Positions 1-64,000 of a stretch of 64,000 nt of DNA are shown here, piece by piece. The notes below the pieces were generated by a model. It ran no database searches and had not been told where the DNA came from. It saw only the letters and a program-made list of their open reading frames with translations. This stretch comes from a virus (lineage: Duplodnaviria; Caudoviricetes), in the IMG/VR virus record IMGVR_UViG_3300036770_005357. The stretch is one strand, 5' to 3'. Position 1 is the stretch's first letter, and the number at the start of each line of letters is the position of its first letter. The position numbers were made by a program, and so were the translations under genes.

Positions 1-390
1 CAATATGAAATGAATATGCACTTTTATTCATATGGACAAGACTTCACATTTATACATGCAAACTCTCAACTAGAAGAGACATTTAATAAGGTAAAAAATA
101 TTTGTACATCATTCGACTTTGTTTTTATAGATGGAGATCATTCGTATGACGGTGTAAAAAAAGATTTTGAACTTTATAAAAATTTATTAAGCCCAAGAGG
201 ATATATTGGATTTCACGATATAGATCCGAATCATGTCTTTAAAGATAATGCAGGTGGACAAGTTTATAAATTTTGGCAAGAATTAAATTTTGGAAGTAAA
301 ACTGAAATTATTTGTCAAAAATCCAACGCCAATTATAATTTATGGGGACAACAAGAACATTACGGTGGAATCGGATTATGGCAACCCTAA
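1..390 (+). CDS. Class I SAM-dependent methyltransferase (Methyltransf_24-like), 5'-truncated by the window edge
   Basis: Frame is open from base 1. Motifs FDFVFIDGDHSYDGVKKDF and GGxI/xxHD-like YIGFHDI. Confidence 0.75.
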   Translation, partial: QYEMNMHFYSYGQDFTFIHANSQLEETFNKVKNICTSFDFVFIDGDHSYDGVKKDFELYKNLLSPRGYIGFHDIDPNHVFKDNAGGQVYKFWQELNFGSKTEIICQKSNANYNLWGQQEHYGGIGLWQP

Positions 391-391
391 A

Positions 392-1126
392 TTATCTTAT
401 CTTAACGCCAAATATATCATTATTATAATTTACAAACAAAACATTGTCAAGTTTACTTTGAAGCGTATCTAACTCTTTTTTATGATAACTTTTTTCTTCA
501 TCTTCAATATCTTTGGTACTAAATGAATTACCTGTAGCTACCCTTGCATCCTTTGCACTCATAACAATTTGTGGAGTCACTACTAAATAGTCACCTTCTT
601 TTAATTCCTTTTTCTTTTTAGATGATTTACTGTCTTGTACAATACACTTACCTTCACTTACATATATGTGTGTATATTTATCAGTTGATTTAACAAATAA
701 CTTGGCTTTATTAAACAATATATTCGCCATAGATGTACCCACTACATTTTGTTTATCACAATCACTAATTACATAAACCTCACCATTTACAGAAGGCGCA
801 AATAATGATTCATTAACCTTAATTACTTCAGGCAACTTAAAATCGTTTACATACTTTATATCGTCATAAGTAAAATAAACTCCCGTAGATTCTTTTTGTG
901 TAAAAGCAATTCTGTGTGGAAAGGTATAGGTCGTTGTTGAATTGGTGTCCGTAGTTAAACTTAGATTATTTTTAAGATTATAAGATTTACCTACAAGAAT
1001 TTCCAAGTTGTTTACCTTGTTGTTTATAACTTCACTCAGTTCCGGTTGACCCGTGAAATCATAAATAAACACATCGTTAGCACACAGTGCAAAAGCCATT
1101 GAAAATATTGAGATTAATCGTTTCAT
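392..1126 (-). CDS. Exported protein with probable FecR-like beta domain
   Basis: N-terminal signal peptide MKRLISIFSMAFALCA. VVGTSMANILF...THIYVSEGKCIV resembles the FecR V.T...V.V.EG.V.V pattern. Confidence 0.45.
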   Translation of the reverse strand: MKRLISIFSMAFALCANDVFIYDFTGQPELSEVINNKVNNLEILVGKSYNLKNNLSLTTDTNSTTTYTFPHRIAFTQKESTGVYFTYDDIKYVNDFKLPEVIKVNESLFAPSVNGEVYVISDCDKQNVVGTSMANILFNKAKLFVKSTDKYTHIYVSEGKCIVQDSKSSKKKKELKEGDYLVVTPQIVMSAKDARVATGNSFSTKDIEDEEKSYHKKELDTLQSKLDNVLFVNYNNDIFGVKIR

Positions 1127-1131
1127 ATGTT

Positions 1132-1139
1132 AATAAATA
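1132..1139 (-). promoter_or_regulatory. TATTTATT putative late-promoter motif
   Basis: Lies 5 nt upstream of the ATG at 1126 on the coding strand. Same motif recurs before many late genes. Confidence 0.45.
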
Positions 1140-1150
1140 GTTGTTATAGA

Positions 1151-1178
1151 TTGACTTAAATTAATTATAAGATACCAT
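1151..1178 (+). promoter_or_regulatory. sigma70-type promoter TTGACT-N16-TACCAT, leaderless geometry
   Basis: -35 at 1151-1156, -10 at 1173-1178, 6 nt before the ATG at 1185. Confidence 0.55.
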
Positions 1179-1184
1179 GATTAA

Positions 1185-2066
1185 ATGGAATCTAATGAAA
1201 CGAAGAAAAATAGAGTAAGTTTTAGCCAATATTCTACATACCTAAAGTGTCCACATAAATGGTATCTTGATTATGTAAAGAACTTACGGGAAAAGGAAGA
1301 CAATATCAATACCACATTTGGTACTGCTATACATCATGCATTTCAGACCTACCTAGATGCTTTGTACAAACAAAGTGTTAGTGTTGCGGATTCATTAGAT
1401 GTTAAAAAATTGTTTCAAGATAAATTTGCCGAAGAAGTAAAGAAGATCAAACAACTAGATGAATCTGAATACACCGACTTTATTTTTGATGGACACGATA
1501 TTATTGATACATTTCTAAAGAGTGCTAATAGAATCAAACATTTTCCACACGGTGATTATGAATTGGTTGGTATTGAAATTCCACTAGAAATTCCTATTAA
1601 GAACAATGTAGACTTTGTAGGTTTCGTTGATATTGTACTTAAAGAAACTAATAAAGAACGATATAGGATCATCGACTTTAAGACATCTAGTAATGGTTGG
1701 AATCAATATCAGAGAGAAGATGAAAGTAAATATTCACAACTACACCTTTATAAAAGTGTTTACAGCAAAAAATTCAATGTACCACTTAATGCTATTGATG
1801 TAGAGTTCTTTATTGTTAAGAGAAAACTTTTTGAAAAGGCTACATTTCCTCAAAGCCGAATTCAAGTATTTAAGCCAGCAAGCGGTCCACAAATAATTAA
1901 AGAATCTATAAATAACTTTATTCAATTCTTGGATTATGGATTTAACAGTGACGGTACATACAATGATAAGAATCACTACCCCAAGATACCAGGTGATAGA
2001 AAGAAAAATTGCAAGTATTGTTTACATTATAAAAAGACATGTGATGGCAAAGCCGACAAATTATAA
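1185..2066 (+). CDS. PD-(D/E)XK nuclease, Cas4/AddB-like with 4-Cys Fe-S ligands
   Basis: SFSQ..TYLKCP, GTAIH, GFVDIV, IIDFKTS, QLHLY, C-terminal CKYC-x5-C. Confidence 0.85.
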   Translation: MESNETKKNRVSFSQYSTYLKCPHKWYLDYVKNLREKEDNINTTFGTAIHHAFQTYLDALYKQSVSVADSLDVKKLFQDKFAEEVKKIKQLDESEYTDFIFDGHDIIDTFLKSANRIKHFPHGDYELVGIEIPLEIPIKNNVDFVGFVDIVLKETNKERYRIIDFKTSSNGWNQYQREDESKYSQLHLYKSVYSKKFNVPLNAIDVEFFIVKRKLFEKATFPQSRIQVFKPASGPQIIKESINNFIQFLDYGFNSDGTYNDKNHYPKIPGDRKKNCKYCLHYKKTCDGKADKL

Positions 2067-2071
2067 TTAAG

Positions 2072-2110
2072 CATATGTACATATGTAAATATATGTATAT
2101 GTGAATATGT
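2072..2110 (+). repeat. Five ATATGT copies including the perfect 14-bp palindrome CATATGTACATATG; probable operator
   Basis: Copies at 2073, 2081, 2091, 2097 and 2105; palindrome 2072-2085; directly before the ATG at 2112. Confidence 0.7.
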
Positions 2111-2111
2111 T

Positions 2112-2327
2112 ATGGACCAATTTGTTACGACAGTAAAACTCAATCAAGAATTATATAATCGGTTTAAAGAACTAAACATTCGTGGAAAGATATCTTTCCA
2201 AGATTTTGTAAATAAGTGTCTTGAGAAGTATTTGGATGATATCGACTTTCAAAGTGAAATTAGTGAGAGTATCTGTCAAAAGTTGAGCCATAACACCCCA
2301 TTTTCATTATCAAAAGGAATTAAATGA
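2112..2327 (+). CDS. Small ribbon-helix-helix DNA-binding protein
   Basis: Strand TTVKL, helix QELYNRFKEL, turn RGKIS, helix FQDFVNKCLEKYL: CopG/Arc-like pattern. Confidence 0.55.
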   Translation: MDQFVTTVKLNQELYNRFKELNIRGKISFQDFVNKCLEKYLDDIDFQSEISESICQKLSHNTPFSLSKGIK

Positions 2328-2869
2328 GTAAAAAGAAAATACTTTTATTAAGTGATGATTTACGAATGCATAGTGGTATAGCTACTATGAGTCGTGAATT
2401 GGTACTAGGCACACTTCACCATTATAATTGGGTACAAGTAGCAGGCGCAATTGAACATCCTGAACAAGGTAAAATCATTGATATGAAAGAAGCTTGTGAT
2501 AAGTTAAATGGTAGAACTGACAATTATCTTAAATTATATCCCGTTAATGGATACGGTGATGAAGAAACTCTTTTTCAAATTATAGCTATGGAAAAACCAG
2601 ATGCTATAATGCATTTTACTGATCCTAGATTTTGGGGGTGGCTCTATGCTATAGAACACCAAATTCGTAGTAAAATTCCACTTACATATCTTGATATTTG
2701 GGATGACTTACCGTATCCTATGTGGAATAAACCATTCTACAAGAGTTGTGATGCTTTATTTGCAATTAGTAAACAAACTGATAATATCAACAAATGGGTT
2801 TTAGGACCAGAAAACTGTACTAGTATTTATGGTGATTTTGATAGTAACGGAAACATTATTAAAGGATAA
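2324..2869 (+). CDS. GT-B (GT4-like) glycosyltransferase, N-terminal part of a split gene
   Basis: KKILLLSDD...HSGIATMSREL, PDAIMHFTDPR, YLDIWDD. Ends at TAA, in frame with 2873. Confidence 0.75.
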   Translation: MSKKKILLLSDDLRMHSGIATMSRELVLGTLHHYNWVQVAGAIEHPEQGKIIDMKEACDKLNGRTDNYLKLYPVNGYGDEETLFQIIAMEKPDAIMHFTDPRFWGWLYAIEHQIRSKIPLTYLDIWDDLPYPMWNKPFYKSCDALFAISKQTDNINKWVLGPENCTSIYGDFDSNGNIIKG

Positions 2870-2872
2870 TTT

Positions 2873-3838
2873 ATGCCAGTAAAAGGAAAACATTTATTAC
2901 ATTTAGTACCACATGGTATCAACAGCGACGAATTTAAACCACTTCCAAAAAATGATAAAGAAGTGTTAAAACTTAAAAAAGAATATTTAGGCGACGGCGA
3001 ATATAACTTTATAGTGGCATTTAACAGTCGTAATGCACATCGTAAACATCCTGCAAATTTGATTATGGCGTTCAAGTCATTCTGTGCTTCAATCGATCAA
3101 GAATCGGCAAAGAAATGTGCATTGATAATGCATACTGATAAAGTATGTGAAGCGGGTACAGATTTGGTTGCTACAATACAAGCAATTTGTCCAGAATATA
3201 AAGTCGTATTAGATGAAAGTAGAAAATCACCGGAAGAGATGGTTGCTTTCTATAACTTAGCGGATGTGACTGCAAATATAAGTTCAAACGAAGGATTCGG
3301 TCTTAGTATCGCTGAAAGTATAATGTGTGGTACGCCTGTTATTGCAACTGTTACTGGTGGATTACAAGACCAATTAGGCATTGTAGATGATAATAACAAC
3401 CCAGTCAAATTTAATCTTGAATTCGGTACCAATGTTACCGGTAAATACAAGAAACATGGTATATGGGCTAAACCGATTTGGACTAAGGTACAAAACCTTC
3501 AAGGCAGTCCACCAACACCATATATCATGGATGATTTGACAAACTATGATGATATAGCTGATGCAATTGCTTATTGGTACTTTTTGGGAAATGAAAAACG
3601 AGAAAAATGTGGATTGGAGGGTAGAAGATGGGCAATGAATGAAGGTGGTATAAATTCTAAAAATATGTGTGATCAATTTATTAAAGCGATGGATTTTACA
3701 CTTGAAAATTTCACATCTGTTAATAAATTTGACATTTTTACAACGGATGGTTATGATACTAAAAATCTACCTCAAGGAAAATTGGGATTTGAATTACATA
3801 AAGTGAATGTAGATAAAATCAAAAGTGAAATACAATGA
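2873..3838 (+). CDS. GT-B (GT4-like) glycosyltransferase, C-terminal part of a split gene
   Basis: VPHGIN, NSRNAHRKHP, YNLADV, SSNEGFGLSIAESIMCGTPVIATVTGG (EX7E motif). AAGGA SD-like site 6 nt upstream. Confidence 0.85.
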   Translation: MPVKGKHLLHLVPHGINSDEFKPLPKNDKEVLKLKKEYLGDGEYNFIVAFNSRNAHRKHPANLIMAFKSFCASIDQESAKKCALIMHTDKVCEAGTDLVATIQAICPEYKVVLDESRKSPEEMVAFYNLADVTANISSNEGFGLSIAESIMCGTPVIATVTGGLQDQLGIVDDNNNPVKFNLEFGTNVTGKYKKHGIWAKPIWTKVQNLQGSPPTPYIMDDLTNYDDIADAIAYWYFLGNEKREKCGLEGRRWAMNEGGINSKNMCDQFIKAMDFTLENFTSVNKFDIFTTDGYDTKNLPQGKLGFELHKVNVDKIKSEIQ

Positions 3839-4569
3839 AGATACAAGTACTTAAAAACGAAGACTATCAAGAAGTTTCAAACTTACCATCAAAAGGTACG
3901 GAACGTGCCACAGGATATGATATAGTTGCTACAAGTGAACCAGAAATCGTTGGTGAAAAGAATGAAAATGGATCTTATAAAAGAATTGATTACATTCAAT
4001 ATAAAACTAATCTTAAAGTTGCTGTACAGAAAGAAGAAAAGTCATTGACAGGTTTTAGTCTCGAACTTACCGACTATGATATTTTAGCATTTCCTCGTAG
4101 CAGTGTTAGTAAGTACAATCTTCAATTGGCCAATAGTATTGGATTGATTGATGCCGATTACAGAGGAGAATTACTACTTCGTTTTAATTATCTATGGCAA
4201 CCGGAAGATTATAATTTATATACACATGAAGCCGGAGATGCAGTCAAAGGTGAATTATACACTTATATAGGCGGAAAAGTTAATTCAAGTAAAATCTATA
4301 AAAAAGGAGATAAGATCTGTCAACTTAAAGTAACAAGAGTAGAGAATGTTAACTTCGAACTTGTAAATGAATTAGACTCCACAAATAGAGGTGAAGGTGG
4401 ATTTGGAAGCACCGATAACAAAAAATCAGAAAACGCTAGTGTGGCTGCTAAACAAATGTCTACAATGGAACACTTGTACAATAATATGACAAACAATGTG
4501 TCCACGCCAACAAAAAAATACAGTCAAACAATTAAGGAAAGAGATCAACAATTTTTTAATCAAAAATAA
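3835..4569 (+). CDS. dut: Trimeric dUTPase with C-terminal extension
   Basis: All five motifs: ATGYDI, PRSSVS, GLIDADYRGEL, GDKICQL, RGEGGFGST. Confidence 0.95.
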   Translation: MKIQVLKNEDYQEVSNLPSKGTERATGYDIVATSEPEIVGEKNENGSYKRIDYIQYKTNLKVAVQKEEKSLTGFSLELTDYDILAFPRSSVSKYNLQLANSIGLIDADYRGELLLRFNYLWQPEDYNLYTHEAGDAVKGELYTYIGGKVNSSKIYKKGDKICQLKVTRVENVNFELVNELDSTNRGEGGFGSTDNKKSENASVAAKQMSTMEHLYNNMTNNVSTPTKKYSQTIKERDQQFFNQK

Positions 4570-4571
4570 AT

Positions 4572-5906
4572 ATGAACAAACCATTATGTTTAATTTCAGG
4601 ACCAGTTTTTAATCGTAGCGGATATGGCGATTGGGCAACTGCTGTTGCTAAAAGTATTATTCGTTATGACAAATATGATGTTAAAATCGCACCAACTAGA
4701 TGGGGAAACTGTCAAACAAAACGATTTTTTGAAGAAATTACAGATCCCGAAGATAAGATGTTATCGAGTAAATTTTTACAAGGACAATTAAACAAACAAC
4801 CCGAATTATTTATTCAACTCACAATACCGGAAGAATTTCAACCAATTGGCAAATATAATATTGGTATGACTGCTGGTATTGAAACTACAATTTCACCGGG
4901 CCCTTGGTTAGAGGGAATTAACAAAATGAATTTAACTATAGGTTTGTCTAACCATGTTAAAAAAATATTTATGGACACTAAAATGTCTAAAAAACTTGAA
5001 AATGGACAAACGGTAAGTGTTCAGGTTGATAAACCCATTGAAGTGTGTTTTTGGGGTGTAGATACAAACATTTATAAGAAAACGGAAGAAAAATCAGAAA
5101 CAGTTGATCAAGCTTTATCTAAAATTGAAGAAAAGTCCGCTTTCCTTTTTATTGGTCAATGGACACACGGCGGTTTATTTAATGACAGAAAAGATATTGG
5201 TAATTTAATTAAAACATTTTGTAATGCATTTAAAAATAATGACAAAAATGATAAACCGTGCTTAATTATAAAAACGAGTGGTGCAAACTATTCAACTGTA
5301 GATCGGTTTGATATCTTAGACAAAATAAAAAGAATTAAAAGTGGATTAGGTGATAATTTGCCAAATGTTTATCTCTTACACGGAGAATTAAGTGATGTGG
5401 AAATGAACGCACTTTTAAATCATGAAAAAATAATAGCACATGTTTCATTTACTCATGGAGAAGGATTTGGTCATCCATTGTTGTTAGCAACAATGAGTGG
5501 AAAACCTTTATTAGCACCTGACTGGAGTGGACATTTAGATTATTTAAACCCACAATATGCAAATTTGTTACCAGGCAATTTAGTAGATGTGAATAGATCG
5601 TCGGTAAATAATTGGATTTTAAAAGAAAGTAAATGGTTCAAAGTTTCATATTCATTAGCTGAGACTAAAATGAAAGATGTTTATTCATTCCGTAAACAAG
5701 ATAAGTTTAATAAACCAGCGGAATTTCTAAGAGCCGAGAATTTCGAAAAATTCAGTTTACAAGCAATGGATCAAAAATTGTGGGGTATTCTTGATAAGTA
5801 TGTTCCTAAATTTGCAGTCGAAAATAGTTTTGTCTTACCAAAACTAAAACCCATAGCTAATAAAACAGATCAGAACAAAATTGTTTTACCTAAATTAAAA
5901 ATTTGA
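4572..5906 (+). CDS. GT4-family glycosyltransferase
   Basis: GPVFNRSGYG, FLFIGQW, RKDIGNLIKTF, HGEGFGHPLLL, KPLLAPDWSGH. Confidence 0.85.
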   Translation: MNKPLCLISGPVFNRSGYGDWATAVAKSIIRYDKYDVKIAPTRWGNCQTKRFFEEITDPEDKMLSSKFLQGQLNKQPELFIQLTIPEEFQPIGKYNIGMTAGIETTISPGPWLEGINKMNLTIGLSNHVKKIFMDTKMSKKLENGQTVSVQVDKPIEVCFWGVDTNIYKKTEEKSETVDQALSKIEEKSAFLFIGQWTHGGLFNDRKDIGNLIKTFCNAFKNNDKNDKPCLIIKTSGANYSTVDRFDILDKIKRIKSGLGDNLPNVYLLHGELSDVEMNALLNHEKIIAHVSFTHGEGFGHPLLLATMSGKPLLAPDWSGHLDYLNPQYANLLPGNLVDVNRSSVNNWILKESKWFKVSYSLAETKMKDVYSFRKQDKFNKPAEFLRAENFEKFSLQAMDQKLWGILDKYVPKFAVENSFVLPKLKPIANKTDQNKIVLPKLKI

Positions 5907-6559
5907 TTAAAATGTTTTTATCTTATTTAATAACATCTCATAATGAAGAGGTTTGTTTGAGTAAACTTCTACAGAAATTGCTTTCATTTAAAAAAGAAAA
6001 CCATGAAATAGTTTTATTAGATGATTATTCGGATAATCCGGAAACTATTTCTATAATAAACAGTTGTAAATCAAATATTAATTTTTATCAAAAAAAATTA
6101 GACAAAGATTATGGAGCACATAAAAACTATGGTATAAGTCTTTGCAAAGGTAAGTGGATATTTCAAATAGATGCAGATGAATGTCCGACAGACTTGCTTT
6201 TAGAAAATATAGACGACATTTTAAAAGCAAACGATTCAAATGAAGCGATTTGGTTACCGAGGTTAAATTATTTTTACGGAGTAACTCAACAAGACATATT
6301 AACATGGGGATGGCAATATAACGACGGTATGATTAACTTTCCAGACTATCAATCTAGATTATATAAAAATTTACCTCATATTAAATATGAACGCAGATTA
6401 CATGAGAAAGTTGAAGGATATAAAAGTTATGTATTTATTCCTGCGCAAAAAGATATTGCATTGATACATGAAAAAACTATAGAAAAACAACGACAAACAA
6501 ATATAAAATACAATCAGTTGTTTACGGAAGATGAAAATAGGGGATATAGTGTAAAATAA
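5903..6559 (+). CDS. GT2-family glycosyltransferase
   Basis: SYLITSHNEE, VLLDDYS, KNYGI..CKGKWIFQIDADE, FPDYQ.RL, LHEKV. Alternative ATG at 5912. Confidence 0.85.
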   Translation: MIKMFLSYLITSHNEEVCLSKLLQKLLSFKKENHEIVLLDDYSDNPETISIINSCKSNINFYQKKLDKDYGAHKNYGISLCKGKWIFQIDADECPTDLLLENIDDILKANDSNEAIWLPRLNYFYGVTQQDILTWGWQYNDGMINFPDYQSRLYKNLPHIKYERRLHEKVEGYKSYVFIPAQKDIALIHEKTIEKQRQTNIKYNQLFTEDENRGYSVK

Positions 6560-6563
6560 ATTT

Positions 6564-6989
6564 ATGAAATATATTACAAATATAGATACTTTATCAGCAT
6601 TATTTGATCGATTAATAACGGAAAATATTAAATTATATTTTTTTGAAAAAGATAATTTAACAGAAAAAAGTAATCATCAAAAATTAATAATTGAAGAAAT
6701 AAAAAACAAAATCCGTACTCTATTGAGAGATACTTATGAAAATAAACAATATGATTATTTTTCCGAAAAAAGAACTTTTAATGAAAATACAATTGTAGAA
6801 TCGTTGGAAGAGTTGATAATTAATGACATTAATATCGGAGAATCTGATAGAGAGCGTTTAAAACAAGTACAAAGCGATACACCCTCCATAGATAAGTTCA
6901 TAGTAAATGAAAAGAGACTTAGAAAATCGAATGAAGGTAGATCACGAAATAAAAATGAAATAGATCAACAATATAAAGATTTACTATGA
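6564..6989 (+). CDS. Helical DUF6165-like hypothetical protein
   Basis: L.DRL...NIK and N..R...KN.ID pattern shared with 11212..11565. Confidence 0.4.
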   Translation: MKYITNIDTLSALFDRLITENIKLYFFEKDNLTEKSNHQKLIIEEIKNKIRTLLRDTYENKQYDYFSEKRTFNENTIVESLEELIINDINIGESDRERLKQVQSDTPSIDKFIVNEKRLRKSNEGRSRNKNEIDQQYKDLL

Positions 6990-7972
6990 ATGTATTAATA
7001 ACAGGTGTTGCGGGTTTACTCGGATCTAATTTAGCTGATTATTTAATCAATAAAAATATTAATGTAATCGGTATAGACGATTTAAGTGGCGGATATATTG
7101 AAAATGTTAATGATAAGGTAAATTTTCACAAACTAAATTTAATAAACGATGTCACTCGTTTAAACGAATTATTTAATACATTCAAGATCGATTTTGTTTA
7201 TCACATGGCAGCATATGCCGCTGAAGGATTAAGTCCTTTTATACGAAATTATAATTATAATAATAATTTAATTGCTACAACAAATATTGTAAACTGTTGT
7301 GTGAATCACAATGTAAAACGACTCATATTCACATCTACTATGGCAGTTTATGGTGAAAACACTTTGCCGTTTGATGAAAAATACTTACCAAATCCCATTG
7401 ATCCATATGGTATTGCAAAATATGCTTGTGAACTGGATATAAAAGTTGCTGGAGAACAACATGGATTAGACTGGTGTATAATCAGACCACATAATGTTTA
7501 TGGTAAAAAACAAAATATCTGGGACAAATATAGAAATGTTTTAGGTATTTGGATGAATTTACATTTAAATAATAAACCATTAACAATCTATGGGGATGGA
7601 AAACAAACCCGAGCGTTTTCTTATATCGACGACAGCGTTGAACCTTTATGGAATGCTGCAATTTTCCCAGAGGCTTCTAAACAAATAATTAATTTAGGAG
7701 GAATTTATGAAACAAGTATCAATGAAGCATGTGATATTTTAATTAAAGTTATGGGAGGTGGAACTAAGGTGCATCTCGAAAAAAGACATGAAGTAAAACA
7801 TGCATATTCTACTTATCAAAAATCCATAGATATTTTGAAATTTAATCATCAAACTAATTTAGAAAATGGGTTAACCGATATGTGGACTTGGGCAAAAAAT
7901 CAACCACGAAAAAATCAATTTATATGGCAAAAGTACGAAATTGAAAAAGGAATTTATAATTACTGGAAATAA
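6986..7972 (+). CDS. NAD-dependent NDP-sugar epimerase/dehydratase (extended SDR)
   Basis: ITGVAGLLG, HMAAY, FTSTMAVYG, YGIAK (YxxxK), RPHNVYG, IYGDGKQTRAFSYIDD. Confidence 0.93.
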   Translation: MNVLITGVAGLLGSNLADYLINKNINVIGIDDLSGGYIENVNDKVNFHKLNLINDVTRLNELFNTFKIDFVYHMAAYAAEGLSPFIRNYNYNNNLIATTNIVNCCVNHNVKRLIFTSTMAVYGENTLPFDEKYLPNPIDPYGIAKYACELDIKVAGEQHGLDWCIIRPHNVYGKKQNIWDKYRNVLGIWMNLHLNNKPLTIYGDGKQTRAFSYIDDSVEPLWNAAIFPEASKQIINLGGIYETSINEACDILIKVMGGGTKVHLEKRHEVKHAYSTYQKSIDILKFNHQTNLENGLTDMWTWAKNQPRKNQFIWQKYEIEKGIYNYWK

Positions 7973-7982
7973 ATTTTTAGTT

Positions 7983-8612
7983 ATGAAAAAAATAAAATTT
8001 GACATTCTTACAGAATCCGAACTAATCGAATACGGCGTGTTTTCATCGGTAGATGAAACCTATGACTTTATAAAATCCAATCCTGAAAACCAACGTGGAA
8101 AAAATTCCATACAATGGATATACTTGTATATGGATGAGTTATATCAACTTGCTAAAGAATGTAATCATATTACCGAGATGGGTGTGAATGAAGTAAATAG
8201 TTCATGGGCATTCTTAAAAGCGAGGCCCAAAAAATTAGTATGTATTGATATTACATTTTCTTATGCTTATAAAAGAGTTAATTTTGAAGATCACATTTGG
8301 TTAGAATCATTAAAAGCTTTATCTAAAAAAGAAAATGTAGATTTAACATTAATAGAAGATGATACCACTAAAATAGAAATTGAAGAAACAGATTTATTAT
8401 TTATCGATACGAAACACACTTACCAACATCTTAAAAAAGAATTAAATTTACACGCTAATAAAGTTAAAAAATATATAGCATTTCACGATACAGTTTTGTT
8501 TCCGGAGTTAAATAACGCCATCATTGAATTTTTAGAAACGAATAGAAATTGGACAATATATAAAAATATAAAAACCAATCCCGGTCTTCTAATCATAAAA
8601 AATAATACATGA
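7983..8612 (+). CDS. Class I SAM methyltransferase (Methyltransf_24-like)
   Basis: TEMGV, VCIDI, DLLFIDTKHTY, YIAFHDT. ATG at 7983 preferred over the overlapping TTG at 7941. Confidence 0.75.
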   Translation: MKKIKFDILTESELIEYGVFSSVDETYDFIKSNPENQRGKNSIQWIYLYMDELYQLAKECNHITEMGVNEVNSSWAFLKARPKKLVCIDITFSYAYKRVNFEDHIWLESLKALSKKENVDLTLIEDDTTKIEIEETDLLFIDTKHTYQHLKKELNLHANKVKKYIAFHDTVLFPELNNAIIEFLETNRNWTIYKNIKTNPGLLIIKNNT

Positions 8613-9271
8613 ACAACATAATCAACGAAATTTTAAATAAAAAATTGACTCTAATTGATAGAGAAAGATTTGATTGTATTATTGATTTAAAACAGCAGGT
8701 TGAATCTCATGATGGCGATATAGTAGAATGTGGAGTTTATAAAGGAGGTATGGCTATATTTTTAGCTCATCTATTTCCTTTAAAAAAAATATGGGTGGTA
8801 GATTCATTTAGAGGATGTCAACCTTTAAAAAACGCTTTATTTAAATATGAAAAAGAAGAAAGATGGAAAGATGGAGAATTTTCAGCTTCCATAGAAGAAG
8901 TAAAAAATAACTTCAAAAAATTTAACATTTTAGATAAGAATCGAATAATTTATTTAGAGGGTTGGGTAAAAGATACATTACCTACATGTGATATAAATAA
9001 AATATTACTGCTTAGAGTAGATGTTGATAGTTATAGTGCAACCCGTGAAGTATTAAGATATTTATATGACAAAGTTGTTTTAAATGGCGTAGTAGTGTTC
9101 GATGATACATGTTGTTATGAAGCTATGGATGCTATCAAAGATTTTTTCATAATCGAAAAACAACAGCCAAATATAAATTTTTATACAGCAAAACACGAAA
9201 AAATAGATTTATTGAACATCGACTCAAAAAATGTTCCGTGTGGTTGTTACATGATTAAAAAATATGAGTAA
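8609..9271 (+). CDS. TylF/MycF/NovP-family sugar O-methyltransferase
   Basis: GDIVECGVYKGG, VDSFRG, EGWVKDTL, LLRVDVDSYSAT, GVVVFDD. Confidence 0.9.
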   Translation: MNNIINEILNKKLTLIDRERFDCIIDLKQQVESHDGDIVECGVYKGGMAIFLAHLFPLKKIWVVDSFRGCQPLKNALFKYEKEERWKDGEFSASIEEVKNNFKKFNILDKNRIIYLEGWVKDTLPTCDINKILLLRVDVDSYSATREVLRYLYDKVVLNGVVVFDDTCCYEAMDAIKDFFIIEKQQPNINFYTAKHEKIDLLNIDSKNVPCGCYMIKKYE

Positions 9272-10208
9272 AAAAATTGTAATAGTTCCAGTATTTTGTG
9301 AAACTCACTTAATTAAACTTCAAATAGATAATATATTTAATACGATTGATCCAGATATATTAATTTACAACGAAGGAATGTTTCCTCATGGTCCCGAAAG
9401 TTGTACTAATATGGCCGGATTTAAAGAAAAATATACTCTAAATAGTGAAGGAAAACGAGGGTTTGACTATCCGGAATTACAAGAAATAATATTTGAAGCT
9501 CAAAAAAAATATAGTAATAAGAAAATTATATTAAATGAGATGGAATACGATCCAAATGAAAAATCTGCTACCAAACATTATACAAAAGCGTGTAGTAATT
9601 TTAAAGAATTAAATATTGATGTTAATGTTGGTGATTTTATATTTCCATTTGAAGGAGATGTATTTCATCTAGAGAGTGATAAAGATTCGATTGAATCGTA
9701 CATGTCCCAATTAAATCCAGACACCGGTTTTAGAAGTATATGGGTAGATTTCGTACAAAATCAATATTACGCGGAACTTAAAAGTCTCAAACCATTCTTT
9801 AAAAATCAAGAGGGTAGTACCAGAAAAATTTGCATAAAATATGGCACTCAAAAATTTTACGAATCTGTTATAGGAAATTTTGAATCTAGAAATTATGAAG
9901 CGTTGTATTCTACAGAACTAGTAACATACCACTATCCGTGGTTTAGATTTGGAAAATATTTAGACTTAAGATACGATCAACTTAATAGACCCGATTATTA
10001 TTGGAAATACTTTTCTCAGGCTTTAAATTACATAGATGAATTAAAATACGCACGTGTATGTGCTAAGCCTGATAAACAAGGTACATACAGATATTTAAGT
10101 GCAGTAAAAATAAATCACCCAGAAGCTATAAAATCACATCCAAACTATATATCCGATATTGATATTGAAACTATTATTAACAATAACCACATCATCGATT
10201 ATAAATGA
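9264..10208 (+). CDS. Putative GT-A fold glycosyltransferase
   Basis: IVIVPVFCE start, FIFPFEGDVFH (DxD-like), HY motif; lies within the glycan locus. Confidence 0.45.
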   Translation: MSKKIVIVPVFCETHLIKLQIDNIFNTIDPDILIYNEGMFPHGPESCTNMAGFKEKYTLNSEGKRGFDYPELQEIIFEAQKKYSNKKIILNEMEYDPNEKSATKHYTKACSNFKELNIDVNVGDFIFPFEGDVFHLESDKDSIESYMSQLNPDTGFRSIWVDFVQNQYYAELKSLKPFFKNQEGSTRKICIKYGTQKFYESVIGNFESRNYEALYSTELVTYHYPWFRFGKYLDLRYDQLNRPDYYWKYFSQALNYIDELKYARVCAKPDKQGTYRYLSAVKINHPEAIKSHPNYISDIDIETIINNNHIIDYK

Positions 10209-11215
10209 AATTACAAAATAAATATGCAATAGGCACACATGTTATGTTCTATGAAATAGAAATGTATCCGGATTTTATAAACGGATTAATAAATCTATTA
10301 GAAGCTGTAGAGAACAAAGAAAATGTCTACTTAGATTTTTGTTTTAATACATCTGAATATTTTGAAAAGATTGATAAAAACAAAATAAGTTTAGATAACT
10401 TGTTCATTAAGTTTAATAGTGGTATAGAAAAATTAAAAGCATTGGGTTATAATAACATAAAAACTGATATTAAAAACATCAACGATGAAATTTACAATAT
10501 AGCAGATTATAGAAGAGACTTTAACAACAACTATTGCAAAAAAGTTGATTTTTTAATGTGGGGAGAAACTGACAGTTTCTTTCCAAAAGAATCATTTAAA
10601 GTACTCGAATCTTTAAAAAATTATACAGATAAAAATAATTTTCATCGTTATATCTTATCGTGGTCGGAACGGAAAATGTGGGATGAATCTTGGAAAGTTA
10701 CTGAACATGTTGACTATGAAAATATAATTTTTGTAGATACACCGGATCAAGTTGATAATGAAAATTATGCTAAATCTCCGTTGTCCATCGAAAAAATGAA
10801 TTTAATAAATTCAAAAACTGTAGATATAGATATCAGAGTAACAAATGAACCTAAAATTGATGGCAGTTGTTTAGTAATCAGTTCAGATTTGATTAAATGT
10901 GGAGTCAACATTCCTCACAGTCTTTTGTGTAGTGGTGATGATAGTAGTTTAGGCGTAATTGCAAAACAACTTCTGGGAGATAAATTCATACAAATCGTCG
11001 TTAAAAATATATTAAAAGTACATGCTAGAAGACATCCCAAAAAAAGAATGTATATTTTAAATGAAAACAATCCCCGTGGTTTTTGTGGTAAAGAAAAGGG
11101 TGATTGGTGGAAAATTTTACAAGATTACTCTAAATCCAATTTAAACATTTTATTAAATAATCAAAATAAATTCTATACATTTGACGATGTATTTGATAAA
11201 ATAAAAAACATATGA
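10205..11215 (+). CDS. Putative GT-A fold glycosyltransferase
   Basis: R..FN.....DFLMWGETDSFFP resembles the GT2 N...DxD region; GDD acidic motif; HARRH. Confidence 0.45.
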   Translation: MKLQNKYAIGTHVMFYEIEMYPDFINGLINLLEAVENKENVYLDFCFNTSEYFEKIDKNKISLDNLFIKFNSGIEKLKALGYNNIKTDIKNINDEIYNIADYRRDFNNNYCKKVDFLMWGETDSFFPKESFKVLESLKNYTDKNNFHRYILSWSERKMWDESWKVTEHVDYENIIFVDTPDQVDNENYAKSPLSIEKMNLINSKTVDIDIRVTNEPKIDGSCLVISSDLIKCGVNIPHSLLCSGDDSSLGVIAKQLLGDKFIQIVVKNILKVHARRHPKKRMYILNENNPRGFCGKEKGDWWKILQDYSKSNLNILLNNQNKFYTFDDVFDKIKNI

Positions 11216-11565
11216 AAATGCCAATATCAGAAATAGCAGATAGATATAGTATAACTCTTTTAAAAAGTGAACGAATTGAAGGAGTAAATCTAACAGATGA
11301 ATTAAATGCCTATTTACAAGAATTAAATAAGTACGAAGGTATACAAAGTTATTTAGAAAGACTGTATCAGATAAACGGAGAAATTTGGGATTTGGAATCC
11401 GACATTAGAAAAGGTAAGGAGAATATACTCGGACTTGAAGAAGTTGGTAGACGAGCAATTATGATTCGAGGTAAGAATAAGATTCGAGTTGGAATTAAAA
11501 ATGAAATGGTAGAGAAATACGAAGAAGGATTCAAAGATATAAAAATGAATCATGCTAGTGTATGA
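11212..11565 (+). CDS. DUF6165-like hypothetical protein
   Basis: SEIADRYSITLLK, L..INGEIWDLESDIR, N..R..IKN pattern. Confidence 0.55.
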   Translation: MKMPISEIADRYSITLLKSERIEGVNLTDELNAYLQELNKYEGIQSYLERLYQINGEIWDLESDIRKGKENILGLEEVGRRAIMIRGKNKIRVGIKNEMVEKYEEGFKDIKMNHASV

Positions 11566-12503
11566 ATGTATGTTTTGTAAGCCAAAACGGTCATATAGGA
11601 AAACTACCACGAAATTTTGAAAATTGTAGAGTAGAGTTTGCTTGGCAAATTGCATTAAACTCGGATCATCTATCTTTTGATTATATTTGTAAAAACAAAG
11701 TACAATCGTACGACTTAGTTATAATAATTCTACCGAAGAAACTTGAATTGATTAATATCAATCAAATATTAGATATTTGTAAATCTATTGGTAAAAAAGT
11801 AACAGTAATGCAAGAAGGTCCGTGTTGGTATTACCAAGATTACAAATACGAAGATCAAGTTAATTATATAAACTTTTTGAATGAGATGGACTTTTTATTA
11901 GTCCATAATAAAAGTGATGTAGCTTATTTTAAAGGTATATTTAAGAAACCTACATTTAATCTACAATCTTTAATGATTGAAGATACAGTTAAAAATATAA
12001 TTAATAAAAATAGTGGATATCCAATCATCGGTGGTAACTTTTGTAGCTGGTACGGTGGAGTAGATAGTTATTTTGTTGCCCGTAATTTTAATAAAGATAT
12101 ATACATACCTAGTATGGGTAGGAAAATAACCAATGAGGAAAACTTCCCAAACTTAAAACATTTACCTTATATGCAATGGACGCAATGGATCCATACACTA
12201 TCTCAATTCAACATAGGTATTCATTTGATGAGAACACATGCGGCTGGTACATTTGCCCTTAATTGTGCTTATTTAGGTATACCGTGTATCGGTTATAAAG
12301 GATTGGATACTCAACAAATATTACATCCATTATTAACGGTTGATGTAGGTAATATAGAAAAAGCAAACGAATTAGCTATACAATTAAGAGATGATGTAGA
12401 TTTTTATAATAATTGTTCTTTTCATTCTAAAGAATTATATCAAATATATTATACAGAAGAAAAGTGGTTACAAAATTGGAATAAAATTTATGAACAAATT
12501 TAA
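11562..12503 (+). CDS. Putative GT-B fold glycosyltransferase
   Basis: DLVII, VMQEGP, AGTFALNCAYLGIPCIG and C-terminal helix typical of GT-B. Confidence 0.6.
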   Translation: MNVCFVSQNGHIGKLPRNFENCRVEFAWQIALNSDHLSFDYICKNKVQSYDLVIIILPKKLELININQILDICKSIGKKVTVMQEGPCWYYQDYKYEDQVNYINFLNEMDFLLVHNKSDVAYFKGIFKKPTFNLQSLMIEDTVKNIINKNSGYPIIGGNFCSWYGGVDSYFVARNFNKDIYIPSMGRKITNEENFPNLKHLPYMQWTQWIHTLSQFNIGIHLMRTHAAGTFALNCAYLGIPCIGYKGLDTQQILHPLLTVDVGNIEKANELAIQLRDDVDFYNNCSFHSKELYQIYYTEEKWLQNWNKIYEQI

Positions 12504-13293
12504 AATTGGCATTGTTGGTTACGGATATGTTGGAAAAGCGTTTCATAATTTTTTTAAAAATCATTACGAATGTTTAATTTATGATCCAAACTTAAATACA
12601 AGCGTAACCAAAGACGAAATCAATAAATGTAATTTAGCAGTTGTATGCGTTCCTACTCCCGAAAAACAAGATGGTAGTTGTGATACGAGTATTGTGGAAG
12701 AAACAATTAGTTGGTTAAAAACGGAATTAATTCTTTTAAAAAGTACAGTTGAAATTGGCACAACCGATAAACTAATCAACACTTTTAATAAAGAAATTGT
12801 ATTTAGTCCCGAATTTGCAGGTGAGTCAAAATATTGGACACCGGATGGATTTACAACTGATGTTAAACAAACACCATTCTTTATATTTGGTGGTAAAAAA
12901 GAACTATGTTACAAATTAATTGAAATTTACACACCTATAACCGGTCCAAGCAAAACATACCGGGTAACAGATACAATCAGCGCGGAGATTACAAAATATG
13001 TAACAAATACACATCTAGCTATGAAAGTTGCATATTGCAATGAAATATACGATTTGTGTGAAAAACTCGGAATAAATTATTATGAAATGAGAGATTTATG
13101 GTTATTAGATCCCCGTACTACTAAATCCCATACAGCTGTATTTGCAAATGACCGTGGATTCGGAGGAAAATGTTTTCCAAAAGACACAAAAGCTTTAGTC
13201 AAATTGGGAGATAAAGTTGATATAAATCTTTCAATTTTAAAAAGTGTGTTAAAAAGTAATGAAGAAATGATCAAAAAAAATAATGTTATTTGA
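12490..13293 (+). CDS. UDP-glucose/GDP-mannose 6-dehydrogenase family, lacking the C-terminal domain
   Basis: GIVGYGYVG, VCVPTP, KSTV, FSPEF, catalytic K in EITKY, GFGGKCFPKD. Only 267 aa. Confidence 0.85.
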   Translation: MNKFKIGIVGYGYVGKAFHNFFKNHYECLIYDPNLNTSVTKDEINKCNLAVVCVPTPEKQDGSCDTSIVEETISWLKTELILLKSTVEIGTTDKLINTFNKEIVFSPEFAGESKYWTPDGFTTDVKQTPFFIFGGKKELCYKLIEIYTPITGPSKTYRVTDTISAEITKYVTNTHLAMKVAYCNEIYDLCEKLGINYYEMRDLWLLDPRTTKSHTAVFANDRGFGGKCFPKDTKALVKLGDKVDINLSILKSVLKSNEEMIKKNNVI

Positions 13294-13296
13294 ATT

Positions 13297-14100
13297 ATGA
13301 TTGAAGATAAATTTACCATATGTACTAGTTTTAATCATAGACTTTTTAAAGATCCACATCAAATTGCATATAAAAGTCTACCAAAAATTTTCAAAAATAG
13401 TAAATTTTATGTCTATCACGAAAATTCTTTTGATTCAAAAGTAGATAACATATCAATCGATTTTTCTGACAAATCGGACAATGTTATATTATACGATTTA
13501 TATGAAAAATTTCCGTGGTTAGAAAATTACTTAAAAACAAGTCATTTTTCAAAACTATCTAATCATTCTAATTATTGGATAAGAAATTCGGAATATTGGT
13601 TTAGAAAAGTAGTAAGTCTTGTAGATTTTATTATGACTGCAAATGAAACCGAATATGGTATTTGGTTTGATTGTGATTCTACTGTTATCAAACCATTTGA
13701 CCAAAGATTTTTAAACCAGTTATCAAATAATGATTGGTGTTGTATTTTCAGAGAAGAGTGGGGAGTAACTATTGAAACCGGATTTCAAGTTTTTAAACTA
13801 AATGACGACCGTGTTAAAAATTTTTGTTTAAAGTATTTAGAATATTATACAAGCGGCGATGTTTTTAAAAATGAAAAACAATATGCCGATAATTTTGTAT
13901 TGGAATCATGTTTTAAAAAATTTGACCACGATTTAAAATTAGGCCGGTTATTAACAAATAACTTTGATATTTACGAATATATCAAACACTTTAAACGCCC
14001 TTTAGGATTAGTCCGTGAACGGAAACGATTGATTGAAAAAAAGAACGAATTTTATTTAAAAAATAACAAACTTTTTAATAAATCAATTATCAATATTTAA
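13297..14100 (+). CDS. Putative GT-A glycosyltransferase
   Basis: RKV, IWFDCDS (DxD), ETGF, YAD, IKHFK: layout like GT8/GT34/nucleotide-diphospho-sugar transferases. Confidence 0.55.
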   Translation: MIEDKFTICTSFNHRLFKDPHQIAYKSLPKIFKNSKFYVYHENSFDSKVDNISIDFSDKSDNVILYDLYEKFPWLENYLKTSHFSKLSNHSNYWIRNSEYWFRKVVSLVDFIMTANETEYGIWFDCDSTVIKPFDQRFLNQLSNNDWCCIFREEWGVTIETGFQVFKLNDDRVKNFCLKYLEYYTSGDVFKNEKQYADNFVLESCFKKFDHDLKLGRLLTNNFDIYEYIKHFKRPLGLVRERKRLIEKKNEFYLKNNKLFNKSIINI

Positions 14101-14105
14101 TTTTT

Positions 14106-14861
14106 ATGAATGCTAATTGTATAGTAATGATCGCAATTGAAGATAATTTTTCAAAATACAACCATAAAGACTATTTTGAAATTTCAATTGAAGCTTGGAA
14201 GAAATATTGTACTAAAAACAGTATAGATTTTATCTTAATTGATAAAAAATTAAATTCAATTCCACATTCAAAATGGACAAAACATTTTTTATTTGATTAT
14301 ATTGAAGATAAATATGAAAAGATAGGAATGGTAGATTTCGATACTATACCTAAGTGGGATATGCCTAATCCGTTTGAATTGTATAATGATGAATTTTGTG
14401 GAGTTATTGATAATTGTAATTTAAATTGGTTAAACAATAGTCTAAATGCATATAAATCTACATTTCAAGAATTGGATGTCGATATAAAAATAAGCGAATA
14501 CATAAATAGCGGAGTCTTATTTTTTACAAAAAATCACAAATTTGTTTTTGAGGAAATGAAGCACTTTTATTTCAATAACAAAACGGTTTTAGATAATTGG
14601 AGTGTTTCAAACACCGGTCGAGATCAAACTATTCTAAACTTAGTTTTAAAAAAACTTAATATTAAAAAGAAATATTTTCCATATAGTTGGAACACAGTTT
14701 CTATGATAAAAAAAGGAATGTTTTTTTATAATGATAAGTTACAAGATTTTACTCCTTTTTTTATAAAATATGGAAATATATGGCACTTTACCGGATTTTC
14801 AATTGAGGAAAGAACTAATATTATTAGACAACTTTGGTCTCAAACAAAACACTTATATTAA
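14106..14861 (+). CDS. GT8/GT34-like glycosyltransferase
   Basis: KW.K, MVDFDT (DxD), INSGVLFF, DQTILN, WN, IWHFTG. Confidence 0.75.
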   Translation: MNANCIVMIAIEDNFSKYNHKDYFEISIEAWKKYCTKNSIDFILIDKKLNSIPHSKWTKHFLFDYIEDKYEKIGMVDFDTIPKWDMPNPFELYNDEFCGVIDNCNLNWLNNSLNAYKSTFQELDVDIKISEYINSGVLFFTKNHKFVFEEMKHFYFNNKTVLDNWSVSNTGRDQTILNLVLKKLNIKKKYFPYSWNTVSMIKKGMFFYNDKLQDFTPFFIKYGNIWHFTGFSIEERTNIIRQLWSQTKHLY

Positions 14862-15634
14862 TGAAAAACATAATATTTATCCCAGCAGTAATTTCTGACA
14901 AAGGAGAAAAAAAGTTGAGAAACACTCCTTTAATCAAAAAAATATTTGACTATAGTATACGAAGTTGGAAATACTTTGCTAATAAACATAATTGTACAGT
15001 AGTTGTTTTAGACGAACCAATATTAGATACTAATGTTACTAGTATGGCGTGGCAAAGATATTATGTTTTAGATTTATTGGAACAAAGTAATATTAAATAC
15101 AATCAAGTCTTAATAGTAGATGCGGATACTATTGTACATCCAAATTGTCCTAACTTTTTTGAATTAACTGAAAACAAATATACCGGCGTACACGATGGTG
15201 TAGTATATGAATGGGTAATGAGAAGTGTAGAGTGTTACAGCAAATTATTATTTAACAACTATAACTTAAATGTTTGGAATTATATTAATGGTGGATTTCA
15301 AATAATCAACGAATCACATAAAAATCATATAAATAAGTTCAAAGAATTTTATATAAATAACCGAGAGGAAATTTATCAAGTTGAATCCAATATAAAATTA
15401 GGTACAGATCAAACACCTATGAATTTCTTTCTACAAATAAATAATGTTGATACTAAAATTCTACCGTATGAATTTAACATGACGGGATTACATCTATCTG
15501 AAGGTTTGAACGAAGATTTAATTTTTACAAATTTAGGATGGGTTTATCATTTTAATGGTATACCTGATGAAACTTACGGTTCAAAAGTAGAATATTATAT
15601 GAATAAAACTTTTAAAAAATTGTATGATAACTAA
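14861..15634 (+). CDS. GT8/GT34-like glycosyltransferase (paralogue of the preceding gene)
   Basis: AWQRY, IVDADT, INGGF, TDQTPMN, FN, VYHFNG. TAATG stop/start overlap at 14859-14863. Confidence 0.75.
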   Translation: MKNIIFIPAVISDKGEKKLRNTPLIKKIFDYSIRSWKYFANKHNCTVVVLDEPILDTNVTSMAWQRYYVLDLLEQSNIKYNQVLIVDADTIVHPNCPNFFELTENKYTGVHDGVVYEWVMRSVECYSKLLFNNYNLNVWNYINGGFQIINESHKNHINKFKEFYINNREEIYQVESNIKLGTDQTPMNFFLQINNVDTKILPYEFNMTGLHLSEGLNEDLIFTNLGWVYHFNGIPDETYGSKVEYYMNKTFKKLYDN

Positions 15635-16586
15635 AAAGAACATCAATGGAAATCCAGAATTTGGTTGTGAGTTAACTTTAACCCTACCATATGCATATCA
15701 TCTCCATCTAAAGAATGAATTGGGAACCGTTAGAACTGTTAAAGGCATGAAACCATTTTATTTTTTTACAGACCAAATTGAAGAATATTATAATGATCGA
15801 TCTGTAGATAATAAAGTGGCTTTAAAAGATGTACCGAATAATTGGATACACCACAATGCATTAGCAATAACCGGTAAAGATTATAGTGAACTAACAGACG
15901 AAGAAAAAAGAAATGTAAATGGTGTATTAGATTATAGAGAATGGACTCCACCTCCCATAAGGGAACATTATCTTAAAAATAATGAAATAAATATAAAAGA
16001 AAAATTCGTAGTAATATGCAATAGATTTAATCTTGAACACGGACACTTTCCATATGGATACTTTGATATTCCACTTTTACAAGATATCTTTGAATACTTT
16101 AATAAAATTAATTACAAAGTAATTTATAAACGACCTGAAAATAATGAATTTCCAGTTGATTGTAATGAAACTAGTGATATCATAAATAAATACGGCATTA
16201 AAGCAGAAGATGCAAATGGAAATGTTGTTGATGATAAACAAATAAGCCGAATGTATGATAATGTTATCGTATTTGATGATTTACATAAAGAATATTCACA
16301 TTTATCTTACAATGTTTTTCAATTACAATTATTTTCTAAATCTTCCGGTTTTATTTCGATGGGAGGTGGAAACACCCTATTGAGTTGTTATTTTAAACAA
16401 CCTGTAGTTTCTTATTTTACTACTACAAAAGAAATGAGAGATAATTACTTTGGTAAAAATTCCTATTATAGGAAACTTTCAAATTGTGATTTTTATCCAA
16501 TAAAAGATCCAGAAAAAAATATACAAGAAAGAGGATATAGAGATTACACGGAATTATTAGAAACAATAAAAACAGTTTTTAAATGA
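15624..16586 (+). CDS. Hypothetical protein, possible GT-B (GT9/fucosyltransferase-like) transferase
   Basis: EFGCEL...PYAY N-terminus, GFISMGGGN near the C-terminus; in glycan locus. Confidence 0.35.
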   Translation: MITKKNINGNPEFGCELTLTLPYAYHLHLKNELGTVRTVKGMKPFYFFTDQIEEYYNDRSVDNKVALKDVPNNWIHHNALAITGKDYSELTDEEKRNVNGVLDYREWTPPPIREHYLKNNEINIKEKFVVICNRFNLEHGHFPYGYFDIPLLQDIFEYFNKINYKVIYKRPENNEFPVDCNETSDIINKYGIKAEDANGNVVDDKQISRMYDNVIVFDDLHKEYSHLSYNVFQLQLFSKSSGFISMGGGNTLLSCYFKQPVVSYFTTTKEMRDNYFGKNSYYRKLSNCDFYPIKDPEKNIQERGYRDYTELLETIKTVFK

Positions 16587-17509
16587 AAAACAAGAAAATA
16601 TTTATCACAGGAGGAGCAGGCTTTTTAGGTAAAAATATCGTCAAAAGATATTATGACGATAATGAAATAACTGTATTTAGTCGTGATGAAGCAAAACACT
16701 ATTATTTAAAAAAGCAATTTCCTAAAATAAAATGTGTTGTTGGTGATATAAGAAATTATGATCTGCTTAAAAGAAGCAGTAAAAATCACGAAGTAGGAAT
16801 ATTTGCTGCAAGTTTAAAGCAAATTGAAGCTGTCGATCAAAATGTTGAAGAATCGGTAAAAATTATAATTAATGGTGCCATTAATAGTAGAAGAGTCTCT
16901 GAAGAAAATAATTTTGAATCTGCATGTTTCATTTCTTCTGATAAAAGTCGATCCGCTACAACGCTTTATGGATCTATGAAATTCGTCGCAGGTGAAAGTT
17001 TTATTGTAAATTCAGACGCAAATTTCCCAAAACTAAGCACGGCTATTTACGGAAATGTATTAAACTCGACAGGTAGTATAATTCCACTAATTTGGAACGC
17101 TTTACAAAACAAATATGCATTAAAATTGTATTCTACGGAAATGACTCGATTTATGATATCAGTCGATGAGGCTATTGATTTAATAGAAGCTTCATTAAAA
17201 GTTAATGGGTATAATGTAATACCCGAAGTAAAAAGTTTTCGTATACAAGATTTATTTGAAATATACGCCGAATTATTTGGTTTGAAATACGATGTAGATA
17301 AACCCCGAATTTCAGAAAAACTCCACGAAATCATGATATCGAGTGAAGAAATACCGCGTGTTAAAAAAGAAGATGCATATTTTTATATGCATTACAAAGA
17401 AACATATAATCGAGTATCGTTTCCAAATAATGAATTCTCTAGTAAAGATGTATGTATAAGTAAAGAAAAACTAAACAATATTTTGAAATCCTTTAATTAT
17501 TTTGAATAA
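16583..17509 (+). CDS. NDP-sugar 4,6-dehydratase (PseB/FlaA1/CapD, Polysacc_synt_2 family)
   Basis: ITGGAGFLG, FSRDEAKH, VGDIR, AASLKQI, ISSDKS, YGSMK, YGNVLNSTGSIIP, MTRF, EKLHE. Confidence 0.9.
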   Translation: MKNKKIFITGGAGFLGKNIVKRYYDDNEITVFSRDEAKHYYLKKQFPKIKCVVGDIRNYDLLKRSSKNHEVGIFAASLKQIEAVDQNVEESVKIIINGAINSRRVSEENNFESACFISSDKSRSATTLYGSMKFVAGESFIVNSDANFPKLSTAIYGNVLNSTGSIIPLIWNALQNKYALKLYSTEMTRFMISVDEAIDLIEASLKVNGYNVIPEVKSFRIQDLFEIYAELFGLKYDVDKPRISEKLHEIMISSEEIPRVKKEDAYFYMHYKETYNRVSFPNNEFSSKDVCISKEKLNNILKSFNYFE

Positions 17510-17510
17510 T

Positions 17511-18734
17511 ATGTATCCAGAGTATAAATTAAGAACCAGTTGTGCAATTTGTAAAAATTTAGAACTAAAAACAATTTTTGATTTCGATGAAATATCTTTA
17601 GCGGGAAATTTTCCAAAAAAAGATGAACTAAATCACTGTAAAAAATATCCTTTAAAATTAAAATATTGTACAAACTGTTCTTTGGTACAGACAGATAGTA
17701 TAATTAATTCGGATTTTTTATTCAAAGATTATCGTTACATGTCATCTATAGGTTTAAGTAAACATTTTTCTTCTGTAGCAATGTTGTACAAAGAAAAGTT
17801 CGGCTTAAATAATAACAGTAAAGTATTAGAAATAGGATCCAATGATGGAGTTTTATTAAAACCATTCATGGATTTAGGTATACCGTGTATGGGATTTGAT
17901 CCATCCATAAATATATCTAAAGTAGCACAAGAAAAGGGATGTAATGTAATTGTAGATTATTTTAGCAAAACGACGGCAACTAAATACCTAAAAGAAAATG
18001 ATTATGACATAATTTGTTCAAATAATTGTTTTGCACATATCGATGACATTCATTCTATACTGGAAGGAGTATCATATAGTTTAAAACCAGATGGACATTT
18101 CATAATTGAAGTACATTATTTAAAAAACTTAATCGAACAGTTACAATATGACTTCGTATATCATGAACATTTATATTATTACTCGTTATCAGCTTTAAAT
18201 TATTTATTTAATTTACACGGATTATCAATTGTAGATTTTGAAGAAATCTCTATTCATTCGGGTAGTATAAGAGTATACGCTTCAAAAAATAAAAAAACAA
18301 ATGAAAAGGTGGATAATCAATTAAATTTTGAAAAAAATATCGGAATGACAAATTTTGAGTATTTTGAAAATTACAGTCTCAAAGTTAAGAACCATATCAT
18401 TTCTTTACAAAATATAATAAAAAATTTAAAGAACGAAGGTTTTACTATAGCTGGGTACGGTGCATCTGGTCGAGGTAATGTGTTACTTAACATGTGTAAG
18501 TTTACTTCAAATGATATATCATTTATAATAGATGAATCACCCGAACGTTACGATCGTTATGTAGGTGGTACTGACATTCCCATATTCAATAAAAACTATT
18601 TAAACTTAAATAAACCGAATTATATTTTAATTTTGGCTTGGAACTATTCGGATATGATAATGGAAAAATTAAAATCCGAAAATTTCAAATATATAATTCC
18701 TTTTCCAACTGTAAAAATTCACTGTATTCCGTGA
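17511..18734 (+). CDS. NDP-hexose C-methyltransferase (TylCIII/EryBIII/NovU type)
   Basis: Zn site CAIC...CTNC, EIGSNDG, YHEHLYYYS, HSGSIR, GYGASGRG, ILAWNY. Confidence 0.9.
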   Translation: MYPEYKLRTSCAICKNLELKTIFDFDEISLAGNFPKKDELNHCKKYPLKLKYCTNCSLVQTDSIINSDFLFKDYRYMSSIGLSKHFSSVAMLYKEKFGLNNNSKVLEIGSNDGVLLKPFMDLGIPCMGFDPSINISKVAQEKGCNVIVDYFSKTTATKYLKENDYDIICSNNCFAHIDDIHSILEGVSYSLKPDGHFIIEVHYLKNLIEQLQYDFVYHEHLYYYSLSALNYLFNLHGLSIVDFEEISIHSGSIRVYASKNKKTNEKVDNQLNFEKNIGMTNFEYFENYSLKVKNHIISLQNIIKNLKNEGFTIAGYGASGRGNVLLNMCKFTSNDISFIIDESPERYDRYVGGTDIPIFNKNYLNLNKPNYILILAWNYSDMIMEKLKSENFKYIIPFPTVKIHCIP

Positions 18735-19528
18735 AGATTTTAATACTAGGACATAAAGGAATGTTAGGACATATGGTGATGAAATATGTATCTCACCTTC
18801 AGATAAATCATGAAATAATAGAACAACGATGGCCATCAAATGAATTCACGGAATCAATTAAAAATTCTAATTCAGACTTTTTAATAAATTGTATAGCATG
18901 TATTCCACAAAAATATTCTACATGGAATTTATATAAAGAAACAAATATCGATTTACCGATTTTTTTAATAAAAAATTTCAACGGTAAAATAATAAATCCC
19001 ACATCCGATTGTGAGTTTTCTGGAAATATAAAATTAGGCAAGTTTTACGAAAAAAACCATATGAAAGATGTTACAGATGATTATGGAATAAGTAAATCAC
19101 ATACAACAAATATTTTATTAAACTATAATAATGTAAAACAAATAAGATCTTCATTAATAGGACCGGAAATAAAAGGTAAAGTGTGTTTAATGGAATGGTT
19201 TTTTAGACAAAATAAAGATATACACGGTTATAATAACCATTATTGGAATGGTATAACTACCTTAGAATGGACAAAACAGTGCTTAAAATTAATAGAGAAC
19301 TGGGATAGATCGGATAACTTAATTCAGTTAGGTACAACTCCCATAACTAAGTATGATCTTTTATGTTTTTTAAATAAAATATTTGAATGTAAAAAAAACA
19401 TAATATCTATTAGTACGGAGTTTATTAATAGAAGTTTAAAAAGTGACTATTTAATAAAGAATATTGAAGATCAATTAATTGAGTTAAAACAGTTTTATTA
19501 TGAAAATAAGTTTCATTCAGCCGAGTAG
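18731..19528 (+). CDS. RmlD-like NDP-4-keto-sugar reductase
   Basis: ILILGHKGMLG, INCIA, TSDCEFSG, YGISK, IRSSLIG. GTG start overlaps the upstream TGA (GTGA). Confidence 0.85.
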   Translation: MKILILGHKGMLGHMVMKYVSHLQINHEIIEQRWPSNEFTESIKNSNSDFLINCIACIPQKYSTWNLYKETNIDLPIFLIKNFNGKIINPTSDCEFSGNIKLGKFYEKNHMKDVTDDYGISKSHTTNILLNYNNVKQIRSSLIGPEIKGKVCLMEWFFRQNKDIHGYNNHYWNGITTLEWTKQCLKLIENWDRSDNLIQLGTTPITKYDLLCFLNKIFECKKNIISISTEFINRSLKSDYLIKNIEDQLIELKQFYYENKFHSAE

Positions 19529-20702
19529 AAATAACCTAAAATATCTTAAATGGAGTTATGAAGCTATTCGTAAAAATCTAAGCCATAAAGAACACGAAAT
19601 ATGTGTAGCAGACGATTTTAGTAATGATGGTACAGAGGATTGGTGTAAAGAAACCGCAGCAAAAGATCCAAATTTTAAATATATTCGTAATAACGGTCCA
19701 ACTCGGTTGGGACATACTATTTTATATGATCGTTTAATCAATGAAGTTGCAACTAATGATGTGGTAATGATCTACCACGCAGATATGTACGCATGTCCTA
19801 ATTTTGATAAATATGTTGAAAAATATATTCAACCAGGCACAATTGTTAGTTTAACTCGTATAGAACCACCTCTACATCCACCAGGACCAGAAAAAATTTG
19901 TGTTGGATTTGGTCAAGAGCCAGAAGAGTTTAAGGAACAAGAATTCTTAAAATGGTTCAAAGATACCAGTCTATCCCGTAAAGATAAAACCACAGAGGGT
20001 ATTTTTGCGCCGTGGGCCCTTTATAAGAAGGATTTCCAATCTATAGGAGGTCATGATGAACTATATGCACCTCAAAGTAAAGAAGACAGTGATATATTTA
20101 ATCGTTTCTTACTTAATGGTTATAAGTTTATTCAGACATGGGAAGGTTGTGTATATCATATGACTTGTAGAGGCAGTAGATATAATCCAACTATCACCAC
20201 TGTAGGTAAAGAAAGTGACGAATGGTTAGCTCAAAACAATCGTAGTGCTAGAAACTTCATTCGTAAGTGGGGTCACTTTGTTAAACACAATGATACAATG
20301 AAACCTATCGTACCTAAACGATATGATATTGGATTCGTTGTTAAGAATTGTGATGCTTATAAATTAGCTTTGTTAGAACCGTGGTGTGATACAATCTATA
20401 CCGATGTACCATATGATCAATACATCAATATTGAACAAAAAAATACTAAGTTTGATTTAGATAAGAAACTCAAACGATATGAAGATCAAAAGATTAATGA
20501 TGTTATCATAGAATTTGATGCTAATAAATTAACCAACGAAAGTTTTGAATTTTTTAACTCGTTACAACTTATACTCGAAGATAGTGGTCAAATAGGTGAT
20601 TCTGAATTTGATATATTTAAATTAAAAATAAAAAATTTAAGTGATTATAGTAAAAACTTAATAAGTATTAACGATAATTGGTACAAAAATAAATTATTGT
20701 AA
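19500..20702 (+). CDS. GT2-family glycosyltransferase with C-terminal extension
   Basis: ISFIQPSRNN, VADDFSNDGT, MIYHADM, GGHDELY, EDSDIFNR, YH..CRG. Confidence 0.9.
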   Translation: MKISFIQPSRNNLKYLKWSYEAIRKNLSHKEHEICVADDFSNDGTEDWCKETAAKDPNFKYIRNNGPTRLGHTILYDRLINEVATNDVVMIYHADMYACPNFDKYVEKYIQPGTIVSLTRIEPPLHPPGPEKICVGFGQEPEEFKEQEFLKWFKDTSLSRKDKTTEGIFAPWALYKKDFQSIGGHDELYAPQSKEDSDIFNRFLLNGYKFIQTWEGCVYHMTCRGSRYNPTITTVGKESDEWLAQNNRSARNFIRKWGHFVKHNDTMKPIVPKRYDIGFVVKNCDAYKLALLEPWCDTIYTDVPYDQYINIEQKNTKFDLDKKLKRYEDQKINDVIIEFDANKLTNESFEFFNSLQLILEDSGQIGDSEFDIFKLKIKNLSDYSKNLISINDNWYKNKLL

Positions 20703-20715
20703 CTAAACAAATATC

Positions 20716-21306
20716 ATGAACATAGAAAAAATTCTATCGATATTACCAGATAAATTTGCTAGTAAACGAACCACCTCAAAAAAATTTAAAACGGATCTTT
20801 ACAACTTTTTTAACGAAGAAAAATATAAAGACTTTAAATGTGCTGAATTAGGCATTTTTAATGGCGATTCTACACTTTTATTATGTAATTTATTTAAACA
20901 TGTAATTGGAATAGAATATTCACAAAAACAAATTGATATAGCTACAAATTTTTTAAAAAAGAATAATTTAAATAATTTTGATTTTTTACTTCACGATTTA
21001 TATAATCGAAAATTTCCATATGTCGGTGAAATAGATGTTTTTATGATTGACGCTGTACATACGTATGAATGTGTTAAAATAGACACATTTAATTGTATAA
21101 ATAGTAAAAAAGAATCTTCGATTGAAAACAAAAAATTATACTTTATATACGACGATTATGGTGCATTTCCCCCAGTTAAACAAGCAGTCGATGAACTAAT
21201 TTCATCGAATGTTTTATCCGTAGTTAAAAAAATAGGATATATGCCTGGAGAAAATTTTGTAAACAAATTATTTGATTATGAAGGCATAATTTGTATAGAA
21301 ACATAA
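20716..21306 (+). CDS. Class I SAM methyltransferase (Methyltransf_24-like)
   Basis: AELGIFNGDST, IGIEY, DVFMIDAVHTY, IYDDYG. Confidence 0.8.
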   Translation: MNIEKILSILPDKFASKRTTSKKFKTDLYNFFNEEKYKDFKCAELGIFNGDSTLLLCNLFKHVIGIEYSQKQIDIATNFLKKNNLNNFDFLLHDLYNRKFPYVGEIDVFMIDAVHTYECVKIDTFNCINSKKESSIENKKLYFIYDDYGAFPPVKQAVDELISSNVLSVVKKIGYMPGENFVNKLFDYEGIICIET

Positions 21307-21321
21307 AACCAATTTAAGAAA

Positions 21322-21717
21322 ATGACTTTATTTCACATGATAAATTACTTTATAATAGATTTTTCGTTACTATGTTTTATTTCTTTTATATTAATAGTGT
21401 GGTTTGAAAGTGATATAGTACAAACCTTTGCTAAATTAACAAAGACTCGGAATTTACTTAAGATACCGGAGTTTGAAAAATATAAACTTGAAGAAGACAT
21501 AATGTCCAATTACGCTAACTTTTTATATGCAAAATATCCTGGCTATCTAACGAAATTGATTAGTTGTCCAATTTGTTTATGTTTTTGGACAAATTTAATT
21601 CTTGGTAATGTACTTTTATATTATTTAGGATTTCCCCAACTATATTTTTTAATTATTTTTTCTATAAACTATATTTTTAGTTTATTCTTTTATCTAATTA
21701 TTAGAAAATTATTATGA
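21322..21717 (+). CDS. Membrane protein, DUF1360-like
   Basis: Three hydrophobic segments and LISCPICLCFW motif. Confidence 0.5.
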   Translation: MTLFHMINYFIIDFSLLCFISFILIVWFESDIVQTFAKLTKTRNLLKIPEFEKYKLEEDIMSNYANFLYAKYPGYLTKLISCPICLCFWTNLILGNVLLYYLGFPQLYFLIIFSINYIFSLFFYLIIRKLL

Positions 21718-21995
21718 CTGTAGGTGGTTATCAGGACTTTATAAATAAATTTGGCGCTGACAATATACCATCAATAGATAATTTAAAAAATTGTTTATTG
21801 ATACTAGGAAAAATTTGCAATTGTCAAAAACAAAGAAAACATTTAAAATCGGAAGAATGTAATAAAGTTTATATTAACTTGATAAATTCTACAATTTCAA
21901 ACATGGTAGATTATTTAAAAACAAAAACTACCGATGATGAAATAATATTTTATTACAACGGTAGTCATGAAATTAAAAGAATTAAATTGCGTTAA
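21714..21995 (+). CDS. Hypothetical protein
   Basis: 93-aa ORF coupled to the previous gene (ATGA overlap); CNC...C residues. Confidence 0.6.
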   Translation: MTVGGYQDFINKFGADNIPSIDNLKNCLLILGKICNCQKQRKHLKSEECNKVYINLINSTISNMVDYLKTKTTDDEIIFYYNGSHEIKRIKLR

Positions 21996-22623
21996 TCTTC
22001 TTTAGAGCCGTAGTTACATTCTCTAGAATATATGGATGTTCTTCTAGCTTAACATCATTTAGTTTAAACTTATAATCCTCCCACTCAAACGCATAATCTG
22101 CTTTAGCCTTAACTTTAGGGTTATTAAACAATTCATGTTCATTGGGAGCAGCTTCATAAATCTTTACAGGTTTAGCTGTACTAATTCTTCGTTTAGAAGG
22201 AGCTTCAGCCATCTGATATTTAGTAATATGAATCAACTTACCATCCATCTTTCGTTGTAACCAATAACACTCATCTTGTGGATAAACATCGTACCTTATA
22301 TCAGTAATAAAAACAAAATCAGCCTTGGATGTACTCATCCGAGTTTCTACTTTAGTAGTCCAATACTTACCTTCGCTGATTTTACGCATTACATCACCAT
22401 ACGCAACAAGCAATGGTCTAATAACATTTTTCTCTTCAGTCTTTTCTGTAAAAACATCTATACCGGTTTTGTCTTTAAGCAATCCCTTCAAATCGCTCTT
22501 CAATTCATATGCAAGTGCGTGTCGTTCAGTCTTAAAACCTTTATCAGTTAAAATCTTTTGTGCAACTGTAGTAAACAAATCTTTACCACTTCTAGCCAAT
22601 CCACTTATTCCTATAATCTTCAT
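21982..22623 (-). CDS. Deoxynucleoside monophosphate kinase (T4 gp1-like)
   Basis: IIGISGLARSGKD P-loop, R.LL..YG...R, FITDIRY. ATG at 22623 preferred. Confidence 0.8.
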   Translation of the reverse strand: MKIIGISGLARSGKDLFTTVAQKILTDKGFKTERHALAYELKSDLKGLLKDKTGIDVFTEKTEEKNVIRPLLVAYGDVMRKISEGKYWTTKVETRMSTSKADFVFITDIRYDVYPQDECYWLQRKMDGKLIHITKYQMAEAPSKRRISTAKPVKIYEAAPNEHELFNNPKVKAKADYAFEWEDYKFKLNDVKLEEHPYILENVTTALKKINAI

Positions 22624-22624
22624 A

Positions 22625-23101
22625 TTATTTAAATAACTTTTCAATTTCCTTTTCACTATAACCGTATCCCTCGATTAGAGATACTAGTTCTTGAATACCT
22701 TTATCGTTAGACATAAGTATGTTGTAATAATCTGTGGCATCTCGTTCACCCACTTTAAATTTATTACATATACAATCCAATATAGTTTGGTTTATACTTT
22801 CAGTACTTTTCTTAATATACTTACAAAACTTACGACCATGTGGTATCACATCAATCAATACTTTATAAAATTGTTCTTCAGGTATAACTTGAAAATATTT
22901 TGATACTATCGCCATTTCTTCAATCACATCACTATCCATACTCAATATACGCACAAGCATATATTTGTTAAATGACTTCTTTTCTTCATCGGTCAAATTA
23001 ACATAATAATTAGGATCTTTTACCTCACGAATGTGATTGATGTGATCAAACAATCCTTTAGTCTTTGGCTTTTCGGCTACGGCTGTTTTCTTTGACTTCA
23101 T
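22625..23101 (-). CDS. Clamp-loader small subunit (T4 gp62-like)
   Basis: FNKYM..R.LSM, QFY..L...IP..RKF..YIKK pattern of gp62-like proteins. Confidence 0.65.
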   Translation of the reverse strand: MKSKKTAVAEKPKTKGLFDHINHIREVKDPNYYVNLTDEEKKSFNKYMLVRILSMDSDVIEEMAIVSKYFQVIPEEQFYKVLIDVIPHGRKFCKYIKKSTESINQTILDCICNKFKVGERDATDYYNILMSNDKGIQELVSLIEGYGYSEKEIEKLFK

Positions 23102-23315
23102 TGTTCATCATTCTAACACTTTTCTTCAACAACTCAATATCTTTTACAATTTGAGATAATTGTTCATTATATACTTCAAGTGCTTCTGACACAACAAGCA
23201 TATTGTCATCCAATTTCTTTAACAACCTATAGAACAAATAGGTATTAATTAAAGAAAATGTGGTTGCTAGTATAACTAGCAACCACATCCAAACCAAGTT
23301 ATGGTTTTCGTTCAT
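23058..23315 (-). CDS. Small membrane-anchored coiled-coil protein
   Basis: N-terminal TM segment (LVWMWLLVILATTFSLI) followed by heptad-like helix. Confidence 0.55.
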   Translation of the reverse strand: MNENHNLVWMWLLVILATTFSLINTYLFYRLLKKLDDNMLVVSEALEVYNEQLSQIVKDIELLKKSVRMMNNEVKENSRSRKAKD

Positions 23316-23325
23316 TCGTCAACAA

Positions 23326-23583
23326 TTAAGCGCGGCTAGCACGGGTAGTGCGAGTAGCGGTACGTGTAGCACTGGTAGCATTGGAGCTATACCCAGCTGC
23401 CAAAACTTCACGAAGAGCATTGATCTGACGACCGGTGAGATCAACACGAGCGTTTCCAGCACGGACAGTCAATCGTGAAGCCTTCTTAGCCTTCGGAAAT
23501 GGAGTAGAGAGATAAATCTCAACACCAGTGGAGTTGTGGCCGACGAAGTTAGTCTTGTTACGAGTATTCTTACGAGTATACAT
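23326..23583 (-). CDS. Small basic hypothetical protein, apparently highly expressed
   Basis: Own sigma70 promoter, AAAGGA SD, A-rich leader, higher GC than neighbours, R/T-rich tail. Confidence 0.7.
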   Translation of the reverse strand: MYTRKNTRNKTNFVGHNSTGVEIYLSTPFPKAKKASRLTVRAGNARVDLTGRQINALREVLAAGYSSNATSATRTATRTTRASRA

Positions 23584-23647
23584 ATTACTTATTTTCCTTT
23601 TATTTTTTGTTTGTTTTGTTTCGTTAGTTGTTCGCTAACTTAGATTA

Positions 23648-23676
23648 ATCTTACTATAGGTTGTTAAAACTGTCAA
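23648..23676 (-). promoter_or_regulatory. sigma70 promoter TTGACA-N17-TAAGAT
   Basis: -35 at 23676-23671, -10 at 23653-23648; GTTAG/CTAAC hairpin at 23623-23639 at the 5' end of the transcript. Confidence 0.7.
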
Positions 23677-23688
23677 CAACTTTTTTGA

Positions 23689-24600
23689 TTAAATTTTATA
23701 TTCTTTCTCAAATCGTTCAATGGCATAGTCTTTCGCCTTGAACTCGAACTCAAAGTCTGCATCAAAATTAACATACTCACTAGGCAATTCACGAACATAA
23801 TCACCGTGTGCTCGAGGATTACTATTATTAGGATCGTTGTCACTAAAATGAAATAGTGGTCGATACTTACCCCAAGTAGATTTAGCTAGATTTACAGCTT
23901 CTTTAGCAGTCAATTTACCACCATTACAACGAAAATGAAGATTGTCATAGGTAATTGGAATACCAGTCTTAGAATAAATTAGATCATACAACTGTTCAAT
24001 TTTCCAACTATTAGGTTTGTCTTCGTTTTCGAGGGTCAATCTAGACTTCACATTATGAGAAAGGCTGTTATATACATCAATAAAACGCAAGGCGATGTCA
24101 TTTATGTTACCTTTATAACAGTTCATATGAATGTTGATAGGAGATTCATAACTTTGAGGTAATCCCATCATGTCCATCATTTTAGCATGCATGTTCAATT
24201 CTTCAACGGATTTCTTAACTACATTAGAATTTGCACTTGCAGGTACAACAAATTGGTCTGGATGTGTACTACAACGAATATTATTTTCCTTGATTATTTT
24301 AGCACACAGATCAAATTCATTCTTAATAGCTTTGAAATTGTAAGTATTTTCAAGCAATAAATTGGCTTCTGGAAGTGTTTCTAGTGGCATCATTCCACTA
24401 CTGATACGGTAGTTCCACTTGTTTTGTGCACAAAATTCAAGTGTTCTACGAGTAACAAAAATATTGTTGAGTGTACGATCCGCTACGATTTTTTCAGCTT
24501 CATTGCGTTTAAGTGTAAAAAATCGCGTCTTAGTCATTGTAGACGCTTTGATACCTTGTTCTTGTAGTTTAAGGGAAATGCAGCAAAGAGATTTATTCAT
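23689..24600 (-). CDS. uvsE: UV DNA damage endonuclease
   Basis: YRISS, STHPDQF, NIH, LENED, DNLH, PLFHFS, RAHGD, EFKAKD. Confidence 0.93.
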   Translation of the reverse strand: MNKSLCCISLKLQEQGIKASTMTKTRFFTLKRNEAEKIVADRTLNNIFVTRRTLEFCAQNKWNYRISSGMMPLETLPEANLLLENTYNFKAIKNEFDLCAKIIKENNIRCSTHPDQFVVPASANSNVVKKSVEELNMHAKMMDMMGLPQSYESPINIHMNCYKGNINDIALRFIDVYNSLSHNVKSRLTLENEDKPNSWKIEQLYDLIYSKTGIPITYDNLHFRCNGGKLTAKEAVNLAKSTWGKYRPLFHFSDNDPNNSNPRAHGDYVRELPSEYVNFDADFEFEFKAKDYAIERFEKEYKI

Positions 24601-24607
24601 CTCTCTA

Positions 24608-24636
24608 CTTATAACACAGTTTTTATATTATGTCAA
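24608..24636 (-). promoter_or_regulatory. sigma70 promoter TTGACA-N17-TATAAG with extended -10, leaderless geometry
   Basis: TGT-TATAAG lies 7 nt before the uvsE ATG. Confidence 0.7.
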
Positions 24637-24642
24637 TTTTTA

Positions 24643-27243
24643 TTACCAAGCGTATAATGGAATTTTATATTTAGTTCCATTAATCATAATTCCCATATAT
24701 CCTTGTAAAGCACCTGCACCAGAAATAAACAATTTGTGAGATGAGGGTCCGGATCCGGTCAAAGGAAATCTAAATTTTAGACTACCACTTATTTCAACAT
24801 CATCCAATATTCTAATATCGTTTTGAACTAAAACCGTGCTTCCCGTCAAAGTTGTAAAATACGCAGTACTTCCAGATGTGTTTATTAATTTGTTATTACT
24901 ACTTGTTAAATAATTTATATTAGCTTTTTCTATAGACGATGTATAAGCATATGTACGACTACTGGTAAGCCTTTCTATTCTAGCTCTACTAGCACTAAAT
25001 TTACTAAATCTAGCATTGCTACCCGTAAGACTGCCTGATATCATTACAAAACTAGAAAGATTTCCTATTTTAATTCTTGGAGCAATATTGCCTACATTTA
25101 CAAAATTAGAATTATTACCTACATAAACTTGAGGTACATCTCTAAACAAACTGGCTGTAGTTAAAGAAGTGCTTCCTAAGTCATAACCTATGTATAAATT
25201 ACCATCAATAGTACATTCATTTCTAAAAGGATTGTATTGAATACCTCCATCTGTATATAAATTACTTTGTCCTACAGTTTTATCTACCAAAGGTACATAT
25301 AAATCGGTATCAACATTAATTAGTGAAACATTAATGGATCCACTTATACTCGAAGTTATATTCGTAACTTTCAATGAGATAAATTTAGCGTTACTCGAAG
25401 TGAGTTGTGTAAAAATACCGTTACTTCCACTTATACTACCGGTAAATGATCTTGCAACCACATTATCAACAAATACCGCATTTGATCCACTTATACTACC
25501 AGTGAACGATGTAGCGATTACACGACCTTCTATAGTTGCATTACTCGCGCTTAACTTAGTAAAACTAGCTAAATTTCCTTTTATACTTCCCGTAAATTCC
25601 GCTGCATTTACATAACCAACGATTTTAGCATTGCTACCACTTAATTTCGTAAATATACCTTTGCTACCACTTATGCTGCCGGAAAATTCAGGAGCGATCG
25701 CTCTTATTGTGAATCTAGCTGTACTACTAGTGATTCTTGTAAAAAATCCTCTTGTGCCTGTTATACTTCCGGTAAATGATGTTGCTATGACTCGGCCGCT
25801 TATTCTAGCATTACTACCACTTAATCTGGTAAAAATAGCCCTACTACCACTAGCACTACCACTAAAATTTAACGCGGTAACTCTATTCATCGAATAAATG
25901 TTTGCTCCGGTCAAATTTGTAATTTTAGCAAGACTCCCACTAAAACTGCCTGTAAAATCCGTGGCTTTAACATTTCCGTCTATTTCTAAATTTGCTAAAG
26001 GTGATGCTTTATTAATACCAACATTTCCATTTGTATCAATTACTAATCTGTTATTTACGCCTAAAATAGGCGGTGTTTTTGAAGCTGCATAACTTATTTT
26101 AAACTTATCGTCTGTAACATCCAACCCAAGTGTAAAACTGTGTGTATCAGGACCAACAAACTGTACAGTAGAATCGTTTGAACCTTGAATTCTTAATTCT
26201 GCGGCTGAACTAGAAGATATATGTAATATTTCGGCAGGATTGCTTGTACCAATACCGATATTGGTGCCATCATCAAAAATTAAACTATTTCCCAACGAAC
26301 TGTTGGATGTAAATTTAGGTACATAATCAATTGTACCGTCTATATTGGCAACGCTTCCGCTAAAACTGCCTGTAAATGATTTAGCTACTACTCGGCCTTC
26401 AATTTTAGCATTACTTCCACTTAATTTTGTGAAATTAGCTCTACTACCACTTATACTGCCTGTAAAGTTTGTTGCTATAACTTTTCCACTTATCCTAGCG
26501 TTACTTCCACTTAATTTTGAAATATTTGTATTAATAAGTGTAGCTAAACTAGCACTTATACTTCCTGTAAAAGAATTCGCTACTACTCTTCCGGTAATTT
26601 TAGCGTTACTGCCGCTTAATCTGGTAAAATTAGATGTACTTCCACTTATACTAGCTGTTAAATTTGAAACATTTAAACTTCTGAACCTACCGTTGCTACC
26701 CGATATACTTCCGGTAAAGCTACCAGTAAAATTGCGTGCGCGGACTTGATTTGATAAAAACTTTGAGTATGTGCCCACACCATTACTACCTATGATAAGA
26801 TCTGTAGCACTAGCTCCAAAGTTTATACTTTGTGGGTTTGATAACAAATTAAAAGAAGTATTATTTGTTTCAAATGAAATACCCGCGTAGATTGTACCAT
26901 CTACAGTCAAATTATCATTTGCGGCATCATATAAAAAGCTAGTACTATCCGTTCTTAGCACACGTCTACCATCACCACTTGGACTTACAAATAACACACT
27001 TGAGTATCCAACTAGAGAAGTTGAGTTTTTGACATATACACTACCACTTACGCTGCCTGTATAATTAGTAGCTGTTACATAACCTTCTTTTGTTACTTTA
27101 AACTTAGAAGTACCACCTATTTGTAAATCTATTAATTTACTACTCGCGTCGGATGGACCGGAATCGGTCACATTCATTAATATTGCTGTTTGATCACCTA
27201 TACCAAACGTAGCAGTCATTGCGTTAATAGGAGTATTAGCCAT
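24643..27243 (-). CDS. Ser/Gly/Thr-rich repeat fibre or structural protein
   Basis: Many ~30-aa repeats (ATNFTGSISGSRANFTKLSGSNAKIEGRVV) and N(I/V)GI(G/N) fibre motifs; late-type motif upstream. Confidence 0.7.
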   Translation of the reverse strand: MANTPINAMTATFGIGDQTAILMNVTDSGPSDASSKLIDLQIGGTSKFKVTKEGYVTATNYTGSVSGSVYVKNSTSLVGYSSVLFVSPSGDGRRVLRTDSTSFLYDAANDNLTVDGTIYAGISFETNNTSFNLLSNPQSINFGASATDLIIGSNGVGTYSKFLSNQVRARNFTGSFTGSISGSNGRFRSLNVSNLTASISGSTSNFTRLSGSNAKITGRVVANSFTGSISASLATLINTNISKLSGSNARISGKVIATNFTGSISGSRANFTKLSGSNAKIEGRVVAKSFTGSFSGSVANIDGTIDYVPKFTSNSSLGNSLIFDDGTNIGIGTSNPAEILHISSSSAAELRIQGSNDSTVQFVGPDTHSFTLGLDVTDDKFKISYAASKTPPILGVNNRLVIDTNGNVGINKASPLANLEIDGNVKATDFTGSFSGSLAKITNLTGANIYSMNRVTALNFSGSASGSRAIFTRLSGSNARISGRVIATSFTGSITGTRGFFTRITSSTARFTIRAIAPEFSGSISGSKGIFTKLSGSNAKIVGYVNAAEFTGSIKGNLASFTKLSASNATIEGRVIATSFTGSISGSNAVFVDNVVARSFTGSISGSNGIFTQLTSSNAKFISLKVTNITSSISGSINVSLINVDTDLYVPLVDKTVGQSNLYTDGGIQYNPFRNECTIDGNLYIGYDLGSTSLTTASLFRDVPQVYVGNNSNFVNVGNIAPRIKIGNLSSFVMISGSLTGSNARFSKFSASRARIERLTSSRTYAYTSSIEKANINYLTSSNNKLINTSGSTAYFTTLTGSTVLVQNDIRILDDVEISGSLKFRFPLTGSGPSSHKLFISGAGALQGYMGIMINGTKYKIPLYAW

Positions 27244-27270
27244 AAATTACGATATCATCTATTTAATAAT

Positions 27271-27278
27271 TATAAATA
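27271..27278 (-). promoter_or_regulatory. TATTTATA putative late-promoter motif
   Basis: Upstream of the fibre ATG at 27243 on the coding strand. Confidence 0.5.
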
Positions 27279-27306
27279 GATAACACTTTAAGTAATTTAT
27301 AACTAA

Positions 27307-28491
27307 TTATCGTCCTACTTCTTTAAAATAAGCGTCTTTGGCTTCATCGTAACTCATACCTATCATTTTATTATAATAATGTATTTCAGGCTTTAAATTA
27401 CCTTCACTCTTTAATTTTTTATATCTTTCTATCGCTTTAGGTCTCCACCATTCCAAAATACCAGTTATATCCTTCTTAAAGAGGTCTTTTATCTTCAATT
27501 GATCATCGTTAATTTTATTTTGAAGGTACTCTTTAGTATTCTCATAAAAACAACTATAATACACACCACGTTCGTATCCATGCATATAATGACTTTGTTT
27601 TATTCCACATTTACTAAAGATCATGGATATCACCCTACTCTTAGCACCTGTTACAGGACCGGATACACCTTCCTTTTGAGTCATTGCTTTCTCATATTTA
27701 TCAGCATAATTTTCTTTTACCCATTCATGCCAAACTTTGTAAATGGTATCATCCGGTTTAATTGCAATCTTACCAGCACTGGTACCACATTTATGCCACC
27801 ACTTCAAACTATTATACATACTATAACTACCATACAAACTAGTTGTAGTCATACCTACAAGAGTTTGATTGTATAGTTCTTTCCATTTATCTTGTACACC
27901 TTTACTTACAACCATAGCAGCCGCAAGTTTACCACCCAAAAAATTATAACCAAATGGTTGTGTACTAATAATACTACTACCAATAGCACTGTGAGCTAAT
28001 TTCTTATCCTTTATCTTATTGTTCTTGTTCCAACCAATATAATTGTCACGGTCGGTAATTGTAATAACATCACTACTTACAGCCAATACACCGATATATG
28101 GTGTTTCGGGTTTATTTCTATCTACAATAAGAAACTTAAGAAATCTACCAGGTGTTTGATTAAACTCAAATGTGCTTACAAATACCCTAAGCAATGTCCA
28201 ATCTTCATTTTGTTGTTTGGTTTCTACATATACCAACTCAGGTTGACAATTCTCAATTTCTTTAATCGTAGATACCTCATCATTTATATCCGTAGGATGC
28301 CAGATCTTAGCTTTAATAGTATTTAATTTACTAGCGACATCTCTATAATTTTGAGTCTCTAACCACTTCTTATAGAATGTCTGTTCTTCCACAGACATCG
28401 CTTTTAAATAATCTAAATTTGTTATCAAACTTTTCTTATTAGAATCAAAATCAAATGCTTCTACACCAAAAAATTCTTGTAATGCGTCCAT
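27307..28491 (-). CDS. DUF4338 / Druantia DruA-like protein
   Basis: PGRFLKFLIVD, IG...SS....RD.YIGW, PFGYNFLGGKLAA, TTTSLYG..S.YN, G.S.G. Confidence 0.7.
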   Translation of the reverse strand: MDALQEFFGVEAFDFDSNKKSLITNLDYLKAMSVEEQTFYKKWLETQNYRDVASKLNTIKAKIWHPTDINDEVSTIKEIENCQPELVYVETKQQNEDWTLLRVFVSTFEFNQTPGRFLKFLIVDRNKPETPYIGVLAVSSDVITITDRDNYIGWNKNNKIKDKKLAHSAIGSSIISTQPFGYNFLGGKLAAAMVVSKGVQDKWKELYNQTLVGMTTTSLYGSYSMYNSLKWWHKCGTSAGKIAIKPDDTIYKVWHEWVKENYADKYEKAMTQKEGVSGPVTGAKSRVISMIFSKCGIKQSHYMHGYERGVYYSCFYENTKEYLQNKINDDQLKIKDLFKKDITGILEWWRPKAIERYKKLKSEGNLKPEIHYYNKMIGMSYDEAKDAYFKEVGR

Positions 28492-28497
28492 ATATAC

Positions 28498-28525
28498 ACT
28501 ATATCACCCCACTCAAAAAAACTCA
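28498..28525 (-). promoter_or_regulatory. sigma70 promoter TTGAGT-N16-TATAGT, leaderless geometry
   Basis: TGA-TATAGT extended -10, 6 nt before the ATG at 28491. Confidence 0.55.
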
Positions 28526-28538
28526 ATTCGAAGTTATA

Positions 28539-28775
28539 TTATATTTTTCTTTGTATTAATTTGAATTCGATAGACAATCTATTTTTAGATCTTTTAACAG
28601 TCTGCAATTCCCATTTTTCTTTAAACTGATCTATATACTTGTTCGTACCATTATCTATAAATTCCAACGGTTTCTTACCGTCGAGAAATTCTTTTTCATC
28701 ATAAACCAAAAATATTTTTTTATCGGTTTTATCCAAATACAATATTATTTTATCTTTATTTTCAGCCATACCCAT
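28539..28775 (-). CDS. Hypothetical protein
   Basis: 78-aa ORF; TATTTATA motif at 28782-28775; second ATG at 28769 may be the real start. Confidence 0.55.
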   Translation of the reverse strand: MGMAENKDKIILYLDKTDKKIFLVYDEKEFLDGKKPLEFIDNGTNKYIDQFKEKWELQTVKRSKNRLSIEFKLIQRKI

Positions 28776-28783
28776 ATAAATAG

Positions 28784-28814
28784 AAAAAGCAGACTCTTAA
28801 ATTAAGAATCTGCT
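28784..28814 (-). terminator. Rho-independent terminator
   Basis: GCAGAUUCUUAA/UUAAGAGUCUGC stem followed by U5, downstream of 28839..29201. Confidence 0.75.
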
Positions 28815-28838
28815 CTTCATTATTATGACAGTGAAAGA

Positions 28839-29201
28839 TTAAGCAGTTACCTTATCGCTAACATCGGCATCGATTGTAACAATCTTACTAGATGCAGCAG
28901 CATCAATCTTCATAACATTAACAGTCAACCCATCCTTGAGAATAACCTCACGGGACTTAGCTTCCTCAATATGAGCGGCCGTAGGATTGCCGTGTACAAA
29001 TACAATAGTAGGACGACCCTTACCATTGTGTAGTACTCCAATATCATTAACTTCACCAGTTTCAATAGCCCTCTTCAAACGAACTCGTAGAGTAATCTCT
29101 ACAAACTCCTTGTTAGCCTCATTCAACTCCTTAATTGTAAAGATATTGGTAGGCCAAGTAATAGTTAGGTTGGTCTTGTTCTTACGATCAGTCTTCTTCA
29201 T
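28839..29201 (-). CDS. Winged-helix DNA-binding protein (putative)
   Basis: FTIKEL...EITLRVRLKRAIETGEV...GKGRP pattern; strong AAGGAG SD. Confidence 0.5.
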   Translation of the reverse strand: MKKTDRKNKTNLTITWPTNIFTIKELNEANKEFVEITLRVRLKRAIETGEVNDIGVLHNGKGRPTIVFVHGNPTAAHIEEAKSREVILKDGLTVNVMKIDAAASSKIVTIDADVSDKVTA

Positions 29202-29259
29202 TTTTATTTCTCCTTATTATTTTTGTTTATGTTTGCTGGTTTATTACACCATAAATTAT

Positions 29260-29287
29260 ATTATATCACTCTTATATTATATGTCAA
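29260..29287 (-). promoter_or_regulatory. sigma70 promoter TTGACA-N16-TATAAT
   Basis: Consensus hexamers with TGn extension; the -35 overlaps the last codons of the VWA gene. Confidence 0.75.
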
Positions 29288-31334
29288 CACTTTCCATCAT
29301 CTTTTTATTAAGAGTGTTTGTAATCTGTACAAAGCTCTCCGTATTAATGTAATTAGCATCACTGCCATACATCATGTTGAAAAGATTCTTACTATCCGGA
29401 TTCATATAGTCATAGATAAAATAACTAATAACATTGTATCCATTGTTACGAATCTTCTTCACTTGAGTCTGTGTATGTTTAGCCGCTTCAGGTCCATTAT
29501 ATGAAAACATACTACCACCATCTCCAGTATAATGAAAATACGGTTCACCGTCACTCAAGTTAACAAAATAACTATTTGTATCATTATCAACAACAGGCAA
29601 ATACTTCATAATCGCTTCGTAACACAAACCTTCAGGTGTAACACCCGTACAGTCTAAATACGGAAACAAATTACGAATCTTACTAAACTTATCAACCTTA
29701 GAATTATACGCTATCAGAATGTATGGATTACGATGTGTAGTAGTTCTAAAGCTAATAGTAAGATGTACATTATCAAGCATTGACGCTGCTTTTGCCAAAG
29801 CAACACACATACGAAGAGCACGATGCCACTTTTTACCCCTCATGCTAGAACTAGCGTCAACACTAACATGAAAATTAATCTTCTTATACTTTTCAGTAAC
29901 GGTAGTATAAAAAATGTTCTCGTCGCTAAATCCTAGTTCGTGAATCAAACGCTTATCCAGCTTTCCAGTATATCTACGAGAAAACTTATGAGTATTAACT
30001 TCATTACGAACTTGTAGACGACGACCAATCTTAGTACCAAGAATAATTCCTTCGTTAACAATATTTGTATTAATCCTAACCATTTCACCGCTAGAATCAT
30101 TTACAAACATGGGACACTCATCGGAAAAGAGTAGTTCCTTTGTCATATTCTTAACAAGAATACACTCTACAGCACCCGTCAGATTGTGACGCTTGACCAG
30201 ATCATGTGCCACATCAACAAGTTCAACCTTACTCTTTTCAAGCGTATCAAGAACATTCTTGTCACGACGAGATACCTTCTTCTTTTTAATCGTACCCTTC
30301 AAGAAATCCTTCTGTTTAGCAAAAGCCTTCTTGATTCGTTCCAACTTAGCTTTGGAAATGTTAGAGTCTTGTCCAATATTATCAACAATAGGATTATTTT
30401 CTTGAATAACTTCAGACGATTGACCGCCTAGAAGGTCGTCAATAGAAACCATAGAGGATCCAACATTATTAGTGTCATCCTTATTAGGATCAGAACCATC
30501 GCCTGATCCACTACCGGTACTAACAACCTCGCTCTCATACTTATATTCATTAATATTCTTGAAAACAATTTCAGCAATATCGAGTGCAACATTCAAACGA
30601 TCTTGAGGAGAAGTCAAACGCTTAATATTACTAAGATCAAGCTTCCTCGCAATCTCAATCAATCCAGGCAATGCCTTCAGATCCGTATTAGGATTTGTAA
30701 AATTAATAATACGAAACATATATGACTCTGCACTTGGTACCTTGTACAGATCACTCTCCAATGCTTCGGTAATAACCTTAGCATTAAAATATTTATCGTA
30801 CAACGCTTCATAATAACCTCTATAACCGGGTGCGTTAGCATGTACAGTGTAGTCAATAAAACGATCCTCAACATAATTGAAAAGATCCTTACAAAAATGA
30901 CCCACATCCTCTTTATTAATATTAAGAGGTTCTGTAATATCGTAAATGCTACGGGGAATTTTCATCCATGTAGTCTTGAACAATTCAAAATCACTGTACT
31001 TAACATGACTAGCCTCATGTAGAGCCAATCCTACAGCAACATCAAAATTATCCTTTTTATTGATATCACTGCTAAGATAAACTTGAGTACCGTCAGTACA
31101 ATTAATATTTGAATCATTAAATGATACCGGAATATTTTTGTTCGTCAGAATACTAACATAGTTAGCAATGGCACGACGAGCCGAAGACAACTTAATCAAC
31201 TGACGAGTATGTTCGCTTTGACGATCATTATCGATGATTGAATTGTCATCAGCATTCTCTTCGTCACGACGAGCATCATCAATAAAATCCCACTCGTCAT
31301 ACTCTGTTAGCCAAAAATCACTTAGGCCGCTCAT
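29277..31334 (-). CDS. HEXXH metallopeptidase-like plus VWA domain protein (CobT-like MoxR partner)
   Basis: LHEASH, EDRFID, MIDAS DASSS, TPEG, NLSDGEP. Confidence 0.85.
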   Translation of the reverse strand: MSGLSDFWLTEYDEWDFIDDARRDEENADDNSIIDNDRQSEHTRQLIKLSSARRAIANYVSILTNKNIPVSFNDSNINCTDGTQVYLSSDINKKDNFDVAVGLALHEASHVKYSDFELFKTTWMKIPRSIYDITEPLNINKEDVGHFCKDLFNYVEDRFIDYTVHANAPGYRGYYEALYDKYFNAKVITEALESDLYKVPSAESYMFRIINFTNPNTDLKALPGLIEIARKLDLSNIKRLTSPQDRLNVALDIAEIVFKNINEYKYESEVVSTGSGSGDGSDPNKDDTNNVGSSMVSIDDLLGGQSSEVIQENNPIVDNIGQDSNISKAKLERIKKAFAKQKDFLKGTIKKKKVSRRDKNVLDTLEKSKVELVDVAHDLVKRHNLTGAVECILVKNMTKELLFSDECPMFVNDSSGEMVRINTNIVNEGIILGTKIGRRLQVRNEVNTHKFSRRYTGKLDKRLIHELGFSDENIFYTTVTEKYKKINFHVSVDASSSMRGKKWHRALRMCVALAKAASMLDNVHLTISFRTTTHRNPYILIAYNSKVDKFSKIRNLFPYLDCTGVTPEGLCYEAIMKYLPVVDNDTNSYFVNLSDGEPYFHYTGDGGSMFSYNGPEAAKHTQTQVKKIRNNGYNVISYFIYDYMNPDSKNLFNMMYGSDANYINTESFVQITNTLNKKMMESVDI

Positions 31335-31359
31335 ATTATTATTAAGTTAAATGTTCTAA

Positions 31360-32349
31360 TTAGAACGGAGGTTCGAACGGAGGTTGGTCACTCTTAAGCG
31401 GGTCATTGAACAGAGTATCCTTAGTCTCGCTAGGAACATACTTCTGTACAAGCTGCTTCATGTAGGTTCGTTCACTGTCAACTCCACCGTCCTCAGTAAA
31501 ATTAGGATAGATGGTACTCTCAGCGATTTCAAGCAAATTAAATCCGTCAACAATAAGTTCAGCAATTTCAACCGTACTACGAGTAGGAATAAAATTAGTC
31601 AACTTACTATCATCTTGCTTGACTTGCTTACGAGTGTGATCGGCAATCTCACAAACAGACTTGAGTGTATGTAGCTGACTATCATCAGCAATATTGAAAC
31701 GAGTCTTAAGAAGATTAAACTCACTATCAACATCCAACGGATTCATCTCAATCTTAACCGGAAAACGGCTAAGTAGAGCACGATCCATAACACGGGTAGC
31801 CGTATACTCGTTACCAACATTAGCAGTAGCAATAAAAGTAACACCATCGGCAACCTTCACAATTTCACTGTCTTCCTTTTCATCCAAACGAAGATATCGT
31901 TGAAGATCGTCAAGCACAGTCATCAAAATGTTCACACCGTCGTGATGAGCACGGCTAATCTCGTCAAGAAGAATAATAGCACTTGGAGTACGAATAGCCT
32001 TGACAAAACTGGACTCCTTAAAAAGCGTACCAGTGCTCTTATCAAAATGAGTATTACCAATAAGTGCAGACCTAGCATCTTGCGTAGCACCCAGATTGAA
32101 ATAAAAGAAAGAGGATTCCTTACCAAGTACCTTAGCGACGGTTTGTGCAGCAAGAGTCTTACCACATCCAGTAGGCCCTAGAAGCAAAATGTTCTTGCCA
32201 CGAATAGCGGACCTAACCATGTACTTCCACTTCAAATCATCCATGATAAGAGAAGTAGGACGCAAATTAATACACTTATCAAGATAATCCTTGATATTGA
32301 AGTTTTTAGAAGTGAGAAGGTTAATGTTGTCGTTCTTGTTGTTTTTCAT
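31360..32349 (-). CDS. MoxR/CbbQ/CobS-like AAA+ ATPase
   Basis: GPTGCGKT, LLDEISR, IATAN, MDRALLSRF. Confidence 0.92.
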   Translation of the reverse strand: MKNNKNDNINLLTSKNFNIKDYLDKCINLRPTSLIMDDLKWKYMVRSAIRGKNILLLGPTGCGKTLAAQTVAKVLGKESSFFYFNLGATQDARSALIGNTHFDKSTGTLFKESSFVKAIRTPSAIILLDEISRAHHDGVNILMTVLDDLQRYLRLDEKEDSEIVKVADGVTFIATANVGNEYTATRVMDRALLSRFPVKIEMNPLDVDSEFNLLKTRFNIADDSQLHTLKSVCEIADHTRKQVKQDDSKLTNFIPTRSTVEIAELIVDGFNLLEIAESTIYPNFTEDGGVDSERTYMKQLVQKYVPSETKDTLFNDPLKSDQPPFEPPF

Positions 32350-32371
32350 ATTGTTTTAATGTTATAAGACA

Positions 32372-32399
32372 ATATTACCACAGTTTTAAAGAAAGTCAA
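32372..32399 (-). promoter_or_regulatory. sigma70 promoter TTGACT-N16-TAATAT
   Basis: Shares AAAACTGTG before the -10 with the uvsE promoter. Confidence 0.6.
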
Positions 32400-32410
32400 C
32401 TGACAAAATA

Positions 32411-32437
32411 AAAAAACCGCTGAATTTCTTCAGCGGT
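32411..32437 (-). terminator. Rho-independent terminator
   Basis: ACCGCTGAA/TTCAGCGGT 9-bp stem, 4-nt loop, U-tract on the - strand. Confidence 0.85.
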
Positions 32438-32456
32438 CCATAATACTTTGTTTTTA

Positions 32457-32807
32457 TTAACGACGACCGCGATGGTATCTATGACCTCCACTTGCACCAC
32501 CCACCCATACGGTACCTGTTACTGGAGAACGATAACAGTCAGGACGATAATAATTTACTACGGGTATTGTACAATTAGGTTGAACAACTATAGGAGCCGG
32601 GGCAGTATAAACCACTTGTTGTACAACAGGTTGAGCAATTACTACTGGTTGTGTATAAACTACAGGAACATAAACAACCGGAGGAGCATATACACGAGCA
32701 CATCCACCACCGATTCCGAAAGATATTCCCCAACTAAAGCCACCTGCTTGTACAGATGCAATAGAGAATATGCTTGTTAAAGCAGCTAGAATAATTGATT
32801 TTTTCAT
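32457..32807 (-). CDS. Secreted Pro/Val/Tyr-rich low-complexity protein
   Basis: Signal peptide MKKSIILAALTSIFSIASVQA, GGFSWGISFG, (V/P)PVVY repeats, basic C-terminus. Confidence 0.7.
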   Translation of the reverse strand: MKKSIILAALTSIFSIASVQAGGFSWGISFGIGGGCARVYAPPVVYVPVVYTQPVVIAQPVVQQVVYTAPAPIVVQPNCTIPVVNYYRPDCYRSPVTGTVWVGGASGGHRYHRGRR

Positions 32808-32856
32808 ATAGTTATTAAACTAATTTAAGTATAACAGATTACAAAATATTATCAAA

Positions 32857-33225
32857 TTATTTATTTGCTAAAGTAGATTGTGTTTTTACACCCGACTCTA
32901 GTTTATGTATTGAAAAATCTTTTTGATGATTATAATAAGATATCGCAATAAAAACGGCTACGCCTACTATGATTGTACAACTAGTAGTTATCCAAGTTCT
33001 AAAATGTTCTAGTTTAGAAACTCTATCATAAAGACCTTTAAATTTTTCGTGAATACCAGGTTTTGCTTCACTAACATTTTCAACATAACCAATAAAATCT
33101 TTTATTTTTATTACATTTTGATCGGTTTTATCTACTGTAAGTTTTATATGTTCAACATCTTTTTTGATACTGTTTAGTGTAACATAAAAATTTGTTAAAT
33201 CCGAAGAAGACAATAAATCGCTCAT
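32857..33225 (-). CDS. Coiled-coil protein with C-terminal TM helix (possible lysis accessory)
   Basis: Heptad helix, RVSKLE, then TM WITTSCTIIVGVAVFIAISYY. Confidence 0.5.
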   Translation of the reverse strand: MSDLLSSSDLTNFYVTLNSIKKDVEHIKLTVDKTDQNVIKIKDFIGYVENVSEAKPGIHEKFKGLYDRVSKLEHFRTWITTSCTIIVGVAVFIAISYYNHQKDFSIHKLESGVKTQSTLANK

Positions 33226-33240
33226 TTTTTATCCTATAAC

Positions 33241-33870
33241 TTATTTTTTCTTAGTCTTACCGCCTTTTGTATATTTAACTACTAGCTTTTGTAAATTTTT
33301 TGGTAGTGTTGGTGGAGTATAATCTGGCTTCTTTGATTTATAATCTACTTGTCTTTCAAACTTACCAACTTCTCGCATTGGTTGTGTTGGATCATCAACC
33401 TCTTTATTCATTGGTTCGGCTTTTATTTGCTTAGAAGGTTTATTGTCCTTTTCAGGATCTACCATACTTTCATCAGATAACTTATCACCTTTCTTACCAC
33501 CTTCTTTATCCTTACTATTCTCAACATTTCTACTATATGTACTATCTACATAATTTAGTTCATTTTCATCTAAATAATCCTTAACGAACTTCTTTACATC
33601 TTCGTACTTTACATATAGTTTCTTTACTCTATCGGTACCGTCTTTAAATGCTTGTATATCGTAAATATTATGAGTTATCGGTCTAATGCTGATATGATGT
33701 GGCTCACACTCACATACATTATAGTTACCCTTATCATCTAATACTACCGGCTTCTTTATCTCCTTCGCTAACTCCTCCATCATATCAGCAAAAGATTCCG
33801 ATGCGTTCGTGTATTTTTGTTCAAGCGTTTCTTTAACTAGCTTATTTACGGTTTTTTTGGAATAGCTCAT
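33241..33870 (-). CDS. Hypothetical late protein, charged and low-complexity
   Basis: 209-aa ORF with TATTTATA motif at 33887-33880. Confidence 0.65.
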   Translation of the reverse strand: MSYSKKTVNKLVKETLEQKYTNASESFADMMEELAKEIKKPVVLDDKGNYNVCECEPHHISIRPITHNIYDIQAFKDGTDRVKKLYVKYEDVKKFVKDYLDENELNYVDSTYSRNVENSKDKEGGKKGDKLSDESMVDPEKDNKPSKQIKAEPMNKEVDDPTQPMREVGKFERQVDYKSKKPDYTPPTLPKNLQKLVVKYTKGGKTKKK

Positions 33871-33908
33871 ATCTCTATATATAAATAGTATCTGTTATAT
33901 AATTATTA

Positions 33909-34466
33909 TTATTTTTTAATTTCTTCTAATACATGTATATGTCCAATATAACCGTAATTTTCGTTTCTTATAGCAGTTACCTTTACATTATAAATATTAC
34001 CTTCTCTATCTACTACTCTATGTTCACTGATACTACTTCTTTTATCTCTTATAGCTTTATCCCATTCTTTTTCAACATGTTCTAAATCTTCACCATGTAC
34101 TCCATTTTTCCATCCATTACCCAAGAAATATTCAACATCGTGTTTCAATAATTGACAATATTTCTCATTTACCCATGTACAACTACCACTCGTATTACAT
34201 TCAAATATAGGTTCGGGTCTATTATCCAATATCCACTTTTGTCTACAACATATGGTATTTATTGCATCTGAATCTTTGTTCACCTGAGTTTGTATAGCGG
34301 TAACTCTATCTTTTAAAGACTTACCACCATTAGGTTTAACTTCTTCAAGAATATCTTTAATATTCTTATTTAGATTATTAACCCACTTAAATACTACAAA
34401 TAAAAATCCACCAACAGTTACCAATGCTATTATAGTTTGAAGAATGGAAAAAATAAGGTTCATCAT
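33909..34466 (-). CDS. Membrane-anchored PAS-domain protein without output domain
   Basis: N-terminal TM, coiled coil with KPNGGKSLKD, PAS pattern PIFECNTSGSCTWVNEKYCQLL...FLGNGW...VHGED...R..DREG. Confidence 0.8.
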   Translation of the reverse strand: MMNLIFSILQTIIALVTVGGFLFVVFKWVNNLNKNIKDILEEVKPNGGKSLKDRVTAIQTQVNKDSDAINTICCRQKWILDNRPEPIFECNTSGSCTWVNEKYCQLLKHDVEYFLGNGWKNGVHGEDLEHVEKEWDKAIRDKRSSISEHRVVDREGNIYNVKVTAIRNENYGYIGHIHVLEEIKK

Positions 34467-34486
34467 ATTATAAAAATAATTGTTTA

Positions 34487-34500
34487 TATAAATATAAATA
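34487..34500 (-). promoter_or_regulatory. Tandem TATTTATA putative late-promoter motifs
   Basis: Two overlapping copies, 34487-34494 and 34493-34500, upstream of the ATG at 34466. Confidence 0.5.
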
Positions 34501-34526
34501 AAAAAGCACTTAACTTAATAAGTGCT
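34500..34526 (-). terminator. Rho-independent terminator after nrdJ
   Basis: AGCACTTA/TAAGTGCT stem, 6-nt loop, U-tract. Confidence 0.7.
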
Positions 34527-34547
34527 CTTTTTTAAATGTTTTTTATA

Positions 34548-36524
34548 TTATCTAACTGGACATACACCACTTTCACATTCAATGCCTTGTAGAAGTTCTC
34601 CACTTGTATTGATAGTAAGGTTACTGAGTGGTTTAACCTTCTCTTTAGCCTTCAAATAAGCATCTTTATCTATTTCTTGATAAGGAGCTTGCTTAAAGCC
34701 GTGTTTCTGTCTTAACAAGAAACTTACACTCTTGACATTATTCTTATAATTATCTTTCAACCAACCCTTAAGCTCATTCAACTCAGATGGTTCATAATAA
34801 GCCGTAACACTTACAGCATTATCACTCCATACCTTTTGAAGTTCCTTAACCATGTTCAATTGTTTAATAACACCCATATCATCCGCTAAGATTGCACCTT
34901 CCGGAGTTTCACATGGAAAATAAACAACAACTGTATCATGATTTTCCGTACCATCAAAATTCAACAAGAATTCGGTGTGGTATCCCAAATCTTTACAAAT
35001 TTGTACGAGCTTGTCACTACTGCTCATACGAACTGTTCGCATATAATACTTACTGTAAGCAGGATGTACACCTGGAGTAGCTCCTCCAAGCAAACTCAAT
35101 GTACCACTTGGCTTAACTGTGGTCAACTTAATGCTTTCCGGCCATCCTCGTTCCTTACTCCAGCTCTTATCAAACTTACGAAGTTCAACATAACACTTAT
35201 CTAACCAAGGAACTTTATCAAGTGATTGACAAATACCAGTAACACCCAACCCGAGTCTCATGTTCTTATGAACAATCTTATTGGTTTCTTCGTGAATAAA
35301 TGGAAGTGCTGCAATAGCCTTTTGAGTCTTATAAAGCAACTTAGCACAATCATTTAATTCGTCTTGTGACTCAATATTATTTAAATAAAGTTCACAAAGA
35401 TTACAACATTCATAATCACTCAAACTAATTTCACCACACGGATTTGTTCCAATAACATTATCAACATCTGTTGGATACAACTTACTATCCTTAAGAGGAC
35501 CATCCTTCAATCGTCCATACTTTTGACTGAGTGGTAAATTGAAGAATCCATATGGTTCACCATTAGCAAAACCGGTTTCTTTATTAATCTCATAACCATT
35601 AGTCCAAAACTCATCAATCAAATGACTATAATCGTCAACATAAAGAGTATTGTTGCTCATGGCTCTCCAGTTAGGTACATTACCAGCACTCCAATTCTTA
35701 GCTCTTATATAAAGAATATCATCAGGATCACCCAAAGCAATTTCAGCACTTCTACGAACATTACCAGCAACAACAATGCTACCAATAATATTACAAATAT
35801 CAAGTACATCAATACTTCTAAGCTTCTTAGCTTCTCTGCTTTGGAAGATTTTTGTAATCTTCTCAATACCATCAACTAAGATAGATGGACCACTTGCTTT
35901 ACCACCAAATCCACTAATCTTTTCACCGGCACCACGAACAAGAATTGTGCTATATGTAAAACTTTTACCGGTAACATAAAAAGCATCAAGTACATTAGCC
36001 AACAACTTGACCCATCCTTCTCTTGTATCAGGTACAATAAAATCAGCATCCTTGGTTGGTTGATGTGTAACATTTACATCTTTCTTGATTCTAGGAAGTT
36101 CGTGTACATCTTCACGACGAACGCTGTATCCAACACCTCCACCCAACATCAAATTCTCAAATAAAAACAAAAATGCTTTGGGTTCTCTAATACTTGTAAA
36201 CCAACAATTTAGAAGACTGTTTGCACCGAATCTATCAACTGTGCTAGTGCCTAATTGCCAAAGCATTCTTCCGGCAAAATTACACTTCAAGTTAAAGACA
36301 TAATCAAAAAGTCTTTCAGCTTCTTCTTTAGTATATTGGGCACCAATCTTTTGCGCACCGTTTATACACCTTTCAATGGTTTCATGCCATTCTTCGGTAT
36401 TACCATCATCTTTCAATCTAGCATATGTTCTTTTATATACTATATAGCCCAATCCATTAAAACCCCAATTGGGTTGTTTCTTTGCATACTTCTTGACAAA
36501 ATCTTTACTTAAAATATCACTCAT
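34548..36524 (-). CDS. nrdJ: Class II (adenosylcobalamin-dependent) ribonucleotide reductase, monomeric RTPR type
   Basis: LNCW, GGGVG, VVAGNVRRSA, TNPCGEI, CNL, TTVKPSGT, C-terminal CESGVCP; no ATP-cone. Confidence 0.92.
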   Translation of the reverse strand: MSDILSKDFVKKYAKKQPNWGFNGLGYIVYKRTYARLKDDGNTEEWHETIERCINGAQKIGAQYTKEEAERLFDYVFNLKCNFAGRMLWQLGTSTVDRFGANSLLNCWFTSIREPKAFLFLFENLMLGGGVGYSVRREDVHELPRIKKDVNVTHQPTKDADFIVPDTREGWVKLLANVLDAFYVTGKSFTYSTILVRGAGEKISGFGGKASGPSILVDGIEKITKIFQSREAKKLRSIDVLDICNIIGSIVVAGNVRRSAEIALGDPDDILYIRAKNWSAGNVPNWRAMSNNTLYVDDYSHLIDEFWTNGYEINKETGFANGEPYGFFNLPLSQKYGRLKDGPLKDSKLYPTDVDNVIGTNPCGEISLSDYECCNLCELYLNNIESQDELNDCAKLLYKTQKAIAALPFIHEETNKIVHKNMRLGLGVTGICQSLDKVPWLDKCYVELRKFDKSWSKERGWPESIKLTTVKPSGTLSLLGGATPGVHPAYSKYYMRTVRMSSSDKLVQICKDLGYHTEFLLNFDGTENHDTVVVYFPCETPEGAILADDMGVIKQLNMVKELQKVWSDNAVSVTAYYEPSELNELKGWLKDNYKNNVKSVSFLLRQKHGFKQAPYQEIDKDAYLKAKEKVKPLSNLTINTSGELLQGIECESGVCPVR

Positions 36525-36588
36525 AATAAGAACCTTTCTGTAGGTAGAAAATAACTATCAATTTAAAAAATAAAATTTTATTTGCATC

Positions 36589-36635
36589 AAAAACTTTTAA
36601 AAACTTTTTTATAACTTTTTATAAATTTTATAACT
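36589..36635. repeat. Helically phased AACTTTT-type repeats
   Basis: AACT(TTT) cores with C at 36594, 36604, 36615 and 36634, and a variant AAATTTT at 36623-36629; spacing 9-11 nt. Confidence 0.55.
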
Positions 36636-36640
36636 ATGAA

Positions 36641-38026
36641 TTACTCATCGTCTTCATCAACATTGTGAGCATTCCACTTGTTCTTGAGAACTTTCTTTAC
36701 TTGATTCTCACCGTCCATCATTTCATTCAATACAGCAAGACCTTCACGACTGTTCTCAGCAAAAATTTCAATTTGACCACAACCAGCATTCATCTTACTC
36801 GGGAATGTCAAACCATCTGGTCCGAAACGATTCTTAATAACATGAAAACGAGCAGTATGACTTTGTTTATCTTGAACCTTACGACTCAAACTCATAACAA
36901 AGTCAGCAGTCATAATCTTACGATAACTGTCAGCAATATTATTCGCCTGAATAATATCTTCATCCATGGCAGCTCTATTTGATTGTGAAGCACTCCAAAT
37001 AGGAACTTGTAATTCACCGGCGACACCACGAAGTTCTTCATAAATACCACCAGCTTCGCTATAACTGTTACTATTTCGTTCACTCTGTGATGGACGAAGA
37101 ATATCGGCGTAATCAACAATAATCATATCCACTTTTGTACCAAGTAATGCTAATCGTTCACAATGTGCCTTGAGACTATAGGCACTAACAGTCTTAATTG
37201 GGAAATACTTAATAACAAGTTTACCAGGCACTTCTGTAATCTTCTGTTTTACAATATCAATATTGTTCCTAATATTTTGGAAATCAATACCTGTAAAACA
37301 ACTGTCGTATCTCAATCCAACATAATTTTCATTCAACTCAAGTGTAAAATGTACAACATTCTTACCTTGTCTCATAGCTTCAGCGCCAAGCTTACAGAGT
37401 ACCCAGCTCTTACCACTACCGGCACAAGCTGTAATAATGCCAAGTTCGCCAGGTCCAAGTCCACCGTCCATAATTGTATCAATTTCTGTCCAATTGGTTT
37501 TGATGCAATTACGGCTCATCACGCTCATTCGTTTTTCAATTTCTTCACCATAGTCATGTCCAATATTGCGTTCCATACCCGCCTTTAAAGCATGGTCAAC
37601 AACATTCTTAATCTTTTCATACTGACCCGTAGCAAGCAAATCGGCACTTTCAAAGATTGCATTCTTCAACTTTTGATTCTTACAAAATTCAAGAAACTGT
37701 TCCTTAACAAACTTAAGATCGTTATCATTTACCTTTTGATAAACAAGTTTAAGATTATCTACGATAGATTTCTTTAACACTTCATTATCTACAGTATCAA
37801 TCTTAATTTTAAATACGGTAAGAGTAGGAATATCTTTGTATTCGTTATAATAATTCAAACTCTCCTTAAGGATCCACTTATGTGCATCACTCTCAAAAAA
37901 CTCAGCTTCTACAATGTCGTGAATTCGTTCAATAAAAGAACGATCTGACAATAGACACGAAATGCACTTAATCTGGAAGTCCAGACCATATTTTTTTAAA
38001 TTATCAATAATTTGTTTGTTCTCCAT
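36641..38026 (-). CDS. DnaB-like replicative helicase (T4 gp41 type)
   Basis: ACAGSGKS, HFTLEL, IIVDYADIL, SASQSNR, ADSYRK..TAD, KNRFG. Confidence 0.93.
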   Translation of the reverse strand: MENKQIIDNLKKYGLDFQIKCISCLLSDRSFIERIHDIVEAEFFESDAHKWILKESLNYYNEYKDIPTLTVFKIKIDTVDNEVLKKSIVDNLKLVYQKVNDNDLKFVKEQFLEFCKNQKLKNAIFESADLLATGQYEKIKNVVDHALKAGMERNIGHDYGEEIEKRMSVMSRNCIKTNWTEIDTIMDGGLGPGELGIITACAGSGKSWVLCKLGAEAMRQGKNVVHFTLELNENYVGLRYDSCFTGIDFQNIRNNIDIVKQKITEVPGKLVIKYFPIKTVSAYSLKAHCERLALLGTKVDMIIVDYADILRPSQSERNSNSYSEAGGIYEELRGVAGELQVPIWSASQSNRAAMDEDIIQANNIADSYRKIMTADFVMSLSRKVQDKQSHTARFHVIKNRFGPDGLTFPSKMNAGCGQIEIFAENSREGLAVLNEMMDGENQVKKVLKNKWNAHNVDEDDE

Positions 38027-38032
38027 AAAAAT

Positions 38033-38060
38033 AGTATACCTGCGTAATTAAGTTTTACAA
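38033..38060 (-). promoter_or_regulatory. sigma70 promoter TTGTAA-N16-TATACT, leaderless geometry
   Basis: -10 lies 6 nt before the helicase ATG at 38026. Confidence 0.55.
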
Positions 38061-38072
38061 CTTGTTATATGC

Positions 38073-39140
38073 TTATAACACAAAACTATTTAGTTTTCCA
38101 AATGTTTCCTGTACCCAAACCATATAATTGGGAAGATTATTCCACATTTTGTCTTCTGTTATTAACTTGCTGAACCCCATCTTGTCAATTTTAGGAATTT
38201 GTTTAGCAACTATTTCCTCAATTCTCAACTGTGTAAAAGATTGTATTTGAGTATTGTGTAACTGCATCAATTCATAATTGCGTTCAAGCAATAGCTTATT
38301 ATCCAATACTCTTTCGTAAATCTTATACTTTCCCTTATTATTCTCACTATAATTGTAGATTTGTTGTAAGCAAACCTGTGGTTCTTCACCTAGAAAAGGA
38401 AATGCTTGTAACACTCTCTTCAATCCAACACCATCCAATCCGGGTATGTTATCACTTACATCACCTTCCATAACTCTGTAGAAAACAAAATTCTTGCAGT
38501 TGATTCCGTATTCATCTACAATTTCTTTACAACCAAAAATCTTTTTCTTTACCGGACTCCAAATATTAATCTTATCACTAGCTAACTGCAAAAAATCTTT
38601 ATCCGTAGACATTATTGTTACATTACTATCTTTGAATGTCTGTTTAGCCAAATAAGCAATAGTATCATCAGCTTCTACTTGATCTAGCGCCATTACAGTA
38701 ACAGGCAATACATCCAAATAATTTACAGTACGAATCAATTCTTTTTTGAAATTTTGCGATTCTGTAATACTGTCTGACAACTCTTCGTAAGTTCTATTCA
38801 ACCTAATGTCAGTTCTTCTACCGTTTTTATAACCGGGATATATTTTTCTTCTCTTTTGAGAACCACCTTTACCGTCAAATACAACAATAACCCGTGTAGG
38901 ATTTAATAATTTAATTGCATATCCTACGCTCTTAAGAAATCCAGCAATACCACCTGTGTGTAATCCATCATCATTAAGAGATGGTACCGCCATAAAACTT
39001 CTAATGTAAGTATTTAATCCATCAACAAGAAGAATATCGGAGTTAATATTCTTTTGCAGTCCACTAACTCCGACATCTTCTTTTATGTTCTCAAATAACG
39101 AGAACAGTTTCTTTCGTTCGTTGGAAGTAAATCCACTCAT
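38073..39140 (-). CDS. 5'-3' exonuclease / flap endonuclease (T4 RNase H-like)
   Basis: LLVDGLN, VVFDG, YPGYK, EADD, STDKDFLQL, GDVSDNIPG. Confidence 0.92.
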   Translation of the reverse strand: MSGFTSNERKKLFSLFENIKEDVGVSGLQKNINSDILLVDGLNTYIRSFMAVPSLNDDGLHTGGIAGFLKSVGYAIKLLNPTRVIVVFDGKGGSQKRRKIYPGYKNGRRTDIRLNRTYEELSDSITESQNFKKELIRTVNYLDVLPVTVMALDQVEADDTIAYLAKQTFKDSNVTIMSTDKDFLQLASDKINIWSPVKKKIFGCKEIVDEYGINCKNFVFYRVMEGDVSDNIPGLDGVGLKRVLQAFPFLGEEPQVCLQQIYNYSENNKGKYKIYERVLDNKLLLERNYELMQLHNTQIQSFTQLRIEEIVAKQIPKIDKMGFSKLITEDKMWNNLPNYMVWVQETFGKLNSFVL

Positions 39141-40276
39141 TCTTCAGAACCAGCAGTTTCTTCTTCCGTATCAACAACAGCATCCTCAACAATTTGACTA
39201 TTGGGATCCTTGTACTTCATAATCACAGCTTCACAAATCTTAAGATAAAGTTCTTCTTTAAGTTTTTCATCAGATTGCATTGTGCTTACAAAGTCCTTAG
39301 ATTGAAACTTCCAATCTTCGCCATTATCCTTCTTATAGGAATAATAAGCGCCGCCTTGTTTAATAATACTATTGTCTTTCAGAATCTTAATCCAACTACT
39401 ATAGTCAGCAATACCACTGTCAAAGTAGATCTCAAAGTTAGCTTGTCTCTGAGGCGGACCCATTCTGTTCTTGATAACAACCGCCTTACACTCATTACCG
39501 ATGATTTCTTCACCCTTCTTGAGCTTACCAGTGTTATTCAAACGAACTCGTACACTACAATGATAAGCAAGTGCCTTACCACCACTCACCACATACTTGT
39601 CACCGAATGCCATAGCATTTAGGTTTTGACGAAGCTGGTTAGTAAATACAGTGAGAACCTTTTGCTTACCAATCATGTTGGTGATCTTTCTCATAGCCTT
39701 ACTAATAATAATACTCTTACCAGTAGCGAAACCATCTTTACCATGTTCACTTTCCAACTCAGCCTTTGTAGAAGCTGCGGCTACAGAGTCAATGATAAGT
39801 GTAAGAATACGATCCTTATTGCTCTTACGAACGATTGCGATCATTTGTTCCATCTTTTCAAAGATATCTTCAACGGTTTCACATTGAACATACAGAAGTT
39901 TAGACAGATTTACACCAAGGCTCTTCCAGAATTCCGGAGCAGCTGCATTTTCAGTATCAATTACGACTGCAACACCACCCTTGCGTTGTGTTTCAGCACA
40001 AATATGAGCCGATACTAGACTCTTACCAGTACCTTCCAATCCGTTAAATTCAACCATCTTTCCTACAGGCAATCCACCGTGTGGGCGGTTGCTAATAGCT
40101 AAATCTAACAGTGAAGAACCTGTACCGATCCAATCACTAACTTCTGCTGGATTTTCTTCTTCATCCAAGAAATAAGCGATCTTACCACCGTCTTTATTTG
40201 CTTTGTTTAACTCATTTGCCAATAACTCAACAAGTTCATCTCGTTGATTAGTTTCTTTATTAGATTTTTTTGCCAT
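39137..40276 (-). CDS. recA: RecA/UvsX recombinase
   Basis: GGLP.GK..E..GLEGTGKS, IDTENA, IIDSVAA, FTNQLR, GGKAL, KNR. ATG at 40276 (MAKKS). Confidence 0.92.
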   Translation of the reverse strand: MAKKSNKETNQRDELVELLANELNKANKDGGKIAYFLDEEENPAEVSDWIGTGSSLLDLAISNRPHGGLPVGKMVEFNGLEGTGKSLVSAHICAETQRKGGVAVVIDTENAAAPEFWKSLGVNLSKLLYVQCETVEDIFEKMEQMIAIVRKSNKDRILTLIIDSVAAASTKAELESEHGKDGFATGKSIIISKAMRKITNMIGKQKVLTVFTNQLRQNLNAMAFGDKYVVSGGKALAYHCSVRVRLNNTGKLKKGEEIIGNECKAVVIKNRMGPPQRQANFEIYFDSGIADYSSWIKILKDNSIIKQGGAYYSYKKDNGEDWKFQSKDFVSTMQSDEKLKEELYLKICEAVIMKYKDPNSQIVEDAVVDTEEETAGSEE

Positions 40277-40290
40277 AACAGGTATAACTA

Positions 40291-40324
40291 GAAAACCGGT
40301 GGCATATAAAAATACCACCGGTTT
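40291..40324 (-). terminator. Terminator-like hairpin after the SSB gene
   Basis: CCGGUGGUAU/AUGCCACCGG stem, followed by UUUUCU. Confidence 0.65.
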
Positions 40325-40334
40325 AATTTATTTT

Positions 40335-41162
40335 TTAGGAGTTAAACAAATCGTCAAAAGCAGCGGTAACATCGTCCGTTGCAGCTGACTTAGCCTTGGC
40401 AGCACTTGGAGATGCTGTCGGCTTGGAAGCAGCTGGAGCAGCTGCTGGTTGTGCTGGAACATCGTCATCATCAGCAGAAACTACTGGTGTTTCGGTTGTC
40501 TCAGCAGTGTCAGGATTCAACCACTTATCCATGACATCCTTAAGTTCATCATAAGAGAACTCAGGAAATAGATCAAGAATGTTAACTTGAGACTTGAGTG
40601 CTTCAAGCAACTGAGCGTTCTTCGGATCAACAGCGATACTCGTATTTGGCTTAACACGAATATTAGTTTCAGGGAAACTCTTACCAGATTCATCGCCAGT
40701 CTTGAACTCAACAACAATGTCTCGTCCACTGGTCAAGTCGGTAATATCACCGAAATCGGGATCGCTGATAATAGAAAGCAGCTCTTGATAAACTTGCTTG
40801 CCAAATCCCCAAAACTTGACACCTTCATGTTCCTCACCGCGAACGATGACAGGAGCAAAAGTACGCATCTTGGGTTCCATCTTACGACCCATCTTCCAAT
40901 CCTCCTTATCACCGGTCTTCTTGAGACGGTTACTGAACTCAACAATAGGATCTGGACGACCGAAACTATCAGGACTCAAATATGTCTTACCATTAATGTT
41001 GTAATGAAACTTGAGTTCAATGAAAGGATTTTCCGGAACATACTTATAGGGAACAATACGAACAACTTGCTTGCCCGGCTTGGGCTTCCAAATAAGATTG
41101 GACTTTTGATTTGTGTTTGAAAGAGAGTTCAAACGACTCTTTAGTTTACTAATGTCTAGCAT
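40335..41162 (-). CDS. Single-stranded DNA-binding protein (gp32-like)
   Basis: WKPKPG...VRIVP, FHY, DPI, G.K.WGFGK, DITD...GRD, Ala/Pro linker, acidic tail FDDLFNS. Confidence 0.88.
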   Translation of the reverse strand: MLDISKLKSRLNSLSNTNQKSNLIWKPKPGKQVVRIVPYKYVPENPFIELKFHYNINGKTYLSPDSFGRPDPIVEFSNRLKKTGDKEDWKMGRKMEPKMRTFAPVIVRGEEHEGVKFWGFGKQVYQELLSIISDPDFGDITDLTSGRDIVVEFKTGDESGKSFPETNIRVKPNTSIAVDPKNAQLLEALKSQVNILDLFPEFSYDELKDVMDKWLNPDTAETTETPVVSADDDDVPAQPAAAPAASKPTASPSAAKAKSAATDDVTAAFDDLFNS

Positions 41163-41219
41163 AATTTTAATTGATTAATTGTTAATTGTTTAATTAGATA
41201 ATTGATAATTATTTAAGTA
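41162..41219 (-). promoter_or_regulatory. Putative SSB translational operator: seven AAUUA repeats in a 57-nt G-free leader
   Basis: TAATT on the + strand at 41162, 41168, 41176, 41183, 41191, 41199 and 41206; no SD. Confidence 0.65.
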
Positions 41220-41260
41220 CTTACTCAAGTATAAAACGAACTATCAATAAATACATATTA

Positions 41261-42166
41261 TCACAAAAGATAATCTTGTAAACTTATTTTAGTAAACAAT
41301 TTTTTAACCTCGTCGTACCGCCAAAATTCACATTTTAAAAAATTAATAATATTAATCATTCGGTTAATATCTTTTTTTCTCAATGATCCATTCGGATAAT
41401 AATGTCGGGGTTCATCATATTCAACTACAATATTTTTTTCTACATCATACGCATCTAGCCAATAACCCAATTCTTTTATATAAAATTCACCGCCATTTAA
41501 AGCATGTCTCAGTTTCCATCCATATTCTTTATTAAGTTGTTCAAAATATTCACATGCTTTTAAATTGAAATTTGGACAAATTTTACCATGTTTCATTTCC
41601 AACTCTTGAAGTTTTTTAAGTCTCATTTTAGTTTTGACTTCACTTCTTTTAGCCGGATTTTTGTCGCCTGTAAATTTTCCCTTTAAAGATTCACTAATTT
41701 TTATTTTTGATTCAACATTATGATTTTTTCCATACATCGGATGATTTGGACCTCGCATACCAACCTTACCTAAGTGTTTATTTCTTATTTTTTCTTTTGT
41801 TTCATCTGTATGTTTTTTGCCGTACATAGGATGATTTTTTCCCTTTATTTTTTTACTTATATTATTTCTTTGTTCCGGCGATAAAATTCTTCCTTTGTTT
41901 TTTGAAGAAATTTTATTTTTACTGACACATGTATGATTTTTTCCATGCATGGGGTTGTTTTGACCACTATAATTTCTACACATCATACATTTAGATTTTT
42001 TATTAATTTGACGGATCATATCAAGTTTAAGACCATATAATTGAATAGATTCACACCCATCACATTTTTTAAAGTATTTTCTAGTATTATTAATTAAAAT
42101 ATACGGATAATCTTTTGATCTATCATAAAAACACTCATATACACAATCATTTATAGTAATATTCAT
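41261..42166 (-). mobile_element. Free-standing homing endonuclease with NUMOD3 repeats and C-terminal PD-(D/E)XK (DUF559/Vsr-like) domain
   Basis: NPMHGKNH, HPMYGKKHTDETKEKI, HPMYGKNH repeats; LDAYD...VVEYDE..H. Confidence 0.8.
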
Positions 42167-42229
42167 AATATAGTTTAGTTATATCAATAGCCATAAATAA
42201 ATATAAAACAAAAATACAAAAGTATTATA

Positions 42230-42628
42230 TTAAGCTGAAACTATAGAAAATAGTTTTAATGGAACAACTTTTACCCCAATTTCATTGGTTAGGATGATAC
42301 AATCCTTATACAGATCCCAATTTAATTGGTATGATTTATCGTATACACCGCCGTTTTCTTCAGCAATGAGCTTGTTCATAGCATTGAGTGTATATAGTGT
42401 ATTTGTTTGTTTTTTACGATGTATACTAATAGTACCTTTATAACGATTATTTTGTTGTCCTTTTAATATATTAAAGGTTAGATATAACTCTTTTAAATTC
42501 TTTTCATTCACAAAAACAAACAGTTTCCGATCAATTAAATCATATTGATATTTAACTTCGTCTATAACTTGATTGTAATTGGTACTATTAGCAAATGTAC
42601 ACAATAATTGTTTTTGTGGTAAATTCAT
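42230..42628 (-). CDS. Hypothetical phage protein
   Basis: 132-aa ORF in operon; LLCTF and HRKKQTNTLYTLNAMN. Confidence 0.7.
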   Translation of the reverse strand: MNLPQKQLLCTFANSTNYNQVIDEVKYQYDLIDRKLFVFVNEKNLKELYLTFNILKGQQNNRYKGTISIHRKKQTNTLYTLNAMNKLIAEENGGVYDKSYQLNWDLYKDCIILTNEIGVKVVPLKLFSIVSA

Positions 42629-42634
42629 GTTATG

Positions 42635-44464
42635 TTAAGATAGTACATCTACAAAACCAGCAAAATTTTTTCCTTCTTTTGCAGTGAAATTAATTAATGT
42701 CTTATTTGTTTTTTTGTTTATTATTTTAATTGTTACTTTACCGGGTTCATTTACAATATCAATGTCAGATAAATCTAATGAAGGATGTTTATCAATTATT
42801 TGTGATTTTCCAGATTTAACTTGTTTGGTACCTACAAGTGCCATTAAAAACTTAGTTTCAGTATCTTCAAATCCCATTACTTTTAATACATTTTTAATAA
42901 ATTTATCTCTATTTTCGGTTGAAGATGTATAAAAAGATTTTAATTTATTAGCTACTTTTTCAGCTAGATATTGATTAAGAGGATATCTTGCTCTTTCTCT
43001 GATGCCCCTTAAAGCTTCAAGATAATCTTCACTTTCCTTAGCTTTTTTAGCATGCGCTACAGCTAAATTTGCTTCACTTGCATTTTTATTCAATTCTTTG
43101 AATTTAGGATCCGATTTCAATTCTTTCATAAATTGTTCAGCAACATCTTCTCCACATAAATGTTTTACTAAACTATTTTTCGTAGTATTAGCCAAATTAA
43201 CTTGTTTCGTTTGGTACATCTTAAGACTATATGCATCAAGAACTTCTTCACCGGATGATTTTTTGACCTTTAATCTTATATCCGCTTTAAATTCTGCGCC
43301 TTGCAAAAATGATTTATTATCAAGAAATATTTGTAATATATTACCTTTGTTTTTACCAACCGAATTTATTATGTAAGATGCCATATCGTTACTAGCCAAT
43401 GATATGACGGATCGGATTTGTTCATACTTACTACCGGCAGCTTTTCTTAATTTTGCATCCCAATCATTTACAGTAGTTTCTACTTCGGGTATATATCGTT
43501 TACCATTTGCGTCTAATTGTACAACTTTAAAAACCAATCCTTCTGTTAATACAACATCAATTGGAGTTTCATTTTTTTCAATTACATATTTAACAGTCAA
43601 TGCTTCATTATAGTTGCCTCTTATAGCTTCTAATGCACCTTCTGTTTTTATAGAATCTGGATTTTCTAAACCAGTGTTGTCTTTAGCAATTGATGATGGA
43701 ATAGTAATATCAGTTTCTTCACCGGGTGATAAATCTGCCATTGAATTATCAACTAAACGACTTACGGTACTTTTAAAATAAGATTTAACTTTATTCCAAG
43801 TAGATTTTAAAATATCACTTACTTTAGTTAAAAGAGATTCATTAGTTACAATTAACGGTTTATTAATTTTTTCATCAAATATTTGTTCGCCAATCAGATT
43901 TCCTTCAGTATCATACCATGTCAAACCTTTGTTGTAAAAACCGTACCTTTTAGCTTCATCTACACTATAGTTTACTAAAGGAGTTTCTCCAGTCAAAATA
44001 TAATCTACGGCATGTGCATCTACTACTTTTTCTTTTGGAGTTCTATCTTCATAACTATCTTCAGACGCATCGTCTGCGTTTTTTGCTAATTCCGTATCTA
44101 TAGGCACACTGCCTTTTGGCTCTTCAGGTTTTTGTTCAATATCAACAGGTGGTTCCGTAAATATGTTTGTTTCACCCTTCTTAGGATTTTCAGCAAAATG
44201 AGTACCCTTATTTATTGCTCTATCACGATATTCTTTGTTTGGAAATGTGACAAGTATACCATCTTTATTATAAGCCTGTCTGTCAGGAAATTTACCAGCT
44301 TCAAATAATTGTGCGGTTTTATTTACAATTGTTTCAATATCAAAACCAGCGTTTTCAAGATATTCTTGAAGCACAAAAACATGATCTGCGTTTTTCAGAT
44401 CTATAACACCATTTTTAATACGGTTATCGCAACATACATCATTTAATACGGATTTAAAGTTCAT
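42635..44464 (-). CDS. Large late hypothetical protein with possible PD-(D/E)XK-like nuclease core
   Basis: GNYNEAL helix, KADIRL and AYSLK motifs in the expected order; tandem TATTTATA upstream. Confidence 0.4.
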   Translation of the reverse strand: MNFKSVLNDVCCDNRIKNGVIDLKNADHVFVLQEYLENAGFDIETIVNKTAQLFEAGKFPDRQAYNKDGILVTFPNKEYRDRAINKGTHFAENPKKGETNIFTEPPVDIEQKPEEPKGSVPIDTELAKNADDASEDSYEDRTPKEKVVDAHAVDYILTGETPLVNYSVDEAKRYGFYNKGLTWYDTEGNLIGEQIFDEKINKPLIVTNESLLTKVSDILKSTWNKVKSYFKSTVSRLVDNSMADLSPGEETDITIPSSIAKDNTGLENPDSIKTEGALEAIRGNYNEALTVKYVIEKNETPIDVVLTEGLVFKVVQLDANGKRYIPEVETTVNDWDAKLRKAAGSKYEQIRSVISLASNDMASYIINSVGKNKGNILQIFLDNKSFLQGAEFKADIRLKVKKSSGEEVLDAYSLKMYQTKQVNLANTTKNSLVKHLCGEDVAEQFMKELKSDPKFKELNKNASEANLAVAHAKKAKESEDYLEALRGIRERARYPLNQYLAEKVANKLKSFYTSSTENRDKFIKNVLKVMGFEDTETKFLMALVGTKQVKSGKSQIIDKHPSLDLSDIDIVNEPGKVTIKIINKKTNKTLINFTAKEGKNFAGFVDVLS

Positions 44465-44475
44465 TTAGTATAAAT

Positions 44476-44489
44476 TATAAATATAAATA
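44476..44489 (-). promoter_or_regulatory. Tandem TATTTATA putative late-promoter motifs
   Basis: Copies at 44476-44483 and 44482-44489, before the ATG at 44464. Confidence 0.5.
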
Positions 44490-44492
44490 TAT

Positions 44493-45773
44493 TTAAACTA
44501 ATACTAAATCATTGTAATTCTTTCCTTTGTAAACCTTTACCTTAAATCGTTTATTCTTAATAATTTCTATCAAATCAACTATTTCAGATTCTTCTACATT
44601 GCCCACATCAAACAATATAGCGTCATAATTGTACAATATAGGAAGTATTTCTTTACCACTTACATATTTCAAACAAGCATTCAATCTATCAATACCATAC
44701 TCAGTTTCAGTAGCTTGTATGATATATGCAAACAGTTTATTTTTATTTGCGTCTACGATGTGTTTATTTGATATCTTACGCTTATAAATCGGAGTGGTTA
44801 CATAACCTCTAGATTCAAACTTTTGCCAATATTCATCCTTAAGTTTCTCAACAGCAGCAAAATATGGTATATCACAATACTGTTTAGGTATTTGACCATA
44901 TAGGTTTACCATCGTAAGTTTCTTACTTTTACCCAATAATTCAGCACTTACAGTATCGGTTTTATAATAGTATTTAGCTAAATGTTCGTATATCGTCTGG
45001 TTATCCGGTACTTTATAATCTACCAGATTAGCAACAATATATGGATGAAATCCCGTGAAATCCACCATCAGTAGATGACCGTTTTCATATCTAGATACAA
45101 AACTAGCTCTAGACCCATCATCCTTCTTAAGTGCTACATAATTTACACCGTCATAACAGTTACTAGGTCTACCGGTTGGATTATAGATATGATAGTCGGT
45201 ATATACAAAATTCTTGTATGTTCGTGCTTCAAAGTACTTATCGTATACATCTTTATCAATCTTTATACCATTCTTTTCCACTTGATAAAGCGTTTCACTA
45301 ATAACATTATTGAAGAATTTGAAACAATAAGTGTCCGTTTTATATTCACCCAAGTCTTTTACTTGTTCCACTTCAGTATCAAAGATTTTCTGATGAACTG
45401 CATATGGCAATATCAAATTAAAATCTTTTATATTACGATTTGATATCAAAAATGTATTCTTGCATAAATCATCAGGTTCATCTATTACTTCATTGTTTCT
45501 AATGAAACTAAACAGATTTACATCAATTAACTCACAATTCAACCAATACTTATAGGTCTTCTTATTGTTTACATAAACAGTTTTATCACTCAATGAGTTT
45601 TTGAATTCTTCAAATGTACAATCACTTGGCAAATCTGTGTGGGTAAAATTGATATAATTCTTATCACCGGTTGTATAATCATAAACAAATGCAGCAATAG
45701 GTTTATTGCACACATTATGACGATTTATGTCTTGTGTGATAAGTTTTAAATATATCTTATTGGATAACCGCAC
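44493..45773 (-). CDS. Compact family A DNA polymerase-like protein
   Basis: TGRPS, R.SFV, motif A VDF, motif B KK.....LYG, IQAT, motif C YDA. Only 426 aa; GTG start. Confidence 0.75.
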   Translation of the reverse strand: MRLSNKIYLKLITQDINRHNVCNKPIAAFVYDYTTGDKNYINFTHTDLPSDCTFEEFKNSLSDKTVYVNNKKTYKYWLNCELIDVNLFSFIRNNEVIDEPDDLCKNTFLISNRNIKDFNLILPYAVHQKIFDTEVEQVKDLGEYKTDTYCFKFFNNVISETLYQVEKNGIKIDKDVYDKYFEARTYKNFVYTDYHIYNPTGRPSNCYDGVNYVALKKDDGSRASFVSRYENGHLLMVDFTGFHPYIVANLVDYKVPDNQTIYEHLAKYYYKTDTVSAELLGKSKKLTMVNLYGQIPKQYCDIPYFAAVEKLKDEYWQKFESRGYVTTPIYKRKISNKHIVDANKNKLFAYIIQATETEYGIDRLNACLKYVSGKEILPILYNYDAILFDVGNVEESEIVDLIEIIKNKRFKVKVYKGKNYNDLVLV

Positions 45774-45779
45774 AATATA

Positions 45780-45808
45780 ACACTACACCAAAACAAATTA
45801 TTTGTCAA
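45780..45808 (-). promoter_or_regulatory. sigma70 promoter TTGACA-N17-TAGTGT, leaderless geometry
   Basis: -10 lies 6 nt before the GTG at 45773. Confidence 0.55.
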
Positions 45809-46194
45809 CTCGGTTTATAAAACTGGGTGTAGTTTGTAAAAATATCTTTGACACCCGGAATTTCACTACTGACATCATTTACTTGTTTACGGTTAAAATC
45901 AACAACTCCTTGTTGTATCAACATATTTCCTTGATATTTGTTGTTCAAAGTACCTGTTATTTTCCATCTAAACTTTATTTTTTTATACAGAACGGTAGAG
46001 ACAAAACTATAATTGTCTTTTGAGACTTCAATTATTTCATTTGAATTAATTCTACCTACGACATAACGGTCTATGAATCCGATTCTATAATCATTTTGAT
46101 TGGGTTGTGGCAAAAACGCTATAGGTAGATTTAGATTAAAATCGCCCAGATCTAATTTCATTTTTACAGAATCAGATGTATCTTTTATGTTCAT
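45805..46194 (-). CDS. Hypothetical (baseplate-region) protein
   Basis: 129-aa ORF at the end of the tail operon; P.P...DY..G.I.RY pattern. Confidence 0.6.
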   Translation of the reverse strand: MNIKDTSDSVKMKLDLGDFNLNLPIAFLPQPNQNDYRIGFIDRYVVGRINSNEIIEVSKDNYSFVSTVLYKKIKFRWKITGTLNNKYQGNMLIQQGVVDFNRKQVNDVSSEIPGVKDIFTNYTQFYKPS

Positions 46195-49073
46195 AATGGC
46201 ACTAATTCAATATCTTGACCAGCTACACATCTAGCTAAACAACCAACAACTGTTTCCCACTTACCACCGCCTTCAACTATGTTATGTGTTACATCTGTTA
46301 TCATAAACAAAACATTTTCCGGTATATAAGGTTTTGGTAAGTTGGTTATTCCAAAATGTTGAAACATTCTGAATCCGAATATTCCATCAAATGTAACAGT
46401 TATTTGAAAGTTAGGAGATATACCACTATATAATGGCAAGTTATTTTCAACATCACCGTCATCTATTATTTGAGATAATTTATCTTTTAATTCGGGTGGT
46501 AAATTAAGTTGTTTATAATTTTTATCAGCATTGTCTGGATTTTGACCGTCTTTTACATAAGCACTAGTCATCATCAAAACATTTTCGGATTTACCGTATG
46601 TTTGTATACCAGCAATAAGTGGATTTTGATCAACTGTTATTTCACTCTTTGAAGGCACTTCATTGCTTTCACCCGTACCGTCATCGGTTGGATTAAATTT
46701 TTCTAATCTATCAATATAAGAAATTGCGGGTTGACTTGAATTTCTAGCAGACATTGATGTGTCACTATTAATTGGTTTATTTTGTCCCGCTTGAAATAAT
46801 GTTAATGTAGCTTGTTCAGAAGTAAGTGAAGTGTTAAGAGTAACGGATTTTATAAACGAATCGGTACCTCCGACATCAAATACATAAACCTTACTTAATG
46901 TAGGCGCTTTATCACCTAAATTAGCGTAGTTGTTATCTACAATAGATAATCCACCCGAATCCGATTGTGATACTTGAAACTTCCAGAAACCATCTACAGC
47001 ATCATTAATTAAATTCAAAACAGCTGTCGCAAATTGTTGTAAAGTGGTTATATTTTTATCTTCGGAAATCTCCATTATCTTTTTATGTGCAACATATATG
47101 TTTTTAAGATTACCAAATTTATGTTTAAGATATGTTCTTTGAATTGTATCAGGTCTACCTTTTTGTGGATCAACCAAAGCTAGTTCTTGACCACTTACAG
47201 TTACAGTTTTATCAAATATGAATGGAAAAGATATATTAGTTTGTGGATCGGTTTCAGAAATTCCATATTCACCGCCGATATCGTAATAAAGTCTATTAAT
47301 TAGAGTATCTAAATTATCTCTATATGAACCCGCTGTTTTAAATACAGTTTCTACTTTTTTAGCAGACTTAAATATCTCACTTGAATTTTCTACTTCCAAA
47401 TCATACCGTGAAGAGAAAAATGGATCATTTATACTACCAACCGGTACATAACCATTCAAATTAGCAATATTTGTTGCAGCTTCTTGTCGGGTATCGTTAT
47501 CGGTTGTATCTCCATTTAAAGACTGTATTATTTCAGGAGAAGGTGCAATTTTACCAATATTAAACTTCGGCGCAATTCCATTTGGAATTAATACACTCGG
47601 ATCACACGATATTAAATTTGGATGTGCATTGATTATTTTATCTACATCAATTGTAAAAGTTTTGTTTTTTTCAACCGAACAAAATTTATTAACAACTTCA
47701 AATAAAAAGTCTAATTGTAACCAGACATCATCATTATTTTTGGAGTCAAAATCTTTATCGTTTAAATAAGAAAGTGCTGTATAACCAGATGGCGAACTAT
47801 ATTTTATGAAATTGTTTCCATCCGGTACAGCTGGTTTTTGATAAATAGTAGGTGTATTTGTTCTTCCTATAAAAATTCTGTTTTCTTTTTTACCACCATA
47901 AAAACTACTTTTTGTAACATGTTTAATTATTTCACCATCATATTCATTCTCAAGTTGAGCACCACCTACTGTGGCCGCTACATACTCCATAAAGTTTTTA
48001 CGATGTATAATTGTTTCTTTAATTTTAGGAAATGCTGTTTTAATAAATGTCTTTAATCCAGAATATTCTTTCGTGCCACTAGGTACATCATTTCCATCTT
48101 TGTCTTTAGTAGTTTGTAAGGTTGTACTTACATTATTTTCGGCAGGCATTCCTGCGTATAAAGCTTGTCTTGATGTCAATTCTACATTGCAGTTATAAAC
48201 CTGACCATCTTGCGTTGAAAAGTCGTACTTTGTAATAATTCCGGTTATACACCCATAATTTCCGTATGATTTATACCATCTATCTACAACAGTTTGTGGT
48301 GTTTGAATTAAGTTCCAACACTCTTGTTCATTATTTAAATCAATAAGAGACTCTATGTTGAAAAGATTCCAACCAAGTTCAATAAAAACATTTATTCTCG
48401 GAGTCAAGAAAAAAGGTGCTAGGTATTCTAGTTGTGCTAAACTATAACATTTGAATTTAAAACTGCCATAAGCCAACATGTCCTTGCTTGTTCTTATTTC
48501 AACACTTTCAAGATTTGGTGGAGGAAGTATCGGTGAAACCTCTGTTTTTTGTATTGATGTTTTTTCAACTAATCTAGTTTCTCCATTTAAAGATTCATTT
48601 CCGTAATAGTTTGATGCCCATTTATAGTTAAATTGACTTCTAAATGACGGGTCTATGTAATGTGGTGTACCATCTGCTTCATAACCAATTATAGCTTTAT
48701 CTTGTTTTAGAATATTTCCCTGTTGTTTATATCCGAACGATTCATAAAAACCGTTTCCGGACATGAACAAAAATCCTTTATATTCTTTTTCTTTGCCGTT
48801 TTTTTCTAAAATTTTTGATTTAGGAACCAGACCATTACCGGCCAATCCAGTGCCGTTAGAAAAAATTCTAACCCAAGGAGTCATTGGTCCTTTATACTTT
48901 GAGTGATTTTTATAAAAATCGTAAACTGTTCCAGAAGGATTGCCTGGAGTGGGATACTGCATTCCTATATTGTTTGAATTTTTTCTTCTTCTCAACTCAC
49001 GAACTAAGGCTGTCGGTATATTTTGTACTTCCCACCACTGTGGCGCTTCTTCTATTTCGGTTTGATTAGCCAT
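46191..49073 (-). CDS. Large baseplate hub/tail structural protein (putative)
   Basis: 960 aa; follows the LysM gene in TMP-tube initiator-LysM-hub order; C-terminal I.GI.G......F...P...HN...WET pattern. Confidence 0.5.
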   Translation of the reverse strand: MANQTEIEEAPQWWEVQNIPTALVRELRRRKNSNNIGMQYPTPGNPSGTVYDFYKNHSKYKGPMTPWVRIFSNGTGLAGNGLVPKSKILEKNGKEKEYKGFLFMSGNGFYESFGYKQQGNILKQDKAIIGYEADGTPHYIDPSFRSQFNYKWASNYYGNESLNGETRLVEKTSIQKTEVSPILPPPNLESVEIRTSKDMLAYGSFKFKCYSLAQLEYLAPFFLTPRINVFIELGWNLFNIESLIDLNNEQECWNLIQTPQTVVDRWYKSYGNYGCITGIITKYDFSTQDGQVYNCNVELTSRQALYAGMPAENNVSTTLQTTKDKDGNDVPSGTKEYSGLKTFIKTAFPKIKETIIHRKNFMEYVAATVGGAQLENEYDGEIIKHVTKSSFYGGKKENRIFIGRTNTPTIYQKPAVPDGNNFIKYSSPSGYTALSYLNDKDFDSKNNDDVWLQLDFLFEVVNKFCSVEKNKTFTIDVDKIINAHPNLISCDPSVLIPNGIAPKFNIGKIAPSPEIIQSLNGDTTDNDTRQEAATNIANLNGYVPVGSINDPFFSSRYDLEVENSSEIFKSAKKVETVFKTAGSYRDNLDTLINRLYYDIGGEYGISETDPQTNISFPFIFDKTVTVSGQELALVDPQKGRPDTIQRTYLKHKFGNLKNIYVAHKKIMEISEDKNITTLQQFATAVLNLINDAVDGFWKFQVSQSDSGGLSIVDNNYANLGDKAPTLSKVYVFDVGGTDSFIKSVTLNTSLTSEQATLTLFQAGQNKPINSDTSMSARNSSQPAISYIDRLEKFNPTDDGTGESNEVPSKSEITVDQNPLIAGIQTYGKSENVLMMTSAYVKDGQNPDNADKNYKQLNLPPELKDKLSQIIDDGDVENNLPLYSGISPNFQITVTFDGIFGFRMFQHFGITNLPKPYIPENVLFMITDVTHNIVEGGGKWETVVGCLARCVAGQDIELVPL

Positions 49074-49078
49074 ATAAC

Positions 49079-49372
49079 TTAACTATTAACTTGCTTTAGA
49101 TTCTGTAATATCGTTGGTAAGTTGCCAGGTATTCTTAATTGTTTATCTGCTTTAACTGACAACTTTCCATCGGAAATATTATTAGCAACCGCTATTACCC
49201 ACCAATAACTTTCGTCACCATAATACTTTTTAGCCAAAGCATCTAAATAATTCTCTTCTGAGATTGTTACATATATATCGTCTTCACTTTCAGGTATAAC
49301 AGGATAAAAAGTAGTTTTGTATACTAATTTACCATCAAATCTTTTTTCTGTTGGAGTAAATTGATATCTCAT
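49079..49372 (-). CDS. LysM / tail-X baseplate wedge protein
   Basis: LDALAKKYYGDESYWWVIAVAN...QLRIP. Confidence 0.8.
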   Translation of the reverse strand: MRYQFTPTEKRFDGKLVYKTTFYPVIPESEDDIYVTISEENYLDALAKKYYGDESYWWVIAVANNISDGKLSVKADKQLRIPGNLPTILQNLKQVNS

Positions 49373-49374
49373 AA

Positions 49375-51954
49375 TTATTGACCTTGTACATCAGTATCAT
49401 ATCTCATGTTAAGAGAAAAACTATTGTCTGATACATTTGCTGATTTATCACCGTAATTATCTTGTGACATACCCGGTTCACCGTTTTCATCATTAATTTC
49501 AAATGTGCTAACAGGAGCGTTACCCCAAACTGCTCTACCGGTTTTAGCTCTATCTTTTTCCATAATAAACATTTGCATTGTTATGTCAGCTTCTCTCGGG
49601 AATTGAGCGACTTTACCTTTCATATCCTTATATATTCTACCAATGTTGAAATTCCAATCATTATTCTTAATATAATCTTCGTTTAATAATTCCCACGAAG
49701 CATCGTCCGGTATTTGAACATTAACACTTGTTATGACAACGAAATGTTTTTTATAAAAATCGCCTAATGTTAATTGTACCATTGGAGGTATCATGAATCC
49801 ACCGTTTACGGTAGATGTATAATTAGCAGGTCTTGTTAATCCCACCAAATAATTTATTCTTTGCCACATTGGCATCAATTCTTTTACGCTATGAGCAACA
49901 ACTTTAAATCCGAGATTTAGATCTCTAGAAAAGTTTTTATAGTAATATAACTTATCAGGACGACCCAAATATTCTACCGGTTCCCAATTTGCAGTATTAT
50001 TTTCTTGTATACCTTTTATAGTAGCGTTAAATGGTATAAATCTGTTATTTACAATATCGTAAAAGTAAAACTTAATGAAGTCCGGTCCCAGTCCATTCCA
50101 TTTATCTTTTGAATCATATTTATCGGTAAATTCACTGTCGTTCATTACACCCAATGAATTTACATAATCAACATCATTCGTTGGTCGTATAAATCTATCT
50201 TTATCTTGCTTTTGTCCAAATCTGCTAGGGAATTTTATGGTATCTTGATTTTTTCTATATTTGCCTTGGTAAGTTATACTATCAGGATCATTTGCTGGTG
50301 TTGTTTTACTTCTAGCGGATTTTACTTTAGCTATGTAATTAAATCCAATATCTTCCCCTAAAAATTGTTGTGGTTTGCCTAACGCAGCGGTATAACTATA
50401 ATTAGCTTTTCTTACATCAGTTTGAGTAGATTCAAAAATATTATTAAGTTCACTTACTAATTGAGATGTTTTATCTGTAAATGTAGTTTTGTAATTAGTG
50501 GATAACTTTTTATCTGTAAAGATGTTATAGTTTAGTAATTGATCACTGAATTCGTTATCCGGTGTTACTTTTACAACATCGCCGTAGCGATTTGATCCGT
50601 TTGAAATATTGCTTCCATTAACCGAATCTATTGATTCTTGAGTGACTTTACTGGTATCACTTAAATCTAATTTACCTAGATTTCCGGTTGTATCAAATGT
50701 TATTCCTAGCTTACTATTTGTTCTATTGTTGGCTGTATTACCATTTACATATAATCTAAGTTTATTTGTTGAATTACCACCGTTATAGAATCTAATTGCA
50801 ACGGATCCGGCGTTTGTAACAGTATTTGTATTAAGTCCGATTCCTTTTAATAAAGCACCAAAAAATCCACCCTGAGATTTTGATTGTGTGCCACTGTATA
50901 AAAGATAATTGCCTTGATTTACGCCTGTACTTAAATTTGGATTCGTATCAGTTGCTTGCGTAGCAAATGCACTCCACCTATCAGATGTCAACATGTATTG
51001 ATATGTGTTTTCATCAGCACGATATTTTAATCCTGCTATAGGTTGTGTAGGTGGAAATATACCACCCAACAAAGAATTGTTTTTTAAGAAAGATCCGGCT
51101 GCTTTTAATAAATTACCAAAAAATCCACCACCACCGGATGGTGGTATGAGTGATGAATATCTTGAAGCATTATAAGCATTTGTAGCAGTATTACCTCTAA
51201 TCAATCCTTTAGCACCATCTTGTGCCATTATAGGTAATACTACATCACTTTTGTCACCACCACCAAATATACCACCTATATTGAAAAATCCACCCAATCC
51301 AGATTTAGGTTCACTATCAGCACTAGCAACTGTGCTTCTTGGTGGTGGCGGATTTGCCGCTGTTTTTCCAAATAAACCGCCTATTGTATTTACTACTCCA
51401 CCTAAACCAGCTGCACCAATCAGTCCGCCTAATAAATTACTAGTATCAATAAATCTTTGTGGTCTATTTAGTAATCCAAATGAAGCGGGCCAAAAGGCAG
51501 CCAATATTGGACTTGCAGGATTATAAACCTTGGTTTCGTCAAATGTTTGTAATCCTTGTAGCAATAATTGTTTTGTAAAAAATGTTACACCTTTACTTGA
51601 TCCTAAAAATCTACTTACTCTGGTAGTATCTCTTAATGCTGCTTCTACTGGAAATATACGATTTGCATTAATTTTTTGTCGTTGACCTTGATTTGGATTT
51701 ACATAAAAAGGTGGAGCTAATTGTGACTGTACTAGTCCTTTTAAATAAAGATCTTGTGGTTTATTTTTGCTATAAATTACTTCACTATTGTTACCGGTAT
51801 TAAATATTACTTCTAATTTACCGGGTGCTCTTGTATCAATAAATTGACCGGTTGGTACGGGTAGTAACAATCCATTTGATTGTACTTGACTTAATGTGCT
51901 TACTTCCGCACCAGTTGGTGCTAGACCCGCTACATATGTATTACTATTTGCCAT
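49375..51954 (-). CDS. Baseplate / tail-tube initiator protein with Gly-rich N-terminal region
   Basis: C-terminal tube-like domain FNATIKGI.E...ANW..V.YLGR....Y.Y..F.R; directly after the TMP. Confidence 0.6.
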   Translation of the reverse strand: MANSNTYVAGLAPTGAEVSTLSQVQSNGLLLPVPTGQFIDTRAPGKLEVIFNTGNNSEVIYSKNKPQDLYLKGLVQSQLAPPFYVNPNQGQRQKINANRIFPVEAALRDTTRVSRFLGSSKGVTFFTKQLLLQGLQTFDETKVYNPASPILAAFWPASFGLLNRPQRFIDTSNLLGGLIGAAGLGGVVNTIGGLFGKTAANPPPPRSTVASADSEPKSGLGGFFNIGGIFGGGDKSDVVLPIMAQDGAKGLIRGNTATNAYNASRYSSLIPPSGGGGFFGNLLKAAGSFLKNNSLLGGIFPPTQPIAGLKYRADENTYQYMLTSDRWSAFATQATDTNPNLSTGVNQGNYLLYSGTQSKSQGGFFGALLKGIGLNTNTVTNAGSVAIRFYNGGNSTNKLRLYVNGNTANNRTNSKLGITFDTTGNLGKLDLSDTSKVTQESIDSVNGSNISNGSNRYGDVVKVTPDNEFSDQLLNYNIFTDKKLSTNYKTTFTDKTSQLVSELNNIFESTQTDVRKANYSYTAALGKPQQFLGEDIGFNYIAKVKSARSKTTPANDPDSITYQGKYRKNQDTIKFPSRFGQKQDKDRFIRPTNDVDYVNSLGVMNDSEFTDKYDSKDKWNGLGPDFIKFYFYDIVNNRFIPFNATIKGIQENNTANWEPVEYLGRPDKLYYYKNFSRDLNLGFKVVAHSVKELMPMWQRINYLVGLTRPANYTSTVNGGFMIPPMVQLTLGDFYKKHFVVITSVNVQIPDDASWELLNEDYIKNNDWNFNIGRIYKDMKGKVAQFPREADITMQMFIMEKDRAKTGRAVWGNAPVSTFEINDENGEPGMSQDNYGDKSANVSDNSFSLNMRYDTDVQGQ

Positions 51955-51958
51955 TAAT

Positions 51959-51966
51959 TATAAATA
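51959..51966 (-). promoter_or_regulatory. TATTTATA putative late-promoter motif
   Basis: 4 nt before the ATG at 51954. Confidence 0.5.
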
Positions 51967-51971
51967 TTAAA

Positions 51972-54900
51972 TTAGAAAGTTGTTGCTTGACCTAAAGAAC
52001 CAAATTTATTAGAAGATGCAGCTAATAACTGATTTGCCTTTTGTCCATCTATATAAACAGCTATTTGACCAGAACTCATTAATTGTGTCAATTTATCCAA
52101 TTTTTCTACAACTAATCTATTTGAGTTAACAATTGCATCTACAAGTTCATTTCCGACAGGTGTTTTTCCAGGTTCTCCAACTGCTTTAGTTGGTTCAGTT
52201 GTGCCGCCACCTACAATGTTTGTTACTAAAGATATGCCTTTACCAACAACATCCATTATAAATCCACCAATACCCTTTATTTTTTCCCAAACTAACTCAA
52301 GTCCTTTTAATACACCGTTGAATGCTGTAGAGAATACATTTCCAAATAATGTACCTATTTCAGAAATAATTGGTTTTACGGATTCTAGTGTAGATTTAAT
52401 GAAATCAAATCCCAATTTAAAAGGTGTAACTAACGAATCAAATATACTACTAACTGCGCCGTTAAGAGTACTTAATATAGTTGATAACATTTCTATGGTG
52501 AATATTGACTTTATAAGATTCCACGCCATTTTGTACGGCGCAGTCACGATGTCAAATACCTTGACAACTAAACCGGTCAATGTTGACAATACGGTCTCCA
52601 TCGTATCAGTGGTAAATATTTTTTTAATAACTGACCATGCTAATTTATATGGAGATAACAATCCGTCTAACAGCATGCTTCCAATTGATACTATACCGTT
52701 TACTATAGATAAACCCAATTTAGATGGAGATTTGCCACCGAAAAAAGATGTAATCCACTCCCATCCAGATTTAAATGCGGAAATTAAAGCTTCGTACAAC
52801 ATCGGACCTATAGCAACTAAACCTTTTACCAATAAAAGTCCTAGTTTTCCGACTACTATAAGTATCGCTTTCGGCAGTTTATAAAAAGAGAATATTAATA
52901 TTTCAACAAGTAAGGATCCAACATTTTTAAATATTTTTCCCCATTCTATTGGTTTTCCACCACCGCCACCTTTGCCTGTGAAAAGACTTTCAAACATGTC
53001 GGGTAATTTAACAAATGCATCTAAAAGACCCGTCGTTATGTCTTTGTATATTGCGCCAAAATCAACTTCTGCAAGAAAGCCTGGTATTTTCTTTATTAAT
53101 CCCCACGCCATTTCTAGTGGTTCTAGTATTAAACTTTTAAATACTCCTTTTAGCCCAGCGGTAATTTTGTCTCCCATCGATCCCGTTGTTTCGGTAAATC
53201 CTTTTATGAACGCGGCAACTCCTTGAACCACTGTTATTAAAATTCCTATTGGTCCTAAAAATTTAGCAACCGTACCAAACAAAGGCCCTATTTTACTGAT
53301 CCACCCAAAAGCGGCTCCGGCACCAACCTTGCCTAATGTGCCAAATAATCCGAGTATCGGTTTAAATACGCCCGTTACTAATTTACCAAATCCCGAAATG
53401 ATAGGTGTAATTGGTTTAAAAACTCCAGTTACTAATTTACCAAATCCCGAAGCAGCTGATGTAACAGGTTTAAAAACTCCAGTTACTAATTTACCAAATC
53501 CCGAAGCAGCTGATGTAACAGGTTTAAAAAGGTTGCCAATTTTTGAACCTACATTTGAAACTCCGGAGGTTATTGATTTTAAAATATTATTTGTTTTTGT
53601 ACGAAAATTTGAAATTCCTTCGGTAACCAGTTTAAAAATATTACTAATTTTAGTACCTATGATTGAAACACCAGACTTAATTGAATTAGTTACAGGCGAA
53701 ATTTCGGAACCAAATTTTCTAAATGCGTCTCCTATTTTTTTAGTAAGTGTTACAGATTCTTGTAACGGTTGAGTTGTACCACTAATTGCATTTTTTATTT
53801 TAGAAAATATTGTAAATACAGAATATGTATCTTTTTGAAATAAAGATATAAACATTCTTATTTTTAAGAACGGTTGAATTAATTCTTCGGGTTTAAGTTT
53901 TTCAAATAAATCAACAATTTTATCCATGACAATTGTTATTGCTTCTAAAACAGGCAACATAAACTTCTGCAATTGTTGATTGATTTTATTTTGCAAAGTT
54001 GCCATTCTTTCTTGATTACTCTTAGATTTTAAATCTTGTTCATATTTTTGTTGAGCCAATTTTGGATTATCTTTAAGAGCTTTTTGTTCTTTTAATCTTT
54101 CTTCAGCCAATTTTCTAACTTCCGGATCTTGCGATTTTAAAGCGTCTTTTATACGAGTTTCAGCTTCTAACATGTCTTGTAACTCTTTTACAGATTTACC
54201 AGCTGCTTGAGCAAACGCTTCTTGTGCCAACGGATTGAGTTGATTAAACTTTATTTTCTTAGCTTGATCTAATATAACTTTGTTAGCTTCAACCACTTTT
54301 CCTTGGAATGCCAATCTACGAGCTTCATTAAAGTTAATATTCTTGCCAATTAAAGCGCTTGCCTTAAGTTCGTTTTGTATGCTACTTTCAAAATTCAAAA
54401 GACCCTTAGCAGTAGCTGCCATATTAGTCAATGTGGTACCCATCTGTCTTGCTTGTGCGGCGGCTCTTACCATTTCATCCGCGTTTTTACCTGCAAACAT
54501 TCTTACATCATCACTAGCATCGGCAACTTCATTCATTACATCTTCTAGTCCAACACCATATGCTTTAGCAGCGGCACCTGCCATACTCAGCATGTTTGTT
54601 TTAGACTCAGCACTCTTACCGCTTACACCACCAATTGTTTTTAAGAACTTTGCACTTGTATCAGCTGATATACCCATTTGTTTGCTAAACACGGTTATAT
54701 CTTTTACCATTGCACTATTTCTTCCGGAAATATATGAAAAGTTTTTACCTACAGTTGATATTGTATTAGCAACATCTGTTGCGGATACACCAAAATGTGC
54801 TAAATCTACAGAGGTGTCTCTTATTTGTTTTTCTAATCCTTCGGCGTCTTTTCTAAATAAACCGAATTGTTGTCTTACTTGCGTTGTTACTTTATCTATT

Positions 54901-55520
54901 TCCTTAAATCGGTCAAAAGTCTGTGATAACATTTCTTTAAAACTAGACGGTATATTTAATTCTTTAAAAATAAATTCTTTTGATTTTAAAACGGATTGTG
55001 TCAATTTAGCGGTTTTAAATCTTTCTTTTTCTAACTCAACTATTTTACCGGAAACTTTTTTCTGTTCTTCTAAAGCCCTAACTTCTTCCATCAATGCATC
55101 TTTAACATCACCACTCGTAACCAACATTTCTTGTTGTTTTGCGTCTATTGTGGCCTGTAGTTTTGCTTGTTGTTCTAAAGCGTACTTTAAATTATTAGCT
55201 GACTCATTCATTTCCTCCTGAATTTTAGATGACAAATCGTAACCACCGGTTGTTTTAACTACACTTTGATAAAGTGCTTTCTGTTCGTTATTCATACGAG
55301 ACAGTCCACTTTCCAATAAGGCTTGTTTTTTTCTAGTTTCTACAATAGTTTCTAAAGCTTTGTCAAGATTATCTCCCCACTGTCTAGCTTTAGTAGAAAC
55401 GCGGGTAAACTCAAAGTCTAATCGTTTAAATGCATTAACAATTGCGTCGGCTTCAGGACCACCTCTTTCAAGAATGTCTACTATTTCTTTAGCTTTTGTT
55501 GAATCAAATGGGGTTGCCAT
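51972..55520 (-). CDS. Tail tape measure protein
   Basis: 1182 aa, helical/coiled-coil N-half, amphipathic 11/18-aa repeats; follows the tail chaperone pair. Confidence 0.9.
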   Translation of the reverse strand: MATPFDSTKAKEIVDILERGGPEADAIVNAFKRLDFEFTRVSTKARQWGDNLDKALETIVETRKKQALLESGLSRMNNEQKALYQSVVKTTGGYDLSSKIQEEMNESANNLKYALEQQAKLQATIDAKQQEMLVTSGDVKDALMEEVRALEEQKKVSGKIVELEKERFKTAKLTQSVLKSKEFIFKELNIPSSFKEMLSQTFDRFKEIDKVTTQVRQQFGLFRKDAEGLEKQIRDTSVDLAHFGVSATDVANTISTVGKNFSYISGRNSAMVKDITVFSKQMGISADTSAKFLKTIGGVSGKSAESKTNMLSMAGAAAKAYGVGLEDVMNEVADASDDVRMFAGKNADEMVRAAAQARQMGTTLTNMAATAKGLLNFESSIQNELKASALIGKNINFNEARRLAFQGKVVEANKVILDQAKKIKFNQLNPLAQEAFAQAAGKSVKELQDMLEAETRIKDALKSQDPEVRKLAEERLKEQKALKDNPKLAQQKYEQDLKSKSNQERMATLQNKINQQLQKFMLPVLEAITIVMDKIVDLFEKLKPEELIQPFLKIRMFISLFQKDTYSVFTIFSKIKNAISGTTQPLQESVTLTKKIGDAFRKFGSEISPVTNSIKSGVSIIGTKISNIFKLVTEGISNFRTKTNNILKSITSGVSNVGSKIGNLFKPVTSAASGFGKLVTGVFKPVTSAASGFGKLVTGVFKPITPIISGFGKLVTGVFKPILGLFGTLGKVGAGAAFGWISKIGPLFGTVAKFLGPIGILITVVQGVAAFIKGFTETTGSMGDKITAGLKGVFKSLILEPLEMAWGLIKKIPGFLAEVDFGAIYKDITTGLLDAFVKLPDMFESLFTGKGGGGGKPIEWGKIFKNVGSLLVEILIFSFYKLPKAILIVVGKLGLLLVKGLVAIGPMLYEALISAFKSGWEWITSFFGGKSPSKLGLSIVNGIVSIGSMLLDGLLSPYKLAWSVIKKIFTTDTMETVLSTLTGLVVKVFDIVTAPYKMAWNLIKSIFTIEMLSTILSTLNGAVSSIFDSLVTPFKLGFDFIKSTLESVKPIISEIGTLFGNVFSTAFNGVLKGLELVWEKIKGIGGFIMDVVGKGISLVTNIVGGGTTEPTKAVGEPGKTPVGNELVDAIVNSNRLVVEKLDKLTQLMSSGQIAVYIDGQKANQLLAASSNKFGSLGQATTF
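53413..53530. repeat. Exact 54-nt tandem duplication in the TMP (18 aa FKPVTSAASGFGKLVTGV)
   Basis: Units begin at 53413 and 53467, partial unit at 53521; degenerate copy 53359-53412. Confidence 0.9.
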
Positions 55521-55524
55521 ATGA

Positions 55525-55532
55525 TATAAATA
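55525..55532 (-). promoter_or_regulatory. TATTTATA putative late-promoter motif
   Basis: 4 nt before the TMP ATG. Confidence 0.5.
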
Positions 55533-55554
55533 TACTATATATCATGTTTTTATA

Positions 55555-55782
55555 TCAAAATGGTTTATCTATTTTCCCCGGCTTTTTAGAAGGTTGTTTA
55601 TAGGATTCGTTTTCTCTGTTTTTTATATCTACTAATTGGTGATAGTAGAAATTACGCAAGAATACAGGCAATTTATAAGCAATATCTACATTTATAGCTC
55701 CCTGTGAAAAGTAACACAATTCAAATATTTGTTTGTGTACAATTACTTTATACTCCGGCGTCAGGCCAAAAAAACTGTACCG
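55555..55782 (-). CDS. Unannotated start-less ORF (gpT-like tail chaperone extension), probably expressed by frameshift
   Basis: Open for 75 codons: RYSFFGLTPEYKVIVHKQIFELCYFSQG...LPVFLRNFYY...KPF*. No ATG or GTG; overlaps the upstream gene across a T7 tract (55774-55768). Confidence 0.7.
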   Translation of the reverse strand, partial: RYSFFGLTPEYKVIVHKQIFELCYFSQGAINVDIAYKLPVFLRNFYYHQLVDIKNRENESYKQPSKKPGKIDKPF

Positions 55783-56584
55783 TCATCGGTACATCCATCC
55801 TTTCTTCGTTCTGACACTGTTCACATGCAAAATTAAATCCTAAATCAAGTTCCGGAGCAATAGACTTTACATAACCTCTAAGCGCCATGCTGTCTCTTGA
55901 TAGTAATTCATTATCTACGAATTTAGCTATAGAAGCTGGATCACGCTTATCATCAATACTTGTAATCATTCTCTTTAAACGAGTAGTTACTTCAGCGCTA
56001 GCGTTCTTTTTGACTTTGGATATAGCTTTTGAATCACGATCTATATTTTCTTCATCACCCGATGTTAATAACTTGAAAGTGATTTTTCTCTTTGAAGTTG
56101 GAAATATAAACTCAAATTCATTGACTCCTCTCTCCATGTTTGAAAAGTCAACATCTTTTTCTTGAACTTCACCTAGATTGATAGTAACTTTGTTTTCAGT
56201 GTTACATCTCTTACATTCAATCTTAACGGGCCCGTAATTATCGCCATATGCCAATCGTCTAGCAGCAATAAACAAAGCGTTCTTGTCAACCATCAACAAA
56301 TCCGCCACATTTACACCTGGAGTTACAATCAAACTTTCAAGAAGTTTATCAAGAACAATACCCTTCTTTATGTAATTTTCATTCGTCAAAATATCTTCTT
56401 CTTTTGCAGTCATCATCTTCATATCAATACTGCCCTTGCTCAAGGGAGATTTTTCATCATAAAAATAACCTTTAGAAGGCAGGTTGATATTTTCAGCAGG
56501 ATATGTTGTTGAATTTACAGAACTTTTTGTAGAAGTAGATTCGTGTTCTTGTTTTAATTTTTGAATAAAAATTTCGTCGCTCAT
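55748..56584 (-). CDS. T4 gp26-like baseplate hub / tail assembly chaperone
   Basis: LPSKG.FY, MTAKEEDIL, AARRLAYG, two CxxC, SRD...LR.Y, FFWP end. Confidence 0.8.
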   Translation of the reverse strand: MSDEIFIQKLKQEHESTSTKSSVNSTTYPAENINLPSKGYFYDEKSPLSKGSIDMKMMTAKEEDILTNENYIKKGIVLDKLLESLIVTPGVNVADLLMVDKNALFIAARRLAYGDNYGPVKIECKRCNTENKVTINLGEVQEKDVDFSNMERGVNEFEFIFPTSKRKITFKLLTSGDEENIDRDSKAISKVKKNASAEVTTRLKRMITSIDDKRDPASIAKFVDNELLSRDSMALRGYVKSIAPELDLGFNFACEQCQNEERMDVPMTVQFFWPDAGV

Positions 56585-56633
56585 AACTTTATAACAATAT
56601 ATAGTCTACACTTAGTATTTTATGTTTTTATAA

Positions 56634-57536
56634 TTAAGTTTTGGCTTGATGTTTTGCGGCATCAACCATTGATTTTTTAGCATCTACAGTTTTCTTAGCA
56701 TTATTATATGTAACTTCAGCTGCATCTTTTTCTTCAGGTGTAGTAGCATTATCATACTTTTCTTTGGCAAGATTATATTTTTCTTGAGCGTCATCAAGTT
56801 CTGCTTGTCTTTGTGCTACTAACGCTAAATTAGCTTTGTGTGTTGCCGACTTTACTTTAGCTTCATCTTCTTTGAGAATATTACGAATAATAGATTTTAA
56901 AGCTTTTTTTTGTGATTCAGTAAGTTGTAATTCGCCTAATTTAGTATCCATAATGTTTTGTACGATTTTACTATACTTTCCAAATAAATCAGTTATAAAT
57001 AATTTCTTTTCTTCCGGTGATAAAGATACATATTGTTTTCTTAATTCACTCGCACTCGTTGCTGGTTTACCCAATACAGTAAATGTAGTTGTAGGCACAG
57101 TATCAATATAACCATGTTTTATAGCAGGTTGTAATTTATCTAATTTTTTAGGAAGTGGTTGTAAATACGACGGACTGCCATCCTTTTTAGTAAATTTGCT
57201 AAATCTGGGATCCTCAGACATGTCCTTTTCACTGACAGCAAAAATTACACTATCTCTATTTAAATCAATAGGTATTTTACCTTCTAAATTTGTTATATTA
57301 TAATTTTGAGTAACATTAAGTATTTTGTTCGCCGGTATACCCGTCAATGTCATCATTTGTAATTTTTCGTTGAAATCAAAAGGCGATTTAGGTAATTCCA
57401 CTTTATCGGTAGTTGTTATATATACATCACTACCACCGTATTTTGTACTTAAATAATCATATACTCCTTTGTGACCCTTGTGGAAAGGATGAAATCTACC
57501 GGGATAAATTACAAATAATTTTTTACCTAATTGCAT
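56634..57536 (-). CDS. HIGH-motif nucleotidyltransferase (cytidylyltransferase/NadM-like) with coiled-coil tail
   Basis: YPGRFHPFHKGH, SPF, SASELR. Confidence 0.75.
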   Translation of the reverse strand: MQLGKKLFVIYPGRFHPFHKGHKGVYDYLSTKYGGSDVYITTTDKVELPKSPFDFNEKLQMMTLTGIPANKILNVTQNYNITNLEGKIPIDLNRDSVIFAVSEKDMSEDPRFSKFTKKDGSPSYLQPLPKKLDKLQPAIKHGYIDTVPTTTFTVLGKPATSASELRKQYVSLSPEEKKLFITDLFGKYSKIVQNIMDTKLGELQLTESQKKALKSIIRNILKEDEAKVKSATHKANLALVAQRQAELDDAQEKYNLAKEKYDNATTPEEKDAAEVTYNNAKKTVDAKKSMVDAAKHQAKT

Positions 57537-57548
57537 ATAATAATAAAT

Positions 57549-57582
57549 AGAAAAACCCCAGCGTTTGCTGGGGTTCTTTTTT
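57549..57582. terminator. Bidirectional Rho-independent terminator after the tail tube gene
   Basis: AACCCCAGC/GCTGGGGTT stem, 4-nt loop, flanked by A- and T-tracts. Confidence 0.88.
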
Positions 57583-57594
57583 GTAAAACATCTC

Positions 57595-58086
57595 TTAGTA
57601 TTGGAGAATTGCGTAGTCGTATGCTACACCAACAGTGATCATTTGAGCAGCACCGTCATCGCTCCAATCCATATCGGTGAAATCGGCACTGGTAATGAAA
57701 GCACCCTTCAATTGCCATTCTTCTACTTTATCGCCTACAGGTCCGAGAACATTAATGGTTATATCCTTCTTATAGAAGTCTTGATAACCATCACGACCTG
57801 TTACAGATTCGTGGTGCAAACGAACCCATTCCATTACTGCTTGAGCGCCAGAAGGAACAATTGGATCATAAAGTTCCATTGATACTTCATCCCAAACGCT
57901 CTTACCCTTATAGTAAGTCTTGACATTGATGTGATCAAGTTCTTTCTTAGCTTGAGTAAGTTTAGGGCGGTTAACCTTCTTTACGATAAATGACGGAATA
58001 CCGTCAACATAAAGAATAAATCGGTTTTTAACCTTTGGTTCAAACGCCGTATAAAATATTTCACTCGGATTTAGTAATTCTGCCAT
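57595..58086 (-). CDS. Tail tube protein (T4 gp19-like)
   Basis: NRF, RPKL, W..VSM.LYDPI, VMEW, YKKDI....LGP.G..VE.W.L.GAF......W. Confidence 0.9.
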   Translation of the reverse strand: MAELLNPSEIFYTAFEPKVKNRFILYVDGIPSFIVKKVNRPKLTQAKKELDHINVKTYYKGKSVWDEVSMELYDPIVPSGAQAVMEWVRLHHESVTGRDGYQDFYKKDITINVLGPVGDKVEEWQLKGAFITSADFTDMDWSDDGAAQMITVGVAYDYAILQY

Positions 58087-58112
58087 AATTTTTACCTTTC
58101 TTTACTGTTTAT

Positions 58113-58120
58113 TATAAATA
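58113..58120 (-). promoter_or_regulatory. TATTTATA putative late-promoter motif
   Basis: 26 nt upstream of the tube ATG; AGAAAGGT SD between them. Confidence 0.5.
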
Positions 58121-58194
58121 TAAAAAAAATAAATATTTTTTATTTATTGTAAAAATTTATTAATATTTATCTATATACGAACCCAAAGTTAATT

Positions 58195-59706
58195 ATGAGT
58201 AGACCAAAAAATAATCCAGACTTTGTTAATAAAACATGTAAACATTGTAATGGTGTATATAGCGTTTCATTTTATAAAAGAAAAAAATCCACTTATTGTA
58301 GTAAGAAGTGTGCCAATTCCGATATAGATGTTTTAAATAAAATGAGAAGTTCCCAGTCAGAAACATATAAAGAAAAATATGGTGGTTTGCATCCGATGCA
58401 GACAAGAGAAACACAAAGTAATTTTCAAAAAGCAATTCTTGCTAAATATGGCGTAACTAGTTATAGCAAGCTTAAAGAGTATAATGTTAAAGTAAGAAAG
58501 ACTAAGCTGGATCGTTATGGCGATGAAAACTATACAAACATTCAAAAAATAAAATCTACTTGTCTAGAAAAGTACGGCGTTGATAATGTATTAAAGTCCG
58601 ATAAAATCCGTGACGAAATAAAAAATAAATCAAAACAAATAAGATATGAATTTTTAAAAAATTATTGTACCGTTAGAAACATAACGCCATTATTTAGTGA
58701 CAGTGAATATATCGGATATTCATTTAGAAACAAATATAAGTTTTTGTGTAATAAATGTAATAAGCAATTTGAAACGGATGTTTATAGGATCAATCATATT
58801 TTTTGTAATTACTGTAATCCTTTAGATAAAGATACAATTGAAAATGAAATATATTTGTTTGTAAAATCAATTGTTGCAAATGATATTGTTATAAAAAGAA
58901 AAGATAGAACGGTTTTAAATGGTAAAGAGTTGGATATTTATATACCTTCAAAAAATATAGCAATTGAATTTAACGGACTTTATTGGCACAGTGAGAATGG
59001 TAATAATATTAAAAAAACATATCATTTAAATAAAAGTCGTAGTTGTATTTCAAAAAGCATACGGTTGATTCATATTTTTGAAAACGAATGGGTTTATAAA
59101 AAAGAAATTGTTAAATCTATACTATGTAACATTTTGCAAGTTAATACAAATAAAATTTATGCGAGAAATTGTGTTGTTAAGAATGTAAGCCAAAATGAAA
59201 AAAATATTTTTTTAGAACATAACCATATTCAAGGCAAAGACAAATCTTCTATTCAATATGGTTTGTTTAATAACGGGGAACTCGTATCAGTAATGACCTT
59301 TGTTAAATCTAGATTTGATAAAAAAATACAGTATGAAATGTATAGATATTGTAATAAATTAAACACAAACATTATAGGAGGTGCTTCTAAATTATTTAAA
59401 CAATTTTTGGAAGACTATTCTCCTGATACAATAGTGTCTTACAGTGATAGAAGATATTTTAATGGTACAATTTACCAAACCCTCGGCTTTAATTTTATTG
59501 AAAATACACCACCAAATTATTGGTACATAAGTCCTGATTACAAATCGTTACATAATAGAATGACTTTTCAAAAGCATAAGCTTATAAAAGCATTGGAAAA
59601 ATATGATCCAACTTTAACCGAGTGGGAAAATATGTTACAGAACGGTTTTGATAGAATTTGGGATTGCGGCAATGGTAAATGGATTTGGAACTTAATCTAT
59701 ACTTAA
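58195..59706 (+). mobile_element. Hef-like homing endonuclease (Zn fingers, KYGV repeats, PD-(D/E)XK, Mom/GNAT-like C-terminus), antisense insertion
   Basis: CKHC...CSKKC, KYGV repeats, ELDIYIP...IEFNGLYWH, GGASKL, IVSYSDRR, RIWDCG. Confidence 0.8.
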
Positions 59707-60858
59707 TTTTTTATCAATCAAGTTTTTAGATGTGTCTTTAATCTTATTGATGTAACCTTTTGTTCTCAATAACTTGAATACCAAGTTTTCCGTGCTATAT
59801 TCACCTACACTATCTAAACCGGTTTGACGCATATCATATATCTTTTTCATTAACTTCTTAAGTGCATCAATATCTTCACTTTCTACTGCTTTATCTATTC
59901 TAGCGGTTAAATCTTTATACTTTTTCTTTATAGCGTCTTTATCAATATCTAAATCCTCGTATTCAGGCTTTAAAACCCACTTATCATTTAATATGCTGTA
60001 TACTGCTTGACTTTTGTTTTTTTCGTCTATGTCTTGTATATAAACTTCAACCGGGTGATTGCCTACTCTTATGTGATGATTTTGATTCCAATTGCTTTTA
60101 AGTGCATCAACATATCCTTTTACTAAATCTTTATTTTCGTCAATATCTTTAAAATCAATTAATATATGTAAATCAATATCGCTTGTGGGAGTCCAGTTAT
60201 AACCCGCACTACTACCTATCATTAGTATATCTTTTATAGGCGCTTCTAATTCAGTATTTTCATAAAAGGCTTTGCCTATTTCTTTGAGTGATTTAAGCAC
60301 ATCTTGCTTAAGATTATCATTCTCATCAAAAAGTTGGGGGTTAAGTATACTATTATAAATTCTATTAGATTCTTTTATACCGGTTAATTCTTTTAACTTA
60401 TTAATAGTGTCTATGCTATTTTTATGTAATATGGCTTTACCACCAGCTTTTACAAACTCATCAACATTTTGAGGCTTGTCATCAATTAATATACTATCAG
60501 GTGTAGCAAATTTAGCTTTATCGGTTGATTTGCTAACAAGATTAGGCTTAAGCTTAATATTGTTATTTTTAAGCCAAATTAACTTACCTTTAGTTGCAGC
60601 TGAGTTTGGTGCATGACTTAATATTTCAGTGTTGCAACAATTCAAAAAATTGTAAAGTAATTCACCATCAGTCATCCACGGCAATGTAGCATAATACTCA
60701 CTGCCTTTATCGTTAACTAATTGATAACGAGCTTCTTTGCCTTTGTCAGCTTCATATTGTTCAACAGGTATACCACCACTAAAGCGTTCAAATTGCTTAG
60801 CCCAATCAGCAATTACTCCATCCATATCCAAATATACTTTAAACTTAGGTACTTTCAT
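59692..60858 (-). CDS. Fusion of HAD 5'(3')-nucleotidase-like domain and Pol-beta-fold nucleotidyltransferase
   Basis: YLDMDGVIAD and LIDD; then GSSA.YN....SDIDLH and VEVY. Confidence 0.8.
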   Translation of the reverse strand: MKVPKFKVYLDMDGVIADWAKQFERFSGGIPVEQYEADKGKEARYQLVNDKGSEYYATLPWMTDGELLYNFLNCCNTEILSHAPNSAATKGKLIWLKNNNIKLKPNLVSKSTDKAKFATPDSILIDDKPQNVDEFVKAGGKAILHKNSIDTINKLKELTGIKESNRIYNSILNPQLFDENDNLKQDVLKSLKEIGKAFYENTELEAPIKDILMIGSSAGYNWTPTSDIDLHILIDFKDIDENKDLVKGYVDALKSNWNQNHHIRVGNHPVEVYIQDIDEKNKSQAVYSILNDKWVLKPEYEDLDIDKDAIKKKYKDLTARIDKAVESEDIDALKKLMKKIYDMRQTGLDSVGEYSTENLVFKLLRTKGYINKIKDTSKNLIDKKLSID

Positions 60859-60862
60859 CTAT

Positions 60863-60870
60863 TATAAATA
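60863..60870 (-). promoter_or_regulatory. TATTTATA putative late-promoter motif
   Basis: 4 nt before the ATG at 60858. Confidence 0.5.
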
Positions 60871-61033
60871 GGTAATATTCAGTGTTATTTTTATAAAAAG
60901 TACCTATGCTTTAAGCAGCTTATTATATAAGCATTTATTATATTTTATATCTCATCAAGTACTTTCAGTTCATCAAAGCGCTTGCTTATACTTATACTTT
61001 CTATAAATTCAAAAGTCAAAAAAAATATTTATT

Positions 61034-61237
61034 TTATTTTTGATTTGTTTCTAATGATTGATTAAATTGTTCTTGTGACATTCTGACTACCACTGAATTT
61101 TTCCGTCTCTCCAATTCCATATCTATCAAATCTAAATTTTTTTGCAGCCTTTTAATTTCGACTGTTGTATCATATGCAAACGCTTTTAATTCAATATCAC
61201 TCAATTCAAAAACAGGTTTATTCGTGTTCATATTCAT
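61034..61237 (-). CDS. Small coiled-coil hypothetical protein
   Basis: ELKAFAYD...L..NL..I..EL; coupled to the upstream GT. Confidence 0.6.
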   Translation of the reverse strand: MNMNTNKPVFELSDIELKAFAYDTTVEIKRLQKNLDLIDMELERRKNSVVVRMSQEQFNQSLETNQK

Positions 61238-62256
61238 ATATATTCACTTAATATATTATCTATTTTTTTTAAAAATCGTTCTTTTGTGAATTGACTAGCA
61301 TGTTTAGCGGCCAAATAACCTTTGTGTTTTACTTCATCTCGGTTATTATAACAATATATCATTTTTTCAATCATATCATCTTCGTTAAATTCACTCCACT
61401 TACCACTATGTTCGCCCCAGTGATTTTTACTATACACTTCTTCGTATTTTATTTCAAATCCAACTTGATTGTTAATAAATTCTTTTAATCCTCCATAAGA
61501 TGTATATATCACGGGTCTACCACAACACATACTTTCTTGTTGCATCATTCCCCATCCTTCACAGGTAACGCCGCTTACATATACATCCAAATTATAATAC
61601 CAATCACATAATTCGTTTTGATTGTATGTGGCACTGATGTATTTTATACGAGAATCAAATATTTTATTTGTAATAGATGTACATGTTTTAACTTGTAATT
61701 CAACATCGTTAAATCCACGAAACGCTTTGATAAAACAGTTAATAACTTTATTTAAATTTTTACGAGGATCTTCATTTGCAACTCCAAATATAAATTTATT
61801 TTTATCATTATGTTTCTTATAAGAAAAAAAATTTGTGTCACAAAATAAAGGTACAACATCTATTTTTGTATTTAATCCTTGGTTTTTAAAATTAATTTTA
61901 TTATAGTTGTTTGGTACCATTATATGATGGAATTTACTTAATATTTCAATCATTAAATCATTAATTTTCGTAGATTCCCACATTGTAAATAATACTCTAG
62001 GCCTATCAAACGAAATATGTGTAAAAACATTATGCATTGATATATCATTTGATAGACCAAGCAAACATAAATCCAATAAATCGGAATCGTAAGTATAATT
62101 TTTGTCAAAAAATGAAAGATATTTTTCGGATATTGGAGTGTAAGATCTCGGTATTACATTATATCCATTTTTTGGCAAATCATTTAATAAAGTATACAAC
62201 AAGTTTCCATAACCAGATTCAAAATTGTATGTCGATGTTAGTGTAATATTTTTCAA
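61234..62256 (-). CDS. GT4-family glycosyltransferase in the fibre operon
   Basis: SGYG, TMWES, VP...N, RKN, EGWGMMQQES..CGRPVI...YGG. Confidence 0.85.
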   Translation of the reverse strand: MKNITLTSTYNFESGYGNLLYTLLNDLPKNGYNVIPRSYTPISEKYLSFFDKNYTYDSDLLDLCLLGLSNDISMHNVFTHISFDRPRVLFTMWESTKINDLMIEILSKFHHIMVPNNYNKINFKNQGLNTKIDVVPLFCDTNFFSYKKHNDKNKFIFGVANEDPRKNLNKVINCFIKAFRGFNDVELQVKTCTSITNKIFDSRIKYISATYNQNELCDWYYNLDVYVSGVTCEGWGMMQQESMCCGRPVIYTSYGGLKEFINNQVGFEIKYEEVYSKNHWGEHSGKWSEFNEDDMIEKMIYCYNNRDEVKHKGYLAAKHASQFTKERFLKKIDNILSEYI

Positions 62257-62525
62257 TTTGGTATATAATAACTACCTATAACACTCTGTTCAGTTAATAA
62301 TTTATTTGCTGTGACCGCCATGGAAGAACTTAACATGGAAAATGCCGTATCAATACATTCTTCAGTGGTTTTTCCAATAAACTGAGATCCTGTTAATACA
62401 GTTTCGTGATACGCTGATATCGACTCGTCATCCACATGCACTAGATTAAACCCGACGATTTTAGCGGGAGTCTCGCCTAATTTATGATCAGAATATCTTA
62501 TAATTTTAAATTTAATATTTTTCAT
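62253..62525 (-). CDS. Small fibre-associated hypothetical protein
   Basis: 90-aa ORF coupled between the fibre gene and the GT. Confidence 0.6.
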   Translation of the reverse strand: MKNIKFKIIRYSDHKLGETPAKIVGFNLVHVDDESISAYHETVLTGSQFIGKTTEECIDTAFSMLSSSMAVTANKLLTEQSVIGSYYIPN

Positions 62526-62528
62526 ATA

Positions 62529-63179
62529 TTATCCCCACAATCTTATATAATATGTTCCAGCTACAACGGATGTCGCTGGACCCACATTGGCGCCAATTTT
62601 TACCGCCAACCATCCTTTAAAAACACTAAAATTTGCACTGTTAGTAGATCCATTTCCACCACAATTTGTAAATTCTAAAGCTGGTTTACTTGTACCACCC
62701 GCATTTATAAGCAATTTTCCATCAGTAGAGTTTATTCCAGCTGCAGCACCTATACCAGTATTACCCGTTATAGTACATGTACCTCCCACATCCAATGTAT
62801 ATGCAGCTCCGGTTGTACCATTGCCTACTGAAAGACCTGTACCTCCAATATTAGCTGTATAAGTACCACCGTTATTTACAAAATAAATTAATTGTCCCGA
62901 TGAAGCGTTTAAATATGTGTTTCCAACAGGACCGTGCATTAAACAATAATTAGTGGTAGTACCGCCGGTATTAGTTGTAGCTGCATGATAAAAGCTAGCA
63001 TAATCTCCCCAAGATGGATGTCTACCTACTACAGCATTTCCAGCTCTAAATAAACAATAATTTGCACTATTATTCCAAGCTAATGATCCTGTAAGATCTA
63101 ATTTATATGAAGGCGGTGTAGCGGATGTAACAAGAACCCTTAAACTGCTTGTAACACCTGTTAATTGTAATTGTGCCAT
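62529..63179 (-). CDS. Gly/Thr/Asn-rich small tail fibre or fibre-tip protein
   Basis: GLSVGNGT, TLDVGGT, GNTGIG fibre motifs; C-terminal GWLAVKIG...YYIRLW. Confidence 0.6.
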   Translation of the reverse strand: MAQLQLTGVTSSLRVLVTSATPPSYKLDLTGSLAWNNSANYCLFRAGNAVVGRHPSWGDYASFYHAATTNTGGTTTNYCLMHGPVGNTYLNASSGQLIYFVNNGGTYTANIGGTGLSVGNGTTGAAYTLDVGGTCTITGNTGIGAAAGINSTDGKLLINAGGTSKPALEFTNCGGNGSTNSANFSVFKGWLAVKIGANVGPATSVVAGTYYIRLWG

Positions 63180-63196
63180 ACTTTATATAACTATAA

Positions 63197-64000
63197 TTAT
63201 AATCCCAACTTTTTATTTATTATATTTATTTGTTCTTGTTGTTTATCAATTAAATCAACAATTTCTTTTATGCCTTGTATTAACACTGCGGTTAATTTCG
63301 TATAATTAACACCGCTTAATTTACCATTGTGATCATAACTTACAAATTCAGGATAAATTTTTTCAACTTGTTCAGCTATCAAACCTATCATCAATTCAGA
63401 TTTAGGATCATTTTTATATCTAAAATATACAGGTACTAAAGAAAGTATCTTTTGTAAATGTGGAGGTATTAATGGCGTTATATCAGTTTTACTACCTTCT
63501 GTAGATGTTTCAACTAACGAACCAGCAACAGTAAGCGTTGTTCCAGAAACACTTAAGAAACTTACACTTTGTAATGTAGTTGTACTTGTTGTTTTTACAA
63601 GATAATCGGGTTGATTTGTAAACGAACCACCACTTATACCACTTGTACCTGCAGGAGCACTTAAACCGGAAGTTCCTTGTGTACCGCTGCTACCACTTGT
63701 ACTATTACTACCGCTTGTACCCGCAGCCCCACTCTTACCAGCACTACCATTTGTTCCGCTACTACCGCTTGTGTTGCTACTACCACTTGTACCAGCAGCA
63801 CCATTTGCACCGTTACTACCGTTTGTTCCGCTACTACCGCTTGTGTTGCTACTACCGCTTGTACCAGCAGCACCGCTCTTGCCTGCTGTACCATCTGTAC
63901 CGCTACTACCGCTTGTGTTGCTACTACCGCTTGTACCCGCAGCCCCACTCTTACCAGCACTACCATTTGTTCCGCTACTACCGCTTGTGTTGCTACTACC
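63197..64000 (-). CDS. Collagen-like tail fibre with C-terminal peptidase S74 intramolecular chaperone (start lies beyond the window)
   Basis: Frame open from 64000. G-X-Y repeats, then ETSTEGSKTDI, V.F.Y, IGLIAEQVEKIYPE, VNY..L...L..IKE. Confidence 0.9.
   Translation of the reverse strand, partial: GSSNTSGSSGTNGSAGKSGAAGTSGSSNTSGSSGTDGTAGKSGAAGTSGSSNTSGSSGTNGSNGANGAAGTSGSSNTSGSSGTNGSAGKSGAAGTSGSNSTSGSSGTQGTSGLSAPAGTSGISGGSFTNQPDYLVKTTSTTTLQSVSFLSVSGTTLTVAGSLVETSTEGSKTDITPLIPPHLQKILSLVPVYFRYKNDPKSELMIGLIAEQVEKIYPEFVSYDHNGKLSGVNYTKLTAVLIQGIKEIVDLIDKQQEQINIINKKLGL
63630..64000 (-). repeat. 72-nt (24-aa) collagen-like tandem repeat GTS GSS NTS GSS GTN GSA GKS GAA
   Basis: About four units plus a degenerate one; units 1 and 4 are nucleotide-identical, 216 nt apart. 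Confidence 0.9.

Follow-up and report, generated by a model that had tools for sequence, protein, structure and literature searches.

A predicted pathway to a C-methyl-branched 6-deoxy-N-acetylhexosamine encoded by a three-gene set in a large uncultured tailed phage

C-methyl-branched sugars are rare outside actinomycete antibiotics, and 3-C-methyl monosaccharides have been described as 'quite uncommon' in a review of glycan NMR (PMC9912281). For the virenose of Coxiella burnetii, a route has been proposed that comprises Gmd, the C-methyltransferase CBU_0691 and a GDP-fucose-synthase-type reductase (PMC3539893). A viral route to a 6-deoxy amino sugar is the UDP-L-RhaNAc pathway of Megavirus chilensis, in which UDP-GlcNAc 4,6-dehydratase/5-epimerase activity is on record for Mg534, and its partner Mg535, a 3-epimerase/4-reductase of 270 amino acids, conserves the epimerization cysteine of the GDP-fucose synthase Cys109 type (PMC9614988). 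The same review of giant viruses reports no C-methyl sugar, the term 'C-methyl' occurring 0 times in its text.

In this study, three translationally coupled genes at 16583–19528 of a stretch of 64,000 nucleotides (the window; IMG/VR record IMGVR_UViG_3300036770_005357) were analyzed computationally. The window is part of a tailed jumbo-phage contig from a large uncultured phage; the whole contig is 173 kb long and estimated to be 73% complete. Its initial annotation as phage DNA was confirmed by a tape measure protein, a UvsX-like recombinase, DnaB, a class II RNR and a clamp-loader subunit, and viral status is further backed by the IMG/VR virus record. The relevant features are as follows.

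2324..21995, + strand: enclosing glycan operon, ~20 kb, 25 tightly coupled genes
15624..16586, + strand: up320, a conserved 320-aa protein without a family match, adjoining DH/RED in many viral relatives
16583..17509, + strand: DH, a 4,6-dehydratase, 308 aa, predicted UDP-GlcNAc type (Polysacc_synt_2, Mg534/PseB-like)
17511..18734, + strand: MT, an NDP-hexose C-methyltransferase, 407 aa, TylCIII/EvaC/MtmC/TcaB9 type
18731..19528, + strand: RED, a short predicted RmlD-fold NDP-4-ketosugar reductase, 265 aa, GTG start, Mg535-like family
19500..20702, + strand: GT2 glycosyltransferase, 400 aa (Pfam PF00535 at 5.5e-12)

DH, MT and RED would form a cytoplasmic nucleotide-sugar pathway. DH would convert UDP-GlcNAc of the host to UDP-2-acetamido-2,6-dideoxy-hexos-4-ulose, probably with inversion of C-5, as in Mg534 and PseB. 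MT would then deprotonate the carbon beside the 4-keto group, most likely C-3, and add a methyl group from SAM there, after which RED would use NAD(P)H to reduce the 4-keto group. The predicted product is a branched amino sugar, UDP-3-C-methyl-6-deoxy-HexNAc, which the phage's own soluble glycosyltransferases would use to assemble a glycan whose cytoplasmic acceptor would most likely be virion proteins. We consider this pathway, including the use of its product on a cytoplasmic acceptor, to be somewhat probable. The initial proposal that the phage makes a rare branched sugar is supported computationally by the enzyme families, the catalytic residues and the gene context; like the initial annotation, we found no characterized phage precedent.

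The ORF boundaries are those first annotated, and the tight adjacency of the three genes in catalytic order was confirmed. The ATG of DH overlaps the TGA of the preceding gene (ATGA), the ATG of MT at 17511 lies one base past the TAA of DH (17507–17509; a 1-nt gap) and the GTG of RED at 18731 overlaps the TGA of MT at 18732–18734 (GTGA); GT2 begins within RED, with an overlap of 29 nt. The GTG start of RED is backed by a conserved N-terminus, MKILxLGHxGMLG (23 homologues), and the JGI gene call likewise gives 265 aa. Furthermore, a second, independent study includes a run with a near-identical stretch (74% of sampled words), which makes an artifact of one assembly unlikely.

DH matches Pfam PF02719 (Polysacc_synt_2) at 6e-39 and 134.4 bits (cut-off 20.2), the match spanning residues 6–267 and profile positions 1–289 of 293. 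The Rossmann motif G-x-G-x-x-G occupies residues 11–16 (G11-A-G13-F-L-G16, the run opening with GG at residue 10), and the catalytic residues S119-D120-K121 and Y129-x3-K133 align with TDK...YGATK of FlaA1. In a search of the PDB, the best solved relative was Megavirus Mg534 (4TQG, 8.6e-41), followed by FlaA1/PseB (2GN4, 5.3e-32), FnlA and CapE (~1e-26) and PglF (just 1.6e-13). Assignment as a PseB orthologue was rejected because the NCBIfam equivalog TIGR03589 scored 156 bits, far under its cut-off of 407.75; by sequence, DH is a member of the Polysacc_synt_2 family that is closer to Mg534 than to PseB proper. PglF is a retaining dehydratase, and Mg534, PseB and FnlA/CapE, which invert or epimerize C-5, all score far above it; this ranking suggests that DH acts on UDP-GlcNAc with inversion of C-5. 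Since Mg534 uses UDP-GlcNAc, an N-acetamido variant of the predicted product, initially raised as a guess, is the better-supported option.

MT consists of a Zn-binding N-terminal domain (PF08421, Methyltransf_13; residues 11–71, 8.7e-12), a class I SAM-methyltransferase domain (PF13489, Methyltransf_23; 99–241, 1.9e-20) and a C-terminal Methyltransf_14 domain (PF08484; 248–399, 1.8e-38), all above the cut-offs. MtmC (4RV9, 7.7e-75), TcaB9 (4e-52) and KijD1 (6.8e-49) each match it over the full length in the PDB, where the TcaB9 mutant entries 4E2W–4E33 are also among its matches. The Zn Cys4 site (C11, C14, C53 and C56) aligns with CxxC...CxxC of MtmC and TcaB9, and the SAM motif is E107-IGSNDG. 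In addition, Y74, H176, Y217, E219 and H220 align with Tyr76, His181, Tyr222, Glu224 and His225 of TcaB9, which we take to be active-site residues with roles known from mutant studies; all five are invariant across 16 diverse homologues, and MT thus has the conserved active site of a complete enzyme. MtmC, TcaB9 and KijD1, the solved relatives found, are all 3-C-methyltransferases, and MT would most likely transfer its methyl group to C-3 of an NDP-4-ketohexose, its place between a dehydratase and a reductase giving indirect support. In the same pathway, NovU-like methylation at C-5 would instead give a 5-C-methyl (gem-dimethyl, noviose-like) 6-deoxy-HexNAc. C-5 also adjoins the 4-keto group and bears a proton after the DH step, and the three-domain family includes the C-5 methyltransferases NovU and CouU, the present comparison having covered 3-C enzymes. 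Given the 3-C activity of the solved relatives and a cysteine pattern in RED considered below, methylation at C-5 is judged to be unlikely.

The linkage of MT to DH and RED recurs beyond this phage. In viral contigs, a giant-virus MAG and CPR bacteria, RED as a rule comes directly after DH, and in relatives the two genes normally form an adjacent pair without MT. The close relatives L016 and L017 have the order up320-DH-RED-GT2 and the window has up320-DH-MT-RED-GT2; the difference is essentially MT, which occupies a slot inside an otherwise syntenic block. That MT sits within a pair conserved elsewhere strengthens the coupling of the three genes. A survey across viruses showed that the module extends from this phage to many uncultured viral contigs: of 85 non-redundant REDs, 22 have MT linked to the pair, with three gene orders represented, and MT hence joins the pair in at least 22 non-redundant viral lineages. 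In the MT tree, the window sequence falls in a 100%-supported, almost purely viral clade (30 viral rows and one cellular row), and a second, all-viral clade is likewise linked to an Mg534-type DH. None of the 80 cellular loci sampled combines MT with an Mg534-type dehydratase; the sampled cellular homologues pair with RmlB/RmlD-type genes.

This distribution bears on whether MT might serve another pool, its position between DH and RED being incidental. The substrate would then be GDP-4-keto-6-deoxymannose from a phage Gmd, giving a virenose- or evalose-like sugar, or dTDP-4-keto-6-deoxyglucose of the host. The contig also encodes a genuine Gmd (370 bits), ~40 kb upstream, a triad of Gmd, MT and GDP-fucose synthase occurs in the cultured cyanophage DSL-LC02 (a Synechococcus phage), and the cellular homologues pair with RmlB/RmlD-like genes; furthermore, the characterized relatives of MT all use dTDP-sugars (mostly 2,6-dideoxy or 3-amino), not UDP-HexNAc. 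However, across many independent viral lineages, and in three gene orders, MT lies between or beside an Mg534-type DH and a member of the RED family, the window MT belongs to the viral clade with this linkage rather than to the RmlB-linked cellular clade, and DH, MT and RED are translationally coupled. Service of another pool is therefore regarded as improbable, and UDP-GlcNAc is retained as the predicted starting material.

RED alone gives just a sub-threshold Epimerase match in Pfam, and its relatives carry PF04321. The RED family profile matches RmlD structures at 1.2e-9 to 4e-5 (1VL0 at 1.2e-9), and the top Foldseek matches of its AF2 model (pLDDT 94.5) are RmlD (TM 0.75–0.82); on this modeling, RED is an RmlD-fold protein of the Mg535-like family. 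Its motifs are G7-x2-G10-x2-G13, S92-D93-C94 and Y118-x3-K122; among 24 sequences, the glycines, Y118 and K122 do not vary, and position 92 is always Ser or Thr. The initial family assignments thus hold for all three enzymes, with the catalytic residues intact in each. C94 comes two residues after the catalytic Ser (+2), a position occupied by Tyr in canonical RmlD. Its register is that of S-x-C in a GDP-fucose synthase, although RED and a phage GDP-fucose synthase could be aligned by hhalign only unreliably around the motif. From this register and the review statement on Mg535, C94 is the putative equivalent of the epimerization Cys of GDP-fucose synthase and Mg535.

The +2 Cys is replaced in 16 of the 22 MT-linked REDs versus two of the 63 without MT. 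Methylation of C-3 before RED acts would make epimerization at C-3 impossible, and loss of the Cys would then be expected. Its loss mostly where MT is present is explained by C-3, not C-5, methylation and favors the former, with a tree-corrected test that is not significant (eight independent contrasts, ~4.6 in the same direction and 0.2 opposite, median p 0.125). The window RED itself retains the Cys, like that of the relative L011, and may therefore still epimerize and reduce the unmethylated intermediate. The main product could accordingly be an unmethylated UDP-L-RhaNAc-like sugar, with MT acting on part of the flux as a tailoring or diversification cassette and the glycan being heterogeneous. 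Orthologues of the same GT2 (824–945 bits) follow RED in relatives with and without MT, so that no dedicated transferase marks a methylated sugar, and L015 carries another small methyltransferase-like gene between DH and RED in place of MT, as if this were an exchangeable position for tailoring enzymes. Against such partial use, the genes are tightly coupled, with junctions of 1 nt and 4 nt that point to stoichiometric co-expression, and the absence of the Cys from most MT-linked lineages implies commitment to the methylated route there; a mainly unmethylated sugar has, in our view, a low probability. A broader version of the preferred reading is more tentative and falls short of being probable: a widespread, virus-dominated module would make UDP-3-C-methyl-6-deoxy-HexNAc for virion decoration, with MT as a swappable glycan-diversifying cassette between close relatives.

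The enclosing operon encodes GT4, GT2, an SDR epimerase, TylF-type and other methyltransferases and a nucleotide-sugar dehydrogenase-like protein. Its intergenic distances are −32 to +15 nt, and its G+C content is 0.26–0.29 from ~6 kb on versus ~0.33–0.35 in the rest of the window. For transfer of the module product, the foremost candidate is GT2. No Pfam, NCBIfam or PHROGs match was found for up320, which co-occurs with DH/RED/GT2 in L009, L016, L017, L046, L063, L072, L105, L109 and L120; an Atlas lead to GT9 is weak, and up320 is possibly a glycosyltransferase. The 173-kb contig yielded no sugar nucleotidyltransferase, in line with a pathway that draws on a universal host pool such as UDP-GlcNAc.

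A cytoplasmic acceptor is inferred only from the lack of membrane and export proteins in the operon of a contig of which an estimated 73% is present: no flippase, polymerase, polyprenyl-phosphate transferase or other export machinery was found there, and no transmembrane protein is predicted in it other than a 131-aa ORF at 21322–21717. The operon might instead serve to modify the DNA of the phage, through glycosylated hydroxymethyl-pyrimidines, or the envelope of the host, an alternative that affects the acceptor alone and not the three-enzyme chemistry. Hypermodification of DNA with diverse glycans by phage glycosyltransferases is described in a preprint (bioRxiv 10.1101/2023.12.21.572611), and a protein with a dUTPase/dCTP-deaminase-like domain is encoded beside a GT4 in the operon and again in L010. 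However, a search of the 173-kb contig for a thymidylate-synthase-like hydroxymethylase found none, and the operon lacks export proteins; DNA or envelope as the acceptor is thus considered very unlikely, and virion proteins are preferred.

The pathway kind itself is known; what appears to be new is the addition of MT to an Mg534/Mg535-like pair and its recurrence in viruses. No literature report of a C-methyl-branched 6-deoxy-N-acetylhexosamine was found from any organism. If the proposal is true, this C-methylated sugar would be a new natural sugar, UDP-HexNAc would be a new substrate class for this methyltransferase family, and branched-sugar synthesis would be added to autonomous viral glycosylation, so far described mainly in giant viruses and some mycobacteriophages. 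A syntenic block that has MT in some viruses and lacks it in others offers a ready comparison for the role of glycan tailoring in phage, possibly in stability, adsorption or evasion of glycan-recognizing defences or grazers. DH, MT and RED are small, soluble and directly testable, and DSL-LC02 provides an experimental system for an analogous GDP-type triad.

Among known systems, the dTDP-sugar 3-C-methyltransferases TylCIII, EryBIII, EvaC, MtmC (4RV9), TcaB9 (3NDI) and KijD1 (5T64) are homologous to MT over the full length (up to 7.7e-75) and have its three domains, Zn Cys4 site and catalytic Tyr/His/Tyr/Glu/His, and they also act between a 4,6-dehydratase and a 4-ketoreductase. However, they belong to actinomycete antibiotic clusters and to dTDP-2,6-dideoxy or 3-amino sugars made via RmlA/RmlB, whereas the phage MT has a UDP-GlcNAc-type dehydratase partner in a glycan operon on a contig where no nucleotidyltransferase was found. 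The proposed routes of Coxiella virenose and DSL-LC02 have the same order of dehydratase, C-3 methylation and epimerase/reductase and lead to a glycan, not an antibiotic, but use GDP-mannose chemistry to give a neutral 6-deoxy sugar; the MT of DSL-LC02, in a previously unrecognized Gmd-MT-GFS sandwich, is 26.5% identical to the window MT and annotated merely as 'methyltransferase domain-containing protein'. In bacterial RmlD-RmlB-MT clusters (Bradyrhizobium, Burkholderiales and others), an MT of 33–38% identity adjoins genes for a dehydratase and a reductase, which score only ~100 bits and 30–80 bits against the phage DH and RED and are thus of the RmlB and RmlD types. The closest precedent is therefore not the dTDP antibiotic or virenose routes named initially but the giant-virus UDP-L-RhaNAc pathway with an added C-methylation step. 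Of the solved structures, Mg534 is the one nearest to DH, the pair sizes are alike (~310 + ~265 aa here, 323 + 270 aa in Megavirus), the reductase has the predicted RmlD fold with Cys at +2 from the catalytic Ser/Thr, and both pairs are virus-encoded and tied to virion glycan clusters; the phage differs in infecting a bacterium rather than an amoeba and in carrying a C-methyltransferase between the two genes.

The window forms the final 64 kb of its parent IMG/VR record, which is linear, 173 kb in length and 73% complete by CheckV estimate, and originates from a subsurface metagenome; a near-identical copy of the stretch is present in a sequencing run from another study. Because the window encodes a tape measure protein, a UvsX-like recombinase, DnaB, a class II ribonucleotide reductase, a clamp-loader subunit and UvdE, the contig is assigned to a large tailed phage. 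On the + strand at ∼2.3-22 kb, 25 genes in tight coupling, with intergenic distances of -32 to +15 nt, constitute a glycan operon comprising many glycosyltransferases, SDR enzymes and methyltransferases, with a G+C content of 0.26-0.29 from ∼6 kb onwards, compared with ∼0.33-0.35 over most of the remaining window. The initial annotation had described a 4,6-dehydratase, a C-methyltransferase and a reductase as three closely spaced genes, and these are located in the operon exactly as described.

Genes of the dehydratase-methyltransferase-reductase module in the window
16583-17509, + strand: DH, UDP-GlcNAc-type 4,6-dehydratase; ATGA overlap with the preceding gene
17511-18734, + strand: MT, NDP-hexose C-methyltransferase; 1-nt gap after DH
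18731-19528, + strand: RED, RmlD-fold 4-ketosugar reductase; GTG start, GTGA overlap with MT
Directly after RED, + strand: GT2, 400-aa glycosyltransferase; 29-nt overlap with RED

MT possesses the full architecture of Zn-domain, SAM-MT and Methyltransf_14 domains, and its alignments with MtmC (7.7e-75), TcaB9 (4e-52) and KijD1 span the full length. All four zinc cysteines (C11, C14, C53 and C56) are kept, as is the SAM motif. Furthermore, Tyr76, His181, Tyr222, Glu224 and His225 of TcaB9, which we take to be the catalytic residues according to mutant studies, align with Y74, H176, Y217, E219 and H220 of MT, all of which are invariant in a 16-sequence alignment with identities down to 32%. In PHROGs, only weak generic matches were obtained for MT, and no family was found for RED.

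DH is a Polysacc_synt_2 protein (6e-39) that keeps the Rossmann motif, D120-K121 and Y129-x3-K133. Its closest solved relative is 4TQG (8.6e-41), the UDP-GlcNAc 4,6-dehydratase/5-epimerase Mg534 of Megavirus chilensis (PMC9614988), followed by H. pylori FlaA1/PseB and then by FnlA and CapE, with PglF far weaker; the PseB equivalog cut-off is not reached. For RED alone, Pfam returned a sub-threshold match only and a direct phmmer search of the PDB returned no match. RED has at least 592 relatives, many of which carry PF04321, and a profile of 24 of them matches RmlD structures (1.2e-9), while the AlphaFold model of RED (pLDDT 94.5) matches RmlD with a TM score of 0.75-0.82. The family alignment shows no variation at the GxxGxxG glycines, Y118 or K122, and only Ser or Thr at position 92. 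His170 in the NHYWNG motif, a second candidate acid/base residue, varies across the family with no clear pattern and was rejected.

The neighbourhoods of RED homologues were inspected and 80 IMG/VR loci obtained with the RED profile were surveyed. The usual layout is DH followed directly by RED, without a methyltransferase, as found in related phages (L003, L016 and L017), a giant-virus MAG (L043) and a Paceibacterota MAG (L005). This layout matches the dehydratase/reductase pair Mg534/Mg535 of Megavirus chilensis, which produces UDP-L-RhaNAc (PMC9614988). In the window, as in the relatives closest to it (L007, L009 and L011), MT is located between DH and RED. Within the same phage clade, the order up320-DH-RED-GT2 (L016 and L017) differs from up320-DH-MT-RED-GT2 (the window and L009) in a region that is otherwise syntenic, up320 being a 320-aa protein encoded before DH. 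With tblastn, no remnant of a lost MT was found in L015-L017, the relatives without this gene. In L015 (IMGVR_UViG_3300032116_014831), the DH of which is 82% identical to that of the window, the slot between DH and RED is filled by another gene of ∼185 aa (4386-4956), with motifs resembling those of class I SAM methyltransferases (LELGVRDG... and FIDADHS). The DH-RED junction may serve as a site for exchangeable tailoring genes. A search with the MT profile found homologues encoded in at least 101 IMG/VR stretches; in about half of the 79 loci fetched, a DH-type gene lies within 5 kb of MT, in most cases together with RED, and the orders DH-MT-RED, MT-DH-RED and DH-RED-MT all occur. The up320 gene of the window (15624-16586, + strand) has no family match. 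Together with the DH/RED module and the GT2 of 400 aa, it recurs across distant viral contigs (L009, L016, L046, L063, L072, L105, L109 and L120), and it probably represents an unclassified transferase associated with the sugar of this module.

For comparison with cellular genomes, the 80 best cellular loci were retrieved with the same MT profile; they include Bradyrhizobium, Burkholderiales, Melainabacteria, CPR bacteria and DPANN archaea. Compared with the phage proteins, the dehydratases next to MT in these loci score only ∼100 bits and the reductases 30-80 bits; these neighbours are therefore considered to be RmlB/RmlD-type genes, and in none of the 80 loci is MT paired with a Mg534-type dehydratase. 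In a FastTree phylogeny of 128 non-redundant MTs, that of the window falls in a clade of 31 rows with 100% support, consisting of 30 viral rows and one Chitinophagaceae MAG row, and four further viral rows form a second clade, likewise linked to Mg534-type DH. The DH-MT-RED arrangement is part of a recurrent, apparently virus-dominated module. As the sample comprised the 80 best cellular loci, restriction of the DH-MT combination to viruses is a hypothesis rather than a result.

The position of methylation can be considered through a putative epimerisation cysteine of RED. Mg535 (YP_004894586) performs both C-3 epimerisation and C-4 reduction, and the cysteine responsible for epimerisation in GDP-fucose synthase is stated to be conserved in Mg535 (PMC9614988). 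The RED family has a Cys at +2 from the catalytic Ser/Thr (S92-D93-C94 in the window). Judged by spacing relative to the catalytic Ser and Tyr, it matches in register the S-x-C of a GDP-fucose synthase; in canonical RmlD the position is occupied by Tyr. The spacing was used because the hhalign alignment of the RED family with the GDP-fucose synthase of Synechococcus phage DSL-LC02, at 91.6% probability, has a low-confidence register around the catalytic motif. Of 85 non-redundant REDs, 22 have an MT within 2.5 kb, and 16 of these carry G, A, S, N, F or a gap in place of the Cys; of the 63 without such an MT, two have lost it. Relatedness is not accounted for in the raw Fisher p (1.2e-10), a value not to be taken on its own; phylogenetically independent contrasts gave only eight pairs, with ∼4.6 in the same direction and 0.2 in the opposite direction (median p 0.125). 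The direction is consistent, but the tree-aware test is not significant. Such a pattern would be expected if MT methylates C-3 ahead of RED, since a quaternary C-3 precludes epimerisation and would make the Cys dispensable. In addition, inversion at C-3 has been reported for TylCIII-type methylation (PMC3539893), so that MT would also assume the stereochemical role of the epimerase. The RED of the window itself retains the Cys (C94); those of L007 and L009 naturally lack it.

No sugar nucleotidyltransferase was found on the 173-kb contig (73% complete), consistent with a pathway that draws on a universal pool of the host, such as UDP-GlcNAc. However, the same contig encodes a genuine GDP-mannose 4,6-dehydratase (Gmd; G000:C1:84916-85929, 370 bits) ∼24 kb before the window start and ∼40 kb upstream of the triad; the phage thus handles at least two nucleotide-sugar pools, and service of MT in a GDP-sugar route instead is a live alternative to the UDP-sugar route. 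Regarding the acceptor, a predicted transmembrane segment occurs in only one of the 25 operon proteins, and the family searches revealed no flippases, polymerases or polyprenyl-phosphate transferases. The acceptor is therefore most likely soluble, and virion proteins are favoured by analogy with giant viruses. Glycosylation of DNA by the operon sugars is less likely, as no thymidylate-synthase-like (hydroxymethylase-like) gene was found on the 73%-complete contig.

Several other genes in and near the operon were recorded. The protein with the predicted transmembrane segment is a 131-aa ORF (21322-21717, + strand) with three strongly hydrophobic segments and no Pfam match, and is the sole membrane-protein candidate of the 20-kb operon. 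A 244-aa protein with a dUTPase-like stretch at its C-terminus (3835-4569, + strand) is encoded directly after a GT4 ('GT4-conflict' match), a GT4 and dUTPase/DCD pairing also found in L010, and may be a sign of chemistry on nucleotides or DNA. A 267-aa nucleotide-sugar dehydrogenase homologue (12490-13293, + strand) covers positions 67-298 of the 413-position model, without the usual N- and C-terminal parts, and no family match was obtained for the ORF that follows (13297-14100). A lone Druantia DruA-like gene (PF14236, 1e-22) is located at 27307-28491 on the - strand, with no other Druantia component among its scanned neighbours.

The triad reported in the initial annotation is thus confirmed in gene layout and in all three enzyme families, and its reading as a pathway to a C-methyl-branched deoxysugar, perhaps an N-acetamido variant, has the support that sequence and context can provide. 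The best reading is a UDP-6-deoxy-HexNAc pathway of the Mg534/Mg535 type, extended by methylation at C-3; its product would feed a phage-encoded glycan. The enzyme families are all already known, and the worth of a bench test lies in the predicted product and the viral setting. 3-C-methyl monosaccharides are described as 'quite uncommon' in a glycan review (PMC9912281), and a review of giant-virus glycans makes no mention of C-methyl sugars (PMC9614988). A literature search of partial coverage found no relevant paper on phage sugar C-methyltransferases, which is weak evidence for novelty. Only seven of 50,697 GenBank phage records contain an MT homologue: four huge uncultured phages, two faecal fragments and one cultured phage, the T4-like cyanophage DSL-LC02 (OR032571.1), in which the homologue is 26.5% identical and annotated merely as 'methyltransferase domain-containing protein'. 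In this phage (L256:5959-9153), a GDP-mannose 4,6-dehydratase, the MT homologue and a GDP-L-fucose synthase lie in a row, followed by six glycosyltransferases. This triad, a candidate pathway to a C-methyl 6-deoxyhexose, is an unrecognised GDP-type analogue of the DH-MT-RED arrangement in the window.

Follow-up and report, generated by a model that had tools for sequence, protein, structure and literature searches.

How a protein that binds nucleic acids non-specifically can single out one mRNA is classically illustrated by gp32, which represses its own synthesis. To our knowledge, nearly all work on this self-repression concerns T4, T2 and RB69. The locus described here raises the question of whether the SSB gene of a freshwater phage may be controlled in a comparable way. 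The DNA analysed, referred to below as the window, is a stretch of 64,000 nucleotides within an IMG/VR record of 173,066 bp that is estimated to be 73% complete. In an initial annotation, the leader of the SSB gene had been read as an independently evolved gp32-style operator in which each of seven AAUUA repeats seats one SSB monomer.

The AAUUA array and the G-free tract

The SSB gene, the repeat array ahead of it and the predicted single-stranded part of its leader have the following positions.

40335–41162, minus strand: SSB gene, 275 aa (gp32 family, Pfam PF08804, E 2.4e-14)
41162–41210, minus strand: seven AAUUA words in units AAUUAUC, AAUUAAAC and AAUUAAC, period 7–8 nt (word count, Tandem Repeats Finder)
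41163–41200, minus strand: predicted unpaired G-free tail of 38 nt, repeats 3–7 (counts, MFE fold, folds of relatives)

On the minus strand, AATTA starts at 41210, 41203, 41195, 41187, 41180, 41172 and 41166, with spacings of 7, 8, 8, 7, 8 and 6 nt from 5' to 3'. The seven copies reported in the initial annotation are real, and its spacing list (6, 8, 7, 8, 8, 7) is the same series in plus-strand order. Coordinates also confirm that the last copy takes in the start codon, as the final letter of the seventh AATTA is the A of the SSB ATG. A G-free run of 59 nt begins at 41219 and consists of the 57 nt ahead of the AUG plus its AU. Counting thus agrees with the earlier statement that the 57 nt contain neither G nor a Shine-Dalgarno (SD) sequence, the latter being impossible because no G is present.

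The array stands out from its surroundings. AATTA occurs on the minus strand with a mean of 0.26 per 57 nt, and every other 57-nt segment on both strands of the 64 kb holds at most three copies, segments overlapping the array excepted. Within positions −60 to −1, the SSB gene has seven copies, while every other of 66 crude gene calls has at most two. The same SSB region holds one G, a value equalled by one other full-length upstream region among these gene calls, the rest containing 2 to 18. Tandem Repeats Finder detects the array with periods of 8 and 15. The A+T content of the genome is 68.5%.

The missing SD holds as a fact and fails as a special trait, since only 11 of the 66 genes in the window carry an SD-like word even by a lenient criterion. 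SD absence is a genome-wide habit and nothing peculiar to the SSB gene. The G-free tail contains the AAUUA words at 41195, 41187, 41180, 41172 and 41166 and continues into the start codon. For positions −38 to +3 of the SSB gene, the predicted unpairedness is 0.75, which ranks third among 64 genes; two genes of the 64 kb have initiation regions with a still more open prediction.

The SSB and its gene neighbourhood

The start codon of the SSB gene is the ATG at 41162–41160 on the minus strand. Genes for a RecA/UvsX-like recombinase and a 5'-3' exonuclease lie downstream on the same strand. An AlphaFold model of the SSB, built on an alignment of 27 family members, has a pLDDT of 74.6. With this model, Foldseek retrieves gp32 of RB69 (2a1k) and of T4 (1gpc) at E ~1e-10 and a probability of 1.00, and these are its sole strong PDB matches. 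The OB-fold core is collinear with that of T4 gp32 in Pfam, alignment, model and Foldseek comparisons. BLASTP against T4 gp32 is weak (25% identity, E 0.03), and a PDB sequence search gave no match at E up to 1. The relationship to gp32 rests on Pfam and the fold. By its profile match (PF08804, E 2.4e-14) and its modelled fold (2a1k, 1gpc), the 275-aa protein is a gp32-family SSB, which upholds the initial assignment of the gene downstream of the leader.

A search for the ligands of the zinc-binding subdomain found no cysteine anywhere in the 275-aa SSB, and the Cys positions of T4 gp32 align with non-Cys residues or gaps. The SSB therefore lacks a T4-type zinc site. The family alignment and the model indicate a conserved N-terminal helix (residues 4–23) and a disordered acidic linker, followed by an invariant C-terminal AFDDLFN tip. 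A literal (K/R)3(S/T)2 LAST motif was not found in the SSB.

Conservation and restriction to SSB genes

With the SSB protein as query, at least 598 related loci were retrieved from IMG/VR; amino-acid identity is 77–89% in the best 80. The initial annotation had suggested a comparison of SSB leaders in related phages; repeats of the type (C/U)AAUUAA(A)C, G-free into the ATG, are kept in all of the best 80 of the at least 598 loci. The AAUUA word is present in 3 to 8 copies among relatives, the seven of the window being near the top, and TTAA occurs 4–7 times per leader. Averaged over the SSB leaders, there are 4.9 TTAA and a G-free run of 44 nt, versus 0.39 and 4.6 nt in other upstream regions of the same loci.

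The restriction of the repeats to SSB genes was assessed with a repeat 21-mer, which occurs in 58 stretches among 2.9 million IMG/VR contigs. The site lies 16–25 nt upstream of an SSB homologue on the same strand in 57 of them, and the 58th is truncated by the end of the fetched stretch. A covariance model of the leader has one significant match in the whole 173-kb record. Similar repeats in front of unrelated genes, named in the initial annotation as evidence against an operator, are excluded by these two results. The operator reading is supported in that the repeat leader is specific to SSB genes (57 of 58 sites), strongly conserved (80 relatives) and predicted to be unpaired (0.75). The covariance model does not match Microcystis phage Mel-JY01 or Flavobacterium phage immuto, in the SSB leaders of which the theme is only faintly recognisable.

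Members of the clade have a leader identity of 0.82, versus 0.55 at four-fold degenerate sites and 0.67 for shuffled leaders. Since it exceeds both, sequence comparison indicates that the leader is under purifying selection. The tails of the relatives (−40 to −1) contain 6 G versus 70 C in 880 nt. Selection appears to act on the RNA strand, because the tail is G-free and C-containing and the helices described below include G-U pairs.

The predicted compound hairpin

Upstream of the unpaired tail, the leader is predicted to fold into a compound hairpin.

41201–41248, minus strand: 5' compound hairpin (MFE, RNAalifold, covariance model)

In the MFE fold of the window, the outer helix pairs 41248–41239 with 41210–41201, the latter strand being repeats 1–2. 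The middle helix pairs 41237–41234 with 41214–41211, and the inner hairpin pairs 41231–41227 with 41222–41218 around a GAGU loop at 41226–41223. Of the seven repeats proposed as SSB seats, repeats 3–7 are thus predicted to be free, whereas repeats 1–2 are predicted to be base-paired.

When the distinct leaders of the clade are folded singly, one common architecture emerges in 33 of 33. It begins on the 5' side with an outer helix, continues through an internal loop into an inner stem of 6–9 bp and closes with a 4-nt loop. The outer helix has 9–10 bp and is formed by a 5' box, usually AGUUGGUUAU, and the first repeats (AUAAUUAACU). The loop is GAGU in most leaders and AAGU, GGGU, GUGU or GCGU in others. 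Between hairpin and AUG, 31–41 nt are unpaired.

The outer and inner helices are recovered by RNAalifold, and the covariance model agrees. Paired cells make up 95.1% in the model-based alignment, versus 78.4% in shuffles (0 of 500 reach the observed value) and 18–47% in slid controls. Changes on both sides of a pair are found in all 8 pairs of the inner stem and in 2 of 6 of the outer helix (10 of 14 in total), and the outer helix is mostly invariant among clade leaders. It can form only on the sense RNA, because two G-U pairs are required. The single-sequence MFE of the window leader is no better than that of shuffles (z = −0.27), so the case for the hairpin rests on comparison.

The initial annotation had suggested looking for a pseudoknot upstream that could serve as nucleation site. 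A folded and covarying element is indeed present, but a pseudoknot was not seen: inspection by eye found none, and MFE and consensus folds give nested helices only. The 4-nt loop is too short for further pairing, and no conserved complement to loop or bulge was seen. An Rfam search (evalue mode) of 40900–41500 returned no family, only two chance snoRNA-like matches.

More distant SSB relatives

A further 80 IMG/VR loci were compared, the SSBs of which are 46–62% identical to that of the window. Most of their leaders have a hairpin near the predicted mRNA 5' end, often on a GGUUA box, followed by repeats of the UAAUUAAC, ACAAUUA or AACUUAA type. Many also contain a clear GGAG SD together with the repeats. 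The repeats do not appear to be merely an SD substitute, because they are kept where the GGAG SD is present.

The counts for these leaders, which are not phylogenetically independent, amount to 2.2 TTAA and 1.5 AATTA, versus 0.76 and 0.23 ahead of other genes in these loci. Predicted openness is also higher over the last 30 nt of these leaders (0.70 vs 0.44). In self-comparison, a period of 7 nt gives the best match in 40 of 66 distant leaders, and one of 8 nt does so in 21 of 25 close leaders. To judge from these sequences, inheritance or a common binding preference explains the repeat theme better than a one-off independent invention. An alternative hairpin, with the GGUUA box in its loop (CAAG...CUUG) as in the distant relatives, is conceivable.

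A putative transcription unit

The SSB gene appears to be transcribed by itself, as judged from the following elements at its two ends.

41255–41282, minus strand: sigma70-like promoter, TTTACA, 16-nt spacer, TG-extended TAATAT (promoter scan and conservation)
41246–41253, minus strand: TATTTATT motif between the −10 and the predicted mRNA start (sequence match; kept in the relatives L024 and L038)
40289–40324, minus strand: intrinsic terminator, 13-bp stem plus UUUU (−23.1 kcal/mol, z = −4.7)

The predicted promoter overlaps the last codons and the stop of an upstream homing-endonuclease gene and, alone among the promoter-like sites of the region, has a TG ahead of its −10. Promoter-like sites are not enriched in this AT-rich region, with 14 found versus 11.4 expected from shuffles; conservation is therefore the basis of the promoter calls. 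A promoter-like TTGAnn-N16/17-TAnnnT element that ends 5–12 nt before the 5' box is present in 34 of 37 distinct leaders lacking the endonuclease gene. By this spacing, the mRNA would begin right at the hairpin.

The TATTTATT motif is present at 41253–41246, where the initial annotation had placed it. It matches, at 7 of 8 positions, the word TATTTATA, which precedes many genes of the minus strand by 5–25 nt. Overall, TATTTATA shows no enrichment (21 found versus 18 expected), yet the minus strand carries 19 of the 21 copies, many of them close upstream of a gene start.

The predicted terminator is located directly 3' of the SSB stop, which would make the SSB gene a self-contained transcription unit. 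In two aquatic metatranscriptome runs, which contain small shares of the stretch, only contigs of relatives 85–95% alike fall on the window. These span the SSB coding region and the leader into the hairpin, and their ends differ, which leaves them uninformative on 5' end, strand and level.

Comparison with the T4 gene 32 operator

The T4 operator consists of a 5' pseudoknot of ~28 nt and a less structured stretch, longer than 40 nt, that contains several UUAAA/UAAA repeats as well as the RBS; repression of gene 32 needs both the pseudoknot and the unstructured part, and the pseudoknot is thought to nucleate cooperative gp32 binding (PMC535899; PMC3014915). In the T4 leader (NC_000866), AAUUA occurs three times with a 5-nt period just before the SD, along with UUAAA units.

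The leader of the window shares several properties with this system. As in T4, T2 and RB69, the gene that would be controlled encodes an SSB with the gp32 fold. A folded 5' element adjoins an unstructured A/U-rich tract of ~40 nt with UUAA(A) repeats that reaches the start codon, and the word AAUUA is common to both leaders, T4 having three copies. In both phages, a homing-endonuclease gene lies immediately upstream and overlaps the control region in its 5' part, namely segG in T4 and a NUMOD3 gene here.

The leader also differs from that of T4. In place of the H-type pseudoknot of T4, a compound hairpin with outer helix, internal loop, inner stem and GAGU-type tetraloop is predicted, the 3' strand of which is made of the first repeats. 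Unlike in T4, the tract has neither SD nor G, and the repeat period is 7–8 nt rather than 5 nt. The SSB differs from T4 gp32 by lacking the zinc site and is ~25% identical to it.

RB49 offers a further comparison, as its gene 32 leader keeps UUAA/UUAAA units and has no recognisable pseudoknot (PMC535899). It resembles the present leaders in that repeat words are kept while the folded part varies among gp32 leaders. RB49 differs from the window phage as a T4-like coliphage with an SD.

The leader of the window probably did not evolve independently of the T4 operator, judging from the sequences compared. The initial claim of an independent origin is made unlikely by the gp32 homology, the AAUUA/UUAAA words of T4 and the occurrence of the theme in SSB relatives of 46–62% identity.

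Proposed mechanism and alternative explanations

On balance, and with moderate confidence, we read the leader as an operator of the gp32 type, through which the SSB would control its own translation, and as a variant of the gene 32 site of T4. This reading starts from the observed anatomy of the leader, its conservation and restriction to SSB genes, the covarying structure, the family of the protein and the layout and words shared with T4. Binding of the SSB to the leader, its cooperativity and the resulting repression are what we infer by analogy with T4.

According to the proposed mechanism, the SSB gene would be transcribed from its own sigma70-like promoter as a short unit ending at the strong terminator. 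The mRNA would start with the compound hairpin, the outer helix of which forms between the 5' box and one or two initial AAUUA(U/A)C repeats, followed by ~38 nt of G-free unpaired AAUUAA(A)C repeats running into the AUG. Ribosomes may load on this tract, in a genome that hardly uses SD sites. The tract would be the longest, most open, UUAA-rich single strand that the phage makes. As long as ssDNA is available, SSB would be titrated away and its mRNA translated. Once free SSB builds up, about five monomers at ~7 nt each could bind cooperatively along the tract, with the hairpin serving as boundary or nucleation site for the SSB lattice and as 5' protection. Bound SSB would cover the start codon, and its own synthesis would stop. 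A correspondence of one repeat to one monomer would fit the 7–8-nt period of this SSB family but lacks a precedent, the T4 period being 5 nt.

Several observations speak against an autogenous operator. Where T4 requires an H-type pseudoknot, the folded element here is a hairpin. Its outer helix varies little, with changes on both sides in 2 of 6 pairs, and the single-sequence fold of the window does not surpass shuffles (z = −0.27). Only promoter-like sites serve to predict where the mRNA begins. In an SD-poor, AT-rich genome, an open A/U- and ACA-rich leader would be expected for any heavily translated gene, and two genes of the window have more open initiation regions. The T4 repeat period is 5 nt and not 7–8, and the zinc subdomain of T4 gp32 is missing from the SSB.

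The main alternative, in our estimate less likely, is that the leader is a translation enhancer (an SD-independent S1 loading or standby site) and mRNA stabiliser only, with the SSB exerting no feedback. SSB would be needed in stoichiometric amounts, and the 5' hairpin and 3' terminator would protect the transcript. With SD-like words in 11 of 66 genes, initiation must rely on open A-rich leaders, and the SSB initiation region, with its unstructured A/U-rich stretch, is among the most open of the window. Documented translation enhancers of bacteria include A/U-rich sequences and ACA motifs (PMC2176067; PMC3879156). Like these, the leader has an unstructured, ACA-containing A/U-rich stretch before the start codon, which can promote SD-independent loading. 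The position of the hairpin 5–12 nt after the −10, at the predicted mRNA 5' end, and the strong terminator after the SSB gene would suit a stabilised transcript, and in T4 the leader of gene 32 has been linked to a processed mRNA of unusual stability (PMC3014915).

For an enhancer, however, composition would suffice, yet the word AAUUAA(A)C and its 7–8-nt phase are conserved. Whereas those enhancers are short and defined by composition, the leader has conserved phased words, belongs to one gene family and carries a covarying 5' hairpin. The element precedes no other gene of the 173-kb record, structural genes included, and where relatives have a good GGAG SD, the repeats are retained on its 5' side. 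An enhancer role and autoregulation can coexist, by analogy with T4.

It is improbable that the repeats are the target of an RNA-binding regulator other than SSB, such as a RegA-like protein that represses early mRNAs or an Hfq- or CsrA-type host factor for UAA-containing or A/U-rich words. SELEX of RB69 RegA is reported to yield UAA triplets, according to a title cited in PMC3014915, and every repeat contains UAA. A search of the 73%-complete record found no RegA (PF01818) homologue, though, and a general repressor should have several targets, whereas the element occurs once. The strict linkage to SSB genes in IMG/VR points to SSB instead.

A role at the DNA level, be it as origin iterons or as a meltable AT-rich spacer to which a transcription factor or nucleoid protein binds, is more improbable still. 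AT-rich direct repeats with a 7–8-bp period near replication genes do resemble origin iterons, and the array overlaps weak promoter-like matches. Against this, the strand asymmetry (essentially no G, 8% C) would be meaningless for duplex DNA, and the helices need G-U pairs, which restricts them to the sense strand. The array always abuts the ATG in one orientation, and the inner stem covaries as RNA. Finally, functionless low complexity or recent slippage expansion might be imagined in a genome of 68.5% A+T in which the word copies vary from 3 to 8 among relatives, the seven of the window being near the top, but such a chance origin is excluded by the linkage to SSB genes, the uniqueness of the array in the genome and the conservation of word and position across SSB genes that differ at ~45% of four-fold sites.

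If the autogenous operator is real, a very diverged and very abundant second lineage would keep the T4 logic with different parts: a hairpin for the pseudoknot, no SD, no zinc site and a word phased at 7–8 nt. This would show which operator features are essential and provide hundreds of natural variants for asking how specificity arises. The leader also marks SSB genes and early promoters in uncultivated freshwater phages.

The homing-endonuclease insertion

The gene that overlaps the predicted SSB promoter lies directly upstream of the leader.

41261–42166, minus strand: NUMOD3 homing-endonuclease-like gene (Pfam NUMOD3, E 2e-21)

Its 3' end holds the predicted promoter. Among the 80 fetched relatives, only L038 has this gene (68% identity), and L024 retains a remnant consisting of the last codons. 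An alternative upstream block, TTTACA-N16-TG-extended TAATAT followed by TATTTATT, is found in the window, L038 and L024 only. The same three leaders, and no others, have GAUAGUU or GAUGGUU as 5' helix strand together with AAUUAUC as first repeat. The outer helix is preserved in them because the changed 5' strand is accompanied by a matching 3' strand.

These leaders allow a wider proposal, which we hold to be doubtful as a whole. A large and ancient gp32-like branch without zinc site might use as its operator a phased 7–8-nt lattice that matches the site size of the SSB, the sequence-nonspecific protein being in register from the hairpin boundary to the start codon. The outer helix would be a gate melted by the helix-destabilising SSB. 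Homing endonucleases inserting next to the gene would bring along a new promoter and a new 5' operator strand, and the first repeat would be altered to match.

The arrangement would be a second case of a homing-endonuclease gene lodged in an SSB control region. In T4, segG immediately precedes gene 32 and extends into the 5' portion of the gene 32 pseudoknot (PMC535899).

A homing-endonuclease-like gene upstream of the SSB gene

The SSB gene is adjoined on its upstream side by a NUMOD3 homing-endonuclease-like gene, the 3' end of which overlaps the predicted SSB promoter. Among the best 80 of at least 598 SSB relatives, the NUMOD3 gene was found outside the window only at locus L038, and locus L024 retains a remnant.

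41261-42166 of the window, minus strand: NUMOD3 homing-endonuclease-like gene
L038, 1998-2894: copy of the NUMOD3 gene (68% identity)
L024, about 2740-3000: remnant of the NUMOD3 gene

The SSB leaders of the window, L038 and L024 have in common a replaced promoter and a replaced 5' strand of the outer helix in the predicted compound hairpin. In T4, segG holds the equivalent position and overlaps the gene 32 pseudoknot.

Leaders of distant SSB relatives

Phased leader words of their own kind precede the SSB gene at five loci with more distant relatives (L169, L131, L163, L108 and L106). At L169 (about 1440-1500), the heptamer AACUUAA occurs four times and is followed by an AGGAAA Shine-Dalgarno (SD) word, the leader of L131 contains UUAUUAA units, and those of L106 and L108 are G-free over 63-64 nt.

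Translation initiation and promoters

Of the 66 genes crudely called across the whole window, just 11 carry an SD-like word at -18 to -4; SD pairing is therefore little used by the phage and presumably by its host as well. AAGGA/AAGGAG is present in the leaders of two small genes, which also have the highest predicted initiation-region openness in the window (0.86 and 0.82).

23326-23583, minus strand: 85-aa gene, with a very A-rich leader at 23584-23645
28839-29201, minus strand: 120-aa gene, with a very A-rich leader at 29202-29262

Despite this sparse use of SD pairing, the SSB leader in relatives is preceded by predicted TTGACA-type promoters, which do not fit the Bacteroidota promoter type. 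Many minus-strand start codons in the window are preceded by TATTTATA at a distance of 5-25 nt, in some cases in tandem.

27271, 33880, 34487/34493, 44476/44482, 51959, 55525, 58113 and 60863, minus strand: examples of TATTTATA

While its total count in the window shows no enrichment, 19 of the 21 copies lie on the minus strand. This word is probably a late-type promoter of the phage, in which case near-leaderless mRNAs would result.

The SSB protein and downstream region

In the SSB family alignment, the C-terminal AFDDLFN tip is invariant and follows a variable acidic or Ala/Pro-rich linker. This tip is reminiscent of the partner-binding tips of bacterial SSBs. Cysteine is absent from every position of the alignment, which makes this a gp32 fold free of zinc.

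A strong intrinsic terminator separates the SSB stop codon from the RecA-like gene, comprising a 13-bp stem followed by UUUU (-23.1 kcal/mol, z = -4.7); it was absent from the output of a simple terminator scan.

40289-40324, minus strand: intrinsic terminator

At the window end, positions 63637-64000 form a long imperfect tandem repeat with periods of 18, 54, 72 and 144, the opposite strand of which is a putative Gly/Ser/Thr-rich coding repeat.

Follow-up and report, generated by a model that had tools for sequence, protein, structure and literature searches.

A gp26-like tail assembly gene of a giant freshwater phage very probably yields a short and a long protein by a forward slip

Introduction

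How can an open reading frame that has neither an ATG nor a GTG of its own, and that overlaps the end of another gene in a different frame, be translated, and what would its product do? The question is raised by a locus in a 64,000-nucleotide stretch of DNA (hereafter the window) from a 173-kb virus record of the Caudoviricetes (IMGVR_UViG_3300036770_005357), in which such a frame lies between a gp26-like gene and the tape-measure gene. Comparison with related loci suggests that, very probably, a tail-assembly gene ahead of the tape-measure gene gives this giant freshwater phage both a short and a long protein through a forward slip of some ribosomes, an uncommon form of the device by which long-tailed phages obtain two products for tail building.

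The tail gene locus and its reading frames

All genes and reading frames given here with coordinates lie on the minus strand. The gp26-like gene (55748..56584) encodes a short product of 278 amino acids (P0001) that matches the Pfam family PF12322 (T4_baseplate) with 53.6 bits, above the gathering cut-off of 24.5, through residues 46-273 of the protein and positions 9-219 of the 219 of the profile, and phrog_150 (baseplate hub) at 5.7e-16; no other PF12322 match occurs in the whole 173-kb record. More than 6000 homologues, each of about 270-290 amino acids and drawn from many studies, share the same end point. Upstream and in the same direction is found a gp19-like tail tube gene of 163 amino acids (57595..58086), recognized by phrog_4542 (tail tube, 1.1e-27) and, below threshold, by PF06841 (26.4 bits, cut-off 28.2), while the tape-measure gene of 1182 amino acids (51972..55520) lies downstream and matches phrog_58, 1272, 1535 and 4200 (tail length tape measure protein) with E-values down to 7.8e-19. 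The gp26-like gene has a tube homologue ahead of it in 79 related loci, and the order tube, gp26-like, tape measure is also seen in four cultured phages (of Microcystis, Flavobacterium, Bacillus and Streptococcus). When the region was compared with named phages by blastn, no match was returned. An upstream ORF of 300 amino acids was considered as a hidden PF12322 paralogue and rejected, having no Pfam family match and a BLASTP E-value of 0.52 against a true short paralogue.

An AF2 model (pLDDT 84.6), used to compare the fold of the body with solved structures, has tail assembly chaperones as its best non-helical structural matches, both of them weak: HK97 2ob9 (Z 5.0, rmsd 3.8, 94 aligned) and YqbN 3klu (Z 5.3, rmsd 3.6, 83 aligned) rank 4 and 2, respectively, of 48,161 chains, with Z below 8 and Foldseek E-values of 0.7-1.2. 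The chaperone likeness of this model is under the level for claiming a shared fold.

Frame 0 ends in ...GTA CAG TTT TTT TGG CCT GAC GCC GGA GTA TAA, with a T7 run at 55774-55768 and the stop at 55750-55748, and the gene ends 21 nt past the run; the UGG at this site is the sole Trp codon among the 278 codons of the gene. The +1 frame is closed upstream by a TGA (55785-55783), after which it reads R Y S F F G L T P E Y K V I V H K Q I F E L C Y..., and past the tract it continues for 70 codons, from GGC (55767-55765) to TTT (55560-55558), up to a TGA stop (55557-55555) that is separated by 34 nt from the tape-measure ATG at 55520. This extension (55555..55767, stop included) consists of a conserved domain of ~50 amino acids followed by a Lys/Ser/Pro-rich tail; it contains no ATG or GTG, and its first TTG, at 55719, stands 16 codons past the tract. 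A first-pass annotation made from the sequence alone had described this hidden frame, and its coordinates, the missing start codons, the 70 codons and the 34-nt gap all proved exact on re-reading.

In the overlap zone (55748..55767), frame 0 encodes (W)PDAGV-stop and the +1 frame encodes GLTPEYK; the -1 frame closes after two codons (TTG GCC TGA). One +1 step after the second TTT would give a predicted long product of 342 amino acids (P0123; 55555..56584), and the -2 route one of 343. The proposed P-site codon is the TTT at 55771-55769, followed by the T at 55768, with TGG (55768-55766) as the frame-0 A-site codon and the GGC named above as the first +1 codon.

Conservation of the proposed slip site

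The locus was compared with 89 non-redundant related loci of 44-90% protein identity, and the +1 arrangement was found again in 89 of the 89, a recurrence that, as judged from the sequences, is far above chance. Conservation of the tract and of the frame offset, which the first-pass annotation had set as the check on its proposal, holds in all relatives examined. A TTT-YTT-T-(GG/AC)-CCT block is nearly invariant across the 89 relatives; in the window it takes the form of the putative recoding block TTT TTT T GG CCT (55763..55774), 12 bases that are nearly invariant at all three codon positions in 85 loci. The T7 run is in the same frame in 80 of the 89 loci, and also in the cultured Microcystis phage Mel-JY01, and the longest run is T8; in ten of the 89 TTTCTTT or TTCTTTT is found, with runs of at most four and the +1 ORF still intact. 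The minimal element common to all variants (TTT TTT T, TTT CTT T, TTC TTT T and T8) is YTT_T.

Codon choice at the site is narrow. The P-site codon is TTT in 80 loci, CTT in nine and TTC in none, the A-site codon is TGG in 80 and TAC in nine, and the codon after the A site, where it encodes Pro, is CCT every time (88 of 88), whereas CCT makes up only 36% of the Pro codons at other positions. In the rest of these genes, 80% of the Phe codons are TTT and 20% TTC; at the site, TTT is the second Phe codon in 80 of 80 Phe-coding loci (P about 2e-8) and the first in 88 of 89 (P about 6e-8), both values taking the loci as independent and overstating that independence because the loci share kinship.

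Elements that might assist the slip were also sought. No conserved purine-rich (Shine-Dalgarno-like) block was seen at -15 to -4 in the aligned loci, RNAalifold predicts no consensus pairs at the site, and folding z-scores have means of -0.5 to -0.9 across loci, with a window MFE z-score of -0.15. A small hairpin containing the run was discounted because a ribosome on the site would melt it. A conserved stimulator is not obligatory at +1 frameshift sites. The six tRNA genes of the record (two for Leu, and one each for Ile, Met, Glu and Lys) include neither a Phe nor a Trp tRNA gene, nor one with an odd anticodon loop. Forward re-pairing of the P-site tRNA is permitted by UUU_U in 80 loci and by CUU_U in nine. 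All public runs with this DNA are stored as contigs, and the one RNA run among them spans 56719-56873 only.

Conservation of the +1 extension

The +1 ORF is present in every locus reaching that far, with 64-114 codons and the consensus GLxPEYxxxLHxQIFxLxYxGxGGFxxxxxYNMPIxLRxFY. The +1 reading GL[TS]PEY[KR] is kept from the first codon past the site, inside the overlap, and the frame-0 tail is variable among relatives in sequence and in length (2-5 residues after WP). Close pairs differ in the +1 ORF by 0.11, 0.06 and 0.34 at codon positions 1, 2 and 3, respectively, a third-position excess; selection acts on the +1 reading. Upstream of the site the +1 frame extends over a median of only five open codons, and 55 of 86 loci lack any ATG, GTG or TTG up to and including the first codon of the conserved peptide; independent starts among homologues, the outcome named in the first-pass annotation as speaking against a slip, are not consistent. 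The extension is modelled as three helices (pLDDT 72-88); prediction of a complex between the tube protein and the extension gave a score of 0.00, which counts neither way.

Natural fusions in relatives with two genes

A word-indexed search for longer proteins holding the extension found none, and an exhaustive profile search later found six single-ORF fusions (P0152, P0161, P0184, P0198, P0234 and P0236; 293-318 amino acids) made up of a PF12322 body and the extension. Their junction, FFG[IL]TP, is that of the +1 product, as exemplified by SFFGITPQYK in P0234, encoded by TTT TTC GGC. The virtual 342-aa fusion is colinear through the junction with P0234 (37% identity, 4e-55) and with P0161 (32%, 4e-45). 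With this colinearity added to the conservation of the site, the idea put forward in the first-pass annotation, that a slip of tRNA-Phe on the U run gives a G/GT-like fusion of ~342 amino acids, gains support.

Each of the six fusion genes directly follows another PF12322 gene, a short one. For five of the six contigs DNA was available, and there the short genes end in TTC TTC TGG CCC, TTC TTT TGG CCG, TTC TTT TGG CCC, TTC TTC TGG CCA and TTT ATG TGG CCA; all five have lost the T run and the CCT codon together with the +1 ORF. The T run and the CCT codon are thus kept only where the +1 ORF follows. The duplicated-gene relatives resemble the window in having short and long chaperone versions ahead of the tape-measure gene, the long one being the predicted frameshift product, but, unlike the window, they have no need for recoding; their pair of a fusion and a short PF12322 gene mirrors gp26 and gp51 of phage T4.

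Proposed mechanism and alternative explanations

The best explanation, and a likely one on the comparative evidence, is that a +1 ribosomal frameshift is programmed close to the 3' end of the gp26-like (PF12322) chaperone gene, giving a G/GT-like pair. Most ribosomes would read CAG UUU UUU UGG CCU ... and stop 21 nt on, producing the 278-aa short form. In a presumed minority, peptidyl-tRNA-Phe would stand on the second UUU while the A site awaits Trp-tRNA on UGG, and tRNA-Phe would re-pair one base forward, UUU to UUU, with reading resumed at GGC CUG ACG.... The resulting long form, of 342 amino acids, would be joined at ...TVQFF-GLTPEYK and would end in a three-helix domain of ~50 amino acids and a basic tail. 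The PF12322 body, common to both forms and presumably acting as a chaperone, would handle the tape-measure protein encoded next door, and the extension, present in lesser amount, may join the complex to another tail part, such as the tube, the tube initiator or the hub.

We infer that the slip is ribosomal and +1 rather than -2. The first-pass annotation had left the event as either a +1 or a -2 shift, and the choice can be narrowed to +1 as the likelier, with -2 less likely, because the variant sites discriminate between the two. In a -2 ribosomal slip, tRNA-Phe would move back two bases on U7 and an extra UUU would be read, giving 343 amino acids and the junction QFFFGL. Re-pairing two bases back on U7 is perfect, and in the TTT CTT T variant it is permitted onto UUC; the constancy of the first Phe codon, a constraint beyond the needs of a +1 P-site slip, also suits this route, although a two-tRNA slip or RNA polymerase slippage fits it too. 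What makes the -2 slip very improbable is the locus L027, where TTC TTT T, without a long homopolymer, allows +1 re-pairing, but a -2 slip on TTC TTT TGG would leave tRNA-Phe on UCU, together with the natural fusions, which show two residues and not three before G[IL] (SFFGITP), and with YTT_T, common to all variants, which is the requirement of a +1 slip. The variants with short runs bear on transcriptional slippage as well, in which RNA polymerase would drop one U or add two in U7 and some mRNAs would encode the fusion in frame: in the ten loci with runs no longer than four the +1 ORF is intact, the run never exceeds T8, and seven bases make a short run for bacterial polymerases to slip on efficiently. 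RNA polymerase slipping on runs of A or T is an established two-product route (PMC5009743), and the seven-base homopolymer, found in about 90% of loci, is stricter than codon usage predicts, but this route too is very improbable here. On the sequences compared, a +1 slip thus appears likelier than either a -2 slip or transcriptional slippage. The first Phe codon, being TTT more often than a one-tRNA slip needs, is also the reason for considering a tandem +1 slip, in which the P-site and A-site Phe-tRNAs would shift forward together on UUU_UUU_U. This unlikely event would be the mirror of the classic -1 heptamer, without a stimulatory RNA element, in a very large aquatic myovirus clade; under it, gp26 and gp51 of T4 would be a resolved G/GT pair, and T4 would therefore be no exception to the tail-chaperone rule.

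The remaining alternatives dispense with a slip altogether. If the downstream ORF were a small gene of its own, translated from a non-standard start or by re-initiation past the frame-0 stop, no fusion would be made; gene callers do list ORFs of 55-130 amino acids for most members of the extension family, the equivalent in Bacillus phage HSE3 starts with ATG and is annotated as gp075, and the ORF of the window has a TTG 16 codons in. The +1 peptide, however, is conserved from the slip site onwards, a point that precedes the frame-0 stop and, in 55 of 86 loci, any start codon as well, the site block is invariant at synonymous positions, and the fusion exists as one protein in relatives, all of which renders a separate gene highly improbable. 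It is scarcely credible that the true gene is a single ORF of 342 amino acids broken by a homopolymer sequencing error or by decay: T runs are error-prone in some chemistries, and one DNA contig (run X5) is without one base at 55768, but the end point shared by more than 6000 homologues from many studies and the T7 kept in the same frame in 80 of 89 independent loci and in the cultured Mel-JY01 already contradict an error.

The T4 proteins gp26 and gp51

Both gp26 (208 amino acids) and gp51 (249 amino acids) of T4 belong to PF12322, with 215.6 and 177.5 bits, respectively, in the same scan; the family spans residues 1-206 of gp26 and residues 1-201 of the 249 of gp51, which has ~48 extra residues. 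This gp51-type long form, defined as PF12322 plus a C-terminal tail (phrog_634, PF28602), has the layout of body plus ~48 residues in common with the long form of the window, and the junction motifs look alike by eye (FKLLVNPDE in gp51, FFGL-TPEY in the window). In T4, on the other hand, the two proteins are encoded by separate genes on opposite strands and there is no frameshift: gene 26 ends KEFFELL-stop and has no open +1 frame, and gene 51 is parted from the tape-measure gene 29 by genes 27 and 28, with gene 26 on the opposite strand. The first-pass annotation was right that T4 is without such a frameshift; it has two PF12322 genes, 26 and 51, instead.

A profile of the virtual fusion is colinear with the gp51 profile up to gp51 residue 249, weakly (E 0.0023, probability 12.6%), and hhalign comparison of the extension alone with the gp51 tail, as a single sequence or as an 8-sequence C-terminal profile, gave no significant match. 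The phrog_150 profile aligns with the fusion up to position 241 of 282 only, and a word-indexed search with the gp51 tail returned three near-identical proteins only. The extension may be homologous to the gp51 tail, and the frameshift proposed for the window would support a reading of T4 gp26 and gp51 as short and long forms of one chaperone.

Significance

Two-product tail chaperone genes are among the most conserved recoding events in biology, and the literature describes them as -1 shifts that T4-type phages lack (PMC5009743). A large and widespread myovirus group would do the same job in the gp26/gp51 family by a +1 slip at a plain UUU_UGG; its extent is indicated by the 1459 cluster representatives found in a profile search with the extension and by thousands of gp26-like genes from lakes, rivers, the sea and the subsurface. 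A literature search, with most subscription journals outside its scope, found no report of a frameshift in the gp26/gp51 (PF12322) family. The recoding field would gain a naturally replicated +1 site with informative variants, UUU_U and CUU_U, and with duplicated lineages as internal controls. Gene calls would be corrected as well, because the small 'hypothetical' ORFs ahead of tape-measure genes would not be free-standing. Cultured relatives, such as Microcystis phage Mel-JY01 and Flavobacterium phage immuto, render the proposed frameshift directly testable. The junction peptides predicted for Mel-JY01 are ...VNFFGLSNEYR by +1 and ...VNFFFGLSNEYR by -2, and those for immuto (vB_FspM_immuto) are ...SFLGLTPEYR and ...SFLFGLTPEYR, respectively.

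Comparison with known recoding systems

The slip codon of E. coli prfB (RF2) is CTT_T (CUU_UGA). In prfB, as proposed for the window, the tRNA paired with YUU in the P site shifts one base forward onto UUU when the A site is slow to be filled, and nine loci among the relatives carry exactly CUU_U. The waiting codon is a stop in prfB and a sense codon (UGG or UAC) in the family of the window, where a Shine-Dalgarno-like stimulator is not conserved, and the purpose also differs, being autoregulation in prfB and a second product in the window.

Sites of the UUU-pyrimidine type have been associated with +1 shifts by Schwartz and Curran (1997), as cited in PMC3789692. For the yopN-tyeA hybrid of Yersinia, a +1 shift was proposed at UUU-UGG, but mutation of UUU-UGG in Yersinia pseudotuberculosis left the hybrid protein still formed (PMC3789692), and this precedent is unproven because the mutation of the site did not stop the hybrid; moreover, the downstream gene tyeA has its own start, whereas the +1 ORF of the window has no ATG or GTG. 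Among phage structural genes, the cps/tsh genes of Listeria phage PSA use a +1 shift at CCC_UGA, and the tail chaperone of the haloarchaeal myovirus HSTV-2 is described as 'very likely +1' (PMC5009743). Both have in common with the case proposed for the window a +1 recoding by which a virion or assembly protein gains a C-terminal extension, with HSTV-2 presumably in the same gene position, and both differ from it in their slip codons (a Pro codon in PSA) and in their unrelated proteins, neither of which is PF12322 as far as could be checked.

A close counterpart is the gpG/gpGT pair of lambda, together with the frameshift conserved among long-tailed phages in their genes for tail assembly chaperones (Levin 1993; Xu, Hendrix and Duda 2004; PMC5009743). 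In both lambda and the window, the gene stands between the tube and tape-measure genes, the first ORF carries a slippery run close to its 3' end, the second, devoid of its own start codon, stops a short distance ahead of the tape-measure gene, and the two products would have a common N-terminal body. That body is a zinc-ribbon-bearing PF12322 protein of 270 amino acids in the window, compared with roughly 140 in lambda gpG, and the extension of the window has only ~50-70 amino acids. The shift in lambda is -1 at X_XXY_YYZ, while that of the window would be +1 (or -2) at UUU_UUU_UGG; because its target frame is +1/-2 and not -1, the gene of the window would be a variant, rather than a plain member, of the lambda G/GT type.

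The gp26-like gene and its overlapping +1 frame

The gp26-like gene P0001 (278 aa, minus strand, 56584..55748) lies downstream of a gp19-like tail tube gene of the same direction and ends in GTA CAG TTT TTT TGG CCT GAC GCC GGA GTA TAA, so that a run of seven T residues (T7, 55774-55768) is found near its 3' end. Its product scores 53.6 bits (cut-off 24.5) for PF12322, T4_baseplate, to which T4 gp26 and gp51 belong, and also matches phrog_150, 'baseplate hub'. It is the single PF12322 gene of the IMG/VR record (173 kb, 32% GC, about 73% complete by CheckV). The protein collection contains over 6000 homologues, every one about 270-290 aa long, which shows that the stop codon is real and does not come from a homopolymer error.

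The +1 frame is closed upstream of the run by a TGA at 55785-55783, after which it translates as RYSFFGLTPEYKVIVHKQIFELCYF... and extends 70 codons beyond T7 to a stop at 55557-55555, 34 nt ahead of the ATG (55520) of a 1182-aa tape-measure ORF with matches to several tape-measure PHROGs, all on the minus strand. This +1 ORF contains no ATG or GTG, its earliest TTG being 16 codons in, and the -1 frame meets a stop after two codons. The first-pass annotation had described the run, the upstream TGA, the 70 codons, the gap and the lack of ATG or GTG, all of which were exact on re-reading, and had correctly named +1 (equivalently -2) as the target frame.

Two CxxC pairs of the gp26-like protein, C124/C127 and C254/C257, are nearly invariant and probably form a four-cysteine zinc site; the second lies 15 residues ahead of the slip site. 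Both pairs are missing from L097, a short paralogue of a two-gene form.

Conservation of the proposed slip site

Related loci were gathered from IMG/VR and named phages (95 loci), and statistics were calculated on 89 non-redundant ones whose proteins are 44-90% identical to that of the window. The P-site codon is TTT in 80 loci, CTT in nine and TTC in none, while TTC makes up 20% of the Phe codons in the rest of these genes. It is preceded by TTT in 88/89 loci and followed by the frame-0 A-site codon TGG (80 loci) or TAC (nine loci), and the next codon, where it encodes Pro, is CCT in 88 of 88 cases, compared with 36% elsewhere; the T of this CCT is the middle base of a +1-frame Leu. The resulting block, TTTYTTT(GG/AC)CCT, comprises 12 consecutive bases that hardly vary at any of the three codon positions. 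Its variants are TTT CTT TGG (nine loci, Flavobacterium phage immuto among them), TTC TTT TGG (L027) and a T8 run (L053), and the element common to them is YTT_T. The check proposed at first reading, conservation of the tract and of the frame offset in relatives, thus found both kept across the 89 loci.

The bin covering the site (55737-55803) has a summed contig depth 2-18x that of its flanks in three independent metagenomes, and positions 55748, 55774 and 55790 are frequent contig ends; many phages that occur together apparently carry the conserved block, at which assemblies seem to break. In run X5, one DNA contig is one base short at 55768.

The +1 ORF as a coding extension

In every locus of sufficient reach the +1 ORF continues for 64-114 codons after the site and ends shortly ahead of the tape-measure gene or of one extra small gene. 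Its peptide is conserved from the first codon past the site, GL[TS]PEY[KR]..H.QIF.L....GG......YNMP..LR.FY, and the start of this conserved stretch overlaps frame 0, whose own tail is variable in length and sequence. Going upstream from the site, only five codons (median) remain open in the +1 frame, and in 55/86 loci the conserved peptide has no ATG, GTG or TTG at its start or ahead of it. Between close pairs of loci, differences at +1-frame codon positions 1, 2 and 3 are 0.11, 0.06 and 0.34. Judged from its sequence, the +1 ORF is a protein-coding extension. A profile of this extension, searched against 1.84 billion representatives, retrieved 1459 proteins, the majority of which are small ORFs in gene-caller output. 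In roughly a third of the relatives (L028-L036 and about 25 other loci), 250-375 nt separate the +1 stop from the tape-measure start, room for one small gene, compared with about 35 nt in the window.

Natural fusions and duplicated genes

Six proteins of 293-318 aa (P0152, P0161, P0184, P0198, P0234 and P0236) have the extension joined to the PF12322 body within a single frame. The virtual 342-aa +1 product of the window (P0123), in which TGGC is read as a single Gly codon, is colinear through the junction with P0234 (37% identity, E 4e-55; QFFGLTPEYK vs SFFGITPQYK) and P0161 (32% identity, E 4e-45). The junction codons of P0234, TTT TTC GGC, correspond to the +1 product because two residues, not three, precede Gly.

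Directly ahead of each of the six fused genes is another PF12322 gene, which is shorter (272-300 aa in the complete cases), and on long enough contigs the fused genes precede a gene of about 1000 aa and follow sheath and tube genes. The short genes, read on the DNA of five contigs (that of P0198 was left out), end in TTC TTC TGG CCC, TTC TTT TGG CCG, TTC TTT TGG CCC, TTC TTC TGG CCA and TTT ATG TGG CCA, and none of the five has T7, CCT or an open +1 frame. Their absence from the short paralogues indicates that synonymous constraint at the site is limited to genes from which a +1 ORF has to be entered. Gene duplication, with the fusion fixed in frame in one of the copies, is another route besides recoding.

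Proposed mechanism of the frame change

The simplest event compatible with all site variants would be a +1 slip in the P site, in which tRNA-Phe, or tRNA-Leu on CUU, moves onto UUU. A -2 ribosomal slip would suit U7, but it is incompatible with the TTC TTT T variant and predicts one Phe more than the natural fusions contain, and polymerase slippage on the U run, likewise compatible with U7, is incompatible with the ten loci having interrupted runs; both are less likely. The original proposal, slippage of tRNA-Phe on the U run to give a fusion, is supported by the conserved site, the +1 peptide and the natural fusions. On this comparative evidence, it is highly probable that a trans-frame fusion is made by one mechanism or another, and a ribosomal +1 slip at this site is itself likely.

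CUU_U, present in nine loci, is also where the ribosome slips in E. coli prfB, and sites of the UUU-pyrimidine type are recognised as shift-prone. The UUU-UGG of the window is the same sequence as that proposed as a +1 site in Yersinia yopN-tyeA, where the hybrid was still formed after its mutation (PMC3789692). UGG occurs once in the P0001 gene, as its sole Trp codon, the phage record has no Trp or Phe tRNA gene, and a slow A site at UGG is plausible. Six tRNA genes (for Leu-UAA, Leu-CAA, Ile-UAU, Met, Glu and Lys) are clustered outside the window at G000:C1:59594-62630, the Ile-UAU tRNA being called at an unusually long 93 nt. Upstream conservation, consensus RNA structure and folding scores revealed no stimulatory element. 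The near-universal TTT ahead of the P-site codon is beyond what a one-tRNA slip explains, and weak E-site pairing, tandem slippage or some -2 events are possible reasons for it.

Predicted function and neighbouring genes

By position and logic, P0001 and the fusion would be a tail assembly chaperone pair of the G/GT type, the short and long products made by frameshifting in lambda. The AF2 model of the fusion has a confident pLDDT of 84.6, with three helices in the extension (72-88). Foldseek returned nothing significant for this model, and an exhaustive VIA-align search of 48,161 chains placed YqbN (3klu) at rank 2 (Z 5.3) and 2ob9, the tail assembly chaperone of HK97, at rank 4 (Z 5.0), with no other high-ranking chain matching the body of the fusion; this predicted likeness to tail assembly chaperones is suggestive only.

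A 300-aa ORF (56634-57536, minus strand) separates the tube gene from the gp26-like gene. In most relatives these two genes adjoin, and space for the ORF is present only in L001-L011 and L016-L018, the closest clade to the window. It was rejected as a PF12322 paralogue, and its N-terminus gives weak cytidylyltransferase-like matches (PF01467, E 0.0025; phrog_395, 6e-7). Directly upstream of the tube gene, where relatives carry the sheath gene, a 503-aa homing/HNH endonuclease-like gene (58195-59706; phrog_3339, 5.7e-125) is encoded on the plus strand; the tail module was probably split by its insertion as a mobile element.

Comparison with T4 and other phages

T4 gp26 and gp51 each give a full-length PF12322 match, over residues 1-206 and 1-201 respectively, gp51 (249 aa) having about 48 residues beyond the match, and the relatives with a short PF12322 gene and a fused gene show the same layout as T4 gp26/gp51. 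The fusion profile aligns to the last residue of the gp51 profile (E 0.0023, probability 12.6%), the extension alone has no significant match to T4 gp51, and T4 gene 26, ending in KEFFELL-stop, has no open +1 frame. The gp51 homologue of Acinetobacter phage vB_AbaM_DLP1 (L103 122-877) was named 'tape measure protein assembly chaperone' by its depositors, the only record seen that assigns this role to the family.

An open +1 frame reaching to the tape-measure gene also occurs in distant PF12322 genes, those of Bacillus phage HSE3 and Streptococcus phage GXN1 (27% identity). At the site these genes have GAR TTC TTT CGT CCC, and their +1 ORFs of 70-110 codons belong to the same extension family, with the pattern QQFQLVYFGRMSFRDVDEM...R..MY.LL; UUU_CGU is probably another unannotated +1 site. 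The HSE3 +1 ORF is annotated as a separate small gene, gp075 (L015 3746-3916), from an internal ATG.

The G-T frameshift has been described as conserved in long-tailed phages 'except T4', with one probable +1 case, HSTV-2 (PMC5009743), and no report of frameshifting in the PF12322 gp26/gp51 family was found in the literature searched. There is a good probability that the site described here serves, within the T4 gp26/gp51 family, as a +1 form of the frameshift known from tail-chaperone genes.
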